Source: an uncultured Candidatus Saccharibacteria bacterium (GTDB taxonomy: Bacteria > Patescibacteriota > Saccharimonadia > Saccharimonadales > JAGQNJ01). Taken from it: 64,000 bases of DNA. Numbering within the stretch: position 1 is the stretch's first letter; the number at the start of each line of letters is the position of its first letter. A program made the position numbers and the translations under genes. This document shows, piece after piece, positions 1 through 64,000 of the stretch. The notes beneath the pieces were generated by a model. It saw only the letters and a list, made by a program, of their open reading frames with translations. It searched no databases and had not been told where the DNA came from. The stretch spans positions 3,351 to 67,350 of the forward strand of contig CAZBPY010000002.1 of NCBI GenBank assembly GCA_964493895.1. The letters are read 5' to 3'.

Positions 1-334
1 GCTCTAAATTTGTAGTTATAACAACTTTGGATTTTAAGCCAAGAGCCGGATCTTTCAGTTGTTTTAAAACTTCAGTCCCAACAATATTAGGCAGCATAAT
101 GTCAAGCAAAATAATGTCGAACTCACCTGTTTTGGCTAGGCGCAAACCTTCAACGCCGTCAGGCGCTACTACCACATCGTAGCCGGCTTTTTTTAGGGCG
201 CGGGTGTAAAGCTCACTAATAAAATGCTCGTCTTCAATGCATAGCACCCGCCGCCTTAGGGGCGTAGTGTCTTTTATGGGTTTGTCAGGCAGTTGATTGT
301 CTTCTAGACTGGGATTTTGTTGATCGTTGGCCAT
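1..334 (-). CDS. response regulator receiver domain protein (partial, runs off window start)
   Basis: Not in ORF track. ATG at 334 on minus strand, 3 nt after the kinase stop. My translation MANDQQNPSLEDNQLPDKPIKDTTPLRRRVLCIEDEHFISELYTRALKKAGYDVVVAPDGVEGLRLAKTGEFDIILLDIMLP is a CheY-like receiver domain. Confidence 0.8.
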   Translation of the reverse strand, partial: MANDQQNPSLEDNQLPDKPIKDTTPLRRRVLCIEDEHFISELYTRALKKAGYDVVVAPDGVEGLRLAKTGEFDIILLDIMLPNIVGTEVLKQLKDPALGLKSKVVITTNLE

Positions 335-337
335 TTA

Positions 338-1876
338 TTACCTCTTATAAAATGAGTGGTTCTTGATCCAGCCATGAGCGGTTCGAACCACACCCTTATT
401 ATTACGGTTGCCTTCTTTTTCTGCAAACGAAGAATAAGGTTGCAATGTGAAGCCAAAGGTGCTGCCTTCACCTTCTTTAGATTGAACCCAGATCTGTCCA
501 CCATGAGCTGTAATAATCGCTTTAGCCAGATACAGACCCAATCCGGTGCCGCCAAACTCAGCTCGGGAGCGGTGGTTACGGTAAAACTTCTCAAATAGAT
601 TACCCAAAATGCTGGTCGGTATACCAATACCAAAATCTTGGACTGTAGTCTCCACCGTGCCATCGTCGCGCTTGAAAGCTTTGACAACTATCTCGTCACT
701 GGCATCACTATACTTGATAGCATTCTCTAGCAGGTTATTGACTACTTCATAAACACTAATGTGGTCGACCGCCACGGTCGGCAGCCCAGGCTCAATCTCT
801 AGTTTTATTCTTTTCCCATGTACATCAGCTCGCAAGCGAATATCATCGATTATTGAAGTCAGCACCTTCTTCCAATCCTCTTCATGCAGCTGCAGGAAGA
901 GCTGGTTTTCTTCGACTCTGGCAACATTCAAGATATTACTGACAAAGCTGGATAACTGTTCGGCAGCGGCCTGCATTTTGCGCATGAAGTCTTGCATTTC
1001 GGAATCTAGCTCGTCATAAGCTTCTTCCTCTAACACTTCTATATAGCCACGCAAAATTGTCAGCGGCGTACGTAATTCATGCACTGCCAAGGCGATAAAA
1101 CTAATGCCGTCATCGTCTTGACTGTAAAATTTAGTTTTATCGAATAGCGCCAGGACTGTTTCAGCTCCAGAGGGGTTATTTTTGTTGTAATAAGCCGCCA
1201 GGTCGAGTTGCTTTCTAGTTTGCTGATTGTCACCCAAAGCTAGACGTACCCTATCCCACTGACGACTGGCAGTAACCGTGTTGGCTCGAGAGACAGCCAG
1301 CCAGGCATCCAGTGTATCGGTGGTACTAAAAGAAAAGTCCAGAGCTGAATACAGGTTTTGACCGATCAGTTCATTCTTATCTTTGCCCAAATAGCGGGCC
1401 GCGGCATTATTGGTGTAAGTGATGATTTGGGTTTTGTCGCTAACGAAAATCGGCAAAGGTAATTCGTCTAAAACTGCTTGAGCCTGAACGGAGGTTTGCG
1501 AGGTGTTGAGTGGCTCAATATGATCGGTGTGGCTGGCCAATTGGTAGACTTGCAAACTTAGGTTGGTAACTAGCTCACGACCAGCTTTGAGTTTATCTAA
1601 ATTTGGCGGCGGTGCCCCATGTTCCCCCGGTGTAACATGTAAAATTGCCTGAGACAATACCTTCAGCGGCTCGGTCACATAAGTGCCAATCGTACTGGCA
1701 AACATATACATAAACACGATGCCTAGGCTGCCGGCAATTACAGCAGAGGTTATTATCGGTAAACCCACATATACCACACTCAACCAAGCCAATCCGGCTG
1801 AAGCAACGATAATAGAAACAAAGCCGGCAAAGGTGTAAAGCGCTATTTTGCGAGCTAATTTTGAGAAGTAATCCAC
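338..1876 (-). CDS. sensor histidine kinase (2 TM, PAS-like, HisKA + HATPase_c)
   Basis: 512-aa ORF with N-terminal TM helices, H-box LAVHELRTPLT, N-box NLLENAIKYS and G-boxes DFGIGIP / GGTGLGLYLA. Confidence 0.9.
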   Translation of the reverse strand: MDYFSKLARKIALYTFAGFVSIIVASAGLAWLSVVYVGLPIITSAVIAGSLGIVFMYMFASTIGTYVTEPLKVLSQAILHVTPGEHGAPPPNLDKLKAGRELVTNLSLQVYQLASHTDHIEPLNTSQTSVQAQAVLDELPLPIFVSDKTQIITYTNNAAARYLGKDKNELIGQNLYSALDFSFSTTDTLDAWLAVSRANTVTASRQWDRVRLALGDNQQTRKQLDLAAYYNKNNPSGAETVLALFDKTKFYSQDDDGISFIALAVHELRTPLTILRGYIEVLEEEAYDELDSEMQDFMRKMQAAAEQLSSFVSNILNVARVEENQLFLQLHEEDWKKVLTSIIDDIRLRADVHGKRIKLEIEPGLPTVAVDHISVYEVVNNLLENAIKYSDASDEIVVKAFKRDDGTVETTVQDFGIGIPTSILGNLFEKFYRNHRSRAEFGGTGLGLYLAKAIITAHGGQIWVQSKEGEGSTFGFTLQPYSSFAEKEGNRNNKGVVRTAHGWIKNHSFYKR

Positions 1877-1897
1877 CCCTGCCTCCTCCAGGCTAGT

Positions 1898-3073
1898 TTA
1901 TGGAGCAAAGCTGACCGTTCCTGGGGTTACCAGTGTCATCCAGGCTTGTCCAGGTGCCAGTTTTATGACTTCACCATTAGCGTCCTTAAAGACGTATTGG
2001 CTGCCCTCGGCTGGTCGCTCCCAAGTACCTTCAATATGGGTGCCGTTCTGGAAAATGGTGACTTTGCCCGAGCCGGTCATTCCATATACCGAATACTGGC
2101 CGCCTTGAGCTCTGGATGTTTCGACTGCAATCACGACTTTAGGTGATAGTTGCTGACCGGATCGTTCGTCAGTAGCTGGCGCTCCGCCAACAAATCGTAG
2201 GTAGTTGTTGGTGTTGGGGTCGTAGTCGTAACGAACATTGTACGGTGCGCTGGATATGTTCAAACTGATAGTTCTAGCGGTCGGTACTTCAACTTTTTGT
2301 TCATTGCGGTGGTGCTGGAAACCGGTGTATTCAGACTTGTTGAAGCCTTTTGCTTGTTCAAGCTGTTCTAGCTTGGCACTAGAAGTGTAGACATCATGTG
2401 GAGCAGCCTTAGCTTGAACTCGTTCATAGGCGCCAGAGTTTTGTCCGTAATCCAAGTCCTTAACATTTAAAGCCTTGATTTTGGCCAGTGCCTCTGGGCT
2501 GCCGCCAACATGAGCAATGGCTCCATCGAAACTAGCGGCCACATCTACAAAGTAAGGCCGGACACTACGGACCGGACCGATATAATCCGAAGCCGTGTCT
2601 TGGTAAACAGCTAGGAACCTAGTGATGCCGCCTTCTGCAATGGCTTCAAACACGAAGCCAGCATCTTTTAGCCCGGATTGCGGTCGAGCGGCTATGCTAT
2701 TTTCAATTATGACGGCTGTGACTTGCTTTTCATTAACTTCCGGAGCTACCTGCAAGCCGGTTAATTTAGACTGAACTGTTGTTGGCCGCGGAGCTTCACT
2801 GCTGGTTTGGCCAGGTTGATTTGTCAGGATTCGATAAGCCAAGAAACAAGCTCCGGCAACTACTAGCACAGCCACAACTAATAGAATGACTTTTTGTTTT
2901 TTAGTTAAGTTACGGTGCCACTCGATCAAGCGGTGTCGCTTTTTTAGTTTTTTGGGGTCAATTCCCGGTGGGACCGGTTTTTCGCTGTCTTTTTGAAAAG
3001 CATTGGCTGCTAAATCATTAACTTTTTTATCGGGGTCATTCATGTCAATGACCTCTGGCTCTTTATTATCCAT
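1898..3073 (-). CDS. DUF3048-like membrane-anchored protein
   Basis: 391-aa ORF with a TM anchor (VILLVVAVLVVAGACFLAY). The segment AVIIENSIAARPQSGL..VFEAIAEGGITRFLAVY..PVRSVRPYF resembles the DUF3048/YerB family as I recall it. Confidence 0.7.
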   Translation of the reverse strand: MDNKEPEVIDMNDPDKKVNDLAANAFQKDSEKPVPPGIDPKKLKKRHRLIEWHRNLTKKQKVILLVVAVLVVAGACFLAYRILTNQPGQTSSEAPRPTTVQSKLTGLQVAPEVNEKQVTAVIIENSIAARPQSGLKDAGFVFEAIAEGGITRFLAVYQDTASDYIGPVRSVRPYFVDVAASFDGAIAHVGGSPEALAKIKALNVKDLDYGQNSGAYERVQAKAAPHDVYTSSAKLEQLEQAKGFNKSEYTGFQHHRNEQKVEVPTARTISLNISSAPYNVRYDYDPNTNNYLRFVGGAPATDERSGQQLSPKVVIAVETSRAQGGQYSVYGMTGSGKVTIFQNGTHIEGTWERPAEGSQYVFKDANGEVIKLAPGQAWMTLVTPGTVSFAP

Positions 3074-3075
3074 TC

Positions 3076-4503
3076 TTACAGTGTATCATAAGCAGTTTGC
3101 AGTCGCTTTATGGAACGATTTTTGCCCAAAATAGCCAGTGTTTCCGCTAGTCCTGGACTAGCTGGCGCCTGAGTTATGGCAATCCTGATCAGACTAAACA
3201 GTACGGCCGGCTTTTGATCTGTTGTTTCTAACAACATGTTGAGCCGGTGCTGCAGCTTATCGGTTTCAAACTGACAGTCTTTCAAACTATCAATACTTCT
3301 TTGCAGTAAGCCAGCCAAATCATCTTTGTCCAGCTTTTTGAGCTGTTTGTTGGTCTCGATTAATTCACTTTGTACCGGCAAATCATCGGTGAAAAAGAAC
3401 CAAGTTAGTTCGGGCAGCTCGGCCAAATACTTGAGACGCTCTTGTACCGAGGCCAGGACTTTTTTTCGATATTCTTCATCATAATCACCTGCTTGTTTGG
3501 GCCAATAATCGGCTGCCAACTCAAACAGGTTTTCTAAAGGCAGCTGACGAATAAAATGGCCGTTGACCCACAAAAGGTGGCGTTCTTCAAAACGAGCCCC
3601 GCTTTTGCCTATTCGGTCCAGTGAAAACTTGGCGATTAACTCGTCTTTGGTGAAAACTTCTTGTTCGGTGCCGTCATTCCAGCCAAGTGTGGCTAAAAAG
3701 CTCATCATGGCTTCCGGCAAAAACCCTTGGCGGGCATAGTCCAAGATATCTTTGGCGCCATCGCGTTTGCCGAGCTTTTTGTTGCCCTGGGGTCCCAGGA
3801 TATGCGGCACGGTAGCAAAAATCGGTCTGTCCAAACCGAAGGCTTCATACAGGTTCAGATAATTTGGCATGCTGGCCAAAAATTCTTGCCCGCGAATAAT
3901 GTGAGTGATTTCCATCTCGGAGTCGTCAACGATATGAGCAAAATTGTACGTAGGATATCCATCAGACTTCATAAGAACAAAGTCATCAATAACTTCGGGA
4001 CCTGCCTGCATCGACCCCATTACAACATCATCCCACTGATAGGCTTTAGGGTCGGACTTAAAGCGCAGAGGCTGGCTGCCGTCCCACTTCGGCGGGTTGC
4101 TTGGCCGATGGTTGCGGTACAAAAACGGCTTTTTATCATTCTGAGCCTGTTCGCGGAAAGCTTGAACTTCCTGCGGTGAATAAGGATCGGCATAAGCCCG
4201 GCCGCTGTCGATCAGTTTCTGGGTCCATTTTTTGTAGATATCCAGTCGCTCACTCTGCTTGTAAGGATTGTGCAAACCGCCCTTATCCGGTCCTTCGTCC
4301 CAATCAATTCCCAACCAATTTAGTGAATCGATGATGTGCTGTCCAGATCCTTCTACTTCGCGGCTCTTGTCGGTATCTTCCAGTCGCAGAATGAATTGCC
4401 CGGTGTTTTGCCGAGCTACCAACCAGGCAAACAGGGCCGTGCGAACGCCGCCGACATGTATATAGCCCGTCGGACTGGGCGCAAAACGCGTTCTAACTTT
4501 CAT
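3076..4503 (-). CDS. gltX: glutamate--tRNA ligase
   Basis: 475 aa. Class I HIGH region RFAPSPTGYIHVGG, KMSKS-like KLGKRDG, and GluRS-like sequence over the full length. Confidence 0.95.
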   Translation of the reverse strand: MKVRTRFAPSPTGYIHVGGVRTALFAWLVARQNTGQFILRLEDTDKSREVEGSGQHIIDSLNWLGIDWDEGPDKGGLHNPYKQSERLDIYKKWTQKLIDSGRAYADPYSPQEVQAFREQAQNDKKPFLYRNHRPSNPPKWDGSQPLRFKSDPKAYQWDDVVMGSMQAGPEVIDDFVLMKSDGYPTYNFAHIVDDSEMEITHIIRGQEFLASMPNYLNLYEAFGLDRPIFATVPHILGPQGNKKLGKRDGAKDILDYARQGFLPEAMMSFLATLGWNDGTEQEVFTKDELIAKFSLDRIGKSGARFEERHLLWVNGHFIRQLPLENLFELAADYWPKQAGDYDEEYRKKVLASVQERLKYLAELPELTWFFFTDDLPVQSELIETNKQLKKLDKDDLAGLLQRSIDSLKDCQFETDKLQHRLNMLLETTDQKPAVLFSLIRIAITQAPASPGLAETLAILGKNRSIKRLQTAYDTL

Positions 4504-4534
4504 GACCTCTATTGTAACAAATTACTCGACCAAC

Positions 4535-5683
4535 TTAGGTGCTGGTGGCGATACGCAAGATTTGCTCGCTGCTAAGACGGGAGTTGCCTTCTATTTGGTA
4601 CCAAACGCCGCCGTTCACCCAGGTGGCGTTGGAGCCGTCGTAGATGTAGATTGTGCGTCCGCCGGCTTCGTATTTTTGGTAAGTTTTGTCATTGGCTTCT
4701 AGATAGTTCTCGGCTAAGGCTTGGCTGTTCCAGTTGGAAGCCTGCTGGACGATTTTGAACTGACGATCATCACTATTGGAATGGAAGCTAATAGTTACCT
4801 TTCCAGGACTGTAAGTGACCAGTTTGTCTTGGCTAAAGCCGGCCGGTTGGTAGCCGGGTTGATGAGCGCTAAAACCGGCCCGAGACGAGGCTAGCCGCAT
4901 ACTTAAATTAGGCATGTTTTGATAAACAAAGAATCCGGCCAGCAGCAAAAATGCCAAGGAGCCGGCGACAAAGCGCGTCGCCTTGCTGCTTAGGCCTAGG
5001 CTGTGGGACAGGCGCCGTCGATGAGGTTTTTTGGCTTTGGCGACGGCTTCGTGGGATCGGGCCTTTTTCAGGGCATCGGTGACCAATTTTTCAGCTGGAG
5101 TCAGTCCAGTCACTGGTGTTGGCTTGTGGTGAGCCGGGCGATGGTGATCTGTCTTGGCCTGAGCTGAAACCGCCCGCAACGAAGCTGATTTTTTAGGCGC
5201 TTGGCTATGGGTTGTTGGTTGATGTGATGAAGGGTGTTGACCGAAACGTTTGATCTGGCTGCTTTTCTGGATGGCCTTGGCTCTTTCTAGGCGCTGAGTG
5301 GCGCGTTGATTAAGTACAGCCTGAGCTGGCTTTTGTTTAACCGGATGATGTGGCTGCGGCACTGCTTGGCGCATTAAAGTGGCCGAGCGTTGAGGTTTGT
5401 GAGCTCGGGCCGGGGTTGGCTTATGACTAGCCGAGCGCCGACCAGTTGGTGCTAGTGATCGAGCTGGCTTAGGTTTGGTAGCGTGACTAGCCGGCTTGGT
5501 GTGTCCGGCCGATCGTTTGGATTTGTGGCTCCGGACAACGCTATCCATGACCAAGCCTTTTTTCCTGCGGACTGTTGGCTTGGTGGCTGATATAGGCACA
5601 GATTTAGTCCGGTCATGGATTAGTTTACCGGTGACGGCGTCGTAGAGCTTACCATTTAAAACTATGCTGTTTTGATGACCCAC
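4535..5683 (-). CDS. hypothetical membrane protein with basic disordered N-half and small extracytoplasmic C-domain
   Basis: 382-aa ORF. N-half is K/R/H/P-rich and low complexity, followed by one TM helix (FVAGSLAFLLLAGFFVY) and a ~120-aa C-domain that may be DUF4367-like. Family assignment is uncertain. Confidence 0.55.
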   Translation of the reverse strand: MGHQNSIVLNGKLYDAVTGKLIHDRTKSVPISATKPTVRRKKGLVMDSVVRSHKSKRSAGHTKPASHATKPKPARSLAPTGRRSASHKPTPARAHKPQRSATLMRQAVPQPHHPVKQKPAQAVLNQRATQRLERAKAIQKSSQIKRFGQHPSSHQPTTHSQAPKKSASLRAVSAQAKTDHHRPAHHKPTPVTGLTPAEKLVTDALKKARSHEAVAKAKKPHRRRLSHSLGLSSKATRFVAGSLAFLLLAGFFVYQNMPNLSMRLASSRAGFSAHQPGYQPAGFSQDKLVTYSPGKVTISFHSNSDDRQFKIVQQASNWNSQALAENYLEANDKTYQKYEAGGRTIYIYDGSNATWVNGGVWYQIEGNSRLSSEQILRIATST

Positions 5684-5781
5684 GTTGCTACCCTTCGAGA
5701 AGTTGTTTATTAACTACTCTAATAGTAAACCGTAACCGCTGTGCCAAGCAAGACCTTTTAAGCTATAATAACTTTGCAGAT

Positions 5782-7248
5782 ATGGATTTTCTTGACCCAA
5801 AAAAGCGTAAAGCCCACATTCGCCGACTCTATATCGGCTATGTTTTGGTTGCTATCGCTATCGGATTAGGAGCTATAATTCTGCTGTTTGCTTCGTCCGG
5901 CTACGGCATTGATCGCCAGGGTAATGTTTTTCAAAACGGGCTGGTATTTCTGGCCTCAACGCCGGACAGTGCTCAAGTTAAGATCACCAACCAAAAGGGT
6001 GACTATCAGAAAACAGTAGTCACCAGTGAGCGCTTAGAGCTGAAAGCCGATATCTACAATTTTCAGTATCTGAAGCAAGGCTATAAACCCTGGGAACATA
6101 AGTTTGACATCCGCGGCGGCAGTATCGAGCGTTTGGTTTACCCATTTTTGGTTCCGGAAAATCTGAGTACCACCACTGAAGAGCAGTACACGGCGCCGGC
6201 GGGTCTGGTGACCCAGACACCAGATCGCAAGACGATCCTGGTGCAACAGCCCGGCAGCTTGACCCAGTTCCAAGTCTTCGAGGCGGCTGACCTATCAAAA
6301 CAACCCACCAGCTTCAGCCTACCCGCCGGGCTGTTGCCCGCCGGCGTCCCCGCCAAGCCCTACCAACTAATCGAATGGTCAACTAACAATCGCCACTTGT
6401 TGATCCGTTATGACGCCGACACTGGCCCGATTTTCCTAGTTATTGACCGAGAAAATCCGGCTCAGTCTCGAAACATTAATGATTTCTTCGGGTTGGCTCC
6501 GGCCAAAGTAGCTTTGCGTGATAAAAACCCCGAGAAGTTTTATATGATACTGCCAGACGGCCGCTTGATCAGTGCTGAAGCTAGCAACAAAGCTACGGCC
6601 AACTTGGCCTCCAATGTCATCGATTTCAAGGCTCATGGCAATGACGACCTCTTGTACATAACCACAACCGCAGCAGCGGCCGATAAAGCTAGAGCCATGG
6701 TTCGCTCCAAAGATCAAAATTACTTTATTCGCGAATTACCTTTGGCCAGCCACTATGCCTTAGACTTGGCTCGCTATAACAATGAATGGTATATCGTTAT
6801 TGGAGCCGGCAATAGCAATGAAACATATATTTACCGCGATCCGGTCTTGGCTCTGCAAACCATCAATGCCGAAAGTCCAACTATTCGAGCGCTCAGAATT
6901 GACAATCCGCAACAGGTCAGCTTTTCAGCCAATACCCGCTTTATCGCCGTTCAACGTGACTCGGAATTTGTAATCTATGATGTTGAGAAAGATGAGCAGC
7001 ACAGATTTACTGTTAATCCCAATTTCCAGTCTCCGGGAACAGTTCGCTGGATGGATGGCCACCGCCTAATGGGTATCACCGATGGCCGAGTTCTAATTAT
7101 CGACTTTGACGGCACCAATCAACAAACTCTCTCGCCCATAATACCCGGCACCATACCGATGTTTAATGACAACTACGAGAAGCTGATCACCCTGGCACCA
7201 GACGGAGCCGGACAGGCTCTAACTAATACGCCAATGCGCGTGCCCTAA
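5782..7248 (+). CDS. membrane-anchored PEGA-like domain protein with beta-rich C-terminal region
   Basis: 488-aa ORF with an N-terminal TM helix. PEGA-like stretch SAQVKITNQKGDYQKT..YNFQYLKQGYKPWEHKFDI. The remainder is not recognised. Confidence 0.55.
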   Translation: MDFLDPKKRKAHIRRLYIGYVLVAIAIGLGAIILLFASSGYGIDRQGNVFQNGLVFLASTPDSAQVKITNQKGDYQKTVVTSERLELKADIYNFQYLKQGYKPWEHKFDIRGGSIERLVYPFLVPENLSTTTEEQYTAPAGLVTQTPDRKTILVQQPGSLTQFQVFEAADLSKQPTSFSLPAGLLPAGVPAKPYQLIEWSTNNRHLLIRYDADTGPIFLVIDRENPAQSRNINDFFGLAPAKVALRDKNPEKFYMILPDGRLISAEASNKATANLASNVIDFKAHGNDDLLYITTTAAAADKARAMVRSKDQNYFIRELPLASHYALDLARYNNEWYIVIGAGNSNETYIYRDPVLALQTINAESPTIRALRIDNPQQVSFSANTRFIAVQRDSEFVIYDVEKDEQHRFTVNPNFQSPGTVRWMDGHRLMGITDGRVLIIDFDGTNQQTLSPIIPGTIPMFNDNYEKLITLAPDGAGQALTNTPMRVP

Positions 7249-7264
7249 ACCACGACCTGGTTTT

Positions 7265-8419
7265 TTAGAAAATTAGATTTCGAATTCGGCTCCATAGACT
7301 GGGAGCGTTACCGGGTACAATGTCAGTTTCACCAGTCGCCGGATTTGCCGTGCTGGCGGCATTTTTGTTTGGATCGGGGCTGATTTGTTCCCCAATAATT
7401 ATCAAACGATTGACTGAGGTCCCCGGCGGATCACAGGTAATTAGCGTGGCCGTAGCTGGCTTGTCGGTCGGGCCTAGAACCGAAACGTCGGTTGGCGGCA
7501 CGACTTTCTTCTCGTAAATACGATAAGCATAGCGAACACGATCCTTGGTTAAGTAAAAGGTGTCGCCGACCTCCAATTTGTTAAGCAACACAAAGGCAAA
7601 TTTGTATTTGCCCTGATTAAAAATATTGTTACTGGAGTGACCGACAATCACAGAATTGCCTCTCTGTCCCGGATCCGGCGTGGTAGCGTAATGGACTACG
7701 CCGTTTTCAAGACCGGCTTGAATGGCCTCTTCCTGGATTGAATTAACATCGTAAACCACCGGTACTTCAACATTAATTTTGGGAATAATAATCTCTGCCT
7801 CAGGGCCAGCAGTTGTGGAGTTGGGATCAACAATGATTGGCGTGGAACTGACAGCTCGGCTGGGTGTTATAAACGGGGCAATGAACCGCTCGTTAAAAAA
7901 CCCGAACAAGAAAATTAGCATCACTACTGCCCCAACACCCAGGCCAAACACTAGCGAGTGCAGGTTTTGTTTGCGTGTAGCCTTTCGCCCAGCCCCAGAA
8001 TTCACCGATCGAATTATTTTTTCTCTAACGGCTGCCACCGACTGTGGTTTGGCGGCCGACCTTTTCTTTTTTGGCTTGGTTTTATTTTCGCTCGTCTCTG
8101 GCGGCTGGCTAATTTTTGCTGGAGTGGTTTTGGCTCTTTCATGAGCCGCATAAAACTCCTGCCAGACCTCATGCTTTTCTTTATCTGATAGACCTAAGTA
8201 ATAATTGTGCCAAGCCGTCTGGATTTCAGCCAGCGACTTCCCAGAAGTGGTTAAAGATTGCATGTAGCGCTGATGTTTCGATGGATGGGCTGCCGAGCTG
8301 GACTCGATAATCTCCTCTTTAACATCAGGCTCCTCTTGATAGAGCTGACTTAGCTTGGCTCGGGCGATATTGGCAGCCAGCTCCGGCTCTTGATGGTTAT
8401 TGGGCTTTTGATCACTCAC
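7265..8419 (-). CDS. sortase family transpeptidase with long N-terminal extension
   Basis: 384 aa with a TM helix (VFGLGVGAVVMLIFLFGFF). Sortase motifs VIVGHSS and TLITCDPPGT are present. Confidence 0.8.
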   Translation of the reverse strand: MSDQKPNNHQEPELAANIARAKLSQLYQEEPDVKEEIIESSSAAHPSKHQRYMQSLTTSGKSLAEIQTAWHNYYLGLSDKEKHEVWQEFYAAHERAKTTPAKISQPPETSENKTKPKKKRSAAKPQSVAAVREKIIRSVNSGAGRKATRKQNLHSLVFGLGVGAVVMLIFLFGFFNERFIAPFITPSRAVSSTPIIVDPNSTTAGPEAEIIIPKINVEVPVVYDVNSIQEEAIQAGLENGVVHYATTPDPGQRGNSVIVGHSSNNIFNQGKYKFAFVLLNKLEVGDTFYLTKDRVRYAYRIYEKKVVPPTDVSVLGPTDKPATATLITCDPPGTSVNRLIIIGEQISPDPNKNAASTANPATGETDIVPGNAPSLWSRIRNLIF

Positions 8420-8491
8420 TGATTTTGCTTATCCTAACAGATTACAGTATACCAAACAGAGGTTATGTAGTACAATTGGGCTGTTCGACGC

Positions 8492-8577
8492 GCCGGAGTG
8501 GCGGAACTGGTATACGCGCACGACTCAAAATCGTGTTCCCCTGTGGATTGAGGGTTCGAGTCCCTCCTCCGGCACCA
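8492..8577 (+). tRNA. tRNA-Leu (anticodon CAA), encoded CCA
   Basis: GCCGGAG acceptor pairs with CTCCGGC. Anticodon arm CACGA-CTCAAAA-TCGTG, long variable arm, T-arm GAGGGTTCGAGTCCCTC, terminal ACCA. Confidence 0.9.
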
Positions 8578-8720
8578 ACTATCTTCATTTACAGTCGATT
8601 TTAGACATCAGTTTGTTGTGCCATACCAGAAGATCATTACATTCTGTCAGCCAGTAAAGAAAGCTCAATTTCAGTACTCATTTCTACAAACTATACCACA
8701 TTAACAATAGATAGCAAATA

Positions 8721-9503
8721 CTATACTTTGAGCATTGATGTTGTGATGGCTTCAAAGGGGTGACCAGGGTTTTGCAGCCACCAAACGGCGGCCTTGGCGG
8801 CCGTCTCGACTCGCCAGATTTCTTCGGTGTTTGGAGTTGTGCTGACCCGGCCGCCGGCCACCACCACAGCATCGTCATGGAGCTTAGTGATTAGGTGGGC
8901 TGGCCACTTTTCTAAACCGCTGCTGAGGACATCAAGATTGCGAGCCAGTGACTGACCGTATTGCAAACTCCGTCCCTGGTTATCGAGTTTTGACCACATT
9001 TTCTGAAGCTGGCCGAAACTGGCTACCACTAAAATCTGCGGTCGGCCAAATAGGTCCGACGGCTGAGATTTGAATTGATCAAGGGCATCCTGGGTGATAA
9101 CTACTAAACCAGGAAATTTTTTCAAAAACTGCTCGGTAACAATGGCTGTCTCAGAATTGCGGCCCAAGTCGCCGGCTATCAGCACGGCATCGGCCCAAGT
9201 GGCCTGCTCTAGCCATTCGCCCAAAGCTTGTTGAGCAAAACTGCCGCTTTTGTTCATCGGAGCAAACTCGCAGTCTTCTAGTACAGAACCGATCGTTTTG
9301 CGCAGCCCTTCCGGCAGCAGAACCCTGGCCGCCCCTACCCCTGCCTGCATGGCAATATTATAGGCCTGCCCCGGCGCGCTAAAAACATGCAAATTTCCGC
9401 CAATAATCAGTAACTTGCCAGCGGTGCGCCTTGTCTGTGGTTTGCTCCAAAGGAGATCAGGGAACAGTGGCTTGTCAAGAGTTTGCTTTTGCCAAAAATC
9501 CAT
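8721..9503 (-). CDS. YjeF C-terminal / NAD(P)H-hydrate dehydratase-like carbohydrate kinase family protein (divergent)
   Basis: 260 aa. LLIIGGNLHVFSAPGQAYNIAMQAGVGAARVLLP and DAVLIAGDLGRN resemble the YjeF_C family. I did not find the C-terminal GxGD motif. Confidence 0.45.
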   Translation of the reverse strand: MDFWQKQTLDKPLFPDLLWSKPQTRRTAGKLLIIGGNLHVFSAPGQAYNIAMQAGVGAARVLLPEGLRKTIGSVLEDCEFAPMNKSGSFAQQALGEWLEQATWADAVLIAGDLGRNSETAIVTEQFLKKFPGLVVITQDALDQFKSQPSDLFGRPQILVVASFGQLQKMWSKLDNQGRSLQYGQSLARNLDVLSSGLEKWPAHLITKLHDDAVVVAGGRVSTTPNTEEIWRVETAAKAAVWWLQNPGHPFEAITTSMLKV

Positions 9504-9531
9504 AAACTAATCCTAACACCACTGGTGATAC

Positions 9532-9560
9532 TTGACAAGCATGATATAATAGGATATAAT
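9532..9560 (+). promoter_or_regulatory. sigma70-consensus promoter (TTGACA-17-TATAAT)
   Basis: TTGACA at 9532-9537, a 17-nt spacer, and TATAAT at 9555-9560. The ATG at 9567 lies 6 nt downstream, which implies a leaderless transcript. Confidence 0.55.
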
Positions 9561-9566
9561 GTAAAG

Positions 9567-9854
9567 ATGATGTCAGAATTTGTGCAGACTGGTGAAATTA
9601 ACGTGCCTACTGATGATGGGCTGACTTTAATTGCCCCATTGCTGGCTAATGTCAAAATTGACACGCATGGCTGCCTAGAGCGCCAGGTTGAGCTGTTTGG
9701 CGGCGATCTCCAGACTCCTAACCAATGCCCGGTAGATGGTTGCGGAGCTTGCTTTAACCGGCTGCTAGATGTGGTTCAGCATGATTCCGAAGCGCCTTGT
9801 GCTGACCCTACCTACCGACAGGATCAGATCAATCCAGATGATACGCCCCAGTAG
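9567..9854 (+). CDS. hypothetical small Cys-containing protein (95 aa)
   Basis: Shortened version of track ORF 9483..9854, starting at the ATG just after the consensus promoter. Contains CPVDGCGAC. The 3' end overlaps the convergent HAD gene by 26 nt. No family recognised. Confidence 0.35.
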   Translation: MMSEFVQTGEINVPTDDGLTLIAPLLANVKIDTHGCLERQVELFGGDLQTPNQCPVDGCGACFNRLLDVVQHDSEAPCADPTYRQDQINPDDTPQ

Positions 9855-10545
9855 AATCGGCCGAAAGTTCGTATATTACATTTTTTCGTTCAATAACAAT
9901 TGGCCAACCGCGCCGACGGGCTTCATCAAATAACTCACGATTTGGGTTAAAAGCGATTGGATTTTCAACCATTTCCAGCATCGGGATGTCACTGGCGCTA
10001 TCTCCCACCCCATAACTATCCCTTAGGCTAAGGTTGTGCTTTTCAATCAGCATTTTAAGAGCCTGGGCTTTATCGTCGGCAAAAAACACTTGCTTGCCGG
10101 TGTAGCGGCCATTGTCGTGCAAAAACTGGGTGCCCAAATAATCGTCAAAATTGTATTGCCGGCCGACCTGCTCGACTAATTCTTGGTGCGAACCGGAAAT
10201 GGCCAACAAAACATAACCTTTCTTTTTCAACTCAGTCGCCAACTCCCGAGTATAGGCATAAGTCTGCTGTCGGTACTCCTTGGCAACCTCCTTGGCAACT
10301 TTTGTGAACTCAGCCACTTTTAGGTTTGGCAGAGCTGCCTCATAAGCAGCTATGACGGCCTTTTCATACTGCCGAAAGGCGTCTGCATGTTCGCGGCGCT
10401 TCCAAATCATTCGGGCATCTTTAATTTTTTGATGAGCCCCTTTGCCCAGCAGTCCGTACTTTGCCAAGCGTTCAATCACAGCATGGTAAAGCTGCCACCT
10501 TATCAGGGTGCCATCGATGTCGAAAACAGCGAACTTAGACATCAT
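9829..10545 (-). CDS. HAD-IB family hydrolase (phosphoserine phosphatase-like)
   Basis: 238 aa. Motif I FDIDGTL, motif III-IV region GVGDSASDIPMLEMVENPIAFNP. Confidence 0.8.
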   Translation of the reverse strand: MMSKFAVFDIDGTLIRWQLYHAVIERLAKYGLLGKGAHQKIKDARMIWKRREHADAFRQYEKAVIAAYEAALPNLKVAEFTKVAKEVAKEYRQQTYAYTRELATELKKKGYVLLAISGSHQELVEQVGRQYNFDDYLGTQFLHDNGRYTGKQVFFADDKAQALKMLIEKHNLSLRDSYGVGDSASDIPMLEMVENPIAFNPNRELFDEARRRGWPIVIERKNVIYELSADSTGAYHLD

Positions 10546-11336
10546 TTTAACTCGATACTAATCGGACAATGATCGCTGCCCATCACATCAGGATGGATTT
10601 TGGCTGATTTAATCAGTGATTTTAATTGTGGCGAAGCCAACCAATAGTCAATCCGCCAGCCAACGTTGCGCTCGCGGGCTTTGGCGAAGTGCGACCACCA
10701 GGTATAGTGCCCGTTACCTTTAGTAAATAGTCGAAACGTATCAACAAAGCCGGCATCGATAAATTTCTGAAATCCTTCTCGTTCTTCGTCGGTAAAACCC
10801 TTCTTGCCAATATTCGGTTTCGGCCGAGCCAAATCATCTTCGGTATGAGCCACATTCAAATCGCCGCACGCCAGCACTGGCTTATCCTTCTGCAGTCTTT
10901 CAAGATAAGCTAAAAACGCCGGATCCCACTGTTTGTGGCGCAGCTCAACTCTGCTTAAATCATCTTTAGCATTTGGTGTGTAAACCGTGACTACCCAAAA
11001 ATCATCATACTCCGCGGCCATCACCCGGCCTTCGTCATTAGGGTCACCATAAACATCGCCAGTCACTTTGTACTTCTTGATAATATCTTGCGGAAAGCCA
11101 TTAACAACCCGGATTGGCTTAATTTTGGTGAAAATCGCCGTACCACTGTAGCCTTTTTTGACGGCCGAATTCCAGAATTCGGTGTACTGAGGCAAATCAA
11201 CCTCCGATTGATCATGATTAGCCTTGGTTTCTTGCAGGCACAAGATATCCGGATCATGTTCTTTGACAAATTTTTGCAGAGCACCCTTGTTCCAAACGGC
11301 GCGGATGCCGTTGACATTCCAGCTGTACAACTTCAT
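10542..11336 (-). CDS. xth: exodeoxyribonuclease III
   Basis: 264 aa. MKLYSWNVNGIRA, LCLQETK and C-terminal SDHCPISIEL are typical of Xth/APE1 family endonucleases. There is a 4-nt overlap with the downstream HAD gene. Confidence 0.92.
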   Translation of the reverse strand: MKLYSWNVNGIRAVWNKGALQKFVKEHDPDILCLQETKANHDQSEVDLPQYTEFWNSAVKKGYSGTAIFTKIKPIRVVNGFPQDIIKKYKVTGDVYGDPNDEGRVMAAEYDDFWVVTVYTPNAKDDLSRVELRHKQWDPAFLAYLERLQKDKPVLACGDLNVAHTEDDLARPKPNIGKKGFTDEEREGFQKFIDAGFVDTFRLFTKGNGHYTWWSHFAKARERNVGWRIDYWLASPQLKSLIKSAKIHPDVMGSDHCPISIELK

Positions 11337-11372
11337 GAGTTTAAGTATAACAAACCACAGCCAAGGGTTGAT

Positions 11373-12131
11373 CTATGGGCTTTCGCTAACCCAGTATGAG
11401 GCGCTTTCACCGTTTATGAGTAAGAGCCTAAGGCGGGTTGTCAGGCCCATTACTTTCCGGGCAGCAGCGGCATTGGCGGGATCTAAATCTTGCCTCCATC
11501 TTTTGAAGTATTTAGCCAGCTCCAACCAGCCATTCTTACCGTCGGCATCTCCTATTACGGCGCAATGTCTGGCTGCACACAAGGCGTTAAGAGCCGAGTA
11601 GTAGACATTACGGCCGGGACTTACCAGTAGCTCATGTGCCTGCCTATAATTTAGCTCGGCCTGGGCAACAACTGGAGATCGTGGTTCTTCTACCGCTACT
11701 AGGGTGCCCATCCGTGCTAGTAAGCCATAGGAAGCGCCTAGTTCTGACAGTAACGCATTCCAAGACTGATCAGTATAAAAATCTTCGTTATAAACTTCGC
11801 CCTCGACAAACTGAGCTTTGAATAACCGGACAGCTTCAGTTTGCCTATCGTGAAGCCGTATAACAGTGCCGGTTTCATGATAATCCTGCCATGCCTGTTG
11901 AGCCTCGCCAAAGACATGTTCACGTTGAATGCGATGAAGATGTAGTCCTCTCGAAGGCTGGTGATCGCCGCCGATGCTTCCGTAATATTCCTCTATTTCT
12001 TGGGTGGCATTGTCTAGAACCTCCAAGCCCCGAGCGCGAGAACTGGGTTGGTTGATTAGCCTAACAGCGCGCTCGAGCAAATTTTCAGCTCTCGAGTGAA
12101 CACTAATCTCATAGGCTTCGGGATTTGACAT
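11373..12131 (-). CDS. hypothetical protein (soluble, helical-looking orphan)
   Basis: 252-aa uninterrupted ORF filling the gap between xth and tRNA-Ser. No motif recognised. Confidence 0.5.
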   Translation of the reverse strand: MSNPEAYEISVHSRAENLLERAVRLINQPSSRARGLEVLDNATQEIEEYYGSIGGDHQPSRGLHLHRIQREHVFGEAQQAWQDYHETGTVIRLHDRQTEAVRLFKAQFVEGEVYNEDFYTDQSWNALLSELGASYGLLARMGTLVAVEEPRSPVVAQAELNYRQAHELLVSPGRNVYYSALNALCAARHCAVIGDADGKNGWLELAKYFKRWRQDLDPANAAAARKVMGLTTRLRLLLINGESASYWVSESP

Positions 12132-12191
12132 AATGAGTGAATTCTATATCGATTATACAAATAAGCATATTGGTTATGCTTAACCTATACT

Positions 12192-12283
12192 TGGCGGAGA
12201 GAGCGGGATTCGAACCCGCGATTGCGATTGCTCACAATACACGCTTTCCAAGCGTGCGCCTTCAACCACTCGGCCACCTCTCC
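12192..12283 (-). tRNA. tRNA-Ser (anticodon GGA), encoded CCA
   Basis: Reverse complement reads GGAGAGGTGGCCGAGTGGTTGAAGGCGCACGCTTGGAAAGCGTG..long variable arm..GCGGGTTCGAATCCCGCTCTCTCCGCCA. Confidence 0.9.
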
Positions 12284-12335
12284 GTGGTTCCAGATTATAA
12301 CGTATAAATTACAGCGACTGAAATTATGGTCTGCC

Positions 12336-12365
12336 TTGATATTTGGCGACGGCCGGGCGTATACT
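12336..12365 (+). promoter_or_regulatory. putative promoter of ABC transporter operon (TTGATA-18-TATACT)
   Basis: TTGATA at 12336-12341 and TATACT at 12360-12365. The ~70-nt leader contains a GGAGGCCTCC palindrome before the ATG at 12440. Confidence 0.4.
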
Positions 12366-12439
12366 ACTGGGATAGGAGGGTTTTTGCGGCTTGACCGTGG
12401 AGGCCTCCTTTTCATAATCTTTTAAAGTTTGGCTCGTTT

Positions 12440-13309
12440 ATGTCGTTAATTGAGATTCATCAGGTCAGTAAATTGTATGGTTTTGGCGAAGCCGCGACTA
12501 TCGCCCTTGATGAAATCGATTTTACGGTTGAGAAGAACGAATTCATTGCCATTATGGGCCCTAGCGGCTCGGGAAAGACTACTCTGCTTAACATCATTGG
12601 CCTGTTGGATACGCCGACTCATGGTGATTTCAAGCTGAATGGTCGCAGTACTGACAAGTTGCGCTCTCGCGGCCGAGCTAAGATTCGCCGCGATACCATT
12701 GGCTTTGTATTCCAAGCCTTCAATTTGTTACCGGAGTTGACAGTTCTAGAAAATGTCGCCCTACCCCTGGCTTACCGAGGGCTGACACCAGCCCGCCGCC
12801 TAAAACGAGCCAGCGAGATGCTGGACCGCGTTGGCTTGTTGGACCGCGAATACTTCTATCCTGCCCAGTTGTCAGGCGGTCAAGCTCAACGAGCAGCCAT
12901 TGCCCGGGCTCTAATTAACAATCCAAGTCTGATCATTGCGGACGAGCCAACTGGCAATCTTGACTCAGAGGCCAGTCGTCTGGTCATGGAACTGCTGAGC
13001 GAAATTCATAAAGCCGGCAACACAGTGCTTATGGTGACACATAATCCGGCGCTGACTCGCTATGCCAGCCGCGTCGTCTACATGCACGACGGGGTGATCA
13101 TCCATGATGAGAAGAGTAAAATTGGCGACATACCAGGTATTTTGCAGCGTAGCATGTATTTTGTCAGTCGAAAAACTGCCGAAGACGACGCGGCTGGCGT
13201 CTCAGCTTTAATGAAGGCTATGCCTGACAAAGACGGGCCAAAGAAATCAAAACGAAAACGACGCAAGGCCCCCCGCAAGCGTAACAAGAAAAAGGTTAAA
13301 AAGTCATGA
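12440..13309 (+). CDS. ABC transporter ATP-binding protein (MacB/LolD-type) with Lys-rich C-terminal tail
   Basis: 289 aa. Walker A GPSGSGKTT, signature LSGGQAQR, Walker B LIIADEPT. The tail reads KDGPKKSKRKRRKAPRKRNKKKVKKS. There is a 4-nt overlap with the permease gene. Confidence 0.9.
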   Translation: MSLIEIHQVSKLYGFGEAATIALDEIDFTVEKNEFIAIMGPSGSGKTTLLNIIGLLDTPTHGDFKLNGRSTDKLRSRGRAKIRRDTIGFVFQAFNLLPELTVLENVALPLAYRGLTPARRLKRASEMLDRVGLLDREYFYPAQLSGGQAQRAAIARALINNPSLIIADEPTGNLDSEASRLVMELLSEIHKAGNTVLMVTHNPALTRYASRVVYMHDGVIIHDEKSKIGDIPGILQRSMYFVSRKTAEDDAAGVSALMKAMPDKDGPKKSKRKRRKAPRKRNKKKVKKS

Positions 13310-14508
13310 ACGGCAACTTGAAACTGGCATGGCAGCAAATCAAGCGCTCTAAATTACGCAGTTTGTTCACTATGCTGGGCATTATCGTGGCCGTAACATC
13401 GGTATTGGTCATAATTTCTCTTGGTGAAGGCGCTAAACAGGATATTCGCGATCAGGCTAGAGAGCACGGCGGTGATCTGCTTGTCATTCGCCCGGGAGGC
13501 CCGCAGTCCAGTTTGGCTGCCGGCCTATTCGGTGGCATCAGCGGTGTTTTTACTGACACCGATGTCGAAGCGATCACTAACACGCCCGATGTTCAAACAG
13601 TGGTGCCACTTAGTTCTGTATCGGGTGTTGTCAGTTATGACGGCCGAGAATACCAAGGTAGCGGCGTGATTGCTACTTCACATGCTTTTGCTGAGTTGTT
13701 AAATCATAAAACTGAGTTTGGCGAGTTTCTCCAGGCAGCAGATGAAGGTCGAAAGTTTGCGGTGATTGGCAAGCAGGCCGCCGAAGAAATCTTCCAAGAA
13801 AATGTTCCTATCGGTAAGGGTCTGGAGTTCCGCGGTGAAAGATATGTTGTCAAAGGTGTTCTAGCCGAATTTGACGTCTCGCCACTGACTCCAGGAGCTG
13901 ACTACAATCGAGCTATTTTTATCCCCTACACCACTGGTAAGGCTGCTGCCGAGGGTGCAGCTCAGATTTTTCAAATTCTAGCTAAGCCAACTCACCCTGA
14001 CAAAACTAGCGAGGCCAAGCATAATATTTCAGAAAACTTGCGCCAGGCCAACGGCGGACAAGAGAACTTCACTGTTCTGAAGCAAGATGAAACCCAAGCT
14101 TTAACAGATCAGACTCTAGGCATCATGACTAGATTAGTGGCCGCTATTGCTACGATTTCACTACTGCTGGGCGGTATTGGCGTCATGAATGTTATGATCG
14201 TTTCGGTTACCGAGCGAACTAAAGAAATTGGCATTCGAAAAGCCGTTGGTGCCACTGATCAGCAAATCCTATCTCAATTCTTAGGAGAATCAGTTATTCT
14301 CAGCGCTGTTGGCGGAGTCTTAGGCGTAATCATTGCCTATCTAGCCGTCTTTTACATGCGTCTATTCACTTCGCTTCAACCAGTTTTACCGCCACTTTTT
14401 GGTGTTCTAGCTATATTAGTAGCCTTGCTGGTTGGAGTTGTTTTTGGTGTTGCTCCAGCGGTCAAAGCGGCTCGTAAAGACCCGATTACAGCTTTGCGCC
14501 GAGAGTAA
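13306..14508 (+). CDS. ABC transporter permease (MacB/FtsX-type)
   Basis: 400 aa. N-terminal TM helix, large periplasmic-type domain, and a C-terminal FtsX-like 3-TM region with TERTKEIGIRKAVGA. Confidence 0.9.
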   Translation: MNGNLKLAWQQIKRSKLRSLFTMLGIIVAVTSVLVIISLGEGAKQDIRDQAREHGGDLLVIRPGGPQSSLAAGLFGGISGVFTDTDVEAITNTPDVQTVVPLSSVSGVVSYDGREYQGSGVIATSHAFAELLNHKTEFGEFLQAADEGRKFAVIGKQAAEEIFQENVPIGKGLEFRGERYVVKGVLAEFDVSPLTPGADYNRAIFIPYTTGKAAAEGAAQIFQILAKPTHPDKTSEAKHNISENLRQANGGQENFTVLKQDETQALTDQTLGIMTRLVAAIATISLLLGGIGVMNVMIVSVTERTKEIGIRKAVGATDQQILSQFLGESVILSAVGGVLGVIIAYLAVFYMRLFTSLQPVLPPLFGVLAILVALLVGVVFGVAPAVKAARKDPITALRRE

Positions 14509-14513
14509 ACTAG

Positions 14514-15056
14514 CTATCTTTTGCCGGCTGTGGTGTTTCGCACGTCCATACCCAGGGCGATTAACATCGGTCCGGTTATCAAAGCGTACACACCAAGCAC
14601 CCAGACAAAGGCTAGACCGCCGGCGGCGGGCTGAAGCATGATGAAAATACCAACTGCTGCTGCCACGAGACCGCCAATAACTAATAACGTTTTTTGGGTC
14701 ATGCTACTATCTTCAATCATACCCATGACGACTTCAAATACGCCACGGACGATTAAGACTAGGCCGATTAGCAACACTAATGTGGCTAATGAAACCAATG
14801 GATTTCGCACCAGAAAGACACCGACGCCCAGCTCGACAAAGCTCAACAATAACCCTAAGAACCACTTCTTTCCTTGAATTAGATGGCGTACACCGGTAAT
14901 TATGCCGATTACCCCGCTGACTAAGATGTAAATACTAAAGATGTATACCAAAGTCACTGCCGTTAAAGCTGGCCAAAACACGGCGGCGATGCCAAATAAG
15001 ATTCCGGCGATGCCGCGTACCACCAAGGCCTCCCACATAGGTTTAACTGTGTCCAT
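14514..15056 (-). CDS. HdeD/DUF308 family membrane protein
   Basis: 180 aa. Repeated TM pairs and an N-terminal W..LVVRGIAGILFGIAAVFWP, typical of DUF308. Confidence 0.75.
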   Translation of the reverse strand: MDTVKPMWEALVVRGIAGILFGIAAVFWPALTAVTLVYIFSIYILVSGVIGIITGVRHLIQGKKWFLGLLLSFVELGVGVFLVRNPLVSLATLVLLIGLVLIVRGVFEVVMGMIEDSSMTQKTLLVIGGLVAAAVGIFIMLQPAAGGLAFVWVLGVYALITGPMLIALGMDVRNTTAGKR

Positions 15057-15330
15057 AGGGTTCCTCCATTTATGTTTATGCTTTTATTGTTTGCTTATCT
15101 ATGACATTTGTCAAGCCAGGACAAACCTAAAATGTTAACATTTAAGTATTTTTTAATAATGGATTGATAGCATGATCGTATGGGTGGGTCTGCGACTAAA
15201 CACACTATTTGAAAAATATACTTGCGAATAAGTTAAGATTAGTGTATACAATTATACATATGGTGGTTTCCTAGGGTGAGTGCATCCGGAGGCTGTCAAT
15301 AGAGTGATGATGTAATGAAAGTGGGTTATC

Positions 15331-15999
15331 ATGAAAATCCTCATCATTGACGATAATACTAGGCTGGCCGAGCGGATCAAGCAGCAATTGGGCAAAAAAT
15401 TCGTTATTGACATTGTAACCAGTGGAGCTCGGGGTCTTCAGCAAGCTCTGGCGGTTAACTACAGTATTATTATTCTTGATCTGGGCCTGCCGGATATGCA
15501 CGGCTTGGCCGTCTGCAATATGCTTCGGGAGCGTCATGTGGACGCTCCCGTTTTAGTTCTGACAGCTGTTGAGGATATGGACACCAAGGTTGCTTTGTTA
15601 GAGTCTGGCGCTGACGATTACCTGATCAAGCCATTTAATATTAGTGAACTGCGGGCTCGGATAAAGGCATTGCTGCGTCGGCCTTCGCCTCGGCCGGATA
15701 ATGTTCAAATAGCCATTGAGGATTTGGAGATTGATATGTCGGCCCGGGCCGTTAAACGCGAAAACAAGAATATTAAACTGAGACGCAAGGAGTTCGATAT
15801 TTTAGAATATCTAATCCAAAACCGAGGCCGACCAGTAACTCGCCAGATGATTCTTGAGCATGTTTGGGAAGAAGGCACTTCCAGCTGGCATAACACAGTT
15901 GACGTCCACATTAAACATTTGCGCGATAAATTAGACAAGCCATTTAAGAAGAAGTTCATAAAAACCGCCTACGGAGTCGGTTATATGTTTAAAGATTAG
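15331..15999 (+). CDS. OmpR-family response regulator (receiver + winged-helix)
   Basis: 222 aa. MKILIIDD, ILDLGLPDM, and C-terminal trans_reg_C-like LRRKEFDILEYL..VDVHIKHLRDKL..TAYGVGY. Confidence 0.9.
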   Translation: MKILIIDDNTRLAERIKQQLGKKFVIDIVTSGARGLQQALAVNYSIIILDLGLPDMHGLAVCNMLRERHVDAPVLVLTAVEDMDTKVALLESGADDYLIKPFNISELRARIKALLRRPSPRPDNVQIAIEDLEIDMSARAVKRENKNIKLRRKEFDILEYLIQNRGRPVTRQMILEHVWEEGTSSWHNTVDVHIKHLRDKLDKPFKKKFIKTAYGVGYMFKD

Positions 16000-16008
16000 G
16001 ATATAGCG

Positions 16009-16827
16009 ATGGCATTACTGAATCTTCCCCTCGTTCAGCCTCACAAGATTTCCCCGTTTATTACCGGTCAAAAACTGCGATTCAATTCTCGTAAGCTACG
16101 AGCTGCCAGGAAGAAAGAACTGCACTATTTGTACAAATTTGCCGAGCTTGGCCAACTCAGTACTGCACTGTTTCACGATCTAGCCAACAATGTGGCGGTG
16201 CTGACTCTGGATCTGGAGCAACTTCAGCGCCGGCGCGATCGGCATGCTTTGGAAAGAGCCAACAACAGCCTGTCCCATATTGAAAAGCTTGTTGAGGAAA
16301 TGCGCCGGCAGCTAAATCAAACTGACTCTCCGACTGACTTTAGGCCCAATCGTGCCATAAACCAGGTGGCTGCCAGCTTAAAGGGTCGATTTGAAGCGGC
16401 GCATACCCGGCTTCGATTAATCAACAAACAGCCGGCCGAAGCCAGAATATTTGGCGATAAGGCTCGGTTTGCTCAGTTAATTACGGTGCTATTAGTCAAT
16501 GCCTTGGATGCCACGATTCAGGCGGCGGCTACCACCAATTTAACCGATAGACTGGTTTTAGTGGAGCTATCTGCCCACAATCGATTCTTGGTTATCACAG
16601 TTAGTGACTGGGGCGCTGGAATAAACCCAGCATTACAGGCAGAAATATTCAAGCCCTTTTTCGGTACCAAACCCGGTGGAATGGGCGTTGGGTTATTTAT
16701 CACCAAACAAATAATCGAAACTCATTTTAGTGGCTCGATTGAATTACAAAACAACGACAATCCTACCCAATTTACGGTTAGAATCCCGCTTAGCAAATCT
16801 GCAACCAAACGAACCGCTAAACGCTAG
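16009..16827 (+). CDS. cytoplasmic histidine kinase (no TM segment)
   Basis: 272 aa. H-box LFHDLANN, N-box LVNALDA, G-boxes DWGAGI and GGMGVGLFITK. Adjacent to the OmpR-type regulator. Confidence 0.8.
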   Translation: MALLNLPLVQPHKISPFITGQKLRFNSRKLRAARKKELHYLYKFAELGQLSTALFHDLANNVAVLTLDLEQLQRRRDRHALERANNSLSHIEKLVEEMRRQLNQTDSPTDFRPNRAINQVAASLKGRFEAAHTRLRLINKQPAEARIFGDKARFAQLITVLLVNALDATIQAAATTNLTDRLVLVELSAHNRFLVITVSDWGAGINPALQAEIFKPFFGTKPGGMGVGLFITKQIIETHFSGSIELQNNDNPTQFTVRIPLSKSATKRTAKR

Positions 16828-18079
16828 CTGGCGTAACTGCTGGTGGCTGGTCACAGTTGCTGGTGTTGGGCTGACCAGCGAACCTATCGGCGATCCAGGA
16901 AATAATTTGCGGCGTAGTCAGAGCCGGAATCTCCATGTGGTTACCTTTGTCAATCCAAAGACTCTGTAAATTTGATCCGGCTGCGCAGGCTTGCTGAATG
17001 TACAACGCCGTAGTCGATGGCAGGACTACGTTGTCTTGCTTGCTTTCAATCACCAACAGGGGTTGATTTGGTTGAAGATCGGGCGCCGATTGAGCCTCGG
17101 ACATGGCCCGCCAGGCTGGCACATCGTTGGGATTGAGGCTGAAAAATTTTTGCTTAAAGGCTTCCCTAATCTTTCCATCTAAAGCTGACTGGACAATACA
17201 CTGATCGGCTAGCTTCTGATAATTTTTAAGGCCGCTGTCAGTCAAAACATCATTAACATTTAATGAACTGTTAAAACTTGGCCAACTGGCGGTCACAATT
17301 GAACCAATTACCCAGCCAGCAGCATTATCGTACTGAGCGTTCATTAGCGGTACTAATTCAGCCGCCGGGGCGGCAGCAACCGTCCCGACTAATTCTAATT
17401 CTGGAGCATAGCTGGACGATTTGGCAGCAGTAAACAACGCCGAATTACCTCCTTGAGAGTGGCCTAACACGGCATAACTATTGCCAGAATTAACTCCAGG
17501 CATATTGCGAGCGGCCCGGACACTGTTAATTACGTCATGAGCTTCGGAGGCTCCAACTAGATAGCCTTGAACGCCCGGTGTCCCCTGCCCAGCATAATCA
17601 GTGGCCACAACTATCCAATTGTTTTGCATAGCTTGAGATATCCAAGGCAGATTAGCCGGATCCTTGGCTCGTGACGGTGCGCATTTATCGCCCAACCCCA
17701 GTGTCCCATGAGCCCAGGCTAGGATCGGCTTATTATCGCCAGGTGTCGATGGACTGAAAACCATACCTGAGGAAAAAGTGTTGGTGCCATCAGCTTTTTG
17801 AGTCCGATACAAAATGCGATAACCAAAACCGCCAGGCACTTCTATGCCTAGGTCTTCATATCTGACTACTTCGCCAAGCGCTCCGTCCAGCGACAGGCCG
17901 GTGGTGTCATAAAAGGGATCAAGTTTAGCTTGGCGGCGGTTCGTTTGCCACGATCCGTAAACGCCGGAGCCGACAATGAATAGAATCAGGGCCACCAACA
18001 GTAGACAAATTATCGTTAGAATTCGATGCCGGTGCCAAAATGGCCTTTTCTTTTTAAGCGGTCCTTTTTTCATGCCCAC
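16817..18079 (-). CDS. secreted/anchored lipase-like alpha/beta hydrolase
   Basis: 420 aa with an N-terminal TM helix and nucleophile elbow GHSQGG. Resembles the secretory lipase (LIP) family. Confidence 0.65.
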   Translation of the reverse strand: MGMKKGPLKKKRPFWHRHRILTIICLLLVALILFIVGSGVYGSWQTNRRQAKLDPFYDTTGLSLDGALGEVVRYEDLGIEVPGGFGYRILYRTQKADGTNTFSSGMVFSPSTPGDNKPILAWAHGTLGLGDKCAPSRAKDPANLPWISQAMQNNWIVVATDYAGQGTPGVQGYLVGASEAHDVINSVRAARNMPGVNSGNSYAVLGHSQGGNSALFTAAKSSSYAPELELVGTVAAAPAAELVPLMNAQYDNAAGWVIGSIVTASWPSFNSSLNVNDVLTDSGLKNYQKLADQCIVQSALDGKIREAFKQKFFSLNPNDVPAWRAMSEAQSAPDLQPNQPLLVIESKQDNVVLPSTTALYIQQACAAGSNLQSLWIDKGNHMEIPALTTPQIISWIADRFAGQPNTSNCDQPPAVTPASV

Positions 18080-18152
18080 ATTTTATCATGCTTATGCTAT
18101 ATAGAGACGACCAAGTAGACAAGCCAACCACCAAGATTTAAATGAAACTGAA

Positions 18153-18875
18153 CTATGGTCGAAGACGCAAGGACAACTTTTCATTAGCCGGCAGCCGTGC
18201 AATGTAATCCAGTAGCGAATAAATGAAAATCGAGGCTCCGATCATTTCCATGGCCTCTTCGATTCCAGTTAGGCAAGCATAAAAGAATTGTGAAGCGGCT
18301 ATCGGTCCGGCTTGGCTGTAGTAATCGGCAGCCACAATTTCCATACCGGCGGCTCCGGAAACAAATACCACCAGAGCAGCTAAGAAGAGATATCGAGTTC
18401 GACTCGGCAAATGACGCCAAAAGCGTATAAAGAATAGTCCCAATACAAGTAATGCCAACAAAGCTGGAATGACCCAGGCAAACAACAACGGGCCGCTTTC
18501 AATGTTCAGAAGTACCCTTACCGGGGCGGCCATTAATTCGTGAATTTGTGAGGCTTCGTCAAAAGAAATAAACAAGAAAATTAGACCCAAAACTAGCCAG
18601 TGCCGGGCATAGGGTCTTTTAGCTTTTGACTTGGCAAAGCCAATCAGTAGCAGCAACCCGGCTGCGACAAAATGCAACAGCTGGCCAAACCATGATGACA
18701 GATTTAGTTCGCCGTCAAGATTCAATTTTTGTTGGACTAGATCGGGTAGTGAACCTGGAAACGGATGAGTAAACTCGATAATTAGCCGCGAGACAAAATG
18801 CAGCACAACTAGGATCATCGACAAGCCAATTAGTAAATGCAGCGCTTTGCGGGCTGAAATAGTCATTAGCAGCAT
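18153..18875 (-). CDS. hypothetical polytopic membrane protein
   Basis: 240-aa ORF with about 6-7 hydrophobic helices. No family recognised. Confidence 0.55.
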   Translation of the reverse strand: MLLMTISARKALHLLIGLSMILVVLHFVSRLIIEFTHPFPGSLPDLVQQKLNLDGELNLSSWFGQLLHFVAAGLLLLIGFAKSKAKRPYARHWLVLGLIFLFISFDEASQIHELMAAPVRVLLNIESGPLLFAWVIPALLALLVLGLFFIRFWRHLPSRTRYLFLAALVVFVSGAAGMEIVAADYYSQAGPIAASQFFYACLTGIEEAMEMIGASIFIYSLLDYIARLPANEKLSLRLRP

Positions 18876-18932
18876 TATACAGGAGTTTTGAGCGGGTTGC
18901 TGGCCGACAGTCCTCTAGGTTACCATGTAGCT

Positions 18933-19247
18933 ATGGCTAATAAACTCAGTGAAGGCACCGTCCATAAACTGCCGGTTGATCTCAAAAAGGCTTTGCTATC
19001 GAATTCTAAAGCCGCGACTGCCTGGGAAGACATTACTCCCCTGGCCCGCAATGAATGGATTTGTTGGACGATTACTGTCAAGCAGACTAAAACCCGGCTC
19101 GACCACATCAGAAGAACAGTTGAAGAGCTGGCCGAAGGCCAACGCCGGCCATGTTGCTGGATTGGCTGCATTCATCGAACGGACAAATCAATCAGCCCTT
19201 CGGTTCGCGGCATCATAGACAAGCGCGCCAAAACTAAGACAACCTGA
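18933..19247 (+). CDS. YdeI/OmpD-associated family protein
   Basis: Start moved to the ATG at 18933 (MANKLSEG). AWEDITPLARNEWICWTITVKQTKTR..HIRRTVEEL matches the YdeI-type C-terminal domain as I recall it. Confidence 0.65.
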   Translation: MANKLSEGTVHKLPVDLKKALLSNSKAATAWEDITPLARNEWICWTITVKQTKTRLDHIRRTVEELAEGQRRPCCWIGCIHRTDKSISPSVRGIIDKRAKTKTT

Positions 19248-19821
19248 TCTTAAACGGTGACACGTAGGGGTTGTCTTTGATAAAAAAGCGGCGATGGATG
19301 TCACGAGCTTTGGAAATGCCAATTCTTGGTGATGTGGCTATGGTTTCACCTTTTTGTAGCTTGCCAGTCACCAGCCTGAGAGGTGTTTTTTGTAAATCGT
19401 GACCATTCATTCTTTGATCAATTCCCAGTGCCAAACTGGTTTTAGCCGGACCATTAGTAGCACCGGCACCTTCGATGCCGCGGCGCTTCTCTAGCAATTG
19501 CTTACCTTCAACTGGTTCAACCGCTCGGATCAAAACCCCCGCCCCATAGCCGGCAGGGCCGCAAACCACATTGCAGCAATAGTGCATGCCGTAAGTGAAA
19601 TAGACATACAAGTGACCGGACCGCTTGAACATCGTAGCGTTGCGGGTGCGCTCGCCGCCGAAGGCATGGCTGGCTTCATCATCCTGATCATAGCTTTCGG
19701 TTTCGACAATTCTCACCCGGACGGTTTGGCCGTCAATGTCGCGGACTAATTCGCAGCCCAATAATTTTTCGGCTACCATATCGACCGGTTGGTTAAGAAA
19801 ATCCGGGAAGTTATTTTTCAT
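19234..19821 (-). CDS. mpg: DNA-3-methyladenine glycosylase (Mpg/AAG family)
   Basis: 195 aa. LLGCELV, RIVETESY, DEASHAF and GHLYVYFTYGMHYCCNVV are typical of the family. Confidence 0.9.
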   Translation of the reverse strand: MKNNFPDFLNQPVDMVAEKLLGCELVRDIDGQTVRVRIVETESYDQDDEASHAFGGERTRNATMFKRSGHLYVYFTYGMHYCCNVVCGPAGYGAGVLIRAVEPVEGKQLLEKRRGIEGAGATNGPAKTSLALGIDQRMNGHDLQKTPLRLVTGKLQKGETIATSPRIGISKARDIHRRFFIKDNPYVSPFKIRLS

Positions 19822-20344
19822 CTTCGTGATCCGGCGGATAAGTTATTTTCCGGCCCTTGACTTTAGCAAATTCGGTCAACTGATGATCTCTAACACTGGT
19901 TGGGCTAATAATATCGCGGACTTTAATGCCACGAATCAACAGTGCATCGCCAACTAATGAACGATGGCATCTCCAGGGCACAGCTTCAGCGCACATGATG
20001 GCTGTCGGTTTCTCTCTGGACAGCTCAATCAGTTTGCTGAGCCCGCTTGCAAACTCATCGGTCTGCATGTAATCGGCATAATTTCGAAACGAGGCGTTGC
20101 GCCAACCGTCGTTCACGGAGTTGTCGACTTTTGGCCGCAAACCGCCTAGGTCTTTGAGATAAACATAATCTATCCCCTGCTTGGGCAGCGATTTCTGAAG
20201 AGCAGTTTGCTCGAACTGCGGATTATGCCGCGACCGCGGAATGCTGCGAATGTCGACCAATTGCTTGACGCCGTTGGCTCTGAGTAGCTCAACAAACTCC
20301 TCGATCGAGCGCGTTGAATGCCCAATAGTAAAAATCTCGACCAT
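19811..20344 (-). CDS. DUF488 domain protein
   Basis: Start moved to the ATG at 20344 (MVEIFTIGHSTRSIEEFVELL..LVDIRSIPRSRHNPQF). The longer track ORF would overlap the upstream gene. Confidence 0.8.
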   Translation of the reverse strand: MVEIFTIGHSTRSIEEFVELLRANGVKQLVDIRSIPRSRHNPQFEQTALQKSLPKQGIDYVYLKDLGGLRPKVDNSVNDGWRNASFRNYADYMQTDEFASGLSKLIELSREKPTAIMCAEAVPWRCHRSLVGDALLIRGIKVRDIISPTSVRDHQLTEFAKVKGRKITYPPDHEDEK

Positions 20345-20382
20345 ACCCCTATTATAGACTGTCTCAATCTTGTTTGGTGTGA

Positions 20383-21078
20383 TTAAGCTCGAGCGAATTC
20401 GGGCAGTTCGAATGGCAGCACCCCGAGTTGGGCGCGTTCGACCATGAGGTCTTCGTAAAAGTCTCGCCATGAGTATGGGGATGGCTCCATCCGATCGCCG
20501 TCTTCGGCCGGCTGATATTCAAATGGCACATACAGATCTAAGAGATTAAAAGCAGTGAACACCCTGGCTGCCTGGAAGCGTTGCGAGTCGCCATAGTGCT
20601 CATATTGCTTATCCATCCGTTTGATTAGATAGTGGTATGGATCAGTTGACTGGTCATTGTTAGCGCTAATCTTTCCGACCACCATGGCGGCCAGGTTGTA
20701 GCCATAATACTCCGGAGTTTTAGTCTGAAAGTCCGTATGCAGTTCTTCTATTGCGGCATGAGCGGCTTGGATGTCGACATCTGGATGTACCCGCGGAAAA
20801 TGCGAGCGGTAGCGAGCGGCTTGGCGTTCCTTATCATCAAATAACAAGCTTGTCCCGAATAGAACTGCTCCAATATAAGAACTCATCTGTAGTGATAGGT
20901 GCACATAATTTGTCAGAAGCTCCGATCCGGGGACGACATTGTAAAGGCCGATTTTGTCCATTAGTTTTTCGGCTAAAGACGGCCCGTACCGCATGCCCAA
21001 TGTTGAGACTCCTAAAAAGATGCTGACGTCACTAATATGGGGCGGTAATTCATGTGTTCGTTTCTTGTGCCTGGACAT
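20383..21078 (-). CDS. hypothetical protein (orphan)
   Basis: 231-aa uninterrupted ORF. No motif recognised. Confidence 0.5.
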   Translation of the reverse strand: MSRHKKRTHELPPHISDVSIFLGVSTLGMRYGPSLAEKLMDKIGLYNVVPGSELLTNYVHLSLQMSSYIGAVLFGTSLLFDDKERQAARYRSHFPRVHPDVDIQAAHAAIEELHTDFQTKTPEYYGYNLAAMVVGKISANNDQSTDPYHYLIKRMDKQYEHYGDSQRFQAARVFTAFNLLDLYVPFEYQPAEDGDRMEPSPYSWRDFYEDLMVERAQLGVLPFELPEFARA

Positions 21079-21163
21079 ATCAGCTCATTATGCCACTGTA
21101 ACCGAACGGTGTCAATATACTGACCGAAGTTCTTGGGAGTTTATTCTGCCAATTCCTTGATTT

Positions 21164-21189
21164 GTCCAGAACTTTTTTGCTGTTCTGAC
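21164..21189. repeat. hairpin GTCCAGAAC-N9-GTTCTGAC, related to the stems at 24870 and 26525
   Basis: The stem sequence is shared with the two terminator hairpins of the tRNA-Asn region. The flanks indicate inverted orientation relative to those copies. Confidence 0.6.
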
Positions 21190-21242
21190 TTTATACTGAA
21201 TCAAATGAAGCTAATTTTCGTGTATAGGTCTATACTGGTAGT

Positions 21243-22603
21243 ATGACTGATACTAAACGTTTGGTGCTTTGGATTTGTATTCTGGCGTCGTTTGTGCCGT
21301 TTCTTGATGGCTCTGTAGTGACCGTGGCGCTGCCGGCAATCACCCGCGATCTAGGTGGAGGCTTCGTGCTACAACAGTGGGTTGTCAATGCTTACGCTAT
21401 CACGCTGGGCGCGTTTATGTTGATAGCTGGGTCACTGGCTGACCTCTACGGGCGTCAGCGGATTATGAGGTATGGGTTGATTTTGTTTGGCGTGACATCG
21501 GTGTTGTGCGCTGTGGCTCCGACAGGAGGATTTCTGATTTTCGCCCGCGGCGCCCAGGGTCTGGCTGGCGCGATGTTGGTTCCCAGCTCATTGGCGCTCA
21601 TCATGGCTTATTTCAAGAAGACAGGGGCTGGCAAGGCTATCGGCAGCTGGACGGCCTGGACGGGGATGGCATTTATCATTGGTCCTTTGGTCGGTGGTAT
21701 GTTGGTCGATGTTGCGTCATGGCGGATGGTATTTGCCATTAACATCATTCCGATCGCCATAAACCTGTACATGTTGTCACGGCTTGATTTTGCGGAAGAG
21801 CTGCAATTAAAGGTAAGCCTAGATATGACTGGGGCATTGCTGGGTGCTGTGGGGCTGGGCGGAGTCGTATATGGCCTAATTGAGCAGTCGCGATTGGGGT
21901 GGGCCGATCCGTCGTTTTTGGTTCGATTATTGTCGGTGTAGTCGCGCTGGCTGGTTTTATCTGGCACGAGCGGCGCATCAAGCAACCCATGTTGCCACTT
22001 GGCCTTTTTCGAGTGCGAAATTTTTGGGTTGGTAACGTGGCGTCATTCGCTATATACGCCGGGCTGGCACTGGCAACCTTTGCTATTTCTATCTTTGTTC
22101 AGCAGGTTGGCGGTTACACTGCCTTCCAGGCCGGATTGGCGCTGCTGCCTATAACTATGATAATGCTTTTCTTGTCGTCACGCTTTGGGGAATGGGCTGG
22201 GCGCGTCGGGCCGCGGATGTTTATGACAGCAGGTCCATTGATTGCTGCCGCTGGATTTATGACCATGTATTTTGTCGATAAATCGGCTAAGTACTGGCAA
22301 CTCCTGCCAGGAATTTTGTTACTTGGTCTTGGGTTATCGGTGACGGTCGCACCGCTGACGACAGCGATTCTCGGCGCCATTAGCGATCAGCAATCCGGGA
22401 TCGCCTCGGCGATCAACAATGCCGTTACGCGTATAGCTGGGCTCATTGCCATAGCTGCGGTTGGTTCGCTGGTCGGTCAAACGCTCGGTCTGCCGGGCTT
22501 TCGGTCTATCGTGTTGGTCATGACCGGATTGATGGTAGTAGGGGGTGTTGTTTCAGCGATTGGAATCGTAAACCATCCCCCAAAATCTCACAAACCGACG
22601 TAA
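21243..22603 (+). pseudogene. MFS transporter (DHA2/EmrB-like) split by a single frameshift
   Basis: ORFs 21243..21941 and 21899..22603 are the N and C halves of one MFS protein. Adding one T to the T5 run at 21915-21919 gives ..LGWADPSFFGSIIVGVVALAGFIWHERR.. and a single ORF of about 453 aa. Confidence 0.8.
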
Positions 22604-22859
22604 TAGGCCTCCACTCGGCTGGTGCTTTTATACATTTCCAGTGCTTGGGGGTAGTTTTTGTAAAGACTCTTCCACCACTGGCGGTACGTCAAACATGACT
22701 CTCGGGGTCTTGGCGCGCTGTCTTCGGTCAGTTAGTAGTTTTTAGATTGGCTGCACTTTCCCGTTAGCGCTACTGCTCCCCACCGCTTATTGTGTCCGCC
22801 AGAACTTTTTTGCTATGGCTCCATATAGCAGCCATGAGCCTCTAAGATATAATGAGACT

Positions 22860-23435
22860 ATGAAATTAATATACTTTGCAACATCAAATAAGGAAAAAAT
22901 GCAAATTGCTCAAACTATCTGCGCAGAAGCAGGCTTAACGGTTAAGCCAGTAGCTTTGGACATCGACGAAATTCAAGGCGAGGATCCCGAGGTGATCGTA
23001 CGAGATAAGGCGAGGCGGGCTCATGAACAGCTTGGGATGCCTGTAGTAGTCAGTGATGATACATGGGATATCCCGTCGCTGAAGGGATTTCCTGGTGCCT
23101 ACATGAAATCAATTAACTATTGGTTTAGGCCGGTTGATTTCTTGAGACTTATGGATGGAATTGAAGATAGGCGCATTATTTTGCATCAGTATCTAGCATA
23201 TACGGATGGCAATATGACAGAAGTTTTCAGAAATGACGTTGCAGGTGAAATAGCTAACGAAGCACGTGGCAAAAGCGAAAAGTCACCAAATATGACCATT
23301 ACTGTGCTTGATTCTGACAACGGTAAAACCATTGCCGAAGTACTTGACCAAGACGAAGACGCAGTGATTGCCCGTTATAAAGACCGACCTGATGCATGGC
23401 ACGGTTTTGTTAAATGGTACAAAAATATCCAATAG
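22860..23435 (+). CDS. non-canonical purine NTP pyrophosphatase (Ham1/ITPase family)
   Basis: Start moved to the ATG at 22860 (MKLIYFATSNKEKM). DIDEIQGEDPE and SDDTWDIPSLKGFPGAYMK are family-typical. TATAAT at 22848-22853 lies 6 nt upstream. Confidence 0.75.
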   Translation: MKLIYFATSNKEKMQIAQTICAEAGLTVKPVALDIDEIQGEDPEVIVRDKARRAHEQLGMPVVVSDDTWDIPSLKGFPGAYMKSINYWFRPVDFLRLMDGIEDRRIILHQYLAYTDGNMTEVFRNDVAGEIANEARGKSEKSPNMTITVLDSDNGKTIAEVLDQDEDAVIARYKDRPDAWHGFVKWYKNIQ

Positions 23436-23577
23436 CGTGAATACTTGCTGGATAGCCAATAAAATATATACTCTTGGCTCAGCATACCAGCCATGAATCC
23501 GACAACAGAGGTGAAGGACAAAAATTAGATACGAACATTGATCCTATATAATATTAGTATAAAAAGGAGCGAGTACG

Positions 23578-23997
23578 ATGAAGACATCTCTACACAGCTA
23601 CATTAGTTTTAATGGCAATGCGTCTGAAGCAATTGAATTTTACCGATCGGTTTTTGACGGAGAGGTAACCAGCAATACTTTTGGTGATTTTGCAGAGAGT
23701 ATGCCAAGTGCGCCAGAGGACAAAGATAAAATAATGCATGCGTTCATCAAAAACGATAAAGGCGTGGAATTTATGCTATCAGACATGCCAAGCAGTATGA
23801 CTTACTCTGATGGTCAAAGAGTAACCCTATGTCTTAACGGCGAAGACGAAGTGACCTTACGCGTGTATTGGGACAGGCTCACTGTTGATGGCAAGATTGA
23901 TGTGCCTTTTGAAAAAGCCCCATGGGGCGATATTTATGGTGCCTTGACCGACAAATTCGGCGTCAATTGGATGATCAACGTCGGCAAAGCCGAGTGA
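23578..23997 (+). CDS. VOC/glyoxalase-fold protein (PhnB/YjdN-like)
   Basis: 139 aa. C-terminal APWGDIYGALTDKFGVNWMIN is typical of the PhnB-like 3-demethylubiquinone methyltransferase-domain family. SD AAGGAG lies upstream. Confidence 0.7.
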   Translation: MKTSLHSYISFNGNASEAIEFYRSVFDGEVTSNTFGDFAESMPSAPEDKDKIMHAFIKNDKGVEFMLSDMPSSMTYSDGQRVTLCLNGEDEVTLRVYWDRLTVDGKIDVPFEKAPWGDIYGALTDKFGVNWMINVGKAE

Positions 23998-24048
23998 TCA
24001 TTGATGTCGATCAATCTAGGAGCTCGGTTTATCCTTAAGCTTTTTGGG

Positions 24049-24096
24049 TTGGCTCACAACGATAGAGAAAGTTACAGCTGCTATAAAGCACGATTT
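24049..24096. repeat. 48-bp cassette-junction element, copy B
   Basis: TTGGCTCACAACGATAGAGAAAGTTACAGCTGCTATAAAGCACGATTT. It lies between the convergent VOC and racemase genes, 11 nt from the racemase stop. Confidence 0.85.
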
Positions 24097-24107
24097 TGTA
24101 ATCTAAA

Positions 24108-24797
24108 TTATGTAGTTATTTCTCGAACTGTCGCATCTGCAAGGATTTTCATAGTATCGAACATAGGTACTTGCTGACTGCTTGGAAGTAGTAGCTGTAG
24201 ATCGGTGCATGCCAAAGCAATGCAGTCCACACCCTGGGCTGCAAGACCATATGCTACTTCAAGAATGTCTTCTCTATCCTTATTAAGATGCTGGCCTTCA
24301 ATTAGGCGCTGGATGATCTTATCCATCTTCGCTTTCTGTAATTCATCAGGTGTAACGAATTCGATAGTGGCTTCTGCCAGTTTTCTTTCGTAGACGTGGT
24401 TTGCAACAGTTGCCGATGTGGAAATAAGACCAATTTTCGTGAACCCATTGGCCTTAAGGTGAGAGATTGTTTCCTCGACGATACTTAACACTGGAATGTT
24501 GACGGCTTCTCTAATTTCATTGATAAAAACATGTAGAGAGTTGCATGGCATTACTAGAAAATCTACGCCTGTTTTCTCTAGTCTTTGAGCTTCCGTTACT
24601 AAGAAAGGTATGTACCGCTCTTTGCCAGTGTTGCTTTCGATTAGATCGCGTTCGACTTCGAGTAATAAGGGTACGCTCGAAACGACAACCAAAGGGCGTT
24701 GAGGAAGGCCAAGTTTCTGACAGCCAAAAATAATTTCAAGGTAAAACTCTGCTGTTGTTTCAGGCCCGAGGCCACCAATAACTCCAACTGATTTCAT
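24108..24797 (-). CDS. aspartate/glutamate racemase family protein
   Basis: 229 aa. MKSVGVIGGLGPETT, MPCNSLH and LACTDL supply the two catalytic Cys regions of the Asp/Glu racemase fold. Confidence 0.85.
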   Translation of the reverse strand: MKSVGVIGGLGPETTAEFYLEIIFGCQKLGLPQRPLVVVSSVPLLLEVERDLIESNTGKERYIPFLVTEAQRLEKTGVDFLVMPCNSLHVFINEIREAVNIPVLSIVEETISHLKANGFTKIGLISTSATVANHVYERKLAEATIEFVTPDELQKAKMDKIIQRLIEGQHLNKDREDILEVAYGLAAQGVDCIALACTDLQLLLPSSQQVPMFDTMKILADATVREITT

Positions 24798-24869
24798 AAT
24801 ACTAATAGTAGCGCATTTTCTCTGTAAATGGATACTAGATTTGGCTTCAACTCTACTCTGGGTATGAAA

Positions 24870-24898
24870 AAGTCAGAACCTAATATCAGTTCTGACTT
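24870..24898 (-). terminator. rho-independent terminator-like hairpin (duplicate of the tRNA-Asn terminator)
   Basis: The minus strand reads AAGTCAGAAC-tgatattag-GTTCTGACTT followed by TTTCAT. It is part of the 73-bp duplicated module 24846-24918. Confidence 0.5.
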
Positions 24899-24911
24899 CA
24901 ACTTGTTTGGC

Positions 24912-24957
24912 TTGGCTTACAACGATAGAGGAAGTCATAACTGCGATCAAGCAGGAT
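24912..24957. repeat. 48-bp cassette-junction element, copy C
   Basis: TTGGCTTACAACGATAGAGGAAGTCATAACTGCGATCAAGCAGGAT. It ends 3 nt before the stop of ORF 24961..25323. Confidence 0.85.
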
Positions 24958-24960
24958 ACT

Positions 24961-25323
24961 CTAGCTTTCGTGAGTTGACCTTGCTTCATTCACTGCTGCT
25001 CTAATATCTTCTGGGCTGATTCCGAATTTACGAGGAATAGGAATCGTGAGTTCGATTTCAGTTCCTGTGGATATAGTGCCCAGGACCCGCATTAACGTTA
25101 TGCCTATGATTTTGCCCTCTCTGTCAAAGCCTACTACATGACCTTCAGGCGTCCATTTGCCCGAACCGCCACCTTCATTCGGAGTTGAATTACTGAGATA
25201 TAAAGTATCATGCCCCTCTAGGTAATCAACTTCGGAAAAGGAAAAAGGCCCAACATGAAAAAGTCCATCATCTTCTGATCTGATTAGTCTTAAAGAAGGT
25301 ATTTCACCACCAAAATCTACCAT
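24961..25323 (-). CDS. hypothetical protein, possibly DUF2283-like
   Basis: 120-aa ORF. HDTLYLSN...GHVVGFDREGKIIGITLM weakly resembles DUF2283. Confidence 0.45.
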   Translation of the reverse strand: MVDFGGEIPSLRLIRSEDDGLFHVGPFSFSEVDYLEGHDTLYLSNSTPNEGGGSGKWTPEGHVVGFDREGKIIGITLMRVLGTISTGTEIELTIPIPRKFGISPEDIRAAVNEARSTHES

Positions 25324-25360
25324 ACAGTAAAAATATCACAAAAGTGGTATTTAGTCAAAC

Positions 25361-25408
25361 TTGGCTCACAATAATAGAGGAAGTCATAACTGTAATTAAG
25401 CAAGATTT
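25361..25408. repeat. 48-bp cassette-junction element, copy D
   Basis: TTGGCTCACAATAATAGAGGAAGTCATAACTGTAATTAAGCAAGATTT. It lies 3' of ORF 25432..25782. Confidence 0.85.
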
Positions 25409-25431
25409 GCTGGGAAACAAATACATAGAAA

Positions 25432-25782
25432 CTATTGTTGGGAAGGCATGACGGATACCTCTAAAGTGCCAATCACGTCTGAAAGTAATTCAGATGCGTC
25501 AGGATGGCTTGGTCTAAGAATCTCCCAGTAAGCAGAACTAAGTTGTTGGCATTCAGCCGTTTCACATCCCCCAAGATGTATGCCTACTTCTAAATCTATC
25601 GGAAATCTTGGCTCAGGATCATTGGCGACGTACATACTTCTAGCCATGATAAACCACTGCTGACGTGCTTCATCGCATGGTATCTCAGTACGAATCTCGC
25701 CAGCTTCAATTGCGTCAAGGCTTCGCTCAATTTGTTCTTCACGCTTAGCTCCCCAGCCGACAAATGGGTCCTGTTCACTCAT
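25432..25782 (-). CDS. hypothetical protein (116 aa)
   Basis: Start moved to the ATG at 25782 (MSEQDPFVGW). The track start at 25818 is TTG and lies 5 nt from repeat copy E (25823-25870). No family recognised. Confidence 0.45.
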   Translation of the reverse strand: MSEQDPFVGWGAKREEQIERSLDAIEAGEIRTEIPCDEARQQWFIMARSMYVANDPEPRFPIDLEVGIHLGGCETAECQQLSSAYWEILRPSHPDASELLSDVIGTLEVSVMPSQQ

Positions 25783-25822
25783 AAAACAAAAAATATCAAC
25801 ATTAGTGATATTTTGCAAATGC

Positions 25823-25870
25823 TTGGCTCAGCACAATAGAGGAAGTTATAACTGTAATAAAGCGAGATTT
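25823..25870. repeat. 48-bp cassette-junction element, copy E
   Basis: TTGGCTCAGCACAATAGAGGAAGTTATAACTGTAATAAAGCGAGATTT. It lies 3' of the RibD_C-like gene. Confidence 0.85.
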
Positions 25871-25930
25871 AACTCATGTAAACTAGAATTAGCTTGATCT
25901 ATTTAACTCAAATTCGCATTCAGTAGAGCA

Positions 25931-26473
25931 CTATTTTACAACTTGGAAACGTAAATGCGTTTCACCAGCAAACGCTGATGTGTCTAATCTTTTAAGCTGG
26001 ATCTTCTTTCCCAGTCCCTCGAACAATGAAATTCCCTCGCCAAGTAACAAAGGTTCTACATCAAGTATGATTTCATCAACTAGTCCTAGCTTCAAGCACT
26101 GCCGTGAGATACTACCGCCAAGTAAACTGACATTTTTATCGCCAGCGGCCACTTTTGCTTTTTCAACTGCTAGCTTTATATCGTCCACGACGAAATTATA
26201 TGTTACACCATCCTTCTCTACTGGCTCATGAGCTTCGTGAGTCATGAGAAATACAGGAACTTTTACAGTGCCTCCATATGGCACGCCATCATCTTCGATA
26301 GTATTTGTTTTGTTTGATCCACCGACTATGGCTCCAATTTCGGCTGTTACTTTATTGACTACTGCATAATCTTCGTCAACCGCTTCGAGATCCTGCATCC
26401 AGCTCATGTCGCCATCGACACCTGCCATAAATCCATCGAGTGTTATTGTTGCGTGAATAAATACTTTTCCCAT
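25931..26473 (-). CDS. dihydrofolate reductase-like (RibD C-terminal domain) family protein
   Basis: 180 aa. MGKVFIHATITLDGFMAG, LLGGSISRQ and DEIILDVEPLLLGEG are typical of RibD_C family reductases. Confidence 0.8.
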   Translation of the reverse strand: MGKVFIHATITLDGFMAGVDGDMSWMQDLEAVDEDYAVVNKVTAEIGAIVGGSNKTNTIEDDGVPYGGTVKVPVFLMTHEAHEPVEKDGVTYNFVVDDIKLAVEKAKVAAGDKNVSLLGGSISRQCLKLGLVDEIILDVEPLLLGEGISLFEGLGKKIQLKRLDTSAFAGETHLRFQVVK

Positions 26474-26524
26474 AGAACTATCATAGCAAAAGAGGCGGTT
26501 TCAATTCTACTTAGGGTATATAAA

Positions 26525-26554
26525 AAGTCAGAACCATCTTCACAGTTCTGACTT
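26525..26554 (-). terminator. rho-independent terminator of tRNA-Asn
   Basis: The minus strand reads AAGTCAGAAC-tgtgaagatg-GTTCTGACTT followed by TTTATAT, starting 15 nt after the tRNA 3' end. Confidence 0.6.
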
Positions 26555-26568
26555 TGTCTGTTCCGGCT

Positions 26569-26643
26569 TGGCTCCCGGGGCCGGACTCGAACCGGCAACC
26601 TTGAAGTTAACAGCTTCCTGCTCCACCATTGAGCTACCCGGGA
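26569..26643 (-). tRNA. tRNA-Asn (anticodon GTT), encoded CCA
   Basis: Reverse complement reads TCCCGGGTAGCTCAATGGTGGAGCAGGAAGCTGTTAACTTCAAGGTTGCCGGTTCGAGTCCGGCCCCGGGAGCCA. Cloverleaf fits, with anticodon loop CTGTTAA. Confidence 0.9.
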
Positions 26644-26691
26644 TTACTGACGAGATTATAGCGGACTCCTCTGTTAAATTCAATATTCTAT

Positions 26692-27288
26692 CTAAATTAG
26701 GGTTACTAGGCGATCTAGGACGCGTTGGTAATGACGATCAATTCCATTTGGAGTGAATTCGTCACTATGCACGAAACGGATTCCACCCATCTCGCGAGCC
26801 TCCCTTTTCTCCAGAGAGGCTACTTCTTCCCAGCTAGCCAACGATATGCCTTCATCGATCACATAAGTGGCATTGCCGAAAAGTGGGTTTTCGGCAACCG
26901 CGATGGTGCGCTGATCATCCCTGATCGTCAAGACCATATAGGGCAGCACTGTGGCTAGGGACCCAGGACGTCCACGCATCAGCTCTACTTGATAACCGCT
27001 AGACCTTAGGACATCGCCAAGTTCTATCAGACCGGCTAATCTTTCCCAGTTGACTTTGTGTGAATGGGTACTACCAACGTTCGTTTCAAAATCGCGTTTA
27101 ATGTCATCGACTCGTGTTCCCGGAGGAAAGATTCTTACATCTAAGAACTTCGCCCCTTTTAGTAATTCAATTGGAGCCGATGGGGTACCGGGTTCATTAC
27201 TGGGTTCTTCCTCGAGCGGTGTCTCGAGCCGCGGGTTCGGCCTCCGACACCGGTTCTGGTTCAATAGCAGGAAGTTCTTGAACTGCAT
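26692..27288 (-). CDS. hypothetical protein (198 aa; start uncertain)
   Basis: Long ORF whose first 92 nt overlap the end of the upstream 634-aa ORF in another frame. I saw no SD before the ATG at 27288. No family recognised. Confidence 0.45.
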   Translation of the reverse strand: MQFKNFLLLNQNRCRRPNPRLETPLEEEPSNEPGTPSAPIELLKGAKFLDVRIFPPGTRVDDIKRDFETNVGSTHSHKVNWERLAGLIELGDVLRSSGYQVELMRGRPGSLATVLPYMVLTIRDDQRTIAVAENPLFGNATYVIDEGISLASWEEVASLEKREAREMGGIRFVHSDEFTPNGIDRHYQRVLDRLVTLI

Positions 27289-29101
27289 TAGCTAACAGGT
27301 AATGCTTGAGAATATTGCGAATTTCACTTGGCACGTTGGGATTGCGTGAAGCCAGCTCGGCATTGGCAGCCAGCCATTCATAGGCCGTCACAAAATTGCG
27401 CATTAGTTGCAATGTCTCGCGATGTTGGTTGGGAAGTTGCTGTATTGATTCCAGCAGCGCACTTATCTCTTGGTAGGTTCCATCCATTGCTTCGCGCACC
27501 AGCTTCGGTTGATCCTGAATGAACCTTTCGCCCAGACGATGTAAGAATGAGCTTACTGACTTGGCGATCTCCCTATCATCAAGACCAGTGATCTGGATTC
27601 GCCCGTCAGCGCCCTTAATACCTCTACGCAAACTATTGGTGAACGGCAGACCAGGCCCTTCTCGTGCTCGGAGCTGTTTGTTGCCCATAAAATAGTCTAG
27701 GGCAGCATGCTGCAGTTCTGCCATCTGCTCAAGCTCAAAAGCCGGTTTTCTAGGATGTCCATTAATAGACCTATCGCGTTTGGCTGCTTGTTTGATTTCC
27801 TCATGCAGCGTCATGGCGCCTACATGTTTGATGCGCTGCCTAAGGTCTCGAATTCGAGCTCCATACTCTTCCCTTCTCTCTTCTCTAAGTGGTTGGGTTG
27901 CCTGACGCTCGGCCTGGCCTAATCTGCGGCTGTAAGTATGGATAAAGTCTTCGATCTCCAGAAGATAAACCATTTGCTCGGGTGTGGGTTCTGGTGTATC
28001 TTGTACAATCTGATTGAAACGCTCTTTAAGGGCTACTAGGTGGGATAATTCTATTCCTACCACTGACGCCTGTATAGGCGCAATCATTAATTGAAAGTCG
28101 GTGTTAAAGTCTTTAAATTGGGCTTTAGCTAATGCGAAGCTCATAGGGGTGAGCACAGCTCCACGCATGATACTCAAGATCTGATTTTGCGCTTCTTTCT
28201 GCTTAGCCTGACGGCCCTTGAAAAAGCTGTCATGATGTTTGGCGCGAGCAATAAGCTCGGCCTCGTAACTTATGCCTTGGATAAGTTGGGCAAGCCGTTT
28301 CGGACTATGCTCGGTTTCATAATAGTGACTTAGATTATCGCTTAAAAGACACAAGGCCTGAGCGACATAATTATCGTCATACTCTGAAACATCCCTTACC
28401 TTTATTGATTTCATCAATTTTTGTACGTCAGCGTGCTCAAGGAACCTAGCTAAGGCAACCACTCTCATACCTGTCAAGATTTTCATCTCAGCTTCGCTGG
28501 GGATACGAGCCGCCACTTTTCGTGCGTCACCTACCATGCTGTCAATCTTGGTAACTAACTCCTCGATTGCTCCCATAGTCTCTACAGGGCCGTTAAAATC
28601 CTCTACCTTGGGTTGAGTCGGAATTTCGCTGGCGCCTTCCAAAGTCCCTATTTCGCCGATATCTGCATCTTTTAGGCGGTCTAAAATTTCAGGTAAGGCT
28701 AAGATCAGCCCCCGCTTATCTGGGCGAACCTTGAACTGTGTAATGGCGCCAGCTGCTGTCTCTTGGCTAGGGTCTCTGGCTACAATACTGGTGCTTTGTG
28801 AGGCATAAGTTAGACATCCACCAATTACTGCTAGGTCGCTTAATGTTTCCATAGGCAAATGGTTATAAAGTGGTGCATATACGGTTGAACGCTCTGACTC
28901 TCCTTCTACACGGGCAGCCAAAGTCGCCATAGCTTCCTTTGAGCCAAGCAGGCTCTCCGAAGCCTGTTCGCACATTGTGATGGTTTCTTGATGGGGAGTG
29001 ATATCCTCATTGGCATCAGGAGCCAAAAATACATCTTTAAATGGGTTCTGAGGTGAAAGCTCCGGCACTGGCGGACCTTGTGGACCAAGTGTAAGTGACA
29101 T
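27197..29101 (-). CDS. hypothetical protein (634 aa, helical-looking orphan)
   Basis: Uninterrupted 1.9-kb ORF beginning 38 nt after the smpB stop. No TM segment, no nucleotide-binding or catalytic motif recognised, and a Pro/Glu-rich C-terminal linker. Confidence 0.6.
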   Translation of the reverse strand: MSLTLGPQGPPVPELSPQNPFKDVFLAPDANEDITPHQETITMCEQASESLLGSKEAMATLAARVEGESERSTVYAPLYNHLPMETLSDLAVIGGCLTYASQSTSIVARDPSQETAAGAITQFKVRPDKRGLILALPEILDRLKDADIGEIGTLEGASEIPTQPKVEDFNGPVETMGAIEELVTKIDSMVGDARKVAARIPSEAEMKILTGMRVVALARFLEHADVQKLMKSIKVRDVSEYDDNYVAQALCLLSDNLSHYYETEHSPKRLAQLIQGISYEAELIARAKHHDSFFKGRQAKQKEAQNQILSIMRGAVLTPMSFALAKAQFKDFNTDFQLMIAPIQASVVGIELSHLVALKERFNQIVQDTPEPTPEQMVYLLEIEDFIHTYSRRLGQAERQATQPLREERREEYGARIRDLRQRIKHVGAMTLHEEIKQAAKRDRSINGHPRKPAFELEQMAELQHAALDYFMGNKQLRAREGPGLPFTNSLRRGIKGADGRIQITGLDDREIAKSVSSFLHRLGERFIQDQPKLVREAMDGTYQEISALLESIQQLPNQHRETLQLMRNFVTAYEWLAANAELASRNPNVPSEIRNILKHYLLANAVQELPAIEPEPVSEAEPAARDTARGRTQ

Positions 29102-29139
29102 GTCATTATTTTAACACAAAAAGGCAAACTTAGCAATAG

Positions 29140-29589
29140 TTAAATTGATCGGGCTGCTTCACGAGACAGGTCGCGCTCTTTAATAGCCTGGCGTCTGTCA
29201 TAGCGCTTTTTGCCGCGGCCGATGGCTACCCGCAACTTGATGTGACGCCCGCCGGTTAAAAACTCCAGCGGCACCAAGGTGTTGCCGGCCTGTTTGGCAG
29301 CAATCATGGTGTCAATTTCGCGTCGGTGAGCCAGCAATTTGCGAGCTCGGGTTTGCTCTGATTCAGGGATTTCAAAAGTCTTGCCGCTGGCGATGGTGGC
29401 GTTGATTAGCCACAGTTCGTTGCCTTTGACCGTCACGTAGGCTCCGCGCAGATGAGCATGGCCCTGACGCAGGGATTTAGCTTCGCGGCCGCTGAGGACC
29501 AAGCCCACTACAAAGTCGTCCCCGAGTTGGTAATCAAATCGGGCTCGGCGATTGACAATCCGGCCAGGGGTCTGCTTAGGCTTTTTCAT
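29140..29589 (-). CDS. smpB: SsrA-binding protein
   Basis: 149 aa. NRRARFDY, GLVLSGREAKSLR and a basic C-terminal tail are typical of SmpB. Confidence 0.93.
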   Translation of the reverse strand: MKKPKQTPGRIVNRRARFDYQLGDDFVVGLVLSGREAKSLRQGHAHLRGAYVTVKGNELWLINATIASGKTFEIPESEQTRARKLLAHRREIDTMIAAKQAGNTLVPLEFLTGGRHIKLRVAIGRGKKRYDRRQAIKERDLSREAARSI

Positions 29590-29697
29590 AACTTTTCAAG
29601 TATACCCTAACCAACGGGTGAAGTACATAGACAGCATTGACAAAGTATGATATAATATAGTTATAGATAGAAAAGCCTCATGGGCGGTTGACTCTGT

Positions 29698-30939
29698 CTA
29701 GCACGGACTCTCTGATCGATTATTATCAATCGGCTGAGCATAGTATGAACTGCATTGTTTGTCGTCACGAGTGGTCAATTCGTGAATTTTCTTCTTAGCG
29801 GCTTCCCAAAGACTGGGGTCATTGTGTTTCATCTTGCGCCAGTACCACCACTCTGGTCCCCACAAATCAATAGTTCGCATGCCAGTATCGACACCGTATT
29901 GGATGCGGTCTGGCAGATCTTCGGCCGACAGAGATTTATCTTGCTCTTCAATCGAGGTTTCAATCATGGGTGTTGGCGGCCAGGCTTCAGTCTGCATCTC
30001 ATGGATAAAGGTATTTCGGCCAGTTGTCAGCTCAGCAGCTCCGGCTAGGAAAGCATAAAACCACGGCGGCAACGGATATTCGAAATAGCGTTTGGTCACA
30101 GTGCGGTCCCAGACGCGTTTATAAATCGAGGCACCAATCTTGTCAGCTCGCGGTTCGCCGACTGGCCAACTAGGTACAGCATTATTGCTGCGAGTCACAA
30201 CGATGGGTTTATTCGGATCCAGACTGCGCATCAACTCAAATTCTTCAACCAGGCGCTGGCGGTCGTGGTTCGGACAATCACCAAACACCTCTAAAAAGTA
30301 TTCATTTTCCAGCTGATAACTAACCAAACTTGGTCGGTCTTTATAACGCTCGACCACCTTAGTCATAAATTCGTAAAGCTGAGGCTGCCAAACAGATTGC
30401 GGCTCGGCCTGAGCCCACTCTGGCCAGTGGCACTCTGGCCAGCGCGGCTGCCGAAGGCCGACTGCCAGGCTGACTTGTCCGCCAACGGCCTCAACTTTAT
30501 CAAACTGCCAGTCAAGTTCTGTCCAATCATACTGACCGTCTACTGGTTCAATACGATTCCAATAGCTGACCAAACGAAAACGGCGGATACCTAAGTCATC
30601 AATGATTGCCTGCATGGTGTCCTTGGCGTCAAGCCCGTACCATTCGGCATATGCTGGCACAAAAGTTGTGCCGATTACCAACGGCTCATCAGCGTGGCGG
30701 GCCATATACCACCTAGAAACTCCATACATCAGGCTAACTGCTAAAATCATTACGCTTGCTAAAATAATGCCAAATTTTTGCCAAAATGACCGCCGCTCAT
30801 ACCAGTGCCGGACACGTCGAGCATGCGGCGCGCTCATTTGTTTAATGGTGGCTCCTACCAATGTCACCCGCCGGGCTGCCCTACGATGTATGGTTTTGGA
30901 CTTTGATTTGCGATTCTTAACTTTTGATCTCTTTGGCAT
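29698..30939 (-). CDS. membrane-anchored clan GH-A glycoside hydrolase (GH42/GH5-like TIM barrel)
   Basis: 413 aa with a basic N-terminus and TM helix. YWNRIEPVDGQYDWTELD and YQLENEYF (a candidate acid/base NE motif) resemble GH-A enzymes. The exact family is not resolved. Confidence 0.55.
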   Translation of the reverse strand: MPKRSKVKNRKSKSKTIHRRAARRVTLVGATIKQMSAPHARRVRHWYERRSFWQKFGIILASVMILAVSLMYGVSRWYMARHADEPLVIGTTFVPAYAEWYGLDAKDTMQAIIDDLGIRRFRLVSYWNRIEPVDGQYDWTELDWQFDKVEAVGGQVSLAVGLRQPRWPECHWPEWAQAEPQSVWQPQLYEFMTKVVERYKDRPSLVSYQLENEYFLEVFGDCPNHDRQRLVEEFELMRSLDPNKPIVVTRSNNAVPSWPVGEPRADKIGASIYKRVWDRTVTKRYFEYPLPPWFYAFLAGAAELTTGRNTFIHEMQTEAWPPTPMIETSIEEQDKSLSAEDLPDRIQYGVDTGMRTIDLWGPEWWYWRKMKHNDPSLWEAAKKKIHELTTRDDKQCSSYYAQPIDNNRSESPC

Positions 30940-30962
30940 GGTATATTGTCAATCAAGAACTT

Positions 30963-31841
30963 ATGAAAAAAACACAAGCACTTTCTGTCTCTATAGTTAT
31001 ACCAGTTTACAACGAAGAAGACCACATCGAAGCTACGCTTAAATCTATTGCCAAGCAAACTGTTAAGCCGGCTGAAGTGATTGTTGTAGATAACAACTCC
31101 ACGGATGCTACCGTCAAAATTGCTAAACAGTTCCCTTTCGCTCGAATTGTCACCGAAAAACGACAAGGCCGAGCCTATGCCCGCAATGCCGGCTTTAATG
31201 CGGCAAAAAGCCATGTAATTGGTCGTCTCGATGCCGACAGCGTGTTGGATCCTGATTGGGTCGCAAGGGTCCAACACGACTTTTCAGACCCAGACTTGAT
31301 GGCTGTGGCAGGTCTTGGCCGAGCGGTCTTGTGGCGTATGCCCAATAGGTTTGCTATGCGCGGCACGATGTGGCCGCGCTTAATATATTGGAGCGTTGAA
31401 GCTTATTTTCGGGCTCGCACCTTGTGGGGTGCCAACATGGCCCTGCGGCGTAGTGTCTGGTTGAAAGTACGCGGTGATGCCAGTTTTGATGACTATCACT
31501 ATCATGAAGATCAAGACATTGCCCTGTTAATTGGCGGAATCGGCGGCAAAATCATGGTTGATAATCGCCTGCTAATTAGTACCCACAAACAAAGTTACGC
31601 CTATTTGCCAAAGTTTATTCATTACACCAGGATGACATATTGGACTAAAAGCCGGCACAAAAAAATTGGCACCTTTGCCAAACCCGACATGATTCGTTTG
31701 AGCCGGCTAAGAACCCTACCCGGCGCTGTAATAGCTCTACTGACTAGTATCCCGATGTTTCTGACAGCTTTGATTTGCTGGCCACTGGACGCTGTGATGG
31801 TTCGTCGCCGAGCAGCTGTTGGCAAACGCTGGCTAGACTAA
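30963..31841 (+). CDS. glycosyltransferase family 2
   Basis: Start moved to the ATG at 30963 (MKKTQALSVSIVIPVYNEEDHI). VVDNNSTD and a DAD-type DxD motif are present, with C-terminal TM segments. Confidence 0.85.
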   Translation: MKKTQALSVSIVIPVYNEEDHIEATLKSIAKQTVKPAEVIVVDNNSTDATVKIAKQFPFARIVTEKRQGRAYARNAGFNAAKSHVIGRLDADSVLDPDWVARVQHDFSDPDLMAVAGLGRAVLWRMPNRFAMRGTMWPRLIYWSVEAYFRARTLWGANMALRRSVWLKVRGDASFDDYHYHEDQDIALLIGGIGGKIMVDNRLLISTHKQSYAYLPKFIHYTRMTYWTKSRHKKIGTFAKPDMIRLSRLRTLPGAVIALLTSIPMFLTALICWPLDAVMVRRRAAVGKRWLD

Positions 31842-32437
31842 GTTCCTTCGGCGTTGCTAGTAAAGCCGCCATTAGGGTTTTGAGTCGGCTTACAGCCGGC
31901 CCACAAGCCGCGGTTAGCTTGTCTGGCCTCTGTTTGAGCGGCTTTGAATTCTGCCATTTTTTCAAATGGGAAACCGATATAGGCAAAGCCATAGCCTTGG
32001 CGGATAATCTCTAAATTGACCAGTTGGCCGTCAGGTATATAAACATAGCGCAACAGTCGTCCATAGCGGTCACGGTTAGTATTGGTTGGGTCGGCTTCCA
32101 AGCGTACTGGCTGGTCGTCAACTAGATTTCGAGTAAATTCACTAGCCGCCCTGCCAAAACATTGTACTGGCTTTCTGGGGTCTTTGGTTTCCGGTGTATC
32201 GACGCCGATAAAGCGGATTTTCTCCTCCTTGCCGGCCATATCGACTAGTAAAGTATCGCCATCCTCAAACTGCGTTACCTGGTAAAAGCCGGCCTGCAAA
32301 CTCATTGGCGCCCGGTCAGGAGTGTCTTGCCAGGCAGCACTGATGCCGCCAGCAGTAAAAATGATCAAAGCAATTAGTGCCTGGACAAGTCTTCTTCGCT
32401 GTCTTTTGGTCATACCCCGCATTCTAATTGATAGCAA
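31838..32437 (-). CDS. thermonuclease (SNase-like) family protein, membrane-anchored
   Basis: 199 aa. TM helix, then IRFIGVDTPET, CFGRAASEF and RDRYGRLLRYVY typical of staphylococcal nuclease homologues. Confidence 0.85.
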   Translation of the reverse strand: MLSIRMRGMTKRQRRRLVQALIALIIFTAGGISAAWQDTPDRAPMSLQAGFYQVTQFEDGDTLLVDMAGKEEKIRFIGVDTPETKDPRKPVQCFGRAASEFTRNLVDDQPVRLEADPTNTNRDRYGRLLRYVYIPDGQLVNLEIIRQGYGFAYIGFPFEKMAEFKAAQTEARQANRGLWAGCKPTQNPNGGFTSNAEGT

Positions 32438-32503
32438 ACAATTATTGAATTAATCTTAAGACTACCCATTGAAATCACAAGAGTAAAATGTCATAATACT
32501 AAT

Positions 32504-32710
32504 ATGACAAGCGGTGAAATAAAAAATGATCGATTGACTACCTTTGTAGCAGCTGTGGCCTGTATCGGGCCATTAACATTGGGGGCATTCGGAATGATTG
32601 AACTCATTGATGATAACGAACTTCACAAATCGGTTGCTGAATTACCCGCTGACCCCTGTTTCGTTAGCGAAGATGACTTGCAGACAGTCGCCCAGAGCCA
32701 ACCAAACTAG
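32504..32710 (+). CDS. hypothetical small membrane protein (68 aa)
   Basis: ORF with one hydrophobic helix (TTFVAAVACIGPLTLGAFGMI). A CATAAT hexamer lies 6 nt before the ATG. No family recognised. Confidence 0.3.
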   Translation: MTSGEIKNDRLTTFVAAVACIGPLTLGAFGMIELIDDNELHKSVAELPADPCFVSEDDLQTVAQSQPN

Positions 32711-32807
32711 TACAGCTAAACAGCACTATTCAAGAATCACCTAACGTTTTTCATGTTGTTGAAACCACAGACCGTCAATCTAACATAAGTGCTATAGTGT
32801 TTATAAT

Positions 32808-33947
32808 ATGTCTGGCAGACAGACACCATTTGTAGAGGGTGACATAGACCAATTTCCTGTAATGGATGGTATTGCTCCTAGAGCTGTACCCTTGCCTATG
32901 CTGAACGAGTTCGGCCAACAGAGACCCGGCAGAAATACTCGCCAGGATGAGTTAACCAGAAGCATCCGAGCCGTGGGCATGATCAATCCAGTCAATGGAG
33001 TTCTTCTTGACGGAGAGCATTTTGAAGACTACCTATCGTTCACCAACCAAACTTGGCAAGAAGAGCGGAACTTGACCGATTTCGTTCCGGTTAGCGAGGA
33101 AAATTTTTGCTACATGGCCTTAATAGCTGGCCACTCACGTCTAGCCGCCCTATCGACAATTGCCCAGGAAGACGGCGTCGATCCCTGGTCAGTGATGGTG
33201 CCAACTAGGATCCATCAGGCCACCTCAGTTTCTGAGATATTAGCCATTCAAGTTGCCGAAAACGTCCATTCTGCTCCCCCGCCAGATCGCGCGGCTCGAG
33301 GCTATGCCGAAGCCTATCTGTGGGAAAAAATGCACAATCCAGAGCTGACAAAAGCCGGCTTTGTCAGGCGACATGGGCTGCCTCGTGAAAGATTGCGCGA
33401 TGCTCTTTATTACTGTGATTTGCCGTCAGGAGTCCGTGCGGCTACGGACGATGGCGGTCTGCCCTTTTCAATTGCTATCGAGCTGGCTCGGGCTCTCCAG
33501 CCAATTCAAGACGACGTGGCAGCCAGGATAACCGAAAGTTATGGTGCTCAATGGCCTGGCGAAGCTGTGAAAGAGTATGAGGAAGTGGTCGAGCTGGAGT
33601 TACTGCGTTTTATTGTGAGGTTCAACACCAAGCGCAATATAACTGAGACTCGCGCCCAGATACGGACACACGCCGAAGCCCTGCGAGCTAAACAGAATCA
33701 TGAACGTCAGTCAGAGGATTTATCTCTGTTCACGGATGACAAACGTTCTGTAGTTGTTCGGAAAAAATATCTAGTGACTGCCATTAAGGAAGACTTAGCT
33801 GCGCTGTCAAATCGCCGCACTCAGGAAGCTAACATTTTGCATCATCACGCCCTGGAACTGCTTGGCGTCCAGCATGAATTCCCCCTCGGCGAACAACAGT
33901 CAATCAAGGTTGCCGAGCTTGGCCGTGCGGCGCTGGCGTCGGCTTAG
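32808..33947 (+). CDS. ParB N-terminal domain-like protein (divergent, orphan)
   Basis: 379 aa. ELTRSIRAVGMINPV, ALIAGHSRLAA (in the position of ParB GERRxRAA), ILAIQVAENVHSAPPPDRAARGYAEAY, and an HTH-like GLPRERLRDALYYCDLP. Confidence 0.6.
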   Translation: MSGRQTPFVEGDIDQFPVMDGIAPRAVPLPMLNEFGQQRPGRNTRQDELTRSIRAVGMINPVNGVLLDGEHFEDYLSFTNQTWQEERNLTDFVPVSEENFCYMALIAGHSRLAALSTIAQEDGVDPWSVMVPTRIHQATSVSEILAIQVAENVHSAPPPDRAARGYAEAYLWEKMHNPELTKAGFVRRHGLPRERLRDALYYCDLPSGVRAATDDGGLPFSIAIELARALQPIQDDVAARITESYGAQWPGEAVKEYEEVVELELLRFIVRFNTKRNITETRAQIRTHAEALRAKQNHERQSEDLSLFTDDKRSVVVRKKYLVTAIKEDLAALSNRRTQEANILHHHALELLGVQHEFPLGEQQSIKVAELGRAALASA

Positions 33948-34516
33948 TAATCGATGCCGGAGTTGGCCAGGTATTTGTCGTCAAAGTGATGTTTAATCTT
34001 GGTCATGTTGGTAGCAATATCTGCCAGCGGTAACAGCTCTTCGGGAAAATTGCGACCAGTAATGCATAGGCTGGTTTTGGGGTGGTGGTCGCTCATCAAC
34101 TTCTTAAGATCCTTTTTAGCTAGTAAGCCATTATTGACGGCGTTGTTAATCTCGTCACAAATAACCAGTTCGAAGTTGCCAGAGGCAGCCGCTTTGTAAG
34201 CCTCGTCAAAGGTCTGGCGGGCGGCTCGCTTGTGATCGTCCTCGGTGACGTCCTTTTCGACCAAATCCTCCGGTGCTTTATAAAAACCCTTACCGCCTTT
34301 GAAAAAATACAGCTCTTTCTTGAAAAGCGGTTGGATTTTGCGGATGAAATGATGCTCGCCAACATCCCAGTGTTTGATGAACTGAATAAAAGCCACCCGC
34401 CAGCCACTACCTAAAGCCCGAGTCATCAATCCCATGCTGGCGCTGGTCTTGCCCTTGCCCTCACCGGTGTAGACAACAACCACAGCGTCTTTTTTCTTGA
34501 AGTCTTCAAAGGTCAT
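33944..34516 (-). CDS. cobO: cob(I)yrinic acid a,c-diamide / cob(I)alamin adenosyltransferase (CobA/CobO/BtuR family)
   Basis: 190 aa. P-loop YTGEGKGKTSASMG, FIQFIKH and CDEINNAV are family-typical. Confidence 0.8.
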   Translation of the reverse strand: MTFEDFKKKDAVVVVYTGEGKGKTSASMGLMTRALGSGWRVAFIQFIKHWDVGEHHFIRKIQPLFKKELYFFKGGKGFYKAPEDLVEKDVTEDDHKRAARQTFDEAYKAAASGNFELVICDEINNAVNNGLLAKKDLKKLMSDHHPKTSLCITGRNFPEELLPLADIATNMTKIKHHFDDKYLANSGIDY

Positions 34517-34543
34517 AGGCTTATTCTACACCAGCCTCAAACT

Positions 34544-35041
34544 CTAAGCCGATTGACCTAGGCCATCTAATTCGGATTTAATGTGTTGCCTTGATTTTGG
34601 CCCTGGGTTAAGATGACGCATTGCTAGGGTTACAATTTGGCGGCCAAACACTTGGGCTTCGTCGACTTTTGTTTGAGCGGCTCTAAATAATCGGTCAAAG
34701 GTGAATTCAGCATGAGCTCCAAGCAGCTGTTCCAGTACGCTGTCAGGGCTGAATTGGTGCGGTTTAAGCGTCTTTTTAGAATTATCGATGGCTTCGGCAT
34801 ACTTCTCAACGTCAGCCATTACAATCGGATGTACCTGAGGTACCCGGCGAAGGATGTGTTCGAAAACTGTAGACGGATGAGCATGCAATAGGGAGTTTAG
34901 CCTTTCCTGGCCGGCGCCGGCTAAGAAATCATCGCCTTCGAACATCTCCGGCTCGGCAAATTTTGGCACCTCCAGACTTAGTTGCCCCAGGTGCTCAATG
35001 GCTGGAATTTCTGGTCCAGTTGTCTCTACGCGACGCAACAT
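34544..35041 (-). CDS. hypothetical protein (165 aa orphan)
   Basis: Uninterrupted ORF. No motif recognised. Confidence 0.5.
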   Translation of the reverse strand: MLRRVETTGPEIPAIEHLGQLSLEVPKFAEPEMFEGDDFLAGAGQERLNSLLHAHPSTVFEHILRRVPQVHPIVMADVEKYAEAIDNSKKTLKPHQFSPDSVLEQLLGAHAEFTFDRLFRAAQTKVDEAQVFGRQIVTLAMRHLNPGPKSRQHIKSELDGLGQSA

Positions 35042-35157
35042 GATAAGTTACTCCTTTGTATGATTAATTCTACTATAGTTAGCGTACAATAAGCAATGAA
35101 CTACGCTACATGTAGTGTGTGATATATGTCACAATTTAAGCAGATTTTGGAAATGAG

Positions 35158-35388
35158 CTATTTAGCCAAAGCAGCTTCTAGTCGTGGCCGGTCAAAACCA
35201 ATCACAATTGTATTATCATCGAAACGAGTTACCGGTACAGCCAATTGACCGGTGTTGTGCAGCACCCACTGCGCGGCTTGCTGATCTTCGGTCAGATCAA
35301 CTTCCTTAAACTCGACTTTTTTGCCAGTTAACCATTCTTTAACGGCTTTGCAAAAAACACAGGTTGGGGTGGTGTACACAGTTACCAT
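35158..35388 (-). CDS. glutaredoxin-like protein (NrdH/Grx family)
   Basis: Start moved to the ATG at 35388 (MVTVYTTPTCVFCKAVKEWL). CxxC active site, 76 aa. AGAGG lies immediately upstream. Confidence 0.8.
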   Translation of the reverse strand: MVTVYTTPTCVFCKAVKEWLTGKKVEFKEVDLTEDQQAAQWVLHNTGQLAVPVTRFDDNTIVIGFDRPRLEAALAK

Positions 35389-35469
35389 AACCTCTATTAT
35401 AACAGATTTAGCAACAGATTGAAGTCCATGCATCATTTTTGATCGCTTGCAGACAGAGGCGACCATCTG

Positions 35470-35509
35470 CTATAGTCGGCTAGTAAATGTGTAAAGCCGC
35501 CGACTATAG
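35470..35509. promoter_or_regulatory. perfect 11-bp inverted repeat in the grx/atpB divergent region
   Basis: CTATAGTCGGC (35470-35480) and GCCGACTATAG (35499-35509) are separated by an 18-nt loop, 37 nt upstream of the atpB ATG. Confidence 0.5.
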
Positions 35510-35545
35510 GAAGCCGACGACTCTTCGGGGTGACAGGAGCCAAGC

Positions 35546-36424
35546 ATGCTAGGCTCTATTTTTCAGTTTGGCGCTGCTGAGGGCATTCACATTAGCCTTC
35601 GAGCCGAACCTATTACCGAATTAGGACCGCTAACTGTGACTAACTCGATGATTTATGGGGTAATCTGTGCGGTTATCATCGCAGCTATTATGATTGCCGC
35701 TCGGCGCCGAATAAAAGTTGAAGCTCGCCGCGGCTTTGGCCAAATTTTTGAGATAATCGTTGATTTCATCATCAATATGCTGGTCAATGTTTTTGGTTCA
35801 CGAGCCAAGGCTGTCAAGTATGCCCCCATCTTTGCGACTTTCTTTATTTTTATATTACTAAACAATGTTCTGGGTCTGTTGCCAGTGGTTGGGCCGGGTA
35901 TCCAGGTGGTTGTCGATGGCGCTCATACACCGCTATTTCGGCCATTTACAGCTGATCTAAACGGCACTATTGCCATGTCGGTAATGGCCATTATTTATGT
36001 CCAAATTTTATCTATCAAAGCCCAAGGCGGCAAAAAGCACCTTCAACACTACTTCAGTGACAAGCCGCTTAACCCAATTAATCTTTTCATCGGTATCTTA
36101 GAAGTTTTCGGAGAATTCACCCGAATTATGAGCCTCAGCCTGCGACTTTTCCTAAATACTGCTGTTGGCGAAATCCTGGTGGCCGTTTTCACTTCTTTAG
36201 TTCTGTCCAATGGCCGCACACCAGTGGCCGTTATCCCAATTATTTTATTCGAGGTACTGGTAGCCGGCATCCAGGCCTACGTCTTTACGGTGCTAGCGGC
36301 TACTTACCTGGGCTTGGCCATAGCCCATGCCGATCATGACAATGAACACGGCCACCCTGAACAAGACCACCAACCTGCTAATATACCCGGCCAGGTCGAG
36401 GCCAGAGGTATGCATGGTGGTTAA
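35546..36424 (+). CDS. atpB: F0F1 ATP synthase subunit a
   Basis: 292 aa, polytopic. The essential Arg region is SLSLRLFLN. A His/Asp-rich C-terminal extension is unusual. Confidence 0.9.
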   Translation: MLGSIFQFGAAEGIHISLRAEPITELGPLTVTNSMIYGVICAVIIAAIMIAARRRIKVEARRGFGQIFEIIVDFIINMLVNVFGSRAKAVKYAPIFATFFIFILLNNVLGLLPVVGPGIQVVVDGAHTPLFRPFTADLNGTIAMSVMAIIYVQILSIKAQGGKKHLQHYFSDKPLNPINLFIGILEVFGEFTRIMSLSLRLFLNTAVGEILVAVFTSLVLSNGRTPVAVIPIILFEVLVAGIQAYVFTVLAATYLGLAIAHADHDNEHGHPEQDHQPANIPGQVEARGMHGG

Positions 36425-36555
36425 GGATCATAATATGGGTAAAAATTAGGCCCGTTCCGCTCATTTTAGGTAATTTTGATGTCAAAACGGAATGATGCAA
36501 ATCACGATATGTTGACAAAATTGCATGAAATGAGCGGGGCGGCAAAAGGAGAAAT

Positions 36556-36795
36556 ATGAATCCACTAGTATTATTTGCAGCTGAAGCCAGCCCGGTTATG
36601 GGCAAGGCCTTGATGCTTGGCGCTGCCCTGTCAGCCGCCGCCATTGGCCTTGGTTGGATTGGTGCCAGCTACATGAAGGCCTTGGGCCGCAACCCCGAAG
36701 CCGGTAAAGCTGCCGGCCAGGTGATTATTATCGCCGCTATGGTTGAGGTTACAGCTCTGTTGGCATTCCTGCTAGGTGCCTTCTTGTTGAGCTAA
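36556..36795 (+). CDS. atpE: F0F1 ATP synthase subunit c
   Basis: 79 aa, helical hairpin with a loop RNPE and carboxylate in AAMVEVTAL. SD AAAGGAG lies upstream. Confidence 0.9.
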   Translation: MNPLVLFAAEASPVMGKALMLGAALSAAAIGLGWIGASYMKALGRNPEAGKAAGQVIIIAAMVEVTALLAFLLGAFLLS

Positions 36796-36873
36796 TCGAC
36801 GCGACATGGCGCAGGATTTTTGATGGATTCTGCGCCTCTGAACTAACAGAGATGATATAATTGTAAGGAGAAC

Positions 36874-37422
36874 ATGGAGTTTACAAATTTATTAACCAAC
36901 TTTGGTGCGACTGAGGAAGTCTCTGGTATCGGAGCTTTAGGAATTGATGTCTTGGCCATCCTGGCTCAGGCCTTCACTTTCCTGGTGCTGTTTTTTATCA
37001 TTAAGAAATTTGCTCTTGACGGCATTATTAAGACTTTGGAAAAGCGCCGCCAGACCATAGATGATGGAGTCCGCTTAGGCCGTGAGATGGAAGCCGAAAA
37101 GGCGGCTCTGGATGCCAAGGTTGACGATGCTCTTAAGGCCGCTCGAGCCGAAGCTGATGAAATCATAGCTGGCGGTCAAAAAGAAGCCAGTCAGATTATT
37201 AAAGCCGCTGAAGAAGCTGCCTCCCGAAAGGCTGAAGCCATTTTGGCCGATGCCCACGGCAAAATTAGTGAAGATATCGCTGCGGCTCGAAAAGGTTTAC
37301 AGCAAGAAATGCGAACTCTGGTGACTGAAGCAACCGAAATCATCATTGAAGAAAAACTTGACCAGCGCAAGGATGAATCATTAATCAAGCGAGCTCTCGC
37401 TCGAGTCGGAGGCAAAGCTTAG
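36874..37422 (+). CDS. atpF: F0F1 ATP synthase subunit b
   Basis: 182 aa. N-terminal TM helix followed by a long charged Ala/Glu/Lys-rich helix. Position in the operon supports the call. Confidence 0.85.
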   Translation: MEFTNLLTNFGATEEVSGIGALGIDVLAILAQAFTFLVLFFIIKKFALDGIIKTLEKRRQTIDDGVRLGREMEAEKAALDAKVDDALKAARAEADEIIAGGQKEASQIIKAAEEAASRKAEAILADAHGKISEDIAAARKGLQQEMRTLVTEATEIIIEEKLDQRKDESLIKRALARVGGKA

Positions 37423-37802
37423 TGAACGCCCCAACCCGTCAAGAACTGGCTGAGGCAATTTTGAAATTGTCCGATAAACAATCTGCTAAGCGTTTAAGTA
37501 AAGCGGTGGCTGCTTACCTTATGGCCAATCGGCGAACTGGCGAACTTGATGCCATTATGCGTGAAATTGCTAGGTTGCGAGAAACTCGTGACGACGTAAC
37601 TGAGGTAACAGCTACCAGTGCTCATCGGCTTAATGATTCGGCTCGCCGGACAATCAAAAAATTAATAGGTAATGAAAAGTTAATAATAAATGAGGTGGTT
37701 GATGCTGAGGTGCTCGGTGGTGTGCGCTTGGAGGCTAGCGAAATGTTGCTGGATCTAACCGTACGCGACCGATTAAATCGATTGAAAGCAGCGACTAGAT
37801 AA
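37422..37802 (+). CDS. atpH: F0F1 ATP synthase subunit delta (short form)
   Basis: 126 aa with a GTG start overlapping the atpF stop (TAGTG). C-terminal [26 protein letters not shown] is OSCP-like. The N-terminal domain is shortened. Confidence 0.7.
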
Positions 37803-37810
37803 GGAGAACA

Positions 37811-39340
37811 ATGAAAGATATTAGCGTCAAAGAACTTAGCCAGGATGTGCGTCAGGCCATTGAAGAGTTAAAAAGCAGTCCCAGCATTGAAAGGGTCGGC
37901 GTAGTAACTCGGGTTGGTGACGGCATTGCCTGGATTTACGGCTTGTTTAACACTGGCTATAGCGAAATGATTGAGATTGACGGTGTTGACGGCGGCAAAG
38001 TGCCAGCTTTTGCCCTCAACCTGATGGAGGATGAAATCGGAGCTGTTATCCTGGGTGACGACACTAATGTTAGAGCCGGCGCCAAGGTCCGCCTGACCGG
38101 CAAAATATTGGAAGTTCCGGTTGGTCCAGAGCTAGTCGGTCGAGTGGTTGATCCGTTGGGCAATCCGCTAGATAACAAAGGCGCTATAAAAACCAAACAC
38201 ACTAGTCCGATTGAGCGGGCGGCCCCGGGCGTTTTAGATAGAAAGTCAGTTCACGAACCACTGATGACCGGACTGATGGCCATTGATTCAATGGTGCCGA
38301 TCGGCCGTGGTCAGCGGGAGTTGATTATCGGTGACCGTCAAACCGGTAAAACAGCTGTGGCTGTCGACACAATGATCAACCAGCACCGCCAAGGCACAGG
38401 TGTTATAAACATCTATGTGGCGGTCGGACAGAAGTTGTCGAAAGTGGCTCGCCTTGCCGAGCGGCTAAAGCGCGAAGGCGTCATGGACCAAACCATAATT
38501 GTAGCCACCAGCGCGTCCGATCCGGCTAGTTTGCAGTACCTAGCTCCTTACGCTGGTACGGCCATGGGCGAATATTTCCGCGACAACGGTCAGCATGCTT
38601 TGATTATTTATGATGATTTGTCCAAGCACGCCACTGCCTATCGCCAGATGTCGCTTCTGCTGCGCCGCCCGCCGGGCCGTGAAGCCTATCCAGGTGATGT
38701 TTTCTATCTGCACTCTCGCCTGTTGGAACGCTCAGCTAAGTTGTCGGATGCCAAGGGCGGCGGATCGCTGACAGCTTTGCCGATTATTGAAACCCAAGCC
38801 GGCGACATCAGCGCCTACATCCCGACCAACGTGATTTCTATTACCGACGGCCAGATTTTTATGGAGACTTCCCTGTTCTACCAAGGCATTAGACCGGCTA
38901 TATCGGTTGGTCTATCTGTGTCGCGTGTTGGTGGTTCGGCCCAGACCAAGGCCGTCAAATCGGTGGCCGGAAACTTGCGCCTAAGCCTGGCTCAGTTCCG
39001 CGAATTGGCGGCTTTCTCACAGTTCTCAACTGATCTGGATCCGGAAACAAAGCAGACTATCGAGCGTGGCCAACGCCTAACCGAACTGCTCAAACAGCCG
39101 CAGTATTCACCGCTGGCAGTCTGGCAACAAACAGCTTGCTTACTGGCGGCTAATGAAGGAGCTTTTGACTCTGTGCCCGTCGAGTCGATCAAGAAGGCTC
39201 AGGATGCCCTATTGAATACCCTTGGGACTCAGCACAAAAAGGAAATGAAAGTTCTGGACAAGGGTGACAAGCCAGATGATAAATTGCGCGACATAATACT
39301 AAAAGCAGCAAAATCAGTGGCTAAGGAGTATCAAGAGTAA
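37811..39340 (+). CDS. atpA: F0F1 ATP synthase subunit alpha
   Basis: 509 aa. P-loop GDRQTGKT and alpha-subunit-like sequence throughout. Confidence 0.97.
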
Positions 39341-40017
39341 TGAGACACGAGGCGCCAGGCATAGGGTTGTTCGATGTAGCTGACATTCATGCCGGCATTG
39401 GCGGTGAGTCTTTAGCTGTGGCTCCTCCCGCTGAACTAAAATTGTATCCTGGCCAACAATTGGAGCTCGAACAACATGGTCGAGAATTTATCGAAGCGGC
39501 GCGTGATCGTCGGATTGAAATTCTGTCAAGCACTTCCAATACTCAATCTGAAATGCCGCCTCTAGGAGCCCAAGGTGTGCTGTTTGCCCAGGGTGATAAT
39601 AAAAACGAACGACCGGCTATTCATACTAGGGTCTCTGGAGCAATTCGAGACTTGCTGGCTGAAGACCAGGACGCTCTGGAAATTATCGAAGCCATGGATA
39701 AAGCCTTCAGCCACCCGGAGGTAACCGTCGAGAAATTTAGCAAACTGCTGTTTACAAATAGCCGGGCTAAGCAGCTTCAAATTCATGAAATATCTGAGAC
39801 CCCAGAATTTATTGTGGTCAGCGAAGTCGCCGAACAAATTGCTGATGCTTACATCCAACAGTTACTGCTGCTAATGAATGAAGTCCCAGAAACCCAGGCT
39901 GCCGACCGTCTGGCTCGCCAGATCATTATGATGACTATGTACTATGCTTTTAAAAATTGTATGGCATTAACGCACAACAATATGCTTTTACCAACGAAGG
40001 TTGCTATCGATGGCTAA
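39340..40017 (+). CDS. hypothetical protein inserted between atpA and atpG (225 aa)
   Basis: The ATG overlaps the atpA stop (TAATG) and the stop overlaps the atpG ATG by 8 nt. The ORF is uninterrupted and fills the whole gap. No TM segment or motif recognised. Confidence 0.6.
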   Translation: MRHEAPGIGLFDVADIHAGIGGESLAVAPPAELKLYPGQQLELEQHGREFIEAARDRRIEILSSTSNTQSEMPPLGAQGVLFAQGDNKNERPAIHTRVSGAIRDLLAEDQDALEIIEAMDKAFSHPEVTVEKFSKLLFTNSRAKQLQIHEISETPEFIVVSEVAEQIADAYIQQLLLLMNEVPETQAADRLARQIIMMTMYYAFKNCMALTHNNMLLPTKVAIDG

Positions 40018-40876
40018 TACGATTGCCCTGAAAAGGCGCATCACCAGCGTTAAGAATACCAAGCAGATTACTAAGGCTATGGAGCTGGTGGCGGCCTCTA
40101 AAATGCGCCGGGCCCAAGAACAAACTCTGCGTACCCGCGATTACGCTATCATGGCTGGACAGATTCTGACTCGTCTTCGACAGCTGACTGATGTTAGTAA
40201 ACACCCTCTGTTTGTGCAGCGCCCTGTCAAAAACAAACTTTACATAGTGGTTACCAGTGATCGGGGTCTGGCTGGAGCCTACAACAGTAATGTCCTGCGG
40301 CAGCTGTCTAAAAGTCTGCGTCAGGACGCTGATGATAAAATTTCGACCCAACTTATTATTGTTGGCAAGCAGGCTGCCCGATTTGTATCTAGATTAGAAG
40401 ACGTCAATGCTCTAGCTGCTTATACTGAGTTTCCTGAACGCCCTACAGCTAATGACATTCGGCCAATTCTAAATACTATCACCGAGATGTACACTAAGCG
40501 CCAGATTGATGCTGTCGATGCTATTTTTACCGACTATAAGTCCAGCATCACCCAAGTGGTCAAGGTACAGCGGGTTTTGCCGGCAGCCTTTACTGCTGAA
40601 CCAATCTCTCACGATCTCGGCGAAGCAGATTTTGAACCTTCGCCAGAAGAAGTCCTGGCGTCGGTGACTTTGCGATTAATCGAAGCTCAGCTGACCCAGA
40701 TATTCTATGAAGCCCAGGCCTCAGAGCAGTCCATGCGAATGATGGCTATGAAGAATGCTACTGATAACGCCAATGAATTAGTCGATGATCTTACCCTGGC
40801 CTTCAATACAGCCAGACAAGCAGCTATAACACAAGAATTAGCCGAAATAACCGGCGGAGCGGAGGCCATCAAATGA
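40010..40876 (+). CDS. atpG: F0F1 ATP synthase subunit gamma
   Basis: Start at the ATG at 40010 (MANTIALKRRITSVKNTKQITKAMELVAASKMRRAQ). C-terminal RQAAITQELAEITGGAEA. Confidence 0.93.
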   Translation: MANTIALKRRITSVKNTKQITKAMELVAASKMRRAQEQTLRTRDYAIMAGQILTRLRQLTDVSKHPLFVQRPVKNKLYIVVTSDRGLAGAYNSNVLRQLSKSLRQDADDKISTQLIIVGKQAARFVSRLEDVNALAAYTEFPERPTANDIRPILNTITEMYTKRQIDAVDAIFTDYKSSITQVVKVQRVLPAAFTAEPISHDLGEADFEPSPEEVLASVTLRLIEAQLTQIFYEAQASEQSMRMMAMKNATDNANELVDDLTLAFNTARQAAITQELAEITGGAEAIK

Positions 40877-41448
40877 ACACAGTTAACCAATATGAACTGG
40901 AAAAACCGGCTCACCTAACAGATGAGTATGAACTTTACGGCCCCAACAATTTGTTGGTAGTGTCAGGCAAGCTCGCAGGCTTTGCTGCTGATTCAGCTAT
41001 TTACTTAACCGAAAGAATTAATTCAATAGCTGCCGCCAACAGTTTACCTGAATCTGCTAGCTGCCCTGATGCTACTTATCAATATAATTCACAGTGGGAT
41101 ACTCATCCCATAAAGGGTATTTCAGCACGACGACGTTTGCGACAAGAATGGCCCCAAAATATTAATCATATTTTAGAAGAGCGAGCCGAAGGCGACATAG
41201 CGCTAATACCTAACGGACCAGGATTCACCATTGCAGCGGCTTTGATTTTAGGACAGGCAGTCGGAATGGGTAGAGGCGATGTTTACCTATTCAAACGGAG
41301 AGTGCCAGATATGTATCGAAGGAACCCACGGGTACAGTCAGTAAATGATACGTCAAACTTGTTTGGCTGGCGAGCTCCCAACTCTGGCAAGGCTCATCAC
41401 GAATCCTTGAAAGCAACACCTGAGAATTTTGTGGGGGCAACTAGATGA
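40873..41448 (+). CDS. hypothetical protein inserted between atpG and atpD (191 aa)
   Basis: ATGA overlap with the atpG stop. Uninterrupted ORF. No motif recognised. Confidence 0.6.
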   Translation: MNTVNQYELEKPAHLTDEYELYGPNNLLVVSGKLAGFAADSAIYLTERINSIAAANSLPESASCPDATYQYNSQWDTHPIKGISARRRLRQEWPQNINHILEERAEGDIALIPNGPGFTIAAALILGQAVGMGRGDVYLFKRRVPDMYRRNPRVQSVNDTSNLFGWRAPNSGKAHHESLKATPENFVGATR

Positions 41449-41520
41449 CCATCGCCGAAACAGATATGACCAAAGATAGTGCATACCAAGTATACTAAAG
41501 AGATAAATAGGAGTTAGTTT

Positions 41521-41832
41521 ATGAATAAACCAGAAGAAGGGCCGCAGGCATTTCGAGAGATTGCCGATAGACAAAGGCCAGCACCGGTTGGTAGAACTCG
41601 GGTGCCAGCGCGATCATACCAAGATGCAGTGGAAGAAAGCGACCCCGGCTTGGTGGGCGCCGATGTGCCTACCAAAGATTCTAAACAAGAAGACACGGTT
41701 ATGGATTTATCCGTCTGGGGGACTGCTGCTGGTTACCTAACTGGCGATCCTGCACTGTTAGCAGCTCGCGGGCACACTGATGAAGAAATACAAAATATTC
41801 AGATTGAAATCGCAAAAAGAAGAGGAGAATAA
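41521..41832 (+). CDS. hypothetical protein immediately upstream of atpD (103 aa)
   Basis: SD TAGGAG lies 7 nt upstream. The stop TAA directly abuts the atpD ATG at 41833. Acidic and probably disordered. No motif recognised. Confidence 0.5.
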   Translation: MNKPEEGPQAFREIADRQRPAPVGRTRVPARSYQDAVEESDPGLVGADVPTKDSKQEDTVMDLSVWGTAAGYLTGDPALLAARGHTDEEIQNIQIEIAKRRGE

Positions 41833-43217
<1,385 letters not shown>

Positions 43218-43218
<1 letters not shown>

Positions 43219-43589
43219 TGCCCGAACAGGATTCGTTTACTCCTGAAGACGTTGTGATAGTCGCCGAGGCGGCGGCAGTTGAGGCTGGGCGTTACCCGGA
43301 TGCTCCGTCTACTACTCTCGTCATCAGGAATGTGCTAGATGCCCTTGGCCTGGCAGAGAATCCTGATGAATTACCGGTTGAAACTGCTGATAACGTCAAA
43401 GAAATCCTTGAAACTTACGCCAGAGATGTTCGCGAGCACATGGCTGAAGTTATGGCTCGTACACTTGGTAACACTGCAATCATTGAGGATGCAAATAATT
43501 TTCAGCCAGAGGTGGCATCTGATGAAGAATCTAGGGTATTGGATGCCAGTAATAAATTTGCCAGTGACCAGGGAGATAAGACTGAATGA
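43218..43589 (+). CDS. hypothetical acidic protein inserted between atpD and atpC (123 aa)
   Basis: TAATG overlap with the atpD stop and ATGA overlap with the atpC start. No motif recognised. Confidence 0.55.
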
Positions 43590-44014
43590 TTCACTTTGAA
43601 CTTGTCACTCTAAATGGAAAGAAGTTTGGCGGCAACGTTCATGAAGTAGTATTGCCGACGCCGCAAGGTCAGATTGCTATCTTCCCTCACCACATGCCGC
43701 TGGTCAGCATTGTTAGTCCAGGCATGATAAAAGTCCGCGAAAGACCGGATGATCCCGACGACTTTATGAAAGTCTATGCTACTAATGGTGGTGTCATCGA
43801 GATAGCTTATAATCAAATCAGGGTTTTAGTTGACGAAGCTGATAGCTCTGACGAAATTAACGAACAAGAAGCCCGCAAGGCTCATCAAGAAGCTTTAGAT
43901 CTAAGGAAAAATGCTAGGGACTTAGTGTCACTTGATCAGGCTCAGGGTTTGATAGATCGGACTTCTACCCGTTTGAAAGTGGCTGAACTGCGGCGTCATC
44001 GTCGCAGTCGCTAA
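43586..44014 (+). CDS. atpC: F0F1 ATP synthase subunit epsilon
   Basis: 142 aa. N-terminal beta-sandwich-like MIHFELVTLNGKKF..LPTPQGQIAIFPHHMPLVS and a C-terminal helical region. Confidence 0.9.
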   Translation: MIHFELVTLNGKKFGGNVHEVVLPTPQGQIAIFPHHMPLVSIVSPGMIKVRERPDDPDDFMKVYATNGGVIEIAYNQIRVLVDEADSSDEINEQEARKAHQEALDLRKNARDLVSLDQAQGLIDRTSTRLKVAELRRHRRSR

Positions 44015-44075
44015 GCTTGCCTTTTACACACAAAGCAGCTATTGTTTAGTTATTAACTAACGGAGGGAAGCCTAA

Positions 44076-44777
44076 ATGAAGGGTGTTTTTTCAAGAAATA
44101 ATATTGCCATGGTTGTGGCTGAAGCCTTAGGCACAGCCGTGCTGGTCAGTGCCATCTTGGCTGTATCACGATCGGCAATTGGTGTGCCATACTTTGTGGC
44201 GCTTGGCGTTGGCCTAACAATGGCCATGCTGGTCTTTATGGTCGGCAAAGCCTCCGGCGCACATGTTAACCCAGCTGTAACACTGGGATTATGGTCAGCC
44301 AGACGAATCGATACGGCTAAAGCATTAATTTACATCGGCGCCCAATTCTTAGGTGCTGTTGGAGCCTACTCTCTTTACAACTATTTAGTTCCAACTGGAA
44401 TGCGCAGCATTGCTGGTGATGAATTTTCTTGGACAGTATTGGTTTCGGAGTTAGTCGGAGCTTTTGTCTTCACTTTTGGTGTGGCCGCAGCGGTCTACAA
44501 CAATTACGAAGGCGGACGATTGGCAGCGGCTATCGGCGGCTCGCTGGCTGTGGGCATTCTAGTAGCTGGCATAGCCTCTAATGGAATCATTAACCCAGCC
44601 GCCGCTTTGGGCGTTGACTCTTGGGACAAGGCTTATGTCATCGGACCGCTTGTTGGTGGTGTACTTGGAGTAAACCTCTATGCATTGCTATTTGCCGATC
44701 GACCAGGACTGGTCGCCAGAGCTGTTTCGTCAGCTAAGAAAACTGCTAAAAGCGCAGCTAAAAAGGCTAAAAAATAA
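44076..44777 (+). CDS. MIP/aquaporin family channel with Lys/Ala-rich tail
   Basis: 233 aa. Two NPA boxes (HVNPAVTLG, INPAAALG). The tail reads SSAKKTAKSAAKKAKK. Confidence 0.9.
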   Translation: MKGVFSRNNIAMVVAEALGTAVLVSAILAVSRSAIGVPYFVALGVGLTMAMLVFMVGKASGAHVNPAVTLGLWSARRIDTAKALIYIGAQFLGAVGAYSLYNYLVPTGMRSIAGDEFSWTVLVSELVGAFVFTFGVAAAVYNNYEGGRLAAAIGGSLAVGILVAGIASNGIINPAAALGVDSWDKAYVIGPLVGGVLGVNLYALLFADRPGLVARAVSSAKKTAKSAAKKAKK

Positions 44778-44778
44778 T

Positions 44779-47610
44779 CTATTTCAGCAACGGATGCTGA
44801 CAAAAAGTATGATTACTACCGGGAGCAAATGACCCGGTAGTAATTTTTTGTCGAACGTCTTTTAGTTTGGCTTCCATAGTGTCAATGCCTCGCTGCGTCT
44901 TAGCCACACTGCCGATGACTCCGGTGTCAACAAACTCCAGAGTTAGTCTAGCCGGCCGCTCATCATGCAGCCGCTGCCAGACCAGCGCATACAGAGTTAA
45001 CTGTGGGCTGCTGGTAGCCCGTTGTTTGGCTTTGGCTTCAGTGTCTACAGAAGTTGAAGTTTTGTAATCTCGAATTTCAACTCCCTTTTCAGTTTCAAAA
45101 ACTGCGTCCAGCCGGCCAGTTATGACCAGGCCTATATCTTGCAATCGAGCATTGAAGGCTGACTCAACCGCCACCGGTACACGTTTATCCTTTTGATAGT
45201 GAGCTTGGTAGAAATTCCTCAGCGTATTCATGGCTTGGGTTTGCAGACGTTGTTTCATGAGTTTTGACTCAGTCGGCATAGCATCAATCTGGGCTGTCAA
45301 AGTTTCCTCGAGTTGCTTTAAATTAATCTTGGCACCTTCCAGCAAAGCTTTATTAACATCCTCAATCGCTGAGTGGATTGCTTGGCCGTACAATGCCTGG
45401 GTGTTATCGGGGCTGGGCACGTTTAGAACATATCGGTAGTAGAAATCTAACGGACAGCGTAGAAAGCAATCAATTTGGCTAACGCTGAGACGCAGGATTT
45501 TACCGTCAAACATCTTGCGTGGCAGGCTCACAGCCGTGATATCATACGGTTCTTTGGTGGCCAGTTCTAAACTTGAAGGGGTTTTAGTACCATCGCTGTC
45601 TGAAAGTTTATTCTTGCCAAATATTTCGGCTAGGAACTTTGATGGTTCTCGAGTAGTTTGGCCGTTGTGGCTGCGGCTGTAGGTTAAGATGAGGTTGTGG
45701 CGGGCTCTGGTCATGGCCACGTACATTAAACGACGCTCTTCAGCAATGTGCTCATCGGCCGCCGAGGAATGTTTAGCGACTAATTTTTCTGGCAAAGCAA
45801 TTCCGCCAGATATCGCCTGTAGAGGAAAAGAACCCTCCACACAATCCGGTATGTAGACCGTGTCCCACTCCAGACCTTTAGCTTTATGGATGGTCAGTAT
45901 GTTAACTCGGTCGTGGCTGATTTGCAGGCTATTGTCCTGGCTGCTTTCACCGGCGGCTTCTAAAACTGGAAACGACTCTAGATACTGAGCAGCTGTTGGC
46001 TGTAGTGAAATTGACTCAAACTCGCTCAAGGTTCGAAAAAACTCGGACAGCTGAACAACGGTATTGGCGGCCTCCTGGTCGCTAGCTGCCCGGCCATACA
46101 GCATGCCCTTGTATCCGGTGTCGTCTAGAATAGCGTAAACCAGCTTTCCTACCGGTAAAATGGTGGCCTGGTCACGCCACTGGGTAATGGTCTCTAGGGC
46201 TTTGGCGATGACCTGGTTATTCGAATCGGATCTAAGCTGTTCCTCTAGAGTTTTTTGAGCTAGCCTGGCTTGCCCGGACATCTCGGCCAGCAACGAACCC
46301 GGAATATTAAATAGGCCACTGCCTAAAGTGTGATATAGGCTTAGGCTGGCCCCAGGGTCGGCAATAGCCCGCAGGGCTTCGATGATCATGCGGACAACTT
46401 CAGTCTTGTAAAGATGATAGCGCTCGCCCACCAGTCGGTACTTAATGTCAGCTAAATGAAAGGCTTGGCCGACGCGCTCGGCCGTAATGTTGCGCCTGGC
46501 CAAGACGGCTATGGAATCCGGGCTTTCGCCGCGCGCCAGACGTTCGGTGACATCATCGACCAGCCACTGCAGCTCATAGTCCAGTGTCGAGAATTGTCGA
46601 ACGTCTGGCGGGCGCCCCGCCTCAAGGGCTCGCAATCGCTTGTCAATTCCCAACTGTACCTCCAGCCGATGAGGGTTGTTATGTTGCACCAAAGTGTAGG
46701 CAGCATCTAAGATTTTTTGGCCCGAGCGGTAATTCTGGATCAAAGCCACCTCTTTAGCATTCGGGTGACGCTTTTTAAAATCTAAGATATTGGCCAGGGT
46801 TGCACCGCGAAAACCATAAATACTCTGATCATCATCACCGACCACCATCAGACTATTGTCGGGACTGCTGAGCAAATCAATCAGCACCGATTGCATCGGA
46901 TTTGTATCCTGAAATTCATCGATCATTATGGCCCGGTAACGTTCTTGCAACAGCTTTTGTATATTCGGCCGAGCCCGCAGCAGTTCGATGGCCCGGTAAA
47001 TCTGATCATCATAATCAATAACATTGAACTCCTTGCATAAACGAATGTAGTTAGCATAAGCTCTGGCTAACTCCTTGTGTTTGGCTTTTTCCAAGCGCTG
47101 ACTGGAGTCTGTGGCTGGCAGGCCCCTAACAAATTTTTGATAACTTTCTGGAGTGACAACATGCTGTTTTAAGCGCGAAAAATACTTCGCCAGATCTGGC
47201 AGCAAACTTTTAGGATTGGTAACCGGAGCATAAAAGTCTAGCTCTAACCCATCTAGGTGCTGTTCTAAAAACACAATCTGAGCACTTTCGCCTAAGAGCA
47301 AAAAATTACTACTAAGCCCGATTTCGGTGTTGAATTCGCGGAGCATCCCTTCACCAAAGGCATTGAAGGTCAAAATCGGCAGATCGGCGTGCAGGTCTGG
47401 TCGGCTTTCCAGGACTCGCTCTAACATCTCGGAGGCAGCTTTTTCGGTGAAAGTCACTGCCAGAATCCTGCCCGGCTCAATACCCTCATCCAATAGATTG
47501 CTGATTCGCTGCACGATTACCCGCGTCTTGCCAGTGCCGGCACCGGCAACTACTAGTAACTTTCCAGACTTTTGATTAGCGGCTTTGGTCTGAGCCTCAT
47601 TTAACTCCAT
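44779..47610 (-). CDS. UvrD/PcrA-type helicase fused to C-terminal PD-(D/E)XK (RecB/Cas4-like) nuclease domain
   Basis: 943 aa. Walker A AGAGTGKT, DEFQDTNP, helicase motifs through TIHKAKGLEW. C-terminus has CFLRCPLDFYYRY, GRLDAV and IRDYKT. Confidence 0.9.
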   Translation of the reverse strand: MELNEAQTKAANQKSGKLLVVAGAGTGKTRVIVQRISNLLDEGIEPGRILAVTFTEKAASEMLERVLESRPDLHADLPILTFNAFGEGMLREFNTEIGLSSNFLLLGESAQIVFLEQHLDGLELDFYAPVTNPKSLLPDLAKYFSRLKQHVVTPESYQKFVRGLPATDSSQRLEKAKHKELARAYANYIRLCKEFNVIDYDDQIYRAIELLRARPNIQKLLQERYRAIMIDEFQDTNPMQSVLIDLLSSPDNSLMVVGDDDQSIYGFRGATLANILDFKKRHPNAKEVALIQNYRSGQKILDAAYTLVQHNNPHRLEVQLGIDKRLRALEAGRPPDVRQFSTLDYELQWLVDDVTERLARGESPDSIAVLARRNITAERVGQAFHLADIKYRLVGERYHLYKTEVVRMIIEALRAIADPGASLSLYHTLGSGLFNIPGSLLAEMSGQARLAQKTLEEQLRSDSNNQVIAKALETITQWRDQATILPVGKLVYAILDDTGYKGMLYGRAASDQEAANTVVQLSEFFRTLSEFESISLQPTAAQYLESFPVLEAAGESSQDNSLQISHDRVNILTIHKAKGLEWDTVYIPDCVEGSFPLQAISGGIALPEKLVAKHSSAADEHIAEERRLMYVAMTRARHNLILTYSRSHNGQTTREPSKFLAEIFGKNKLSDSDGTKTPSSLELATKEPYDITAVSLPRKMFDGKILRLSVSQIDCFLRCPLDFYYRYVLNVPSPDNTQALYGQAIHSAIEDVNKALLEGAKINLKQLEETLTAQIDAMPTESKLMKQRLQTQAMNTLRNFYQAHYQKDKRVPVAVESAFNARLQDIGLVITGRLDAVFETEKGVEIRDYKTSTSVDTEAKAKQRATSSPQLTLYALVWQRLHDERPARLTLEFVDTGVIGSVAKTQRGIDTMEAKLKDVRQKITTGSFAPGSNHTFCQHPLLK

Positions 47611-47617
47611 ACCTCTA

Positions 47618-47647
47618 TTGTACCTTGGTAGCTACGCGGTGTATAAT
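47618..47647 (+). promoter_or_regulatory. putative promoter TTGTAC-18-TATAAT giving a leaderless transcript
   Basis: TTGTAC at 47618-47623 and TATAAT at 47642-47647. The ATG at 47654 lies 6 nt downstream. Confidence 0.45.
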
Positions 47648-47653
47648 CCAGAC

Positions 47654-48142
47654 ATGAAGCAACTAGAAAACAAACTCAATCAATTATTTGTCGAAAAAGC
47701 ACCCTTTCAATTACCGGAAAGTGCTAGAAAGTGGATAGCGCAGTGGGCCTGGTTATTTGCCGTGGTTGGTCTTATCATCGGCATTATGGCCTTCTTCCCG
47801 CTGCTGGCCGGTCTGGGGCTGATCTCTACTTTTGGAGTGGTGTTTGCATCGGGCAGATTTTGGGCACTAGCCTGGCTGTCGCTGATAGCCATGGCGGCTT
47901 ATCTGGTAGTCTTGGGTATAGCCATTCCAAAATTAAAGGCCCGTCAAGCTCAAGGCTGGAATCTGATTTACTATGCTACCCTAGCTTACTTTGCCTATGA
48001 TGTTGTCTATGCCCTGTCATATGTCACCGCTGCCTCAGTCATGGGCTTATTCTGGAATCTAATTTGGTTAGTAGTCTCCTTATACTTTATCTTCCAAGTC
48101 CGCAGCCAGTTCAAAGGTTCGGCTTCAAAAAAGTCTAAATAA
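47654..48142 (+). CDS. hypothetical polytopic membrane protein
   Basis: Start moved to the ATG at 47654 (MKQLENKLNQLF). About four TM helices. No family recognised. Confidence 0.5.
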   Translation: MKQLENKLNQLFVEKAPFQLPESARKWIAQWAWLFAVVGLIIGIMAFFPLLAGLGLISTFGVVFASGRFWALAWLSLIAMAAYLVVLGIAIPKLKARQAQGWNLIYYATLAYFAYDVVYALSYVTAASVMGLFWNLIWLVVSLYFIFQVRSQFKGSASKKSK

Positions 48143-48144
48143 GT

Positions 48145-48735
48145 CTAAATAAGCGTTTGCCAGTAGTACCAGAAGTTTTCGATAATTAAAACGAGTACCA
48201 GCACGTAGCCGGCAATCAAGATATCAAGATGGTGGCGTCCGGCAAAGCCAACGATACCCCGCAGTGGTTTGGGTGTCGGCAAGTTCTTCTCCTGCAGGTT
48301 AAATAAGGTGGTATACCAGAAAATTGGCCAAGTCACTATCCAGACAGCCATGCAATAAACGCACAGAGCGCCGATACTGTATAGGCTTTGCCAGATCAGC
48401 CAAACTACAAAGGCCATACCCAGGCTTGCGCCGATCTGCAGCCCGCGCCAGAACCAGGGCCTAAACTTAGCCCCGGCAACCAAGGCCATACCAATAGTTA
48501 AAACCACACTGAAGGCAGCAATTCCCAGAAATGGATTGGGGAAACCAAAGGCTTCGGCCTGATCGGATAACATTATTGAACCGCAACTCAGCACCGGATT
48601 TATACTGCACGACAGTTGATGACTGGGATTCTGGAGCACGGCAAACTTTTCAACCGTAAGCACAAAGGCGGCTAGCAATCCAATACTAGCGCCAACCGCT
48701 AGTATCCAGGGGTACCTTCGCTTCATGACTTCCAT
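48145..48735 (-). CDS. vitamin K epoxide reductase (VKOR) family protein
   Basis: 196 aa, 4-5 TM. Loop cysteines CSINPVLSC and active-site CVYC in a TM helix. Confidence 0.8.
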   Translation of the reverse strand: MEVMKRRYPWILAVGASIGLLAAFVLTVEKFAVLQNPSHQLSCSINPVLSCGSIMLSDQAEAFGFPNPFLGIAAFSVVLTIGMALVAGAKFRPWFWRGLQIGASLGMAFVVWLIWQSLYSIGALCVYCMAVWIVTWPIFWYTTLFNLQEKNLPTPKPLRGIVGFAGRHHLDILIAGYVLVLVLIIENFWYYWQTLI

Positions 48736-48776
48736 TATACACCAATGATGTCGCTGGATTTGCTATACTAAAACCA

Positions 48777-49013
48777 ATGTCAAAATTATCAGACAAAGAC
48801 TACCAGGACCTGGGTAAAAAGATGGTTAGTTTTTATGAAACCGGTTATGTGAATAAAAAGCAGGCCTTGAGTTTTGCCTTTCTTAAGGGGCTAGCTACTG
48901 GCTTCGGTGCCTTTTTGGGCGGCACCATACTGATAGCAATATTGCTTTGGATATTAAGCCTGATTGACCAGGTGCCCTTTGTGGACTTCCTCCGAAGCGG
49001 ACTTGGCAGATAA
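48777..49013 (+). CDS. DUF5665-like small membrane protein
   Basis: 78 aa. YVNKKQALSFAFLKGLATGFGAFLGGTILIAILLWIL resembles DUF5665 as I recall it. TATACT lies 7 nt upstream of the ATG. Confidence 0.55.
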   Translation: MSKLSDKDYQDLGKKMVSFYETGYVNKKQALSFAFLKGLATGFGAFLGGTILIAILLWILSLIDQVPFVDFLRSGLGR

Positions 49014-49025
49014 AAGGCCAGAAAA

Positions 49026-49060
49026 CCAAAGCGACCCCACTTCCCTTGGGGCCGCTTTGG
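49026..49060. terminator. bidirectional terminator-like hairpin
   Basis: CCAAAGCGACCCCA-cttccct-TGGGGCCGCTTTGG. On the minus strand it is followed by TTTTCTGG. It sits between the convergent DUF5665 gene and the mini-ORF operon. Confidence 0.5.
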
Positions 49061-49215
49061 TATCCCTCCTGAATCGAAAAACCAGTTGATAACTGCGACT
49101 GTATGCTTACAAAACTAGGCTGCATTTCATAACTCTAGTGATACGTCCGTACGTCAAAGGTTTTTCGCAATTGTCAATGTACTGTGGCTAAGGTGGTGCC
49201 CGCGGCTCTCGCCTT

Positions 49216-49317
49216 CTATGGGTACTCATAAGGAGCTTGCCACTCTGTTGCTCCTTCCTCATCATCCTCTTCGCCGTCTTGGTAGTTGGCGTGATAGTAA
49301 TCATAGCGGTCAATCAT
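49216..49317 (-). CDS. putative mini-protein (33 aa, Tyr/Asp/Glu-rich)
   Basis: Not in the track (under 60 aa). SD AAGGGGGA lies 4-5 nt before the ATG. My translation is MIDRYDYYHANYQDGEEDDEEGATEWQAPYEYP. Confidence 0.35.
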   Translation of the reverse strand: MIDRYDYYHANYQDGEEDDEEGATEWQAPYEYP

Positions 49318-49326
49318 CTATCCCCC

Positions 49327-49464
49327 TTAATGCTGATAGCCTATTGAGGTTACCGGGCTATCTCGCGGAGCTTCTAGCGGGTTAAATGGTGTTCCCAGCT
49401 CATCGTATAACCATTCGGGCAAATCGACTATGTCCCGATTAGTGATGGTGGTAGTTACAAGCAC
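49327..49464 (-). CDS. putative mini-protein (45 aa, GTG start)
   Basis: Not in the track. SD AAGGAGGG lies 5 nt before the GTG. My translation is (M)LVTTTITNRDIVDLPEWLYDELGTPFNPLEAPRDSPVTSIGYQH. The stop lies 9 nt before the next mini-ORF. Confidence 0.35.
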   Translation of the reverse strand: MLVTTTITNRDIVDLPEWLYDELGTPFNPLEAPRDSPVTSIGYQH

Positions 49465-49571
49465 ACAACCCTCCTTTTCTTTTGGTCGCACCTATTGCTC
49501 CAGCACGACACCCTCAGTCTAATAAAGCTATCCGAAATCAGCTATAAGAAATCTCACAAGTCACATATTGT

Positions 49572-49826
49572 TTATTTGTTGGAGCGGCCAACTCTAATTA
49601 ACATAATGATAAGCACAGCTCCAAAAACGGCAATTAGCAAGCTGACGGCATCAAAACCGCTGACATTACCTAAGCCGAACAATCGGGCGATGAAGCCTCC
49701 CAAAAGTGCGCCGCCGACACCGATTAAAATGTTCTTCACCAAGCCGTACTCAGCGTTAGTGCCGGTTACCAGTGAGGCTATCCAGCCGGCTAAGGCACCA
49801 AAAATAATCCAAAGAATTATATTCAA
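49572..49826 (-). CDS. GlsB/YeaQ/YmgE family stress-response membrane protein
   Basis: 84 aa. MNIILWIIFGALAGWIASLV..NILIGVGGALLGGFIARLFG is typical of the transglycosylase-associated/GlsB family. Confidence 0.85.
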   Translation of the reverse strand: MNIILWIIFGALAGWIASLVTGTNAEYGLVKNILIGVGGALLGGFIARLFGLGNVSGFDAVSLLIAVFGAVLIIMLIRVGRSNK

Positions 49827-49845
49827 TTTATTCTCCCCCTACAAT

Positions 49846-49965
49846 TCAAAGGAACCGATGCAAGCGGTCGTCAGTTTGAACTTCATTATAGATATCTAGT
49901 CGCGGGTACTGGCTAGCTTTACGGTCCAGAAACTCGATAATTTTGGTTCGTGTAGGCTGGCTCAT
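49846..49965 (-). CDS. putative mini-protein (39 aa)
   Basis: Not in the track. SD AGGAGGA lies 5 nt before the ATG. My translation is MSQPTRTKIIEFLDRKASQYPRLDIYNEVQTDDRLHRFL. It ends 19 nt before the GlsB-like start. Confidence 0.35.
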   Translation of the reverse strand: MSQPTRTKIIEFLDRKASQYPRLDIYNEVQTDDRLHRFL

Positions 49966-50124
49966 ATCGATCCTCCTGTTTATTAAATGTTGCTTCATGG
50001 TATATGGGATCTAGGCGACCCTCTATAAAATTAGTTACACCAACATTGTAAGAATTTATACAAGCGGGCCGTAATAACAGAGGCAGTCGTCGACAACCAC
50101 CGTCTATCTAAGTACACTATTGAT

Positions 50125-50808
50125 ATGGCAGGTAATAAAACGCAGCAGCAGATTTTAAGATCGGTTTTAGATAAAGGTAGCACGCGAAGCCTGCCCAAAA
50201 GCAATGTCATTTTCTATCAAGGTGAGGTGCCGCAATCGGCGGCTTTAATCAAGCGAGGGGTGGTTAAAGTTTACAATTTAAGTCCTGATGGCGAAGAGCA
50301 GTTAGTTACCTTTCATGTTGCCGGCGAGTTTTTCCCCAGCACTTGGCTATTCGGTCAAACTGTCAGTACGGTTTATTTCTACGAAACATTTACCGACTGC
50401 GAGATCTGTTTTATATCCCAATCAAACCTGACCACGATAATTAACAAAAATTCAGCAAGCCTGCGGTTCTTTATGGATTCGTATGCCCGCCATTACACCG
50501 GTATGATGTTGCGTGTCACAGCTTTACAGCAGGCAAAGGCTAATTCCAAGATCAGCTATACTCTGTTTTATTTAGCCCAGCGATATGGCCGGCCAATCAG
50601 CTCTTATGTCTCAAAAATCAATATTCAATTAACTCACCAGCAATTTGCCAGTCTGGTTGGCTTAACCCGTGAAACCACAGCTACAGAAATGAAAAAACTC
50701 GAAAAGCAAGGCATCGTCAGATATGACAATCAAGTCTATAAAGTCAACACCAAGAAATTGCTGGAATCGATGGGTGATGAAAGCTTTACCGATATAAAGC
50801 TAGTATAG
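50125..50808 (+). CDS. Crp/Fnr family transcriptional regulator
   Basis: 227 aa. cNMP-binding-like N-domain (FYQGEVPQSAALIKRGVVKVY) and C-terminal HTH (LTHQQFASLVGLTRETTATEMKKLEKQGIV). Confidence 0.85.
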   Translation: MAGNKTQQQILRSVLDKGSTRSLPKSNVIFYQGEVPQSAALIKRGVVKVYNLSPDGEEQLVTFHVAGEFFPSTWLFGQTVSTVYFYETFTDCEICFISQSNLTTIINKNSASLRFFMDSYARHYTGMMLRVTALQQAKANSKISYTLFYLAQRYGRPISSYVSKINIQLTHQQFASLVGLTRETTATEMKKLEKQGIVRYDNQVYKVNTKKLLESMGDESFTDIKLV

Positions 50809-50827
50809 TATGGCTAGCCTAGTCAAG

Positions 50828-51211
50828 CTACTTCTTTTTGACTGCTAGATTGTCCTGGACTAGCTTGACCAATTCCTTTGGTGAAGCCCAGGCCTTGAGC
50901 ATGTACTTGGTGGCTCCTAAAGAGAAAGCTTCGTCAATTTCGGCTTGCATATCGAGGTTACTGAAGACAATAACAATCGGCGGATTATCTTGGGATGGCA
51001 GGTCGAAAGCCTTCAGGAACTCGATACCGTTGACTTTCGGCATTCTTAGATCTAAAAGTATCAAATCGATATGGTTAGATTCAGCAATTGACATGGCCTC
51101 TTCGCCATCAAAGGCTGATAGCACCTTGAAGCCTTCTTTCTTTAGAATAGTGGCATAGGCATCATTTAGGGCTTTCTCATCCTCAACAACTAATATAGTT
51201 TGTTTAGCCAT
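50828..51211 (-). CDS. single-domain response regulator (CheY-like)
   Basis: 127 aa. ILVVEDE, DLILLDLRMP and KYMLKAW give the receiver-domain residues. Confidence 0.9.
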   Translation of the reverse strand: MAKQTILVVEDEKALNDAYATILKKEGFKVLSAFDGEEAMSIAESNHIDLILLDLRMPKVNGIEFLKAFDLPSQDNPPIVIVFSNLDMQAEIDEAFSLGATKYMLKAWASPKELVKLVQDNLAVKKK

Positions 51212-51261
51212 AGTCGACTCCTATCATAGCACTATTATTCTCGTAAATTGAATTAAATAAC

Positions 51262-53052
51262 TTACACACTTCCCTGATCCTTGTTAGTCTTTCGCTTTGG
51301 CCGGTTAGGCACCTGGCTACGCAATGCCAGCGGCAGCATAAAGGTAAAGGTCGTACCTTGACCCTCCTCACTTTCGGCAGTGATAGTGCCGCCGTGCATC
51401 TCGATTATCTGTTTGGCGATATATAGACCAACACCACTGCCGGCGGTTTGCCTGGATAGTTCGTTAGAGATTCGAGAGAACTTTTGAAATAGCTTATCCA
51501 GGTCATCCCTGGCTATACCGACGCCGGTGTCAGCCACGCTCACAGCAGCAAAGTCGCCGTGACGTTTGATTTTGACAGTAATAGTTCCGTGTTCTGGTGT
51601 GTATTTGATGGCGTTGCTGATAATGTTGTCAACAGCCATCCGGACATACTGCGGGTCACCGTTAGCATAGAGGATTTTCTTGGGAAAACTGGTTAAGATT
51701 ACCTGTTTCTTGGCCTTGATATCAGCGGCATGGTCTCGCAACGACTGGTCAATCAAATCACGAATCTTTAGTCGTTCGGTTTGCAGCACCAAACGGCCGG
51801 TGTCAATTCGGGCAACATGCAGGATTTCATCAATGATACCTAGCTGGCGCTCGTTGCTGCTGTAGGCTTCCTTGAGTAGCTGGCGCTGTTTAGGGGTGAT
51901 TTTGCCAGCATAGCCTTCCAGCAGCATGCCGATGTACTGCTTGACGCCGGTCGCTGGCGTTCGCAGTTGGTGTGAAGCGATCGATAACAGGTCGTCCTTG
52001 GCCTGAGCCAGTTCGCGGTTCTCGGCGAACGCCAGCGACCTAGTCCGGGCCAGCAGCAGGCTCAGCACCAAGCCGGCAATTAGAGCACTAAAAATTACAC
52101 CGGCTATCAGTGTCGTGGTCGGGTTGCGCCGGTTAGCGGCACTGACGATGTTGTTAGGTGCCTTGTATTCGATCACCCAATCGCGGCCAGCCAGATGTAG
52201 AGTTTGTTGCCTAGCCGGTTCGTTAATTGTGCTAAATAGCTGATTCTCGAACATGACATTTTCTGGCTCGGCAGTTTGATCATAAACTCTAAAGCCTAGC
52301 CCGGCTCGCTCGGCGTTTGGCCCAAAAATACCCTCGAAAAAGTTGCGGGTTGTAAACGGCGCATAGGCAAAGCCGGCAACAGTCTGCTTGGCGGCGCTTT
52401 GGTACAGAGGTTGATACAGAATGAAGGCCGGTTCGTTCTGTTCATCCTGGCTAAGAACTAACTTGCCAGTCATGGCAACTTTACCGCTGCTACTTGCTTT
52501 CTCTAAAGCAGCGTTCCGGGCTGGATCGGTAGAAATGTCAAAGCCGAATCCACTGAGGCTTTTGTAATTTGCCGGAGTTACAGGGGTAATTGGATATACT
52601 ATTGGCACGTAAACTGCTCGATCGCCAGGCGGTGTTACTGCATAATCTCTAAATCCCTCAGCACGGACGCGGTTTTGATGATTCTCTAGCTGGTCTCGGG
52701 GAACGCGCTCGGCGAAAGCAATCCCCTGCAAACCTGGGAGTTGACGAGGTATGTCGTAATTCTCATAGAAAGTTCGCCACTCAGATCGGCTGACATTACT
52801 AGACGCTTGGAAGAAGCCATTAGCTGACTCTAGTATTTGCTGATAATCACTTATCCTATCAGCAATTTGAGACTCGATTCTTGTCGTTTCTTGGCTGATG
52901 GCATGATCGCGTTGATCGGCGACTCTGGCCTTACTGGCTTGCCACGACCAAAGAGTGACGCCCAAGAAGGCAAGGAAGACAATCACCGTTGGTAAGGCAT
53001 GCAACATCCAATCCTTGCGAGCTCCGGCTTTTAAATCAGCAATAAACAACAT
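51262..53052 (-). CDS. CHASE-domain sensor histidine kinase
   Basis: 596 aa. TM helix, ~280-aa extracytoplasmic CHASE-like region, second TM helix, H-box ASHQLRTPAT, N-box NIISNAIKYT, and G-boxes DTGVGI and GSGVGLYIAK. Confidence 0.88.
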   Translation of the reverse strand: MLFIADLKAGARKDWMLHALPTVIVFLAFLGVTLWSWQASKARVADQRDHAISQETTRIESQIADRISDYQQILESANGFFQASSNVSRSEWRTFYENYDIPRQLPGLQGIAFAERVPRDQLENHQNRVRAEGFRDYAVTPPGDRAVYVPIVYPITPVTPANYKSLSGFGFDISTDPARNAALEKASSSGKVAMTGKLVLSQDEQNEPAFILYQPLYQSAAKQTVAGFAYAPFTTRNFFEGIFGPNAERAGLGFRVYDQTAEPENVMFENQLFSTINEPARQQTLHLAGRDWVIEYKAPNNIVSAANRRNPTTTLIAGVIFSALIAGLVLSLLLARTRSLAFAENRELAQAKDDLLSIASHQLRTPATGVKQYIGMLLEGYAGKITPKQRQLLKEAYSSNERQLGIIDEILHVARIDTGRLVLQTERLKIRDLIDQSLRDHAADIKAKKQVILTSFPKKILYANGDPQYVRMAVDNIISNAIKYTPEHGTITVKIKRHGDFAAVSVADTGVGIARDDLDKLFQKFSRISNELSRQTAGSGVGLYIAKQIIEMHGGTITAESEEGQGTTFTFMLPLALRSQVPNRPKRKTNKDQGSV

Positions 53053-53240
53053 ACCCTTTCAGCCTAATACTGTTCGCCTCAAAAGTCGTGTGAAAAATCT
53101 TACAACACTACCCTACTCGAAGTACATTGTTGTGTTTTTGTACAAAAAGTACTGCTAATGGTTGACTGATCAGTTTAGCACTATGGTAGGCTTTTAGGCA
53201 CACGCGGTGGGTACTTTAATAAACCAAGGAGGGTATCCAC

Positions 53241-53960
53241 ATGGTACAAACACAATATAATCAAATGCGAGCCAATATGATGGCTACATTTATTTCGACA
53301 TTAGTCGCAATTCTTGTAGCAGTCCCAGTGGCTCTATACGTAGCCAACAAACTAATACAAGCTCAGATTGCTTCAGCCGCTACCCAAAGCGCTGTAGTTA
53401 ATCAAAATCCAGCACCATTTGCCATGGCTGGCGGCGGATGCGTTGACCCAAGCGCAGCAGCTGCAGCAGCTGCGGGCGGTGAGGCTTCAGCCAGTGCCAG
53501 CGGCGCTAGCGCTTCAGGCGGCGGCCTACTTGGCTATGTAGCAGCCAGCTCGGTCAATCAGAACCAAACTGAAAATAACTACACCTACAACGGCAGCTTT
53601 AACTCATGGAATAACGGCAACGCTTGGAATAATGGAAACACCATCGGTTCCAACAATGGTAATGGTTCATGGAATGGAAACACTCTTAACGTAGCCAGCA
53701 ACAATGGCAATGGCTCCAACAACGGCAATACTGTCGCCAGCAACAATGGTAATGGCAACACTACCAACTCTAACAATGGAAACGGTTCTAACAACGGTAA
53801 CGGCTCTAACAACGGAAACGGTTCCAACAACAACAATGGCAGTGGTAACGTAGTCAACTCCGGCAACACAGTTGCTAGCGGCAACAACGTAGCCAGCGGG
53901 AACACTGTCAACAGCGGCAACACTGTCAACCAAGACAACGACTTAATCGACGTACTCTAA
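53241..53960 (+). CDS. membrane-anchored Asn/Gly-rich low-complexity repeat protein
   Basis: 239 aa with SD AAGGAGGG upstream. TM helix FISTLVAILVAVPVALYVA, an Ala/Ser-rich linker, then ~130 aa of NNGNGS / SGNTV(A/N) repeats. Confidence 0.6.
   Translation: MVQTQYNQMRANMMATFISTLVAILVAVPVALYVANKLIQAQIASAATQSAVVNQNPAPFAMAGGGCVDPSAAAAAAAGGEASASASGASASGGGLLGYVAASSVNQNQTENNYTYNGSFNSWNNGNAWNNGNTIGSNNGNGSWNGNTLNVASNNGNGSNNGNTVASNNGNGNTTNSNNGNGSNNGNGSNNGNGSNNNNGSGNVVNSGNTVASGNNVASGNTVNSGNTVNQDNDLIDVL
53590..53935 (+). repeat. imperfect short tandem repeats (AAC AAY GGN AAY GGY-type units) encoding the N/G-rich region
   Basis: Reiterated aacaatggtaatggc / aacaacggaaacggt units are visible. Both antisense frames are also open (track ORFs 53585..53938 and 53667..53933), as expected for low complexity. 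Confidence 0.7.
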
Positions 53961-54089
53961 TCAGTAATCGATAAAGTCACAGACCTGCTCAAGCCAGCCT
54001 CAGTTTTCAGGGGCTGGCATTGAGCGTCCTTTAACCCGGCCAGTACCAGTCCTGATATCCGTGACATTTTTTTGAGCAGCAGATACTTT

Positions 54090-54389
54090 CTAGCTTCCGA
54101 TGTTAGTAAACACACCGACGGCTAACTCGGCCCAGATCCATAAGGTCAAAATCCCAACCAGCGCCGCTAAAATAAGTCGATTGATCTTAGTTCGCCTGGC
54201 CAAAAGCACAAATAAACTACCCATGCTAAACAGCAGCAGGCCCATGACGGCGAAGTCAAAGGGACTCCAGACCACCTCATTGCTAAACTGCATAGCAATC
54301 AACGGGATGAGCAAAACACCTGCAGTTCCAATCGCTACCCACCCAAAAGCGGCGTCTTGGTTGATAATGTCAGAATTCTTGGATTTCAC
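54090..54389 (-). CDS. hypothetical small membrane protein (3 TM)
   Basis: 99-aa ORF with three hydrophobic helices. No family recognised. Confidence 0.45.
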   Translation of the reverse strand: MKSKNSDIINQDAAFGWVAIGTAGVLLIPLIAMQFSNEVVWSPFDFAVMGLLLFSMGSLFVLLARRTKINRLILAALVGILTLWIWAELAVGVFTNIGS

Positions 54390-54495
54390 ACTTATACTCC
54401 TGTTTGCACACTATATTATACCAGGAACTTACGGCAGCAACCTGGACTTTCTGGTCCTAATATATTAAAGTATACATTGCATTATACTAGGAGCT

Positions 54496-54975
54496 GTGAT
54501 GTTCTCTCCAGAACAAGACAAATTAGTAGTGAACCATGCTGAAGCCCCAGGCTGCTTATACACCCTTAGCCACCCAACCGAGGAAATAGCCGCCGGCGAA
54601 TTGCTTGAATTGGTTGATTTCCAAAACTCCGCTTTGGGCATTGGTTCACACATAGCGCTAGGTACACGAGTTTTTAAAGAGGCAATCATGGCAGTAAGGT
54701 CAGCTTCATCTGATTCAACGCATATAGATAATGACGGGCCATATAAAGATCCATTCTTGCACGTCTATAGACTGCCAGGTAGCCCGAAGGGGATGACTGT
54801 TTGGACAACACCCAATGTCCATCTGCGTTTAGCAGACTTCTACTTAGGAGTGCAGGCTCTAAAAGATTACTATGATGACTTAACTGATGAAGAGCGTTTA
54901 GTTGTATTTGCTGAAAAGGGCCGCTTAGTTGTTCACGACGTTCTCTACGACGACCAGGTACAAGAATTAGCTTGA
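54496..54975 (+). CDS. hypothetical protein (159 aa)
   Basis: ORF preceded by TAGGAG. No family recognised. Confidence 0.45.
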   Translation: MMFSPEQDKLVVNHAEAPGCLYTLSHPTEEIAAGELLELVDFQNSALGIGSHIALGTRVFKEAIMAVRSASSDSTHIDNDGPYKDPFLHVYRLPGSPKGMTVWTTPNVHLRLADFYLGVQALKDYYDDLTDEERLVVFAEKGRLVVHDVLYDDQVQELA

Positions 54976-55030
54976 CGCCTATTCTCTGCCAATTGAAGCG
55001 ATGCATCGTGCTTTTTGTACCAAATAAAAT

Positions 55031-55058
55031 GATACACTCAGTGTGTATAGAGTGTATC
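55031..55058 (-). terminator. terminator-like hairpin downstream of tRNA-Gln
   Basis: GATACACTC-N10-GAGTGTATC is a perfect 9-bp stem, followed on the minus strand by ATTTTATTT. Confidence 0.4.
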
Positions 55059-55153
55059 AAAATTGAAAGGTGCCGTCGGGCGGAGTTGGTTCACACTCCG
55101 CGCTGCAAAAGAAAAAGCCGCCCGAACGGCGACCAATTCCTAAAAATTCCTCA

Positions 55154-55228
55154 TGGCTGGGGCGGAGGGATTCGAACCCCCGAATGCCAGGACCAAAACC
55201 TGGTGCCTTACCACTTGGCCACGCCCCA
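55154..55228 (-). tRNA. tRNA-Gln (anticodon TTG), encoded CCA
   Basis: Reverse complement reads TGGGGCGTGGCCAAGTGGTAAGGCACCAGGTTTTGGTCCTGGCATTCGGGGGTTCGAATCCCTCCGCCCCAGCCA, with anticodon loop TTTTGGT. Confidence 0.9.
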
Positions 55229-55332
55229 TTGCTTTTGGCCGGCCAGGCTCAAATTAACAGATGAATTGTACATTACAACAGAGAAAAAAGCTACTACCAA
55301 AACAGCAGCTTTAGCGGTATAATATACCTAAT

Positions 55333-56226
55333 ATGCGTGTGATTGAGCCCCGCAAACCGGTTCGGCGGCCGACGGCTAAGAAGCAGCCTAAAAAGCGGCC
55401 GATCAAGACTATGGTAGGTCTAGCTATTTTAGTGGCGGCCAGTGTTGGTTTGCTGCAGCTGGCTAATAATTACAAGAACACAGCACTTGGACGGCCGGAC
55501 AATTCGAAACAAATTGCTACGGCCACCTCAGTTCAAGAATTAGAGCAAGTCGCCAGCGCCCAGGACATAAAGTTCAAATTCTTTACCGGGGACCAGTTCC
55601 AGCGGTTATATGAAGAATTAAACTTCCCTAACACTCAAAAACTGCTTCAGCCGCCAGAGATCACCGGCAACCAGGCAGCCGATGCCAGAATAAAAATCAT
55701 TGCCGAAAGCCGGGGCTATACTTTGCGCAGTGTGCCGGTTCTGCCAATTATCAAAACAAATGAACCGCGCTTGACCAATGACGACCTCCTGCAGCCAAAA
55801 GCTTACAGCGGCTGGTTGGTTCTAAAGGATATGGCTGCCAAGGAAGGCATTCCGCTTCGGTTAAACTCAGGTTATCGGTCAATTGAGGCCCAACGTGAGT
55901 TGTTTCTGTCCAGACTCCTAGCCAATGGCGGCGATCCAGCTCGAATTGCTGCTGGCTTGGCTGATGACGCTGTGGTGCAAACCCTAGCCCTAACCGCTCC
56001 GCCGGGCTATTCTAGACATCATACAGGTTACACAATTGATTTGATGTGTGAAGGCAGCGGAAACTTCAAGACTTCACCATGCTTTAGGTGGTTAAGCGCC
56101 GATAATTATAATAAAACCAAACGAGCCGGTTGGATACCAAGCTATCCTGAAGATGCTTTAGAACAGGGACCCGAACCAGAAGCCTGGGAATATGTCTGGG
56201 TTGGACTAGCCCAAGTTACCGAGTAG
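55333..56226 (+). CDS. M15-family D-alanyl-D-alanine carboxypeptidase-like protein (VanY-type)
   Basis: 297 aa with a basic N-terminus and TM helix. LNSGYRSIEAQRELF and SRHHTGYTIDL provide zinc-ligand motifs of the VanY/M15B type. Confidence 0.8.
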   Translation: MRVIEPRKPVRRPTAKKQPKKRPIKTMVGLAILVAASVGLLQLANNYKNTALGRPDNSKQIATATSVQELEQVASAQDIKFKFFTGDQFQRLYEELNFPNTQKLLQPPEITGNQAADARIKIIAESRGYTLRSVPVLPIIKTNEPRLTNDDLLQPKAYSGWLVLKDMAAKEGIPLRLNSGYRSIEAQRELFLSRLLANGGDPARIAAGLADDAVVQTLALTAPPGYSRHHTGYTIDLMCEGSGNFKTSPCFRWLSADNYNKTKRAGWIPSYPEDALEQGPEPEAWEYVWVGLAQVTE

Positions 56227-56806
56227 CCTGTTGATCCTGCCAAATGCAATAGGCTGTATATAAACACCAGGCTTGTACGTTCAGCACCAAAAACATCTGG
56301 AACCAGGCGGCGTAGGCATTTAATACATGAATTGCTAAAGTTACCCCCAGGATGCCCAGCAGGGCTATGTGAAAGAAAACCTTACTCCCCTGCCTAAGGG
56401 CGCCATGGGCTCGCTGGCTTATCTGGAAAATAACAAATGTATAACCAAGGACCGATAGATTAGCTGCACCAGCGTGGACAACGCTCCAAAAACTTCCTTC
56501 ATCAAAAGGGTTGTAAGGACTCCAGCCGGCGATGATAAAAAAGATTGAGCAAATAATCGCAAACTTGAATACATCTTTCCAGAAATGTCGGAGTGCCAGA
56601 GTGAAGATTGTAAACAAAACGGCAATTATGGTTAGTACTGACCCAAAGAAAGTGGCTAGTTCTGGATAGTAATACGGCAACGCCGAAAGCGGTTTATTGA
56701 AGTCGAGGTTGGAGAAAGTTAGAACAATAACGAAACAGAACCACTCAAACACCACAACTAAAGGCGCGCATAACAGTGTAAGCTTCTGCCACCTTGTCAT
56801 TGTCAC
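56216..56806 (-). CDS. hypothetical polytopic membrane protein
   Basis: 196-aa ORF with about six TM helices. No family recognised. Confidence 0.5.
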   Translation of the reverse strand: MTMTRWQKLTLLCAPLVVVFEWFCFVIVLTFSNLDFNKPLSALPYYYPELATFFGSVLTIIAVLFTIFTLALRHFWKDVFKFAIICSIFFIIAGWSPYNPFDEGSFWSVVHAGAANLSVLGYTFVIFQISQRAHGALRQGSKVFFHIALLGILGVTLAIHVLNAYAAWFQMFLVLNVQAWCLYTAYCIWQDQQATR

Positions 56807-56838
56807 ATAATACCAAAAAACAACAAACTCGTGTCTGG

Positions 56839-57609
56839 CTAATAATTTGGAGCTGGTGGCAAACCAAAGAACTGCTCTAGTGTCTGACTGGCTTTATTAA
56901 GCTCAGCTGCAAGTTCTGGACCAACGTATCTTAGGTGCCAGGGTTCGTAGGAATAGCCAACTATAGCTTCTAGACCACTGGGGTATCTAATAACAAATCC
57001 ATACTTGTAGGCATTTGCCGCCACCCATCGCCCTTCTGGTGTTTGATCAAAGCAAGTATCCAACTGACATAACCCCGATACTGTGCCGACATCGGCAGCT
57101 AGTCCGGTCTGATGCTCGCTGTGGCCAGGACGAGCACTAGTTCTGTCAGCGCTAGCCTGCCCTTCTCTAGCGACGTTGCCACTGTAAACACTTTGCTGCA
57201 GACCATATGATCGATAGCCGCTGACCAGCACTAAATTGATGCCTTGGCCGGCGGCATCTGTGGCCATCCTTTCGAGAGCGCTGGCAGCTTCGTCACGCAG
57301 TAACATTTCATTAGAGCCGCTGGAACGAAGCCGAATTTGAGGCGATCGTAAGCCGTTTGGTACATAAGATGCCGGTATTGGCCGTTGTTTGTTGGCGATA
57401 AACCACAAACTGGCTGGTTCATCTATCGAGTATAGGCCTTTGTTAAAGCCGGCTGCCTGCTCTTGACTTGGATTATCATTAGGCTGTTGGCCAAACAGCC
57501 AGGTTGGTGCTCCAGCGCTGCCCGACCACCTCCATAAAACCAGCAAGACAACCAAGCAAAAAAGTCCAACCAAAAGCAAAGTTTGTTGGTGTTTTCGAAA
57601 CCATGACAT
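56839..57609 (-). CDS. M15-family D-alanyl-D-alanine carboxypeptidase (VanY-type)
   Basis: 256 aa with a TM anchor. VSGYRSYGLQ, GHSEHQTGLAADV and EPWHLRYVG are present. Confidence 0.85.
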   Translation of the reverse strand: MSWFRKHQQTLLLVGLFCLVVLLVLWRWSGSAGAPTWLFGQQPNDNPSQEQAAGFNKGLYSIDEPASLWFIANKQRPIPASYVPNGLRSPQIRLRSSGSNEMLLRDEAASALERMATDAAGQGINLVLVSGYRSYGLQQSVYSGNVAREGQASADRTSARPGHSEHQTGLAADVGTVSGLCQLDTCFDQTPEGRWVAANAYKYGFVIRYPSGLEAIVGYSYEPWHLRYVGPELAAELNKASQTLEQFFGLPPAPNY

Positions 57610-57657
57610 GTCGACTTAGTATAGCAAAATTGCTCAAACAAAATTATAGTAATAAAT

Positions 57658-58599
57658 ATGCAACAAACATCAATGGACGGTGTTCCAAAGTTGAACATCG
57701 ATAAATTCGTCAAGCCTCTATCCATTAACGGTTTACGGGGCCGGGTCATGCATATGCCAGCTCCCAAGAATAAAAAACGAGAAATCCTGCTAATTTACGG
57801 TCATCACGCCAGCCTCGAGCGGATGTATGGCTTTGCTACGGCTTTTAATCGCTATGGGGCCGTGACAGTGCCGGATATGCCGGGCTTTGGTGGCATGGAC
57901 AGTCTATATAAAATTGGCAAGAAGCCGGATCTTGATACCATGGCTGACTATTTAGCAGCTTTCATAAAGCTTCGTTATAAAAGGCGACCCATCACCATAA
58001 TTGCTATTTCATTGGGTTTTGCGGTGACAACCCGAATGTTGCAAAAATATCCTAATTTGACTAACCAGGTTACAACTAACATTAGTGCAATAGGTTTTGT
58101 TCACCGTGACGATGTATCAATCGCCAAGTTTAAAAAAGCGATTTTTCGCGGCTTAGCCAGGTTTTTATCTTTCAAGCTTCCCAGCATAATCGCTGGCTCT
58201 CTTATGCAGCCGCCCCTAATCCGCTGGATGTACCGAAAAAACAATATCAAGGCACATGACGCTACTGAAACCGAAGAAAGACGGCGCTATCGCATCGAGT
58301 TTGAAGTTTGGCTATGGCGCAACAACGATATTCGAACTCACTTCTACACCCTTTATCAAATGTTGAGCATGAATTTGTGCACTAAAAAAATCAATTTGCC
58401 AGTTTATCACGTGGCAGTTGAGGACGATCATTATATCAATAACTATCTTGTCGAGCAGCACATGCAGGTAATATATAGCGACTTTATAAAAATGCCTTTA
58501 ACGGGGCCAAAAGTTCACGCGCCAACAATTTTGGCAACCGCCAAAGAGGCTGGCGTGTTCATTCCATCACAGCTTCGACGACTACTTAACAAACAGTAA
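57658..58599 (+). CDS. alpha/beta hydrolase fold protein
   Basis: 313 aa. ILLIYGHHASLERM..PDMPGFGG and the nucleophile-elbow-like IAISLGFAV (an atypical GxSxG) are present. Function unknown. Confidence 0.55.
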   Translation: MQQTSMDGVPKLNIDKFVKPLSINGLRGRVMHMPAPKNKKREILLIYGHHASLERMYGFATAFNRYGAVTVPDMPGFGGMDSLYKIGKKPDLDTMADYLAAFIKLRYKRRPITIIAISLGFAVTTRMLQKYPNLTNQVTTNISAIGFVHRDDVSIAKFKKAIFRGLARFLSFKLPSIIAGSLMQPPLIRWMYRKNNIKAHDATETEERRRYRIEFEVWLWRNNDIRTHFYTLYQMLSMNLCTKKINLPVYHVAVEDDHYINNYLVEQHMQVIYSDFIKMPLTGPKVHAPTILATAKEAGVFIPSQLRRLLNKQ

Positions 58600-59744
58600 T
58601 GTATAATGGACTTATGCGAATTGGGATTGTTTGTCCCTACGATATTTTTCGTGGCGGCGGTGTGCAAGAGCATGTATTGGCCCAGGCTGCCGAGCTGCGG
58701 CGCCGCGGACACATAGTCAAAATCATCACCCCCCGACCGTTAAAGGCTCCTAAAACTCCGCCCGCTAATGTAATCTTTATGGGTAGTTCAACCACCCTTA
58801 AAACACCGATTAGTACTTCGTTGGAGCTGGGTGCCACCTTCACCCGTGACGGCATAGACGACATGCTCTCAAAAGGACGTTTCGATATATTGCATGTTCA
58901 CGAACCCGAGGTCCCAGTATTAGGCGGCCAAGTCATCGCCAAGGCAACCTGCCCGGTGGTAGCCACCTTCCATGCCATCCACCCGGATACCCCGCTAGCT
59001 CGCAGTATTGAAGCTCTGCGCATTCCCTACTCCAAATCAATCTTTTCCAAACTTTCCGGAATTACAGCTGTCTCTGATGTGGCTGCTAGTTTTGTCCGGC
59101 AGCAGACTGGTCGCCGGGTAAGGATAATCCCTAACGGCATCGATTTAGAAAAATATAAGTCGGATCTGCCAGTTGAGCCAGTTGACGATGTTAAAACTAT
59201 CCTCTATGTTGGCCGGCTGGAAAAGCGAAAAGGGGTGCAGTATCTATTGCGAGCTTTTACTCGTTTAACAAAGACTCATCCGCAACTCCGTTTACAGGTT
59301 GTTGGCGATGGGCCTGACCGCGATAAATTAAAAGCGTTTGTTAAAACTAGACGACTTTCTAATGTACACTTTTACGGTTATGTTGACGAGCCGACTAAGA
59401 TCAAAATGTTGCAGCTGGCAACGGTCTTTTGCTCACCAGCTTTGTACGGCGAGAGTTTTGGCATTGTACTATTGGAAGCGATGGCCGCCGGTACAGTGGT
59501 GGTGGCTGGCAATAATGACGGCTATGCCGCAGTAATGCAGGGCAAGGGTGCTATATCGCTGGTAGATCCAAAGGACATCAAAGCTTTTGCTCAGCGGCTG
59601 GGGCTGATGTTGAACGATGAGACGGAGCGCCAGGCTTGGCAGTCCTGGGCCAAAACTTATGTCAAGCATTTCAGCTATGACAAAATCGTCGACAAATATG
59701 AGGCCCTGTACAAACGAATTGTTGAGTCAAAGGACCAAAAGTGA
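58599..59744 (+). CDS. glycosyltransferase family 4 (GT-B)
   Basis: 381 aa. The ATG overlaps the upstream stop (TAATG); an alternative ATG at 58614 gives MRIGIVCPY. GRLEKRKG and ESFGIVLLEAMAAG are typical of GT4. Confidence 0.85.
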   Translation: MYNGLMRIGIVCPYDIFRGGGVQEHVLAQAAELRRRGHIVKIITPRPLKAPKTPPANVIFMGSSTTLKTPISTSLELGATFTRDGIDDMLSKGRFDILHVHEPEVPVLGGQVIAKATCPVVATFHAIHPDTPLARSIEALRIPYSKSIFSKLSGITAVSDVAASFVRQQTGRRVRIIPNGIDLEKYKSDLPVEPVDDVKTILYVGRLEKRKGVQYLLRAFTRLTKTHPQLRLQVVGDGPDRDKLKAFVKTRRLSNVHFYGYVDEPTKIKMLQLATVFCSPALYGESFGIVLLEAMAAGTVVVAGNNDGYAAVMQGKGAISLVDPKDIKAFAQRLGLMLNDETERQAWQSWAKTYVKHFSYDKIVDKYEALYKRIVESKDQK

Positions 59745-60868
59745 AAATTGGCTTTGTTTTGGATGACACTTTGGACACCGCTGATGGTATTCAGCAATAC
59801 ATATTATTGCTGGGATCGTGGCTGACCGATCACGGGCATGACGTTCATTACCTGGTCGCGACCTCCAGGCGCAACGATCGACCTAATATTCGCTCTCTGG
59901 CTCGACAGTTTAGGGTTAAGTTCAATCGCAATGTGGTGCCCCTAGCCTTACCGACATCAGCTAGAAAAATTGCTTCAGTGCTAGATTGGGAAAAGTTTGA
60001 TGTGCTGCATATTCAGCTGCCCTATAATCCAGCGTTCGGAGCTAGAGTGGTTGGGCTTTGTCCGCCAGGTACGGCACTAATCGGAACCTTTCACATTATG
60101 CCCTACGCCAAGACCGAGGAATTTTTAACCAAGGTCTTGGGCTATTGGCTGAAGCCAACGCTTGGACGTTTCGATCAAGTTATCAGCGTTTCGCCACCAG
60201 CTCAACAGTTTGCCAGACAAACTCTAAAACTTGAATCAGTGGTAGTGCCTAATATGGTTGACATTAAGGAGTTCAAGCTAGTCGAAAAGAAGCCTGACAA
60301 CCAAGTTCCTCACTTGGTATTCATCGGTCGTTTGGTTGAAAGAAAGGGTTGTCATCATTTTCTTCGGGCTTTGGCGCTGCTTGATCGGCCGTTTAAGGTC
60401 ACAATTATTGGCGACGGAAGCCAACGCTCCAAGCTCCAAAGATTAGCCGAAAAATTAAGACTTAATGAAAAGTTAGAATTCGTTGGTTTTGTCAGCGAAA
60501 GCCGTAAACGCCAAGTCCTTAGCCAGGCTGATATAGCAGTCTTTCCCTCAACTGGCGGCGAAAGCTTCGGAATTGTCCTAATTGAAGCCATGTCAGCCGG
60601 ATCTTGCGTCGTTCTAGCCGGTAATAACCCTGGCTACTCCAGTGTTATGAGCAAAGCGCCTGATAGTTTGTTTGATCCAACTGATCATCAGGGATTCGCT
60701 GCCAAGATTTCCGAAGTAATTAATAATCCATCGGTAGCCGACAAGCTCTACAAGCAGCAGCAAAAATTAGTCAAACAATTTGATGTTGGTGTGGTTAGCA
60801 AACAGATTGTCAATATTTACCAAAAGGCCATTGATAAACGGACAGAAAAGCAGCATACTAGTCAGTAA
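59741..60868 (+). CDS. glycosyltransferase family 4 (GT-B), paralogue of the upstream gene
   Basis: 375 aa with a GTGA overlap to the upstream gene. GRLVERKG and ESFGIVLIEAMSAG are present. Confidence 0.85.
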   Translation: MKIGFVLDDTLDTADGIQQYILLLGSWLTDHGHDVHYLVATSRRNDRPNIRSLARQFRVKFNRNVVPLALPTSARKIASVLDWEKFDVLHIQLPYNPAFGARVVGLCPPGTALIGTFHIMPYAKTEEFLTKVLGYWLKPTLGRFDQVISVSPPAQQFARQTLKLESVVVPNMVDIKEFKLVEKKPDNQVPHLVFIGRLVERKGCHHFLRALALLDRPFKVTIIGDGSQRSKLQRLAEKLRLNEKLEFVGFVSESRKRQVLSQADIAVFPSTGGESFGIVLIEAMSAGSCVVLAGNNPGYSSVMSKAPDSLFDPTDHQGFAAKISEVINNPSVADKLYKQQQKLVKQFDVGVVSKQIVNIYQKAIDKRTEKQHTSQ

Positions 60869-60869
60869 C

Positions 60870-61964
60870 ATGAGCTTTTTGAATGACAAACAAATTACTG
60901 TAACGTTTACAGACCGCACTATCGTTCGAATTGTTGTCATTATCGTGCTAACACTATTAGGTATCTTATTTTTCAATCGAATTGCTGATGCCTTAGTGTT
61001 AATATTTCTTTCATTTTTCCTAGCAATCGCTCTGAACCCAGCTGTCAGTTGGCTGAGTCGTCGACTACACATCAAAAGTCGATTGCGGGCAACAGGTATA
61101 GCATATCTGATTGTTCTGGCCATTATTGTCGGATTCTTGGCGCTGATTGTTCCTCCTCTAATGAGGCAAACAGATGCATTTATTCAAAACCTGCCGGATA
61201 CGATCGAACGATATACCAATGAAGACAGTGCGATTATGCGCCTGGTTCGCGAACATAATCTTGAGCAAGATGTAGAAGAAGGTATACAGAACCTGCGCAA
61301 CCATGTACGTACCTTCGGCAGTTCGGCAATCTCTACGGCTGGCAGGGTATTAAGCCTGATTGTTTCGCTGATTGCAGTTCTAGTCATGACTTTCATGATG
61401 CTTGTTGAAGGACCCATGTGGTTAGAAAAGTTTTGGGAGACCCAAGACGCTAAAAAGAGTGAACGTACTAGGCGGGTTCTGACCAAAATGTATAAAGTTG
61501 TGACCGGTTACGTTAACGGTCAGCTGCTCATCGCTTTAATTGCCGGATTTTTCTCGTTGATTGCTCTAATTATTGCCAGTACGGTTTTGGGTGTTTCTGT
61601 CAACGCCGTGGTTTATGCTCTAATCATCACCCTAACAGCCCTGATACCAATGTTTGGAGCAACCATCGGTGCCGTAATTGTGGTGGCGCTGTGTGCCTTT
61701 GTGTCTTGGCCGCTGGCATTGATCATGGCCGCCTTTTTCTTGGTATACCAACAGATTGAAAACGCAACCATTCAACCCGGAATTCAAGCTCGCCAGAACG
61801 AACTGACGCCGCTGCTAGTTTTCGTAGCTGCCTTAATCGGCATCTCGCTAGGCGGAATTCTAGGGGCCTTTATTGCTATTCCGGTAGCAGGTTGTTTGCG
61901 AGTTTGTCTGGTTGAGTACTACGGCGAGCGCCTTAGCGTCAAACCTTCGCGCGAGACCAAATAG
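60870..61964 (+). CDS. AI-2E (PerM/YhhT) family transporter
   Basis: Start moved to the ATG at 60870 (MSFLNDKQ), 2 nt after the GT4 stop. About 8 TM helices, with C-terminal QIENATIQPGIQ typical of the family. Confidence 0.85.
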   Translation: MSFLNDKQITVTFTDRTIVRIVVIIVLTLLGILFFNRIADALVLIFLSFFLAIALNPAVSWLSRRLHIKSRLRATGIAYLIVLAIIVGFLALIVPPLMRQTDAFIQNLPDTIERYTNEDSAIMRLVREHNLEQDVEEGIQNLRNHVRTFGSSAISTAGRVLSLIVSLIAVLVMTFMMLVEGPMWLEKFWETQDAKKSERTRRVLTKMYKVVTGYVNGQLLIALIAGFFSLIALIIASTVLGVSVNAVVYALIITLTALIPMFGATIGAVIVVALCAFVSWPLALIMAAFFLVYQQIENATIQPGIQARQNELTPLLVFVAALIGISLGGILGAFIAIPVAGCLRVCLVEYYGERLSVKPSRETK

Positions 61965-63309
61965 CTCCCTGCTCGGTATCGCGCACCAAAATCCTCTCTT
62001 GAGCCAACTGATCCCGCAGTTCATCTGATTTTGCCCAGTCTCTCTCGGCCCGGGCCTGCTGGCGCTTGGCCATCAAATCCTTAACCTTTTGTGAAACATC
62101 ATCTTGCAGCAAATTGATGCCCAGCAGATCACCGATAGCTTTTAGCACATCTTGAGAAGGTGCAGCCAACCGATTCTCGGCTTTGTCAAAATATTCATCA
62201 ATCATTGCTAACACCCCTGGCGTGTCCAGATCGTCCTGAAGCTTTTCAAGTATATCGCCAGGCTCTAATCCGTGAGCCTCAGACTTCAGTTGCCACCTAA
62301 GATCAGCCGTAGCCTGCCAACGATTTAATCGGCTTTGGGCCGCCTCTAAAATCTCCCAGGTAAAATTACCTTCGGTCCGATAGTGCTTACTCAAAACCAT
62401 TAACTTGAAGGCTTGCAAATCAAAACCCTTGTCCTGCAGGTCCTGCAGGGTATAGATGTTACCAAGGCTCTTGGCCATCTTGGTGCCATTAACCTTCATA
62501 TGATTAGCATGCATCCACAGCTGGGCAAATTGCTTGCCAGTGACAGATTCAGTCTGAGCAATTTCGTTAGTGTGATGGACTGGAATATGATCGATACCGC
62601 CGGTGTGAATATCAATCTGATCGCCCAACAGCTCGCGGGCCATCACCGAACATTCCAAATGCCAACCGGGAAAGCCTTTGCCCCACGGGCTATCCCACTC
62701 CATATCACGTTTTTCATCGGGACTACTAAGCTTCCAAACGGCAAAATCTGTCGGGTTTTTCTTGCCGGTATCAGCTACCCGAGCCCCGAATTGCAGTCCT
62801 TTAATATCTAGACGGGCCAGTTGGCCGTAGTCTTTTAGCCTACTGGTGTCAAAGTAAACTCCATCGGGCAGCGTGTAGGTGTAGCCCTTGTTTTCCAGAT
62901 CCTGCACAAAAGCAATTTGCTGCGAGATGTAATCCGTTGCCCGCGGCAGATGATCAGGCCGCGTCAGGCCCAGCAGTTCGTAGCCTTCCTTATCAGCGAT
63001 TTTGATATACTTTTCGGCTACATCCCAAGCAGTTTTACCTTCTCGAAGAGCCGCCACCGACATCTTATCCTCGCCGGCATCTTCATCAGATGTCAAGTGG
63101 CCAACATCGGTTATGTTTTGAACGTGCTTGACTTTGAAACCGCTAGCCCGCAGCGTCCGCACCAACACATCCCAGTAAATATAAGCCACCCAGTTGCCAA
63201 TATGCGGATGGCTGTAGACCGTCAAGCCACAGACATACAGTTTAATCACCTTATCGTGCAACGGCTTAACGTTCTCAACTTGTCTGGTTAACGTATTATG
63301 CAGCTTCAT
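61939..63309 (-). CDS. cysS: cysteine--tRNA ligase
   Basis: 456 aa. HIGH region YSHPHIGN, zinc-site region HLECS, and KMSKS as KMAKSLGN. Confidence 0.95.
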   Translation of the reverse strand: MKLHNTLTRQVENVKPLHDKVIKLYVCGLTVYSHPHIGNWVAYIYWDVLVRTLRASGFKVKHVQNITDVGHLTSDEDAGEDKMSVAALREGKTAWDVAEKYIKIADKEGYELLGLTRPDHLPRATDYISQQIAFVQDLENKGYTYTLPDGVYFDTSRLKDYGQLARLDIKGLQFGARVADTGKKNPTDFAVWKLSSPDEKRDMEWDSPWGKGFPGWHLECSVMARELLGDQIDIHTGGIDHIPVHHTNEIAQTESVTGKQFAQLWMHANHMKVNGTKMAKSLGNIYTLQDLQDKGFDLQAFKLMVLSKHYRTEGNFTWEILEAAQSRLNRWQATADLRWQLKSEAHGLEPGDILEKLQDDLDTPGVLAMIDEYFDKAENRLAAPSQDVLKAIGDLLGINLLQDDVSQKVKDLMAKRQQARAERDWAKSDELRDQLAQERILVRDTEQGAIWSRAKV

Positions 63310-63310
63310 A

Positions 63311-63943
63311 TCATTCCAAACTATAGCGAGCTAAATCTGTGCTATCAAGTTCTTCAAAGCATGTTCGGAAGAATTCGATCGGTTCATGGCGATAGGCACC
63401 AGAACCATCTTCATTTGGATCGTGGAATACTACTTCTTCATCAGTAATATCAACTATAACCACCCTATGAATAGACAGACCGCCTTTTCGAGCAATTTTA
63501 CGACCGTTCACCGTAAGATCGCAGATCCCAGGTTTATTAAATTCGCTTACAACAACTTTCCAGGTCGGTCTCATTCTGATAAATTTAAAGTTTGGATGGT
63601 TCCAAACAACATCTAGCTGCTGACTGACGGCCGAAAGATCATAGCTGTTATCTTTGTAGTAATTGTATTCTTTTTCGGGCAAAGTGCGGCGTAGATGGTG
63701 CTCTCCCTCTCTAGCCCAGGCCTCATAGTCAAAATCCTCAATGGCAGTGATTTTCAGGCCATGATCCATTAACCATTTCCAGATTGGGTAAGCCCAGACA
63801 ACATACCCCCTGTGCCAGTTCCCTATTTTACCTAACTGCTCAAAGGTTACACCCTTATCAGGCAGCAGATACTGGGCTGCCATAGTGTAGCAGGCCAAGG
63901 CGCAGGCATTGCCTGGATTGGCGTGATACGGAACTGATTGCAT
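63311..63943 (-). CDS. hypothetical protein, possibly papain-like (C39-like) cysteine peptidase fold
   Basis: 210 aa. N-terminal PGNACALACYTMAAQYL resembles the catalytic Cys context of C39-like peptidases, and a later IHRVVIVD could supply His/Asp. Weak call. Confidence 0.35.
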   Translation of the reverse strand: MQSVPYHANPGNACALACYTMAAQYLLPDKGVTFEQLGKIGNWHRGYVVWAYPIWKWLMDHGLKITAIEDFDYEAWAREGEHHLRRTLPEKEYNYYKDNSYDLSAVSQQLDVVWNHPNFKFIRMRPTWKVVVSEFNKPGICDLTVNGRKIARKGGLSIHRVVIVDITDEEVVFHDPNEDGSGAYRHEPIEFFRTCFEELDSTDLARYSLE

Positions 63944-63944
63944 T

Positions 63945-64000
63945 TATCTTTCCTCTTTCGAGACGCTGACGAGCTCGGTGGCGATTTTTATGACTTCGGA
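63945..64000 (-). CDS. 3' end of an unidentified gene (partial)
   Basis: The minus-strand frame reads ..SEVIKIATELVSVSKEER, with its stop TAA at 63945-63947 abutting the next ATG (TAAATG). Too short to identify. Confidence 0.3.

Follow-up and report, generated by a model that had tools for sequence, protein, structure and literature searches.

A tRNA-Asn-anchored array of gene modules in a Candidatus Saccharibacteria contig as a putative integron-like cassette platform

The locus described here lies in a 64,000-nucleotide window (the whole stretch of DNA that was analyzed) of a Candidatus Saccharibacteria contig and raises the question of why consecutive short gene modules next to a tRNA-Asn gene are separated by junctions carrying the end of that tRNA. 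A first-pass annotation had listed seven such modules, all of which were recovered (a frameshifted MFS transporter gene, Ham1, VOC/glyoxalase and Asp/Glu racemase genes, two ORFs without a Pfam family and a RibD_C reductase gene), and had proposed either that site-specific insertions occurred repeatedly at the 3' end of a tRNA or that this end is the primary site of an integron-like platform, in both cases with a distant or novel catalyst, a proposal that is supported by our analysis and fits the comparative data. The tRNA-Asn-linked repeat array is real and stronger than first described.

The array and its terminal element

The anchor is, as claimed before, a tRNA-Asn (gtt) gene on the minus strand (26569..26643; ARAGORN; Rfam tRNA 63.7 bits), with a promoter-like TTGAAT-17-TATAAT at 26683-26655. 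Its 3' end, ...GGGAGCCA, and the AG dinucleotide after it make up the shared core GAGCCAAG (minus strand, 26574 to 26567). Plus-strand TTGGCTC cores were found where they had been reported, at 23474, 24049, 25361, 25823 and 26568, as was TTGGCTT at 24912; the core reported at 22816 is correctly placed, but only TGGCTC is present there. The 7-mer alone is weak evidence, with 28 occurrences in the window against 11.5 expected, most of them intragenic and one (25608) within an ORF.

The junction core is the tip of an element of about 50 nt, termed EL, with the tRNA-strand consensus AAATC..GCTTaATT.cAGTTATAACTTCCTCTATcGTtGTGAGCCAAG. Its final 8 bases, GAGCCAAG, are a copy of the tRNA-Asn 3' end, to which the resemblance is limited; the remainder is not tRNA-derived. 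An EL HMM built from other genomes only gave exactly four matches in the 64 kb (E 1e-13 to 1e-16), and 0.01 chance matches to the extended pattern would be expected in the window. These copies, all on the minus strand and 78-88% alike, are copy 1 (25821-25874; E 1.2e-16; repeat family D1), a cassette end with terminal GAGCCAAG, copy 2 (25360-25411; E 8.8e-16), copy 3 (24911-24960; E 5.5e-15; core TAAGCCAAG) and copy 4 (24049-24100; E 5.1e-13; core GAGCCAAC), the most diverged. All four lie inside a low-GC stretch directly 3' of tRNA-Asn, and the extended repeat occurs only at this locus within the window. Between 22801 and 26400, six successive 600-nt intervals had a computed GC content of 0.402-0.437, against mostly 0.48-0.53 in the flanks, and this stretch (0.40-0.44) is 5-8 points under the backbone (~0.48); the low GC previously ascribed to the modules thus holds for this interval but not for the MFS module (0.52-0.53).

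The RibD_C, racemase and two unknown ORF cassettes are clear members of the system, and all four are on the minus strand. The first is headed by HP block 1 (26495..26566, to 26574 with the core; E 6.9e-24; inverted repeat I5), one of two window sites of a block of ~75 nt that consists of the core, a linker, a terminator hairpin AAAGTCAGAAC..GTTCTGACTTT and then TATACCC..TAGAATTGAAAC, and that was detected with an HMM trained on other genomes. In HP block 1 the hairpin reads AAAGTCAGAAC-N9-GGTTCTGACTTTTT, a -35-like TTGAAA lies inside the TATACCC..TAGAATTGAAAC part, and a promoter-like site is located at 26504-26477. The cargo is a RibD_C-family reductase of 180 aa (25931..26473; Pfam PF01872, 6.8e-14), with homologues of 70-73% identity in Firmicutes and Actinobacteria. 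Cassette 2 carries an ORF (25432..25818) that encodes 128 aa if read from TTG and 116 aa if read from the ATG at 25782, while in cassette 3 (24961..25358) a promoter-like head, TTGACT-17-TATTTT (25358-25330), abuts the preceding core and is followed by a 120-aa ORF (24961-25323); neither ORF matched a Pfam family. Cassette 4 starts with HP block 2 (24842..24910, to 24917 with the core; E 1.2e-17), which duplicates the block downstream of tRNA-Asn (D3, 77% identical to 26543-26573), and encodes an Asp/Glu/hydantoin racemase of 229 aa (24108..24797; PF01177, 1.5e-38).

Of the seven junctions, four are bona fide ELs, whereas the three distal ones at 23474, 22816 and 21167 (a partial hairpin) are different and weaker, leaving the VOC, Ham1 and MFS modules with degenerate or tRNA-fragment-like boundaries. 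The VOC/glyoxalase-family gene (23578..23997, plus strand; PF00903, 2.3e-11) and the Ham1/ITPase-family gene (22815..23435, plus strand; PF01725, 1.7e-17) are inverted relative to the array; VOC homologues occur inside or beside arrays at other loci, and Ham1 was found again as cargo of other arrays. The junction at 23420..23510 (minus strand) is of a different kind: its left arm, GTTGTCGGATTCATGGCTGGTATGCTGAGCCAAG, is similar to the 3' third of tRNA-Asn, and after this arm comes a cassette head of class iv with the hairpin GTATATAT..CCAG.AAG.ATTCACGCT..TGGA. Judged by its sequence, this arm is probably a displaced, decayed tRNA end. A related arm plus an HP block was found at locus L060, and at L048 a clean displaced tRNA-Asn end of 18 nt precedes a block whose sequence is that of the tRNA-proximal cassettes of L051. 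The degenerate junction at 22798..22845 (minus strand), which consists of GGCTCATGGCTGCTATATGGAGCCAT and then the 3' half of an HP-type hairpin and contains repeat D11 (82% identical to 23475-23496), is an uncertain member of the system. The frameshifted MFS transporter gene (21243..22603, plus strand; two overlapping ORFs, both PF07690) is probably not a cassette of the EL system, and the distal end of the variable region is marked by a partial HP-type hairpin (21167..21194, minus strand; AAAGTCAGAAC AGCAAAAAA GTTCTGG; repeat family D4) with a marginal match to the HP-block HMM (E 0.26). The best explanation is that the VOC, Ham1 and MFS genes sit behind an older, decayed junction resembling a tRNA 3' end.

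Cassette exchange among EL loci of other genomes

The comparison yielded 287 EL copies in 201 loci totalling 1.17 Mb, nearly all of these loci being labelled Saccharibacteria, Saccharimonadales or Patescibacteria. Within any one locus all ELs are on the same strand, and the family is linked exclusively to co-oriented tRNA-Asn, which is present in 39 loci and always upstream; the non-Asn tRNAs, two in total, are both downstream. The 120 distinct inter-boundary segments have a median length of 1.06 kb (interquartile range ~0.7-1.9 kb), about half of them (61) contain a single ORF, and segment ORFs are co-oriented in 179 cases versus 53 opposite (binomial p = 4e-17). The cargo is hypervariable, with 746 ORFs falling into 582 clusters, and includes zeta/AAA_33 kinases, His_Phos, Ham1, NUDIX, DUF1801 and a Cu-ATPase with CsoR. 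Nearly every genome has its own gene content 3' of tRNA-Asn, in contrast to a conserved upstream flank (SmpB, GT2, GH-like), and this lack of conserved gene order and content argues against ancient vertical synteny. Cassettes recur across genomes and at differing array positions: the RibD_C unit of HP block, gene and EL is first after tRNA-Asn in L104, from another genome with different flanks (95% aa identity), and occupies a later position in L109, and the head type of cassette 3 stands directly 3' of tRNA-Asn in L177 and L181. Junctions lacking EL occur at 23474 and 22816 in the window and near 9890 in L109, and related islands without any EL at L107 and L251-L254. The data are mostly MAG or metagenome contigs, so a join made at a repeat during assembly could account for some junctions. 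No description of a tRNA-anchored EL cassette platform was found in the searchable literature.

Cassette exchange is modular. In 18 pairs from different loci, the cassette and its EL are 90-100% identical and divergence starts at GAGCCA(A), as in L010/L061 and L059/L082/L092/L192. Six independent groups have a common right flank but different cassettes; in all of them EL differs at polymorphic positions 10, 13 or 14 nt away from the end of the core, and in four cases the terminal core base (A/G/T) follows the right flank. EL polymorphisms thus go with the upstream cassette and the last core base with the downstream one, and L192 has the left side found in L059 joined to the right side found in L032; together these observations place the exchange within GTGAGCCA, the exchange points being restricted to a stretch of no more than 9 nt that includes GAGCCA. 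The heads after the GAGCCA of tRNA-Asn belong to the same classes as those after ELs (HP block, in 13 of 37 cases, classes ii-iv and promoter heads), and the tRNA end and EL are interchangeable left partners of the same cassette heads. Near-identical cassettes in L032/L053, L032/L092 and L048/L051 have ELs that differ at several positions, suggesting additional gene conversion or homologous exchange, and linker and hairpin-loop alleles of the HP block appear reshuffled.

The primary sequence of EL is strongly conserved. It has no predicted fold (z -1.06 to +1.9) or hairpin, no covariation was detected, no Rfam family matched and the element was absent from IMG/VR viral contigs. Conservation of this kind, with neither fold, covariation nor Rfam match, fits a double-stranded protein-binding site, and EL may represent a protein-binding arm.

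A putative recombination platform and its alternatives

We consider the locus, with a probability of about 0.6, to be an integron-like, tRNA-anchored chromosomal cassette platform with a putative trans-acting recombinase. The 3' end of tRNA-Asn, GAGCCA followed by AG, would be its primary, attI-like site, and each cassette would comprise a head (terminator hairpin and/or own promoter), one accessory gene or a few, for the most part oriented like tRNA-Asn, and an unstructured EL that closes it. A site-specific recombinase acting in trans would exchange DNA inside the shared core. Excision between two cores could thus release a cassette as a circle with an EL-core-head junction; re-insertion at the tRNA end or another EL would restore the tRNA and let arrays accumulate. 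Such circular intermediates presumably exist, and an identical overlap of 6-8 bp would suit a tyrosine recombinase. Enzymatic site-specific recombination is what we infer from the exchange pattern; that tRNA-Asn and EL have only 8 nt in common weighs against it, since the platform gives no account of a recognition logic common to both.

In agreement with the first-pass annotation, neither a tyrosine nor a serine recombinase turned up in the window or in the EL loci (1.17 Mb) when window ORFs were searched with Pfam, and loci and window with phmmer, seeded with XerD and gamma-delta resolvase, and with a box-II regular expression. The regular expression is an insensitive check, since it missed both XerD-like ORFs that phmmer detected in unrelated chance-hit loci. 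Among the contigs compared, neither a circular cassette nor a pair of empty and occupied sites within one population was observed, which, like the negative recombinase search, the junctions and islands lacking EL and the differing ELs of near-identical cassettes, speaks against the platform reading.

Exchange points occupy no more than 9 nt at the far right end of EL and are not spread over its 50 nt, which makes it unlikely that ELs, the tRNA gene and HP blocks act only as short portable homology arms for RecA-dependent swaps after natural transformation and are conserved for other reasons (for instance as an operator, a terminator/promoter unit or a signal for transcript 3' ends). Likewise, the same heads stand on tRNA and EL despite only 8 common nt, and homology arms alone would not conserve 50 nt across the sampled Saccharibacteria/Patescibacteria lineages. 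The minimal mobile elements of Neisseria, in which naturally competent hosts swap slots via long conserved flanking genes, offer a model for such shuffling and share with the EL loci a fixed slot between conserved sequences, genes that vary by strain and transformable hosts; unlike the EL system, they form no multi-unit arrays with a dedicated 50-nt element, and their exchange is not limited to a few bases. Shuffling would also be consistent with the repetition of HP blocks (~75 nt) and ELs (~50 nt) within arrays, the apparently reshuffled HP-block alleles, the sometimes mosaic ELs of near-identical cassettes, the negative recombinase search, and the natural competence of Saccharibacteria, which integrate DNA by homologous recombination (PMC10633639, PMC10187176).

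It seems quite improbable that the arrays are debris of classical tRNA-targeting integrative elements, with EL as attP P-arm and crossover at the tRNA-Asn 3' end, in which case the small units would be integrase-less derivatives or remnants, moved in trans by rare autonomous elements or immobile. The units are mostly ~0.7-1.9 kb with most often one cargo ORF, no integrase was detected in the 201 loci or the window, and EL is neither tRNA-derived past 8 nt nor present in IMG/VR, but tRNA 3' ends are classic integration sites, and the displaced 18-nt fragment ahead of the L051-like block in L048 as well as the degenerate tRNA-3'-like arms at 23474 and in L060 would be expected from such debris. 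Tandem arrays at tRNA genes are also known from tycheposons (10.1101/2020.12.28.424599). Ordinary vertical synteny of an old, stable operon-like cluster, with the 7-mer present by chance or as part of terminators, would accommodate the window-wide excess of TTGGCTC and the terminator-like hairpin or promoter after every EL, but is left with hardly any probability, being refuted by the variable content beside a conserved upstream flank, identical cassettes in differing contexts, exchange at the core and an extended element specific to the tRNA-Asn locus within the window, and opposed by the GC deficit.

Comparison with known systems

The proposed platform resembles chromosomal (sedentary) integrons and CALINs in its one-directional array of short, mostly single-ORF and mostly co-oriented cassettes with highly diverse accessory cargo, in closing each cassette with a recombination-associated element that goes with the gene upstream of it, and in a fixed primary site at the array head with cassettes common to genomes in varying order; as in CALINs (attC clusters without integrase), no integrase is adjacent. 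In contrast to integrons, it has neither intI nor an integrase-adjacent attI, its primary site is a tRNA 3' end, its core is GAGCCA(AG) instead of GTTRRRY, and many cassettes have their own promoter and terminator. Moreover, what is conserved in EL is a linear sequence of ~50 bp, which shows neither hairpin potential nor covariation, whereas in attC the structure is conserved and the sequence variable.

A variable island at the 3' end of one tRNA gene, built up from tandem units with adaptive or accessory cargo and leaving the tRNA intact after insertion, is likewise found in tRNA-gene genomic islands, notably the tycheposon arrays of Prochlorococcus. Tycheposons are described as resembling 10-20-kb PICIs in size, with cargo up to at least 10 kb, each has its own integrase and often replication genes, and their boundaries are partial tRNA copies (10.1101/2020.12.28.424599). 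The EL units, in contrast, are mostly ~0.7-1.9 kb, carry no integrase and are bounded by a non-tRNA 50-nt element with 8 nt in common with the tRNA.

The Xer-dependent modules, i.e. IMEX elements at dif and the pdif modules of Acinetobacter plasmids, are similar in being small, integrase-less units of one to few genes with short conserved sites in many contexts, presumably mobilized in trans by a housekeeping recombinase. However, dif and pdif sites are 28 bp long, with a 6-bp spacer between two partly palindromic arms, and the sites alternate in orientation in pdif modules, whereas EL plus core has no such dyad and all its copies are direct; in addition, the anchor is a tRNA gene and not the terminus or a plasmid dif site. 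As a lead only, ACTTCCTCTAT in EL resembles ACTTCCTAGAA, which we take to be the XerC arm of Bacillus subtilis dif.

The array at the tRNA-Asn gene

A tRNA-Asn(gtt) gene was located by ARAGORN on the minus strand of the window at 26569-26643, and an array of short gene cassettes lies directly 3' of this intact gene, in the location typical of tRNA islands. On the tRNA strand the gene ends ...CCCGGGAGCCA, followed by AG, and the plus-strand CTTGGCTC at 26567-26574 thus covers the end of the acceptor stem with the discriminator and CCA, plus two bases of flanking sequence. The first-pass annotation had described modules whose junctions carry TTGGCTC, the plus-strand form of the tRNA 3'-end core. 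Its other cores were found where it had placed them and a real repeat is present at the junctions, but the 7-mer alone is a weak signal (28 copies in the window versus 11.5 expected); most copies are intragenic, and one, at 25608, lies inside an ORF. A repeat search of the window revealed a 49-nt repeat in four copies, at 24048, 24911, 25360 and 25822, which are 78-88% identical, and a 19-nt pattern from its centre was found only at those four window sites (0.01 expected by chance). Likewise, a hidden Markov model of the roughly 50-nt cassette-terminal element (EL), which was trained on ELs of other genomes with the window left out, matched the window at exactly four places (25821-25874, 25360-25411, 24911-24960 and 24049-24100; E-values of 1e-16 to 5e-13), with the next-best match at an E-value of 0.29. 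The proposed junction-repeat array at tRNA-Asn is therefore real, and its design recurs in loci beyond the window.

Read on the tRNA strand, the array opens with tRNA-Asn and GAGCCAAG, after which units of head, gene(s) and EL succeed one another, each EL being followed again by GAGCCAAG; the head is the cassette start after the core. The first head is a block of about 75 nt after tRNA-Asn (26495-26574), in which the core and a linker precede a perfect terminator hairpin AAAGTCAGAAC..GTTCTGACTTTTT, with TATACCC..TAGAATTGAAAC behind it, and it is duplicated at 24842-24917; a model of this hairpin block recovered both copies (E-values of 7e-24 and 1e-17, respectively) and gave a marginal match at 21167-21194. 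The cargo identities proposed earlier were borne out by Pfam: from the tRNA outwards, the genes encode a RibD_C reductase (PF01872), a 128/116-aa and a 120-aa ORF, neither with a Pfam family, an Asp/Glu racemase (PF01177), and farther out a VOC/glyoxalase protein (PF00903), Ham1 (PF01725) and an MFS protein (PF07690), whose gene is split by a frameshift. The low GC content attributed to the array holds for 22801-26400, where six 600-nt windows ranged from 0.402 to 0.437 while both flanks were mostly at 0.48-0.53, but not for the MFS pseudogene (0.52-0.53), which lies outside the low-GC stretch.

Directly upstream of tRNA-Asn, a 198-aa ORF (26692-27288, minus strand) overlaps the 3' end of a 634-aa ORF by 92 nt. 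It has no Pfam family, neither of the two ORFs has homologues adjoining the other arrays compared, and the shorter one may not be a real gene. Across the 64-kb window TTGGCTC is 2.4-fold over-represented and strand-biased, with 16 of 19 copies on the plus strand up to 26.6 kb and 8 of 9 on the minus strand after 28.9 kb. This switch lies near the tRNA-Asn locus, and gene orientation, codon usage (GAG-CCA-A) or replication strand bias may underlie it.

A conserved cassette-terminal element without structure

Scanning species-representative genomes with TTGGCTNANNNNNATAGAGRAAGT yielded 96 stretches, about 78 of which contain a full EL and are nearly all Saccharibacteria, Saccharimonadales, Saccharimonadia or Patescibacteria by label, the rest being pattern matches only, from unrelated phyla. 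A metagenome scan contributed at least 120 further stretches, and the genome and metagenome scans resulted in at least 201 loci with at least 287 EL copies in 1.17 Mb. The EL consensus on the tRNA strand is gctAAATCttGCTTaATTacAGTTATAACTTCCTCTATcGTtGTGAGCCAAG, with near-maximal information over GTTATAACTTCCTCTAT.GT.GTGAGCCAA. Within each of the loci listed the ELs share a single strand; tRNA-Asn, found in at least 39 loci, invariably lies upstream of the first EL in the same orientation, and the only other tRNAs among the loci listed are one Gln and one Met, both downstream of ELs. Some junctions are EL-free, as are some related accessory islands in their entirety (loci L107 and L251-L254). 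A phage or viral origin of the EL was not supported by IMG/VR scans, which gave chance partial matches only, the EL itself being absent.

When the four window elements were folded as DNA, neither strand of any of them did better than shuffled sequences (z from -1.06 to +1.9), and mutual information among 118 distinct ELs revealed no Watson-Crick covariation; columns were correlated only beyond the right edge of the core, in the part that distinguishes the head classes. These two results rule out an attC-like hairpin. A known RNA family was excluded by Rfam, which found tRNA-Asn only in the window region at E <= 1, and only tRNAs and one unrelated SAM riboswitch in 18 loci at gathering thresholds. 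On inspection, frame and ATG are not kept between copies, which excludes a coding sequence or an ORF start, and the likeness to tRNA-Asn ends after 8 nt, which excludes a decayed tRNA-Asn 3' half; the sequence common to EL and tRNA is GAGCCAAG only. Inspection also found no dyad around the exchange point mapped below, the sole palindrome, AGTTATAACT, lying about 25 nt to its left. Since the primary sequence is strongly conserved in the absence of structure, a putative double-stranded protein-binding site fits the EL best, an unstructured RNA signal being a possible alternative.

The heads fall into recurrent classes. The hairpin block occurs at 29 of the 118 distinct EL junctions; class ii has a covarying hairpin and then a T-run behind GCATAAGCAC, whereas a GGTTAGAACCAAG..CAGAGG hairpin characterizes class iii and a GTATATATGTGACAAGAAGTCCAGTAAGCATTCACGCT hairpin class iv. 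In promoter heads a TTGACA-17-TATAAT-like sequence starts 1-4 nt past the core and is followed by an ATG within about 10 nt. As the total count in a promoter scan was no higher than in shuffles, the interpretation of these heads rests on the recurrence, in several genomes, of TTGACA-17-TATAAT-ATG immediately behind the core. The window has TTGACT-17-TATTTT (25358-25330) between the core of the second EL copy and the ATG of the 120-aa ORF, and TTGAAAC, which is conserved at the end of the hairpin block, forms a -35-like hexamer before RibD_C; as promoters, these window sites are suggestive only.

Segments between consecutive boundaries (120 distinct ones among the loci listed) have a median length of 1,062 nt (interquartile range 702-1,862), and 61 of the 120 contain a single ORF of at least 80 aa. 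The ORFs are predominantly co-oriented with the tRNA (179 versus 53 opposite; p = 4e-17). Their diversity is high, with 582 clusters from 746 ORFs in the genome loci, and 111 within-array proteins match 122 Pfam families, led by AAA_33/zeta-toxin/CPT-like kinases, His_Phos_1, Ham1, DUF1801, peptidases, methyltransferases, ADH and CdiA_C, with NUDIX and a Cu-type P-type ATPase accompanied by a CsoR repressor as further cargo. In six loci (L050, L088, L042, L010, L087 and L034) a terminator often comes after the last core or after the tRNA itself, and its stem is long enough to include GAGCCAA..TTGGCTC, an inverted copy of the core. Between this terminator and a ClpB-like gene there is a conserved motif similar to ..ATTCAAATCAGCGACC..; this array-distal region had no Rfam match.

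Cassette exchange at the core and its possible basis

In eighteen pairs of EL instances, each pair drawn from different loci, cargo and EL match at 90% identity or more while the sequences to the right are unrelated, the likeness stopping at GAGCCA(A), for example in L010/L061 (100% up to the core) and L059/L082/L092/L192. The reverse case, the same right flank on different cassettes, was found in nine pairs representing six independent groups, and in all six the polymorphic EL positions 10, 13 or 14 nt from the GAGCCAA end differ, indicating that EL variation travels with the upstream cassette and placing the exchange point to the right of position 10 in three groups and of position 13/14 in the other three. 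The A/G/T variants of the last core base go with the right flank (L192_8495, L051, L203 and L192_9194, the suffix being the EL position in the locus), and the L192 EL at 8495 equals L059 on its left side through position 2 and L032_5565 on its right side from position 1. Since EL variants follow the left cassette, while the last core base follows the right flank, the exchange is confined to at most 9 nt, GTGAGCCA. These sequence comparisons suggest that the cassettes are mobile by exchange at the conserved core, the same cassette occurring in different contexts.

Moreover, what comes after GAGCCA of tRNA-Asn, compared over 37 distinct loci, can be assigned to the head classes known from EL junctions. 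The hairpin block follows the tRNA in 13 of the 37 loci, class ii in L013, L133 and L144, class iii in L051, class iv in L075 and promoter heads in L008, L057, L125 and L154, and the ..TTGACTAAATACCAC.. head of the window's 120-aa cassette follows tRNA-Asn in L177 and L181. Because the same head classes follow both, tRNA end and EL behave as interchangeable left partners. A RibD_C gene 95% identical to that of the window, with the same hairpin block and EL, is also first after tRNA-Asn in L104, where the upstream genes and the following cassettes differ from those of the window, and in L109 the RibD_C unit (hairpin block, gene and EL) sits behind two other units. RibD_C homologues with 70-73% identity in Paenibacillaceae, Jeotgalibacillus, Streptomyces and Arthrobacter point to cargo exchange across phyla. 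Few Saccharibacteria genes would be expected to resemble those of other phyla as closely as the window gene (25931-26473) does, which suggests a recent cross-phylum transfer; cultivated Saccharibacteria are described as growing on Actinobacteria (PMC10633639). Most comparison sequences are MAG or metagenome contigs, in which single junctions could be assembly joins at repeats. The same layout is found in hundreds of assemblies that are independent of each other, and the EL copies are mutually diverged, with exact shared stretches of only about 30 nt.

We favor, with a probability of about 0.6, a cassette platform that operates by site-specific recombination within the short core. This core would be common to the tRNA-Asn 3' end, as the primary site, and to the EL, as a cassette-borne site of about 50 bp, and the recombinase would be encoded elsewhere in the genome; the identical overlap of 6-8 bp suggests that the catalyst may be a tyrosine recombinase. 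The comparative loci support the initial reading of tRNA-anchored, integron-like insertion. Shuffling by homologous recombination only, after natural transformation, appears unlikely as the whole explanation. It is described as real biology in this phylum (PMC10633639) and probably contributes, since ELs are mosaic and hairpin-block alleles are reshuffled, but it leaves unexplained that the exchange points are confined to the EL edge and that tRNA end and EL are equivalent with only 8 nt in common.

Decayed integrative elements or classical islands, a still more doubtful explanation, would account for the occasional tRNA fragments, but not for the EL and the unit sizes. An ordinary stable gene cluster in vertical synteny is highly improbable.

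In L048 (oriented; about 3400-3425, compared with L051 2234-2251) unrelated DNA leads up to the last 18 nt of tRNA-Asn (ATCCAGTCGCCGGAGCCA). The block behind them, about 4.4 kb long, matches the tRNA-proximal cassettes of L051, a different species-level genome, at 100% identity, which provides evidence for a putative second, classical insertion mode duplicating the tRNA end at the same tRNA. At the window junction 23474, the left arm, GTTGTCGGATTCATGGCTGGTATGCTGAGCCAAG, can be loosely aligned to tRNA-Asn over its T-arm and acceptor end, and a class-iv head comes next, while in L060 a similar arm is followed by the hairpin block. Both arms are read as probable old, displaced tRNA ends, and the VOC/Ham1/MFS part of the window would accordingly be an older layer, now displaced from the tRNA. 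The frameshifted MFS gene (GC 0.52) has a 16-nt direct repeat, AGCAAAAAAGTTCTGG, on both sides (21167-21182 and 22800-22815), which equals the loop and 3' arm of a hairpin of the hairpin-block type and looks like insertion into, or recombination within, a former cassette head. SmpB, GT2 and a 370-413-aa protein upstream of tRNA-Asn are kept in several loci, the window included, and such conserved upstream genes combined with varied cargo are the pattern of a variable island joined to a conserved backbone at the tRNA.

Recombinase searches, known systems and implications

The earlier statement that no tyrosine or serine recombinase is recognizable in the window agrees with the Pfam, phmmer and motif searches. 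Pfam identified no recombinase among the cassette and flank ORFs, the 67 window ORFs (summarized as the 25 commonest families only) and ten unannotated ORFs, with no Phage_integrase-type match among the window ORFs examined, and none among 111 array ORFs and 10 recurrent flank proteins of the loci listed. With XerD and gamma-delta-resolvase as seeds, phmmer gave no match in the window or in the 1.17 Mb of EL loci listed; its only hits came from two unrelated gammaproteobacterial chance matches. A box-II motif regex gave nothing convincing in the same sequences and is an insensitive check, because two XerD-like ORFs found by phmmer escaped it. L012 and L074 (Gammaproteobacteria MAGs) are chance pattern matches, each within about 2-6 kb of a XerD-like recombinase ORF, and have similar flanks, ATTGGCTGATA.C.ATAGAG.AAGTC.TC.ATAAA.GC.CCTTT.TTT, which may represent an unrelated repeated site in those genomes. 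Terminal overlaps indicative of circular cassette contigs were present in no locus listed, save a trivial 70-nt record.

Among known systems, chromosomal integrons and CALINs are functionally closest, with the array design, a cassette-terminal element and variable cargo in common; as in integrons, the cassettes are short, mostly single-ORF and co-oriented, with varied cargo, and each ends in an element. However, the intI tyrosine-recombinase gene adjacent to integrons was not detected here, and attC sites are imperfect palindromes (R''-L''/L'-R') with hairpin folding and the core GTTRRRY, whereas the core here is GAGCCAAG, without a fold. CALINs (at least two clustered attC, no nearby intI) resemble the array in having no integrase nearby, but the elements repeated in it are not attC. 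Tycheposon-type tRNA islands have the tRNA 3'-end anchor in common with the array; in contrast to this array, in which no integrase was detected, each of their units encodes an integrase (a tyrosine or large serine recombinase) at one end, and their boundaries are partial tRNAs. Direct repeats of tRNA islands are partial tRNA 3'-end copies of typically at least 15-20 nt, and the EL shares only GAGCCAAG with the tRNA, but genuine partial tRNA ends are also present in places (18 nt in L048, degenerate in L060 and at window 23474). Xer-dependent pdif/IMEX modules resemble the cassettes in being small and integrase-less, but their site architecture appears to differ; Xer/dif-type sites have 28 bp with dyad-symmetric arms around a 6-8-bp spacer. 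IS200/IS605-type (HUH) elements carry sub-terminal hairpins at both ends and a Y1 transposase, whereas hairpins occur here only in some heads (29 of 118 junctions) and not in the EL, and Y1_Tnp was found once, in the EL-free L107. No earlier description of a tRNA-Asn/EL cassette system was found in the full-text searchable literature. We regard the finding as a probable cassette array of the site-specific kind that is anchored at a tRNA and has novel types of site.

Saccharibacteria are ultrasmall, host-dependent, reduced epibionts with streamlined genomes of about 1 Mb. There is, in our estimation, an even chance that Saccharibacteria, and possibly other Patescibacteria, have their own gene-capture system, analogous to integrons and evolutionarily independent of them, as the main route for accessory genes, including those of other phyla. 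Such a system would be distinguished by the tRNA-Asn 3' end as primary site, a conserved, unstructured site of about 50 bp marking the cassettes and self-contained promoter/terminator heads, and its recombinase would possibly be a housekeeping enzyme or belong to a new family. If true, a lineage-wide cassette platform at one tRNA gene would account for a gene-flux hotspot, the cargo of which comprises detoxification and house-cleaning enzymes, kinases, metal resistance and toxin domains, some of it at least 70% identical to Firmicutes/Actinobacteria proteins. It would also represent a second, independent answer to the 'integron problem', with double-stranded, sequence-defined sites. The array points to a recombinase that would be encoded elsewhere and, if this catalyst proves new, is perhaps an independent invention. 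In addition, the tRNA-Asn site might serve as a natural, probably neutral, site-specific landing pad for engineering newly tractable Saccharibacteria, and the EL is a simple sequence tag by which their variable gene pool can be traced in metagenomes.

Two further observations concern other loci. In L107 (GCA_964550255.1), an 83%-identical RibD_C gene (1634-2224) lies in a 20-kb island of about 35 small accessory genes without EL or hairpin block, which contains the Y1_Tnp (IS200/IS605-type) gene and repeated promoter-like TTTGCTATCATAAG..ATG heads. In the window, the ATP synthase operon (37811-44014; gene roles inferred from order, size and the Pfam summary) is apparently interrupted by three ORFs, namely a 225-aa ORF (39340-40017) with only a sub-threshold Vps23_core match between the alpha- and gamma-type subunit genes, and a 191-aa ORF without Pfam family plus a 103-aa ORF (40873-41832) between the gamma- and beta-type subunit genes.

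What the first reader, a model, noticed from the sequence alone, without database searches (positions are those of the whole stretch)
24049..25870. Family of four ~48-bp conserved elements placed at the 3' end of cassette ORFs
Copies lie at 24049-24096, 24912-24957, 25361-25408 and 25823-25870. Their consensus is TTGGCTCACAAYRATAGAGGAAGTYATAACTGYRATHAAGCRNGAT(TT). By-eye pairwise identity is about 80-85%; for example, copies C and D differ at 7 of 46 positions. Each copy has a sharp left boundary at TTGGCTC and sequences to its left are unrelated. On the gene strand (minus), each element begins within 3-60 nt after a stop codon and ends in GAGCCAA(G), the same ending as tRNA-Asn. This ORF-plus-3'-recombination-site layout is formally like integron cassettes with attC. 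However, I see no attC-style R''/R' inverted-repeat symmetry. The middle of the element (minus strand CAGTTATGACTTC) weakly resembles the tRNA-Asn anticodon arm (CTGTTAACTTC). The elements could therefore be decayed copies of a tRNA-derived att site lacking the T-arm.
Basis: seen in the sequence. Interest (0 to 1): 0.72.

Follow-up and report, generated by a model that had tools for sequence, protein, structure and literature searches.

The report
Serine-recombinase cassette array at tRNA-Asn
The four repeats are recombination-site arms, each a copy of the last codons of a large serine recombinase gene, marking the ends of small gene cassettes stacked behind the tRNA-Asn gene of a Saccharibacteria genome; this resembles an integron but appears to use a different enzyme and site.

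Summary
Four co-oriented ~48-nt copies (75-88% identical, unrelated flanks, 0 expected by chance) lie downstream of tRNA-Asn and share its last bases, GAGCCAA.

They are not tRNA-derived, not attC-like and not an RNA. On the opposite strand every copy encodes WLTTIEEVITAIKQDL..stop. In related loci this is the C-terminal tail of a large serine recombinase (LSR) whose gene runs across its own attachment site.

Full-length LSRs in Saccharibacteria nearly all end in a tail encoded by the reverse complement of tRNA-Asn, which is the integrated junction. The window's elements are the matching far-end arms ('P1').

I found 194 copies in 136 loci. They are always co-oriented and usually downstream of tRNA-Asn. 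They bound 83 cassettes (median 0.9 kb, mostly one gene) carrying diverse cargo, including Fic, zeta toxin, Arr and NUDIX.

Near-identical contig pairs differ by single LSR-less units inserted exactly at the core. Shared cassettes have different neighbours, with homology breaking at the core. The arm-core-next-cassette junction is a ~53-bp dyad centred on the core, and the arm carries a T-loop-like motif 5 bp further out than in the tRNA.

The window has no LSR. How arrays grow is unresolved.

Verdict: new variant of a known kind.

The parts
26569..26643 (-). tRNA-Asn(GTT), the anchor of the array. Its 3' end plus one base, GAGCCA+A (+ strand TTGGCTC, 26568-26574), is the shared core.
   Evidence: ARAGORN. 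Rfam tRNA 63.7 bits. Sequence.
26497..26567 (-). Left-end module of cassette 1. It holds a terminator hairpin AAGTCAGAAC..GTTCTGACTT at fixed spacing from the core, then a promoter-like CTGACT-16-TAGAAT. The same module follows copy B and follows the tRNA or P1 elements in many other genomes.
   Evidence: (D4, I5).
25931..26473 (-). Cassette 1 ORF, RibD_C family (180 aa).
   Evidence: Pfam E=6.8e-14.
25823..25870 (-). P1 element copy D: arm plus core (core at 25823-25829). The + strand reads WLSTIEEVITVIKRDLTHVN*.
25432..25782 (-). Cassette 2 ORF, no Pfam match.
25361..25408 (-). P1 element copy C (core at 25361-25367). It is followed on the minus strand by promoter-like TTGACT-17-TATTTT. The same sequence follows tRNA-Asn directly in L077 and L081.
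24961..25323 (-). Cassette 3 ORF, no Pfam match (120 aa).
24912..24959 (-). P1 element copy B (core variant AAGCCAA at 24912-24918).
24846..24911 (-). Second copy of the terminator/promoter left-end module, starting cassette 4.
   Evidence: (D4).
24108..24797 (-). Cassette 4 ORF, Asp/Glu racemase. The whole cassette is shared with metagenome locus L023, and the homology ends at the core of copy A.
   Evidence: Pfam E=1.5e-38..
24049..24096 (-). P1 element copy A (core at 24049-24055).
23578..23997 (+). Cassette 5 ORF, glyoxalase/PhnB-like, opposite orientation. Shared at 95% amino-acid identity with L084, where it also follows a P1 element.
23475..23505 (-). A different arm type ending in the same core (minus strand ..CATGGCTGGTATGCT|GAGCCAA). 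Homology with L125 starts exactly at this core.
   Evidence: (D10).
22860..23435 (+). Cassette 6 ORF, Ham1-family NTP pyrophosphatase. In L125 (73% amino-acid identity) the same cassette follows a P1 element instead.
22815..22845 (-). Last junction of the array: second copy of the other arm type with core variant GAGCCAT. GC content returns to about 50% beyond it.
   Evidence: (D10).

Best explanation
The four elements are 'P arms'. Each is the half of an attachment site that sits at the far end of DNA inserted at the CCA end of tRNA-Asn by a large serine recombinase (LSR).

In this Saccharibacteria LSR family the gene reads across its own attachment site. The crossover lies in the codons N-W-L, where TGG is the reverse complement of the tRNA's CCA. 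The DNA beyond the crossover therefore encodes the enzyme's last 16-30 residues.

Integration fuses the LSR body to the antisense of the tRNA. It leaves the old tail-coding arm plus the 7-bp core GAGCCAA at the other end of the insert.

In the window, six units (0.4-0.8 kb, one gene each) have been stacked behind the tRNA. Four end in the P1 arm and two in another arm type.

What is shown: the identity of the element, the shared core, the breakpoints at the core, and strain-level gain or loss of single units.

What is inferred: that an LSR supplied in trans moves the small LSR-less units. Its proposed substrate is the ~53-bp dyad formed by arm + core + the start of the next unit. The order of events that builds an array is also inferred.
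For: 1. Coding signature. All 192 readable copies translate on the opposite strand to WLTTIEEVIT(A/V)IK(Q/R)D(L/F). Replacements are conservative (K/R, D/E, I/V, E/Q) and a stop follows 18-23 codons after W. Third codon positions are least conserved: 1.13 bits against 1.46 and 1.52.

2. The element ends a recombinase ORF. In L093, L037, L092 and L136 it is the end of an ORF whose homologues have Resolvase + Recombinase + Zn_ribbon_recom domains.

3. Tails diverge at NWL. All homologues share ..KPF-x9-NWL and then split into tail classes. 43 of 54 full-length proteins carry a tail that is the antisense of tRNA-Asn, and none carries a P1 tail.

4. Junctions. tRNA|LSR, arm|LSR, tRNA|flank and arm|flank junctions all share GAGCCAA. 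The next base segregates with the right-hand partner.

5. Intact islands. L139 and L141 read tRNA-Asn|LSR...cargo...P2 arm|terminator. The P2 arm aligns with P1 without gaps over 25 nt.

6. Context. There are 194 copies in 136 loci with no mixed orientation. 25 of 30 tRNAs detected in those loci are tRNA-Asn, upstream and on the same strand. 22 of 30 loci with at least 4 kb of upstream sequence show the tRNA or its 3' exon.

7. Mobility. L057/L125 and L099/L113 have flanks 99.5-100% identical but differ by single units of 968 and 1507 nt without an LSR, bounded by the core. Window cassettes recur with other neighbours, and homology breaks at the core.

8. Site geometry. The arm|terminator-module junction is dyad-symmetric about C4 of the core: 15 of 26 positions, against 2-11 at 30 other centres. 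A GTTNNA motif sits at -23..-18 in the P arms and at -18..-13 in the tRNA. This matches the 5-bp shift of the zinc-ribbon-domain motif between attP and attB (PMC3783163).
Against: - No LSR gene lies in the 64-kb window, so activity in this genome is unproven.
- Canonical serine integrases recombine only attP x attB, or attL x attR with a directionality factor. Integration destroys attB, so tandem arrays are not expected from the textbook reaction.
- P1 tails were seen only on truncated LSR fragments, never on a full-length gene.
- The right-hand partners of the core are heterogeneous: terminators, promoters, LSR bodies.
- The dyad and the 5-bp shift are sequence inferences, made after looking at several alignments.
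- About a quarter of loci with long upstream sequence show no tRNA-Asn within reach.
Confidence: 0.8

Rival explanations
1. Passive scars only. Each element is the leftover far end of a once full-size LSR island, and the short 'cassettes' are what remains after deletion. Nothing smaller than a whole island ever moved.
For: - LSR fragments lie inside arrays, next to P1 or P2 arms (L092, L093).
- C-terminal LSR fragments are very common: 1117 clusters match, and most of the 150 best listed are 90-270 aa.
- All full-length LSRs are in the integrated state.
Against: - Two near-identical contig pairs differ by exactly one small LSR-less unit bounded by the core.
- The left ends of units are conserved modules at fixed spacing that complete a dyad with the arm.
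- 48 of 83 bounded units carry one ORF, ending 0-60 nt before the arm.
- Decay by random deletion would not leave breakpoints exactly at the core.
Confidence: 0.15
2. An integron-like or Xer-type system: a tyrosine recombinase acts on the elements as attC- or dif-like sites.
For: The layout is ORF plus a 3' site in co-oriented arrays, and the cargo resembles integron cassettes (Arr, nucleotidyltransferase-like, toxins).
Against: - Neither strand forms a hairpin: z-scores run from -1.1 to +1.7, and the consensus fold is -0.79 kcal/mol with no covariation.
- No tyrosine-recombinase motif is seen in the window.
- The element is physically the end of a serine recombinase ORF.
Confidence: 0.03
3. 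A structured RNA, a REP-like repeat or a terminator in the 3' UTR of the cassette genes.
For: The elements lie just after stop codons and usually just before a terminator.
Against: - Nothing matches in Rfam.
- No stable fold and no covariation among 60 copies.
- Copies are confined to one array per locus.
- The substitution pattern follows codons of the opposite strand.
Confidence: 0.01
4. A functional micro-ORF: each copy encodes a small peptide on the plus strand.
For: The conservation is peptide-like and the distance to the stop codon is tightly distributed.
Against: - The conserved reading starts abruptly at the core, with unrelated upstream sequence and no conserved start codon.
- The same peptide is the C-terminus of a roughly 510-aa enzyme family.
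Confidence: 0.01

Closest known systems
Large serine integrase islands and prophages (A118/LI, Bxb1, phiC31 type) and their attL/attR junctions
   Same: - The enzyme architecture is Resolvase + Recombinase + zinc ribbon.
- There is a short common core.
- The site is about 50 bp and dyad-symmetric.
- A recognition motif sits 5 bp further out in the P-type arm than in the B-type arm.
- Intact islands of 6-10 kb are bounded by the two junctions.
   Different: - The target is the extreme 3' end of a tRNA gene. The Islander paper states that serine integrases were not known to target tRNA genes (PMC4383910).
- The ORF crosses the attachment site.
- Junction arms accumulate in arrays with very small LSR-less units, which the strict attP x attB rule does not predict.
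- There is no detectable sequence similarity to any solved structure.
Recombinase genes that span their own attP: Mx8 intP and SSV-type 'suicidal' integrases
   Same: - attP lies inside the recombinase ORF, so integration changes or splits the protein.
- The target is a tRNA gene.
- Displaced gene ends stay behind as markers of capture events (PMC6070905; PMC8371274; PMC4383910).
   Different: - Those are tyrosine recombinases.
- In SSV the split inactivates the enzyme. Here only the last 16-30 residues are swapped, and all catalytic and DNA-binding domains stay intact.
- The SSV type is described as exclusive to archaea.
Staphylococcal cassette chromosome (SCC) composite arrays (comparison from my own knowledge, not tested here)
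   Same: - Large serine recombinases are involved.
- Elements insert serially at one chromosomal site next to the 3' end of a conserved gene.
- Non-autonomous elements lacking recombinase genes sit in tandem, separated by a repeated short site.
- One homologue in the database is even named 'cassette chromosome recombinase B' by its source (P0166).
   Different: - The target is rlmH, not a tRNA.
- SCC elements are tens of kb, not about 1 kb.
- The repeated site there derives from the target gene, not from the recombinase gene.
Integrons (attI/attC gene cassettes)
   Same: - Arrays are co-oriented and consist mostly of single-gene units, each with a conserved site at its 3' end, anchored at one fixed site.
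- Cargo is highly diverse: 83 Pfam families in 92 ORFs, including Arr-ms, nucleotidyltransferase-like, Fic and zeta toxin.
   Different: - There is no IntI and no folded single-stranded attC.
- Cassettes carry their own promoter-like and terminator sequences.
- The anchor is a tRNA end.
- The associated enzyme is a serine recombinase.

Membership tests
Integron gene cassette / attC | The site folds as an imperfect hairpin (R''-L''...L'-R') in single-stranded form. | tested here: not met
   DNA folds of both strands of all four copies give -1.9 to -5.4 kcal/mol, with z-scores from -1.10 to +1.68. RNAalifold on 60 copies gives -0.79 kcal/mol, 3 invariant pairs and no covariation.
Integron gene cassette / attC | An IntI-type tyrosine recombinase and attI lie next to the array. 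| tested here: not met
   No recombinase domain is found in the ORFs flanking the array. No tyrosine- or serine-recombinase motif pair is found in 70 window ORFs. The anchor is tRNA-Asn.
Large serine recombinase attachment sites | An associated enzyme has Resolvase, Recombinase and zinc-ribbon domains. | tested here: met
   Met in related loci, not in the window. P0121 and P0148 pass all three Pfam cut-offs. ORFs ending in the element are homologous to their C-terminal part. There is no LSR in the window.
Large serine recombinase attachment sites | All four junction types share a short common core. | tested here: met
   GAGCCAA is present at tRNA|LSR, arm|LSR, tRNA|flank and arm|flank junctions and at both ends of strain-level inserts.
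Large serine recombinase attachment sites | The site is about 40-50 bp and imperfectly dyad-symmetric, with the outer recognition motif 5 bp closer to the centre in attB than in attP. | tested here: inconclusive
   The dyad is centred on C4 of the core: 15 of 26 positions against 2-11 elsewhere. GTTNNA sits at -23..-18 in P arms and -18..-13 in the tRNA. The rule comes from PMC3783163. This is a sequence inference only, and the right-hand half-sites are heterogeneous.
Large serine recombinase attachment sites | The enzyme recombines the sites. | not testable with these tools
   This needs an in vitro or in vivo recombination assay.
tRNA-fragment direct repeats of tyrosine-integrase islands (Islander signature) | A displaced copy of the 3' part of the target tRNA (typically 15 nt or more) lies at the far end. 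| tested here: not met
   P1 shares only GAGCCAA(G) with tRNA-Asn. tRNA-like arms of 17-27 nt do exist at other junctions in related loci (L057, L051, L135), but not in the four elements of the finding.
Recombinase ORF spanning attP (Mx8 / SSV type) | The crossover site lies inside the recombinase coding sequence, so the C-terminus depends on the recombination state. | tested here: met
   The tail classes after NWL are tRNA-antisense, P1, P2 and others.
Recombinase ORF spanning attP (Mx8 / SSV type) | The enzyme is a tyrosine recombinase. | tested here: not met
   The enzyme has serine-recombinase domains. An N-terminal RVS-type motif is present in 49 of 54 full-length members.
REP-like repeat / terminator / structured RNA | Copies are dispersed genome-wide or form a conserved secondary structure. 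| tested here: not met
   The only four copies in 64 kb all lie in one array. Other loci hold one co-oriented array each. Nothing matches in Rfam, and there is no structure.

The most novel reading that the evidence does not exclude
Saccharibacteria possess a gene-cassette capture platform that works like an integron but is run by a large serine recombinase.
- Single-gene units carry a complete ~53-bp dyad site when circular (P arm + GAGCCAA + left-end module).
- These units are inserted and excised at the CCA end of tRNA-Asn and at existing junctions, by an LSR acting in trans.
- The LSR's own C-terminal tail is rewritten by each event: island-encoded helix versus tRNA-antisense peptide. This could serve as a built-in record or switch of recombination state.
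Probability: 0.35. Interest if true: 0.85.

Novelty: new variant of a known kind. Interest (0 to 1): 0.68.

Why it matters
- Saccharibacteria and other candidate-phyla-radiation (CPR) bacteria have tiny genomes and few described mobile elements. A hotspot that stacks small accessory genes (drug-modifying enzymes, toxins, nucleotide-housekeeping enzymes) behind tRNA-Asn would be a main route of gene gain in them.
- A serine recombinase that targets the CCA end of a tRNA gene runs against the statement that only tyrosine integrases target tRNA genes (PMC4383910).
- A serine recombinase whose C-terminus toggles with integration state has, to my knowledge, only tyrosine-recombinase precedents (Mx8, SSV).
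- Tandem arrays are not expected from the strict attP x attB rule of serine integrases. The system could therefore reveal a relaxed or half-site-driven mode of this enzyme class, which is widely used in genome engineering.
- Saccharibacteria have only recently become genetically tractable (from my own knowledge). A short, well-defined natural landing site could be a practical tool for them.

Tried and rejected
- Structured RNA or terminator: rejected. Folds of both strands, RNAalifold on 60 copies and an Rfam search were all negative.
- attC hairpin: rejected.
- Promoter reading. On the + strand the element resembles TTGGCT-18-TATAAC. I rejected this because the consensus scan did not flag it and most adjacent ORFs point the wrong way.
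- dif/Xer site. A by-eye comparison with dif consensus sequences recalled from memory gave only a partial match to one arm. I dropped it once the LSR link appeared.
- Phage origin: a viral-contig scan with the element pattern gave 0 hits.
- Recombinase in the window: motif regexes and tblastn with four LSRs found nothing.
- Pfam on the 172-aa ORF that ends in the element gave nothing. The link to LSRs needed the homology search.
- The PDB sequence search with a full-length LSR found no relative.
- The exact-protein look-up of the window's smpB found nothing, and the racemase look-up returned only a 969-nt contig. The source genome was therefore not identified beyond 'Saccharibacteria-like' by relatives.
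- Literature searches for Saccharibacteria combined with tRNA-Asn, gene cassettes, serine recombinase or genomic island found nothing relevant.
- Array-growth pathway: I could not derive a single one. Schemes using attL x attR-type insertion, insertion at attL, or recombination between like junctions each explain only some of the observed junctions.
Full report
**1. The observation**

The four copies exist as described: 24048-24096, 24911-24959, 25360-25408 and 25822-25870. A 32-nt consensus with up to 3 mismatches finds exactly these four sites in 64 kb, against none in 100 shuffles. Pairwise identity is 75-87.5%, while the 48 nt on either side are 12-40% identical.

tRNA-Asn(GTT) lies at 26569-26643 on the minus strand. 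On that strand each element ends in GAGCCAA (AAGCCAA in copy B), the same seven bases as the tRNA's ..GAGCCA end plus the next base. The elements follow the stop codons of four minus-strand ORFs by 60, 23, 1 and 11 nt. The stretch from 23 to 26 kb has 41-43% GC against about 49% around it.

**2. What the elements are not**

- Neither strand folds better than shuffled sequence (z from -1.10 to +1.68).
- Sixty distinct copies from many loci give a consensus fold of -0.79 kcal/mol with three invariant pairs and no covariation.
- Rfam finds only the tRNA.
- The window holds no fifth copy.

This excludes an attC-type hairpin, a structured RNA, a terminator and a dispersed REP-like repeat.

**3. Distribution**

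A scan of one genome per species found the element in 15 contigs. Nearly all are labelled Saccharibacteria or Saccharimonadales, including the complete genome CP011211, and each holds 1-4 copies.

Across 136 loci, counting the window as one, there are 194 copies. No locus has copies in both orientations. 25 of the 30 tRNA genes detected in those loci are tRNA-Asn, upstream and on the same strand.

Of 30 loci with at least 4 kb of sequence upstream of the first copy, 14 show tRNA-Asn by ARAGORN. Eight more show its 3' exon. In L139 the tRNA gene is interrupted by a group I intron, which explains why ARAGORN misses some. A scan of viral contigs found nothing.

**4. The turning point**

Read on the other strand (the window's + strand), every copy translates from the core as W-L-T-T-I-E-E-V-I-T-(A/V)-I-K-(Q/R)-D-(L/F) and stops a few codons later. 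Over 192 copies:
- replacements are conservative (K/R, D/E, I/V, E/Q);
- the distance from W to the stop is 18-23 codons in most;
- third codon positions carry the least information, 1.13 bits against 1.46 and 1.52.

The centre of the element (ATAGAGGAAGTTATAAC) is conserved at third positions too. This shows a DNA-level constraint on top of the coding one.

Upstream of W the reading frame is unrelated in nearly all copies. In L093, L037, L092 and L136, however, it continues into a longer ORF. The 172-aa ORF of L093 has 108 homologues. The longer ones carry the Recombinase and Zn_ribbon_recom domains. A second search recovered full-length proteins of 505-513 aa with Resolvase, Recombinase and zinc-ribbon domains. 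These are large serine recombinases (LSRs).

**5. The recombinase gene crosses its own attachment site**

All homologues share ..KRLQLNLLKPF-x9-NWL and diverge immediately after. The main tail classes are:
- RRLDSNQRP.., RQLGSNQRP.. and PGPDSNRQP.., which are the reverse complements of tRNA-Asn genes of different lineages. The window's tRNA read this way gives WLPGPDSNRQP*.
- TTIEEVIT.., the element of the finding. I call it P1.
- xLADxLRTASxDFD..IKExL. I call it P2.

Of 54 full-length proteins, 43 have a clear tRNA-antisense tail. The other 11 end, or diverge, at or within a few residues of the W-L position. None has a P1 tail. P1 and P2 tails occur on truncated fragments. One exception is a 530-aa protein with a P2-like tail (P0292). 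TGG, the W codon, is the reverse complement of the tRNA's CCA.

Junction sequences confirm the exchange point. tRNA|LSR (L138, L139, L141), arm|LSR (L136, L093, L037), tRNA|flank and arm|flank all share GAGCCAA. The following base goes with the right-hand partner.

**6. Intact islands**

In L139 the order is smpB, tRNA-Asn, then the LSR reading into the tRNA. About 8 kb of cargo follows (a DNA methylase and a helicase-type restriction partner). The island ends with a P2 arm, GAGCCAA and a terminator. L141 is a 6.4-kb version carrying an NgoPII-type restriction-modification pair and an HTH_17 protein. The synteny smpB...tRNA-Asn matches the window.

P1 and P2 align without gaps over the 25 nt next to the core (CAGTT...TC.TCT....TTG.GAGCCAA, 14 of 25 identical). 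As peptides they align over the first 11 residues (and my reading of it). P1 is therefore a shorter member of the same arm family.

**7. Units move at the core**

- L057 and L125 are 99.5-100% identical on both sides. L057 has 968 extra nt directly after the tRNA's GAGCCAA: a hairpin, one ORF of the endonuclease/exonuclease/phosphatase family, and a tRNA-like arm ending in GAGCCAAG.
- L099 and L113 are 99.9-100% identical. L113 has 1507 extra nt directly after a P1 element, bounded by GAGCCA on both sides.
- L005 and L014 share a cassette (94% nt) and the distal flank. L005 has one more cassette-plus-element between them.
- The window's racemase cassette recurs in L023, and homology ends at the core of copy A.
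- The window's Ham1 cassette recurs in L125, and homology starts exactly at the core. There it has a P1 arm as left neighbour instead of the window's other arm type.
- The window's glyoxalase cassette recurs in L084.

None of these units contains an LSR.

**8. Anatomy of the arrays**

Between consecutive junctions I could delimit 83 units.
- The median interior is 924 nt (range 336-5067).
- 48 carry one ORF of at least 50 aa.
- 78% of ORFs point the same way as the tRNA.
- In most units the last co-oriented ORF stops 0-60 nt before the arm.

Some long units probably hide arms of other types. Ninety-two distinct ORFs of at least 60 aa, taken from the units with interiors up to 2.5 kb, hit 83 Pfam families. 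These include Fic (5), zeta-toxin / AAA_33 / chloramphenicol-phosphotransferase-like kinases (3-5), NUDIX (3), rifampin ADP-ribosyltransferase (2), aminoglycoside nucleotidyltransferase-like (2), racemase, HAD, RibD_C and HNH.

The sequence after the core is most often an intrinsic-terminator-like hairpin. One hairpin (AAGTCAGAAC..GTTCTGACTT) follows 35 P1 copies and 12 tRNA-Asn genes at an invariant spacing, and is itself followed by ..TAGAATTGAAAC. A second recurrent start is a promoter-like TTGACTAAATACCACTTTTGTGGTATTTT. It follows the tRNA in L077 and L081 and follows copy C in the window.

**9. Site geometry**

The consensus of the 35 P1|terminator-module junctions is dyad-symmetric about the fourth base of GAGCCAA. 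15 of 26 positions are symmetric, against 2-11 at 30 other centres. The symmetric pairs are GTTATAAC / GTCAGAAC at +/-16-23 and TCTAT / ATAGA at +/-7-11. The arm, the core and the start of the next unit thus form a ~53-bp site of the kind a recombinase dimer binds.

Aligned from the core, the tRNA's T-loop GTTCGA lies at -18..-13. The P arms carry GTTATA (P1), GTTCGC or GTTCGA (P2) and GTTATC (the L113 arm) at -23..-18. The tRNA-like arm of L057 has GTTCAA at -18..-13.

For the Listeria innocua prophage (LI) serine integrase, the zinc-ribbon-domain motif lies 5 bp closer to the centre in attB than in attP (PMC3783163). The same offset here fits an LSR that reads the tRNA as a B-type half-site and the element as a P-type half-site. 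This is an inference from sequence, made after inspection, and needs an experiment.

**10. The window itself**

The array runs from the tRNA (core at 26568-26574) to about 22815 and holds six one-gene units:
- RibD_C
- two unknown ORFs
- Asp/Glu racemase
- glyoxalase/PhnB-like
- Ham1

The first four end in P1. The last two are in the opposite orientation and end in another arm (..CATGGCTGSTATRYK|GAGCCA), which I did not find in any other locus. No LSR or other recombinase is detectable in the 64 kb.

**11. Mechanism and its limits**

Shown:
- the element is an LSR 3' end;
- the core is common to all junction types;
- breakpoints and recent indels sit at the core.

Inferred:
- an LSR acting in trans moves LSR-less units;
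- the arm|core|left-end dyad is the substrate.

Unresolved: how arrays grow. Textbook serine integrases join only attP with attB, and integration destroys attB (PMC3783163 abstract). Observed junctions include tRNA|terminator-module next to arm|LSR-fragment (L093, L136). That is what insertion of a circle carrying arm|module into a tRNA|LSR junction would give. The recent indels occur both at the tRNA and at an internal arm. P1 and P2 tails sit almost only on decayed LSR genes, as expected if a newer insertion separates an older LSR from the tRNA. No single scheme covers every junction.

**12. Comparison with known systems**

- The enzyme family and junction logic are those of serine-integrase islands.
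- A recombinase ORF that spans attP is known for Mx8 and for SSV-type archaeal integrases, both tyrosine recombinases.
- The Islander paper states that serine integrases were not known to target tRNA genes. I could not check later literature beyond the library searched.
- From my own knowledge, serial stacking of recombinase-less elements by a large serine recombinase is reminiscent of SCC composite islands.
- The array of small diverse cassettes is reminiscent of integrons, but the defining integron features fail.
- Searches for any description of this system in Saccharibacteria found nothing.

**13. Verdict**

The best reading is a serine-recombinase attachment-site arm marking cassette ends in a tRNA-Asn-anchored array. 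This is a new variant of a known kind. The question of active cassette exchange is open and testable.

Noticed in passing
L139:11500-11850: The tRNA-Asn gene next to an intact island is interrupted by a group I intron (Rfam Intron_gpI, 73.3 bits, 11565-11824), so ARAGORN misses it. Eight other loci show a tRNA-Asn 3' exon without a called tRNA.
   Followed up: partly
window 23475-23505 and 22815-22845: Two junctions carry the same core but a different arm (minus strand ..CATGGCTGGTATGCT|GAGCCAA and ..CATGGCTGCTATATG|GAGCCAT). On the + strand they read WLSIPAMNPTTEVKDKN* and WLHIAAMSL*. I found this arm in no other fetched locus and on no LSR tail.
   Followed up: partly
window 21243-22603: An MFS transporter gene is split into two overlapping ORFs (21243-21941 and 21899-22603). 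This suggests a frameshift, a pseudogene or an assembly error, right at the distal border of the array.
   Followed up: no
window 21167-21191 and 22800-22814: The hairpin CAGAACTTTTTTGCTGTTCTGACTT at 21167 has the same stem as the array's terminators. Its first 15 nt recur at 22800, abutting the last core, as if that junction cut a terminator in its loop.
   Followed up: no
window 26692-29101: Two ORFs (198 aa and 634 aa, overlapping by about 90 nt) lie between smpB and tRNA-Asn and have no Pfam match. The corresponding position in L009 and L012 holds unrelated ORFs, so this side of the tRNA is also variable.
   Followed up: partly
protein searches: C-terminal fragments of this LSR family (90-270 aa, lacking the catalytic domain) far outnumber full-length genes among the best 150 hits; 1117 clusters match in all. 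They are often still 60-90% identical to intact enzymes. I do not know whether they are only debris or retain a role.
   Followed up: no
L135:2455-12900: A distant full-length LSR (547 aa, tail WLRGLDSNQRPSGYT*) abuts a tRNA-Asn 3' end. Downstream lie two 17-18-nt copies of the tRNA 3' end (cores starting at 10827 and 12894) and one P1 element (12671-12718). tRNA-like and P-type arms therefore coexist in one array.
   Followed up: partly
L139, L140, L141: The intact islands carry restriction-modification systems as cargo (an N6_N4 methylase with a ResIII helicase; NgoPII with a C5 methylase). L140 and L141 also carry a small HTH_17/MerR-type protein (none was called in L139) that could be the excision factor.
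   Followed up: no
L007 (DUPE01000005.1): A contig labelled Clostridiaceae carries three P1 elements in an array typical of Saccharibacteria. It is probably a binning error in the source MAG.
   Followed up: no

Follow-up and report, generated by a model that had tools for sequence, protein, structure and literature searches.

The two 75-bp modules located near a tRNA-Asn gene of an uncultured Candidatus Saccharibacteria bacterium (Patescibacteriota; Saccharimonadia; Saccharimonadales; JAGQNJ01) are probably the 5' ends of two gene cassettes, which belong to an array of four cassettes formed by site-specific insertion at the 3' end of the tRNA gene and run by a large serine recombinase (LSR). 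The stretch of DNA analysed here, referred to below as the window, comprises 64,000 nt (contig CAZBPY010000002.1 of assembly GCA_964493895.1, positions 3,351 to 67,350 of the forward strand). The evidence observed includes the anatomy of the array, a family-wide junction rule, cassettes shared between species, one pair of empty and occupied sites, and, in related loci, the position of an LSR at the junction.

Architecture of the array at tRNA-Asn

The tRNA-Asn(gtt) gene occupies positions 26643–26569 of the minus strand; it was recognized by ARAGORN and by the Rfam tRNA model (63.7 bits), and its CCA is encoded. The last six nucleotides of this gene, GAGCCA (26569–26574, minus strand), are the shared core and the insertion point. 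An element of 47–49 nt, named EL1, is present in four copies in the window, each of which ends in GAGCCA and closes one minus-strand gene. Since EL1 and tRNA-Asn have this end in common, the window can be read as tRNA-Asn followed by four cassettes, each composed of a promoter/terminator module, an ORF, and EL1, all on the minus strand. The first-pass annotation had described a 48-bp element in three copies; one more copy was found, and the length is 47–49 nt. Its placing of the element in the position of the tRNA 3' end was correct, as both end in GAGCCA followed by AG and then by the same module.

Cassette 1 (26568–25824) begins with the tRNA-proximal copy of module T1 (26497–26568), identified by alignment, fold and family context, which carries the promoter-like site CTGACT-16-TAGAAT in its tail (26531–26504). 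It encodes a RibD_C-like reductase of 180 aa (25931–26473; Pfam PF01872, 6.8e-14) and is closed by an EL1 ending in GCTGAGCCA (25824–25870; copy listed at 25822). Cassette 2 starts with another module, T2 (25783–25823), recognized from its sequence as AG, a short AT-rich hairpin, and a promoter-like stretch. It directly precedes the ATG at 25782 of a 116-aa ORF without Pfam match (25432–25782), which is followed by EL1 at 25362–25408 (copy listed at 25360); the same module type comes after EL1 in locus L007. In cassette 3, a T2 module (25324–25361) with the promoter-like sequence TTGACT-17-(TG)TATTTT at 25358–25330 is followed by a 120-aa ORF, also without Pfam match (24961–25323), and by an EL1 ending in GTAAGCCA (24913–24959; listed at 24911), the copy C of the first-pass annotation. 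Cassette 4 opens with the distal T1 copy (24843–24912), which adjoins EL1 in place of the tRNA. It contains a gene for an Asp/Glu/hydantoin racemase of 229 aa (24108–24797; Pfam PF01177, 1.5e-38) and the last recognizable EL1 (24050–24096; copy listed at 24048). All of these features are on the minus strand. Convergent glyoxalase and Ham1 genes come after this EL1. The G+C content is 41% in the 24–26 kb region versus about 48% in the rest of the window. On the other side of the array, the 634-aa ORF upstream of tRNA-Asn had only a self-match in the protein database.

Local alignment of the two T1 regions, 24843–24917 and 26497–26573, gave 61 identical columns of 78 (78%) with a score of 40, as compared with 7.9 ± 1.5 (maximum 16) in 500 shuffles; nowhere else in the window was a comparable score reached. 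These values agree with the earlier estimate of 75–80% identity, made by eye for 24846–24918 and 26500–26575. Approximately 24 of the identical columns represent the two hairpin arms, while the other ~54 columns are still ~69% identical. The similarity is, therefore, not confined to the stem. An exact search for the hairpin AAGTCAGAAC-N9/10-GTTCTGACTT located it at the two T1 places and nowhere else in the window, with none expected. Both copies start right after GAGCCA, with AG as the next two nucleotides on the tRNA strand, and the layout of the tRNA-proximal copy is AG, 12 nt, the hairpin AAGTCAGAAC..GTTCTGACTT, a T-run, and the tail TATACCCTAAGTAGAATTGAAACC.

On the tRNA strand, the T1 copies fold into stems of 12–14 bp followed by UUUUU, with energies of -15.6 kcal/mol for the distal and -24.6 kcal/mol (z -3.5) for the tRNA-proximal copy. 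With a hairpin and a U-run located 14 nt past the end of the tRNA or EL1, T1 meets the criteria for a Rho-independent terminator. A simple terminator scanner missed both hairpins, because it allowed loops of only 3–8 nt and paired 10-nt arms, which leaves loops of 9–10 nt here. Promoter-like sites were no more common in the region than in shuffled sequences, and a promoter function of the T1 and T2 modules is inferred only.

EL1 is confined to the array within the 64 kb. Its conservation, assessed on 166 distinct copies, ends 2–3 nt past CCA, and the sole internal palindrome is a 10-bp one, AGTTATAACT. An origin of EL1 as a 3' fragment of tRNA-Asn was rejected, since only about 6–9 nt are common to both (GAGCCAAG(C) in the window) and the alignment extends over no more than 8–9 nt. 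Direct repeats in the form of partial tRNA 3' copies, which typically comprise ~15–40+ nt, were not found in the window. EL1 also does not qualify as a MITE- or REP-type repeat, being directional, without terminal inverted repeats, and restricted to the array within the window. When the four copies were folded as DNA, neither strand gave better results than shuffled sequences (z -1.05 to +1.7), and the RNAalifold consensus of 119 EL1 copies was 0.0 kcal/mol on both strands, with no covariation. A candidate 7-bp helix, TTATAAC/GTTGTGA, was discarded for lack of compensatory change, and the Rfam search of the window revealed tRNAs only. EL1 was thus rejected as a structured RNA or an attC-like hairpin of the integron type. 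Neither EL1 nor T1 was found in viral contigs.

Junction rule and cassette sharing in Saccharimonadales

The same architecture was present in more than 150 contigs of Saccharimonadales. T1 forms a family of more than 150 copies that travel with the cassettes. With only 78% identity, the two copies in the window are diverged members of this large family; the first-pass annotation was right that the module occurs twice, but not as the product of a recent local duplication. In 40 genome loci, every T1 copy was preceded by GAGCCA(AG) plus 12 nt. An independent metagenome scan, which used the T1 hairpin only, detected the core 12–14 nt upstream in 108 of 120 loci; the sequence before the core was a full tRNA-Asn (19), EL1 (21), a partial tRNA-Asn end (22) or belonged to other element classes. 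Among the flanks of tRNA-Asn in Saccharimonadales, T1 is the most common. True partial tRNA-Asn ends are present at junctions elsewhere (22 of the 112 T1 junctions, plus locus L017). The modules following the tRNA and those following EL1 are of the same types: T1 was found after 7 of 12 tRNAs and 17 of 66 EL1 copies, and a third module, T3, after two tRNAs and three EL1 copies. With its GAGCCA core found both at the end of the tRNA and in each EL1 copy, the system fits one specific 3'-end insertion site. Arrays hold one to four cassettes in 8-kb loci, and mixed orientation was never seen. The cassettes, each with one or two genes, are mostly single-gene units of 0.45–1.1 kb.

Movement of a cassette is best illustrated by the metagenome contigs L132 and L071. 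Their flanks are 100% identical on both sides, and they differ by one cassette of 1.07 kb. In L132, tRNA-Asn is followed directly by T1, while in L071 the cassette is inserted exactly between GAGCCA and the next A, so that T1 now adjoins the terminal element of the cassette. The earlier proposal that the distal T1 of the window represents an old junction, displaced by serial integration at the tRNA, is supported by this pair in related DNA. Also, one two-gene cassette is 95–100% identical in four species and has different neighbours on each side; the identity starts at GAGCC(A)AG and stops exactly at GTGAGCCA. Other near-identical cassettes occupy different array positions in different genomes or species. 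None of the four cassette genes of the window was found in any other sampled array, so that mobility is, in their case, only an inference from the rest of the family. The searches revealed no close relative of the genome, and exact look-ups of three window proteins were unsuccessful.

In locus L038 of the complete genome CP011211.1, identity to a shared cassette begins at the T1 hairpin and not at the core, which is what a crossover inside T1 would give. This would suit natural transformation followed by homologous recombination, with tRNA, T1 and EL1 serving as homology arms and without any dedicated recombinase. T1 (~75 bp), EL1 (~47 bp) and the tRNA are indeed conserved across species while flanking variable genes, and the natural competence reported for Saccharibacteria is in line with such a route. 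We nevertheless regard it as quite improbable: the sequence that the L071 insertion has in common with its target amounts to only 7 bp, GAGCCAA, at both ends, and its left end shows no homology; the GAGCCA boundaries are sharp in many unrelated combinations of upstream and downstream sequences, and LSR elements use the same point. Hardly credible is the absence of any mobility, with T1 and EL1 as ordinary cis-regulatory sequences reused by neighbouring genes and the T1 copies as an old local duplication. The precise insertion, the 95–100% identity of cassettes between species and the junction rule across the family speak against it, as do the restriction of EL1 to the array within 64 kb and the low G+C content of the latter, even though T1 folds as a good intrinsic terminator with a promoter-like site and the window's own cassette genes were not seen elsewhere.

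A large serine recombinase at the junction in related loci

A family of LSRs of ~490 aa was found against the same junction in six of the eight loci examined. The protein from L108 contains the domains Resolvase, Recombinase, and Zn_ribbon. In L108, L163, and L165, the LSR gene adjoins or overlaps a full tRNA-Asn at its 3' end; in L164 its neighbour on that side is a partial tRNA-Asn end, and in L161 and L162 an EL2 site. The two most divergent members examined, L166 and L167, abut tRNA-Trp. At their far end, the Asn-type elements have an EL1-related site, EL3, which ends in GAGCCA, and they are bounded by this core on both sides. EL1, EL4, and EL3 align in one register without gaps. LSR elements, in which Rep- or DnaD-like genes and cargo are present as well, occur in the same arrays as EL1 cassettes in L161, L162, L164, and L165. 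An element-encoded LSR at a tRNA-Asn-type junction was thus observed in L108 and L161–L165, but not in the window.

No recombinase was detected in the 64-kb window by Pfam analysis of all ORFs of at least 150 aa or by tblastn with the LSR, and none of these ORFs matched Phage_integrase. The cassettes therefore look non-autonomous, and action of a recombinase in trans is assumed. The upstream ORFs at 10 other loci, inspected by eye, were not recombinases. Crude regular expressions for tyrosine and serine recombinases found nothing in 1241 ORF segments from 160 loci; as they missed the real LSR too, this negative result is weak.

The order of modules and sites suggests how such an array could be built. 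On the tRNA strand, each cassette consists of a junction module (T1 or the shorter T2), one or two genes, and the closing 47-nt EL1. GAGCCA corresponds to the discriminator and CCA end of tRNA-Asn, and strand exchange would take place within or at these 6 bp. A cassette arriving as a circle would then be placed directly behind the tRNA or behind an EL1 already present, and the sequence that had stood there would end up at the far end of the inserted cassette. T1 would be carried along when a tRNA-proximal cassette moves, and thereby recur beside EL1. Excision to a circle and re-integration by a recombinase are inferred; no circle or excision event was observed. The enzyme is most likely the ~490-aa LSR, whose family is common in Saccharibacteria, and EL1 may be the P-arm half of its attP, retained by recombinase-less cassettes that would be mobilized in trans. 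Action of the LSR on EL1 cassettes is likewise an inference, and so is the exact crossover base: GTTC at -24 and GAAC at +24 flank the end of CCA at the tRNA–T1 junction, GTT is located 5 bp further out in EL1, EL3, and EL4, and a dyad-symmetry scan revealed no clear centre. LSR attP sites normally need both half-sites. EL1 is conserved on one side of the crossover only, which counts against reading it as an LSR attP; under that reading, the P' side would be the variable module.

The small size of the cassettes, mostly with single genes in one orientation, and their conserved end site, which shares a 6–8-bp core with the primary site, could also point to an integron-type system. In this case, an IntI-like or other tyrosine recombinase would use tRNA-Asn as attI and EL1 as an attC-like site. 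Overlaps of 6–8 bp are typical of tyrosine recombinases, and the core length fits. We consider this unlikely, since EL1 lacks a stable or conserved fold on either strand, the window contains no Phage_integrase domain, the cassettes possess promoter-like modules of their own, and the recombinase found at the junction is of the serine type. The tyrosine-recombinase motif scan was also empty, with the reservation made above.

Relation to known systems and possible significance

The array of the Saccharimonadales nevertheless resembles integrons in having ordered, co-oriented small cassettes at one primary site, each ending in a family-conserved site, and in the shuffling of cassettes between species. 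It differs in the absence of IntI and attC hairpins, the tRNA end as primary site, the own promoter-like modules, and the association with a serine and not a tyrosine recombinase. CIMEs (cis-mobilizable elements), known from site-specific accretion with ICEs and IMEs, are recombinase-less decay products of ICEs that retain att sites; they are present in a few copies per genome, form tandems with autonomous elements that have the same target, and are presumed to be mobilized in trans. The non-autonomous units described here similarly share their target with autonomous elements, and mobilization in trans is presumed. Unlike CIMEs, they have a dedicated, highly conserved 47-nt site on hundreds of distinct single-gene cassettes.

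SCC elements form tandem composite islands, in which some of the cassettes lack a recombinase and have short direct repeats at their borders. The staphylococcal and enterococcal cassette chromosomes (SCCmec and ECC), which employ CcrAB LSRs, are similar to the system described here in the use of LSRs, only probable in the present case, to place elements where a conserved gene ends (3'), and in the build-up of cargo. The target there is rlmH and not the tRNA-Asn end, and CcrA/CcrB act as a pair in place of a single ~490-aa LSR. Here, the host is a CPR bacterium and the cassettes are mostly single-gene units of 0.45–1.1 kb, each with a conserved 47-nt terminal element and its own promoter/terminator module. 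In ECC, the 3' end of a conserved gene serves as the integration target of LSRs, and variable cargo accumulates there (PMC6222049). Tycheposons combine a tyrosine or large serine recombinase with a replication module and cargo and integrate at tRNA genes; as integration is repeated, older elements are displaced inward and remnants stay behind (10.1101/2020.12.28.424599). The LSR elements with Rep- or DnaD-like genes and cargo are comparable to these tRNA-linked islands of Prochlorococcus. However, the repeats of tycheposons are partial tRNAs of ~40 nt, whereas the window repeat shares 6–9 nt with the tRNA and forms a separate conserved family, and most units here are without any hallmark gene. 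Identification as a Prochlorococcus PRE1/tycheposon was dropped because the taxon is Saccharimonadales.

Saccharibacteria and other CPR bacteria are epibionts with genomes of ~1 Mb, and their gain of accessory genes is poorly understood. The chances appear about even that the following holds in its entirety: Saccharibacteria possess an integron-like, serine-recombinase-driven platform for gene capture, in which the tRNA-Asn/T1 junction is the landing pad and a resident LSR captures, stacks, and swaps across species, in trans, hundreds of recombinase-less EL1 cassettes with own promoters and half-attP sites; a sister family does so at tRNA-Trp; and this is a main route by which accessory genes move among the reduced genomes of these epibionts. 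No description of such a platform was found in the literature on mobile cassettes, LSRs and islands of Saccharibacteria and Patescibacteria, although most subscription journals were outside the coverage. If the landing pad is conserved and its joints are defined, this would account for both the strain-level variation at the locus and the cassettes that are 95–100% identical across species. The use of a one-sided 47-nt site with a serine recombinase would be mechanistically unusual. GAGCCA junctions with EL1 or T1 offer a precise marker for mining metagenomes for the flexible gene pool, and natural attB/attP pairs with the cognate serine integrase could become an integration tool for organisms that are hard to manipulate. 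The cargo of the cassettes shared across species includes genes for metal resistance, detoxification, nucleotide hygiene, and defence.

Terminator modules and the cassette array at tRNA-Asn

The tRNA-Asn(gtt) gene is located on the minus strand (26643 to 26569) and has an encoded CCA; its 3' end on its own strand is ...CCCGGGAGCCA. Downstream of it come AG and 12 nt, then the hairpin AAGTCAGAAC-N10-GTTCTGACTT with a T-run leading into TATACCCTAAGTAGAATTGAAACC. Local alignment of 26497-26573 with 24843-24917 gave an identity of 61/78 and a score of 40 (shuffles, 7.9 ± 1.5); this pair defines the terminator-hairpin module T1. The first-pass annotation had judged these regions by eye to be ~75-80% alike, which the alignment bears out. 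Its proviso that the similarity might be confined to the hairpin stem can be set aside: identity outside the stems is still ~69% by our own arithmetic from the alignment. No second T1-like pairing of comparable score was found by local alignment elsewhere in the 64-kb window. Both copies possess a hairpin and U-run with strong folds (-24.6 and -15.6 kcal/mol), and, judged from folding alone, T1 acts as the terminator of the tRNA or of the preceding cassette. It probably also supplies a promoter (CTGACT-16-TAGAAT at 26531-26504), with the reservation that promoter-like sites around T1 showed no enrichment over shuffles.

The locus consists of tRNA-Asn and four subsequent units of 745, 462, 449, and 863 bp, each composed of a module, an ORF, and EL1, an element of 47-49 nt. 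The G+C content is 41% in the array versus ~48% in its surroundings. Four EL1 copies are present (plus-strand starts 24048, 24911, 25360, and 25822; none expected by chance), one more than counted initially. On the tRNA strand, EL1 reads AAATCTTGCTTAATTRCAGTTATRACTTCCTCTATYGTTGTGAGCCA/AG, the slash marking the junction after the core GAGCCA. The ending GAGCCA/AG is common to EL1 and tRNA-Asn, and no other part of EL1 aligns with the tRNA. The proposal that this element holds a place equivalent to the tRNA 3' end is upheld, as both end in GAGCCA/AG and T1 follows both. T1 lies downstream of tRNA-Asn and of the third EL1, and T2, a short, AT-rich promoter-like module, downstream of the first and second. 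Every EL1 closes one minus-strand ORF; counted from the tRNA, these are a RibD_C-like ORF (25931-26473), a 116-aa ORF (25432-25782), a 120-aa ORF (24961-25323), and an Asp/Glu racemase ORF (24108-24797). Should insertion of new cassettes take place at the tRNA, the older junction would be the distal T1 copy beside the racemase gene; the order of the copies is undecided.

Several further features were observed around the array. The stretch 23468-23520 (CTTGGCTCAGCATACC...) resembles the EL1 start and may be a decayed copy. A glyoxalase/VOC gene (23578-23997), whose protein cluster also occurs inside cassettes of other arrays, is here inverted and outside the last EL1. A degenerate T1-like hairpin, CCAGAAC-N9-GTTCTGACTTTATA, is present at 21160-21195 on the plus strand, opposite to the array, upstream of an MFS transporter gene (21243-22603). 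The latter is split into two overlapping ORFs (21243-21941 and 21899-22603) and is therefore probably frameshifted. Directly upstream of tRNA-Asn, between smpB and the tRNA, a minus-strand ORF of 634 aa (27197-29101) is overlapped by ORF 26692-27288. It has no Pfam domain and, among 5.8 billion proteins, matched only itself; it is a lineage-specific orphan.

EL1 and T1 junctions in other genomes

An EL1-derived pattern matched 40 loci in a one-genome-per-species collection, nearly all of them from Candidatus Saccharimonadales MAGs. Searching with a profile of the four window copies, we detected 1-4 strong EL1 copies in each 8-kb locus, and mixed orientation within one locus was never seen. Wherever the locus extended far enough, tRNA-Asn was located upstream in the same orientation as EL1; at least 17 loci also share synteny with the window for smpB and its neighbours upstream of the tRNA. 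The 181 EL1 copies over all loci (166 distinct) are highly conserved from ATC to GAGCCA, with conservation falling to zero by 2-3 nt past CCA. Single copies did not fold above shuffles on either strand, RNAalifold revealed no consensus structure on either strand of 119 copies, a candidate 7-bp helix displayed no compensatory changes, and an Rfam scan of the window identified tRNAs only. The missing fold distinguishes EL1 from integron attC sites and structured RNAs, and both identities are ruled out. In about 10 genomes (including L005, L012, L013, L023, L024, and L029), the flank past the terminal EL1 contains, by eye, a GC-rich hairpin with T-run, in several cases with a semi-conserved TTCTGG... 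stretch after it, and the hotspot may originally have been bordered by this chromosomal sequence.

Only a few recurrent module types, all with hairpin and T-run, occur right after GAGCCA, and the same types are shared by tRNA and EL1. T1 follows 7 of 12 tRNA-Asn genes and 17 of 66 EL1 copies, while T3, another module type, follows two tRNAs and three EL1 copies. GAGCCA(AG) plus 12 nt precedes every T1 in the collected EL1 loci. As an independent test, metagenomes were scanned with the T1 hairpin alone, which yielded at least 120 loci. Among the matches listed, the core was found 12-14 nt upstream of the hairpin in 108/120 loci, the rest being unrelated hairpins. At 112 T1 junctions, again among the matches listed, the core was preceded by full tRNA-Asn (19), partial tRNA-Asn 3' ends (22), EL1 (21), the four other element classes EL2-EL5 (29), other sequence (20), or tRNA-Trp with core CTGCCA (1); an intact tRNA adjoined only ~1/6 of these T1 copies. 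Therefore, the T1 of the window is one member of a family marking GAGCCA junctions.

Evidence for cassette mobility at GAGCCA

Comparison of related Saccharimonadales loci (L-numbers) gives good support for site-specific recombination at GAGCCA. L132 and L071 have 100% identical flanks on both sides. L132 reads tRNA-Asn...GGGAGCCA/AGCTGG-T1, whereas L071 carries a 1.07-kb insert (hairpin module, 248-aa ORF, and EL2 ending GCTGAGCCA) exactly between GAGCCA(A) and (A)GCTGG, with T1 now past EL2. Homologous recombination as the cause of this event is excluded, since the insert ends share only 7 bp. The displaced old junction that the first-pass annotation inferred from serial integration at the tRNA is thus exemplified by T1 on the far side of the insert.

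Four species-level genomes share a two-gene cassette (VIT1-like gene and 83-aa ORF) at 95-100% identity, which begins at GAGCC(A)AG and ends exactly at GTGAGCCA. The cassette is preceded by the tRNA (L016), EL1 (L033), or another GGGGAGCCA end (L038) and followed by three different module types. The 83-codon gene is 100% nucleotide-identical in L016, L025, L033, and L038, which represent different GTDB species; this indicates a very recent inter-species transfer. Further cassettes differ in array rank between genomes, including those with a copper ATPase and CsoR-like gene, an oxidoreductase and HxlR-like gene, a DUF1697-like gene, and a histidine phosphatase (functions were read from sequence only). 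The dinucleotide past CCA (AG, TG...) moves with the downstream cassette. At the position of the complete tRNA gene of L020, the related L017 shows an 18-nt tRNA-Asn end. In the moderately related contig L132, a Ham1 gene (73% protein identity) directly follows the last EL1; in the window, ham1 lies past the array, with the glyoxalase gene between. Between tRNA-Asn and ham1, these two loci have no cassette in common, which fits complete turnover inside a fixed bracket.

Serine recombinases and known systems

No recombinase domain was detected in window ORFs of at least 150 aa (64 kb). In L108, an ORF of 491 aa runs into the tRNA-Asn 3' end; it carries Resolvase, Recombinase, and zinc-ribbon domains and is a large serine recombinase (LSR). 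Some 9 kb of defence-like cargo follow, and the element ends with ...CATCCACTAACGTGAGCCA/AG-T1. At E ≤ 1e-20, 1892 relatives of this LSR family are present in the database, many of them on contigs of 0.3-1.2 Mb; one relative is named as coming from Candidatus Saccharibacteria. Six relatives were looked up, giving seven loci (L161-L167). The LSR gene overlaps full tRNA-Asn in L163 and L165, adjoins a partial tRNA-Asn end in L164, near smpB and the ATP-synthase neighbourhood that is also seen in the window, and adjoins an EL2 site in L161 and L162. In all Asn-type LSR loci the far element end is an EL3 site, GTTGCGAAGTAYGTCCACTARCGGGAGCCA/, located 5.5-9.3 kb away, and EL1 cassettes lie downstream of EL3 in L161, L162, L164, and L165. 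An ungapped alignment brings EL1, EL4, and EL3 into a single register with respect to the core.

Just upstream of the LSR, L161-L167 carry a REP_ORF2-G2P, DnaD_N/HTH_36 or TrmB-like HTH gene. Their cargo comprises restriction-modification and defence genes, including ABC-3C, SMC/AAA_21-type ATPases, KAP NTPase, and reverse transcriptase. An ORF of 48-50 aa overlapping the LSR start (L163, L164, and L167), or of 30 aa just upstream (L166), may encode a directionality factor.

In serine integrases, attB half-sites have the zinc-ribbon motif 5 bp closer to the centre than attP half-sites do. GTTC of the tRNA T-loop and GAAC of the T1 stem are placed symmetrically, 21-24 nt on each side of CCA/, and GTT of EL1, EL3, and EL4 lies 5 bp further out. 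This match to attB/attP geometry is suggestive only, as a formal symmetry scan revealed no clear crossover centre. Given site-specific recombination, catalysis by the LSR family is the most likely option, an assignment we favour by a modest degree. By inference, the EL1 cassettes of the window, which lack a recombinase, would be mobilised in trans.

The array system is functionally similar to SCC/ECC cassette chromosomes, which pair a serine recombinase with variable cargo at the 3' end of a conserved gene (PMC6222049), and to tRNA islands driven by tycheposons (10.1101/2020.12.28.424599). It shares small cassettes in ordered arrays with integrons but fails their defining tests, with no IntI in window ORFs of at least 150 aa and no attC fold. 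The test for partial-tRNA direct repeats also failed in the window. No published description of this cassette system was found in the literature searched, the coverage of which is incomplete. Novelty lies in the conserved, one-sided site of 47 nt borne by hundreds of single-gene cassettes with their own promoter (its function being inferred), in the use of exactly the tRNA discriminator-CCA end as the core, and in the host clade.

LSR C-terminal-like stretches occur right after EL1 in L011 and L099. The corresponding antisense ORFs (L011, 2137-2715; L099, 5750-6268; elements on the plus strand) combine an FtsK-gamma-like winged helix with an LSR-like C-terminus and may be LSR gene remnants at EL1 junctions. 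The two most divergent LSR relatives (51-55% identity) adjoin tRNA-Trp(cca) (L166, 9990-10066; L167, 9983-10057; reverse-complement coordinates), and tRNA-Trp with a T1-like module and core CTGCCA/AG is present in L112 (3602-3720, T1 on the plus strand). From sequence alone, a sister system seems to exist at this second tRNA.
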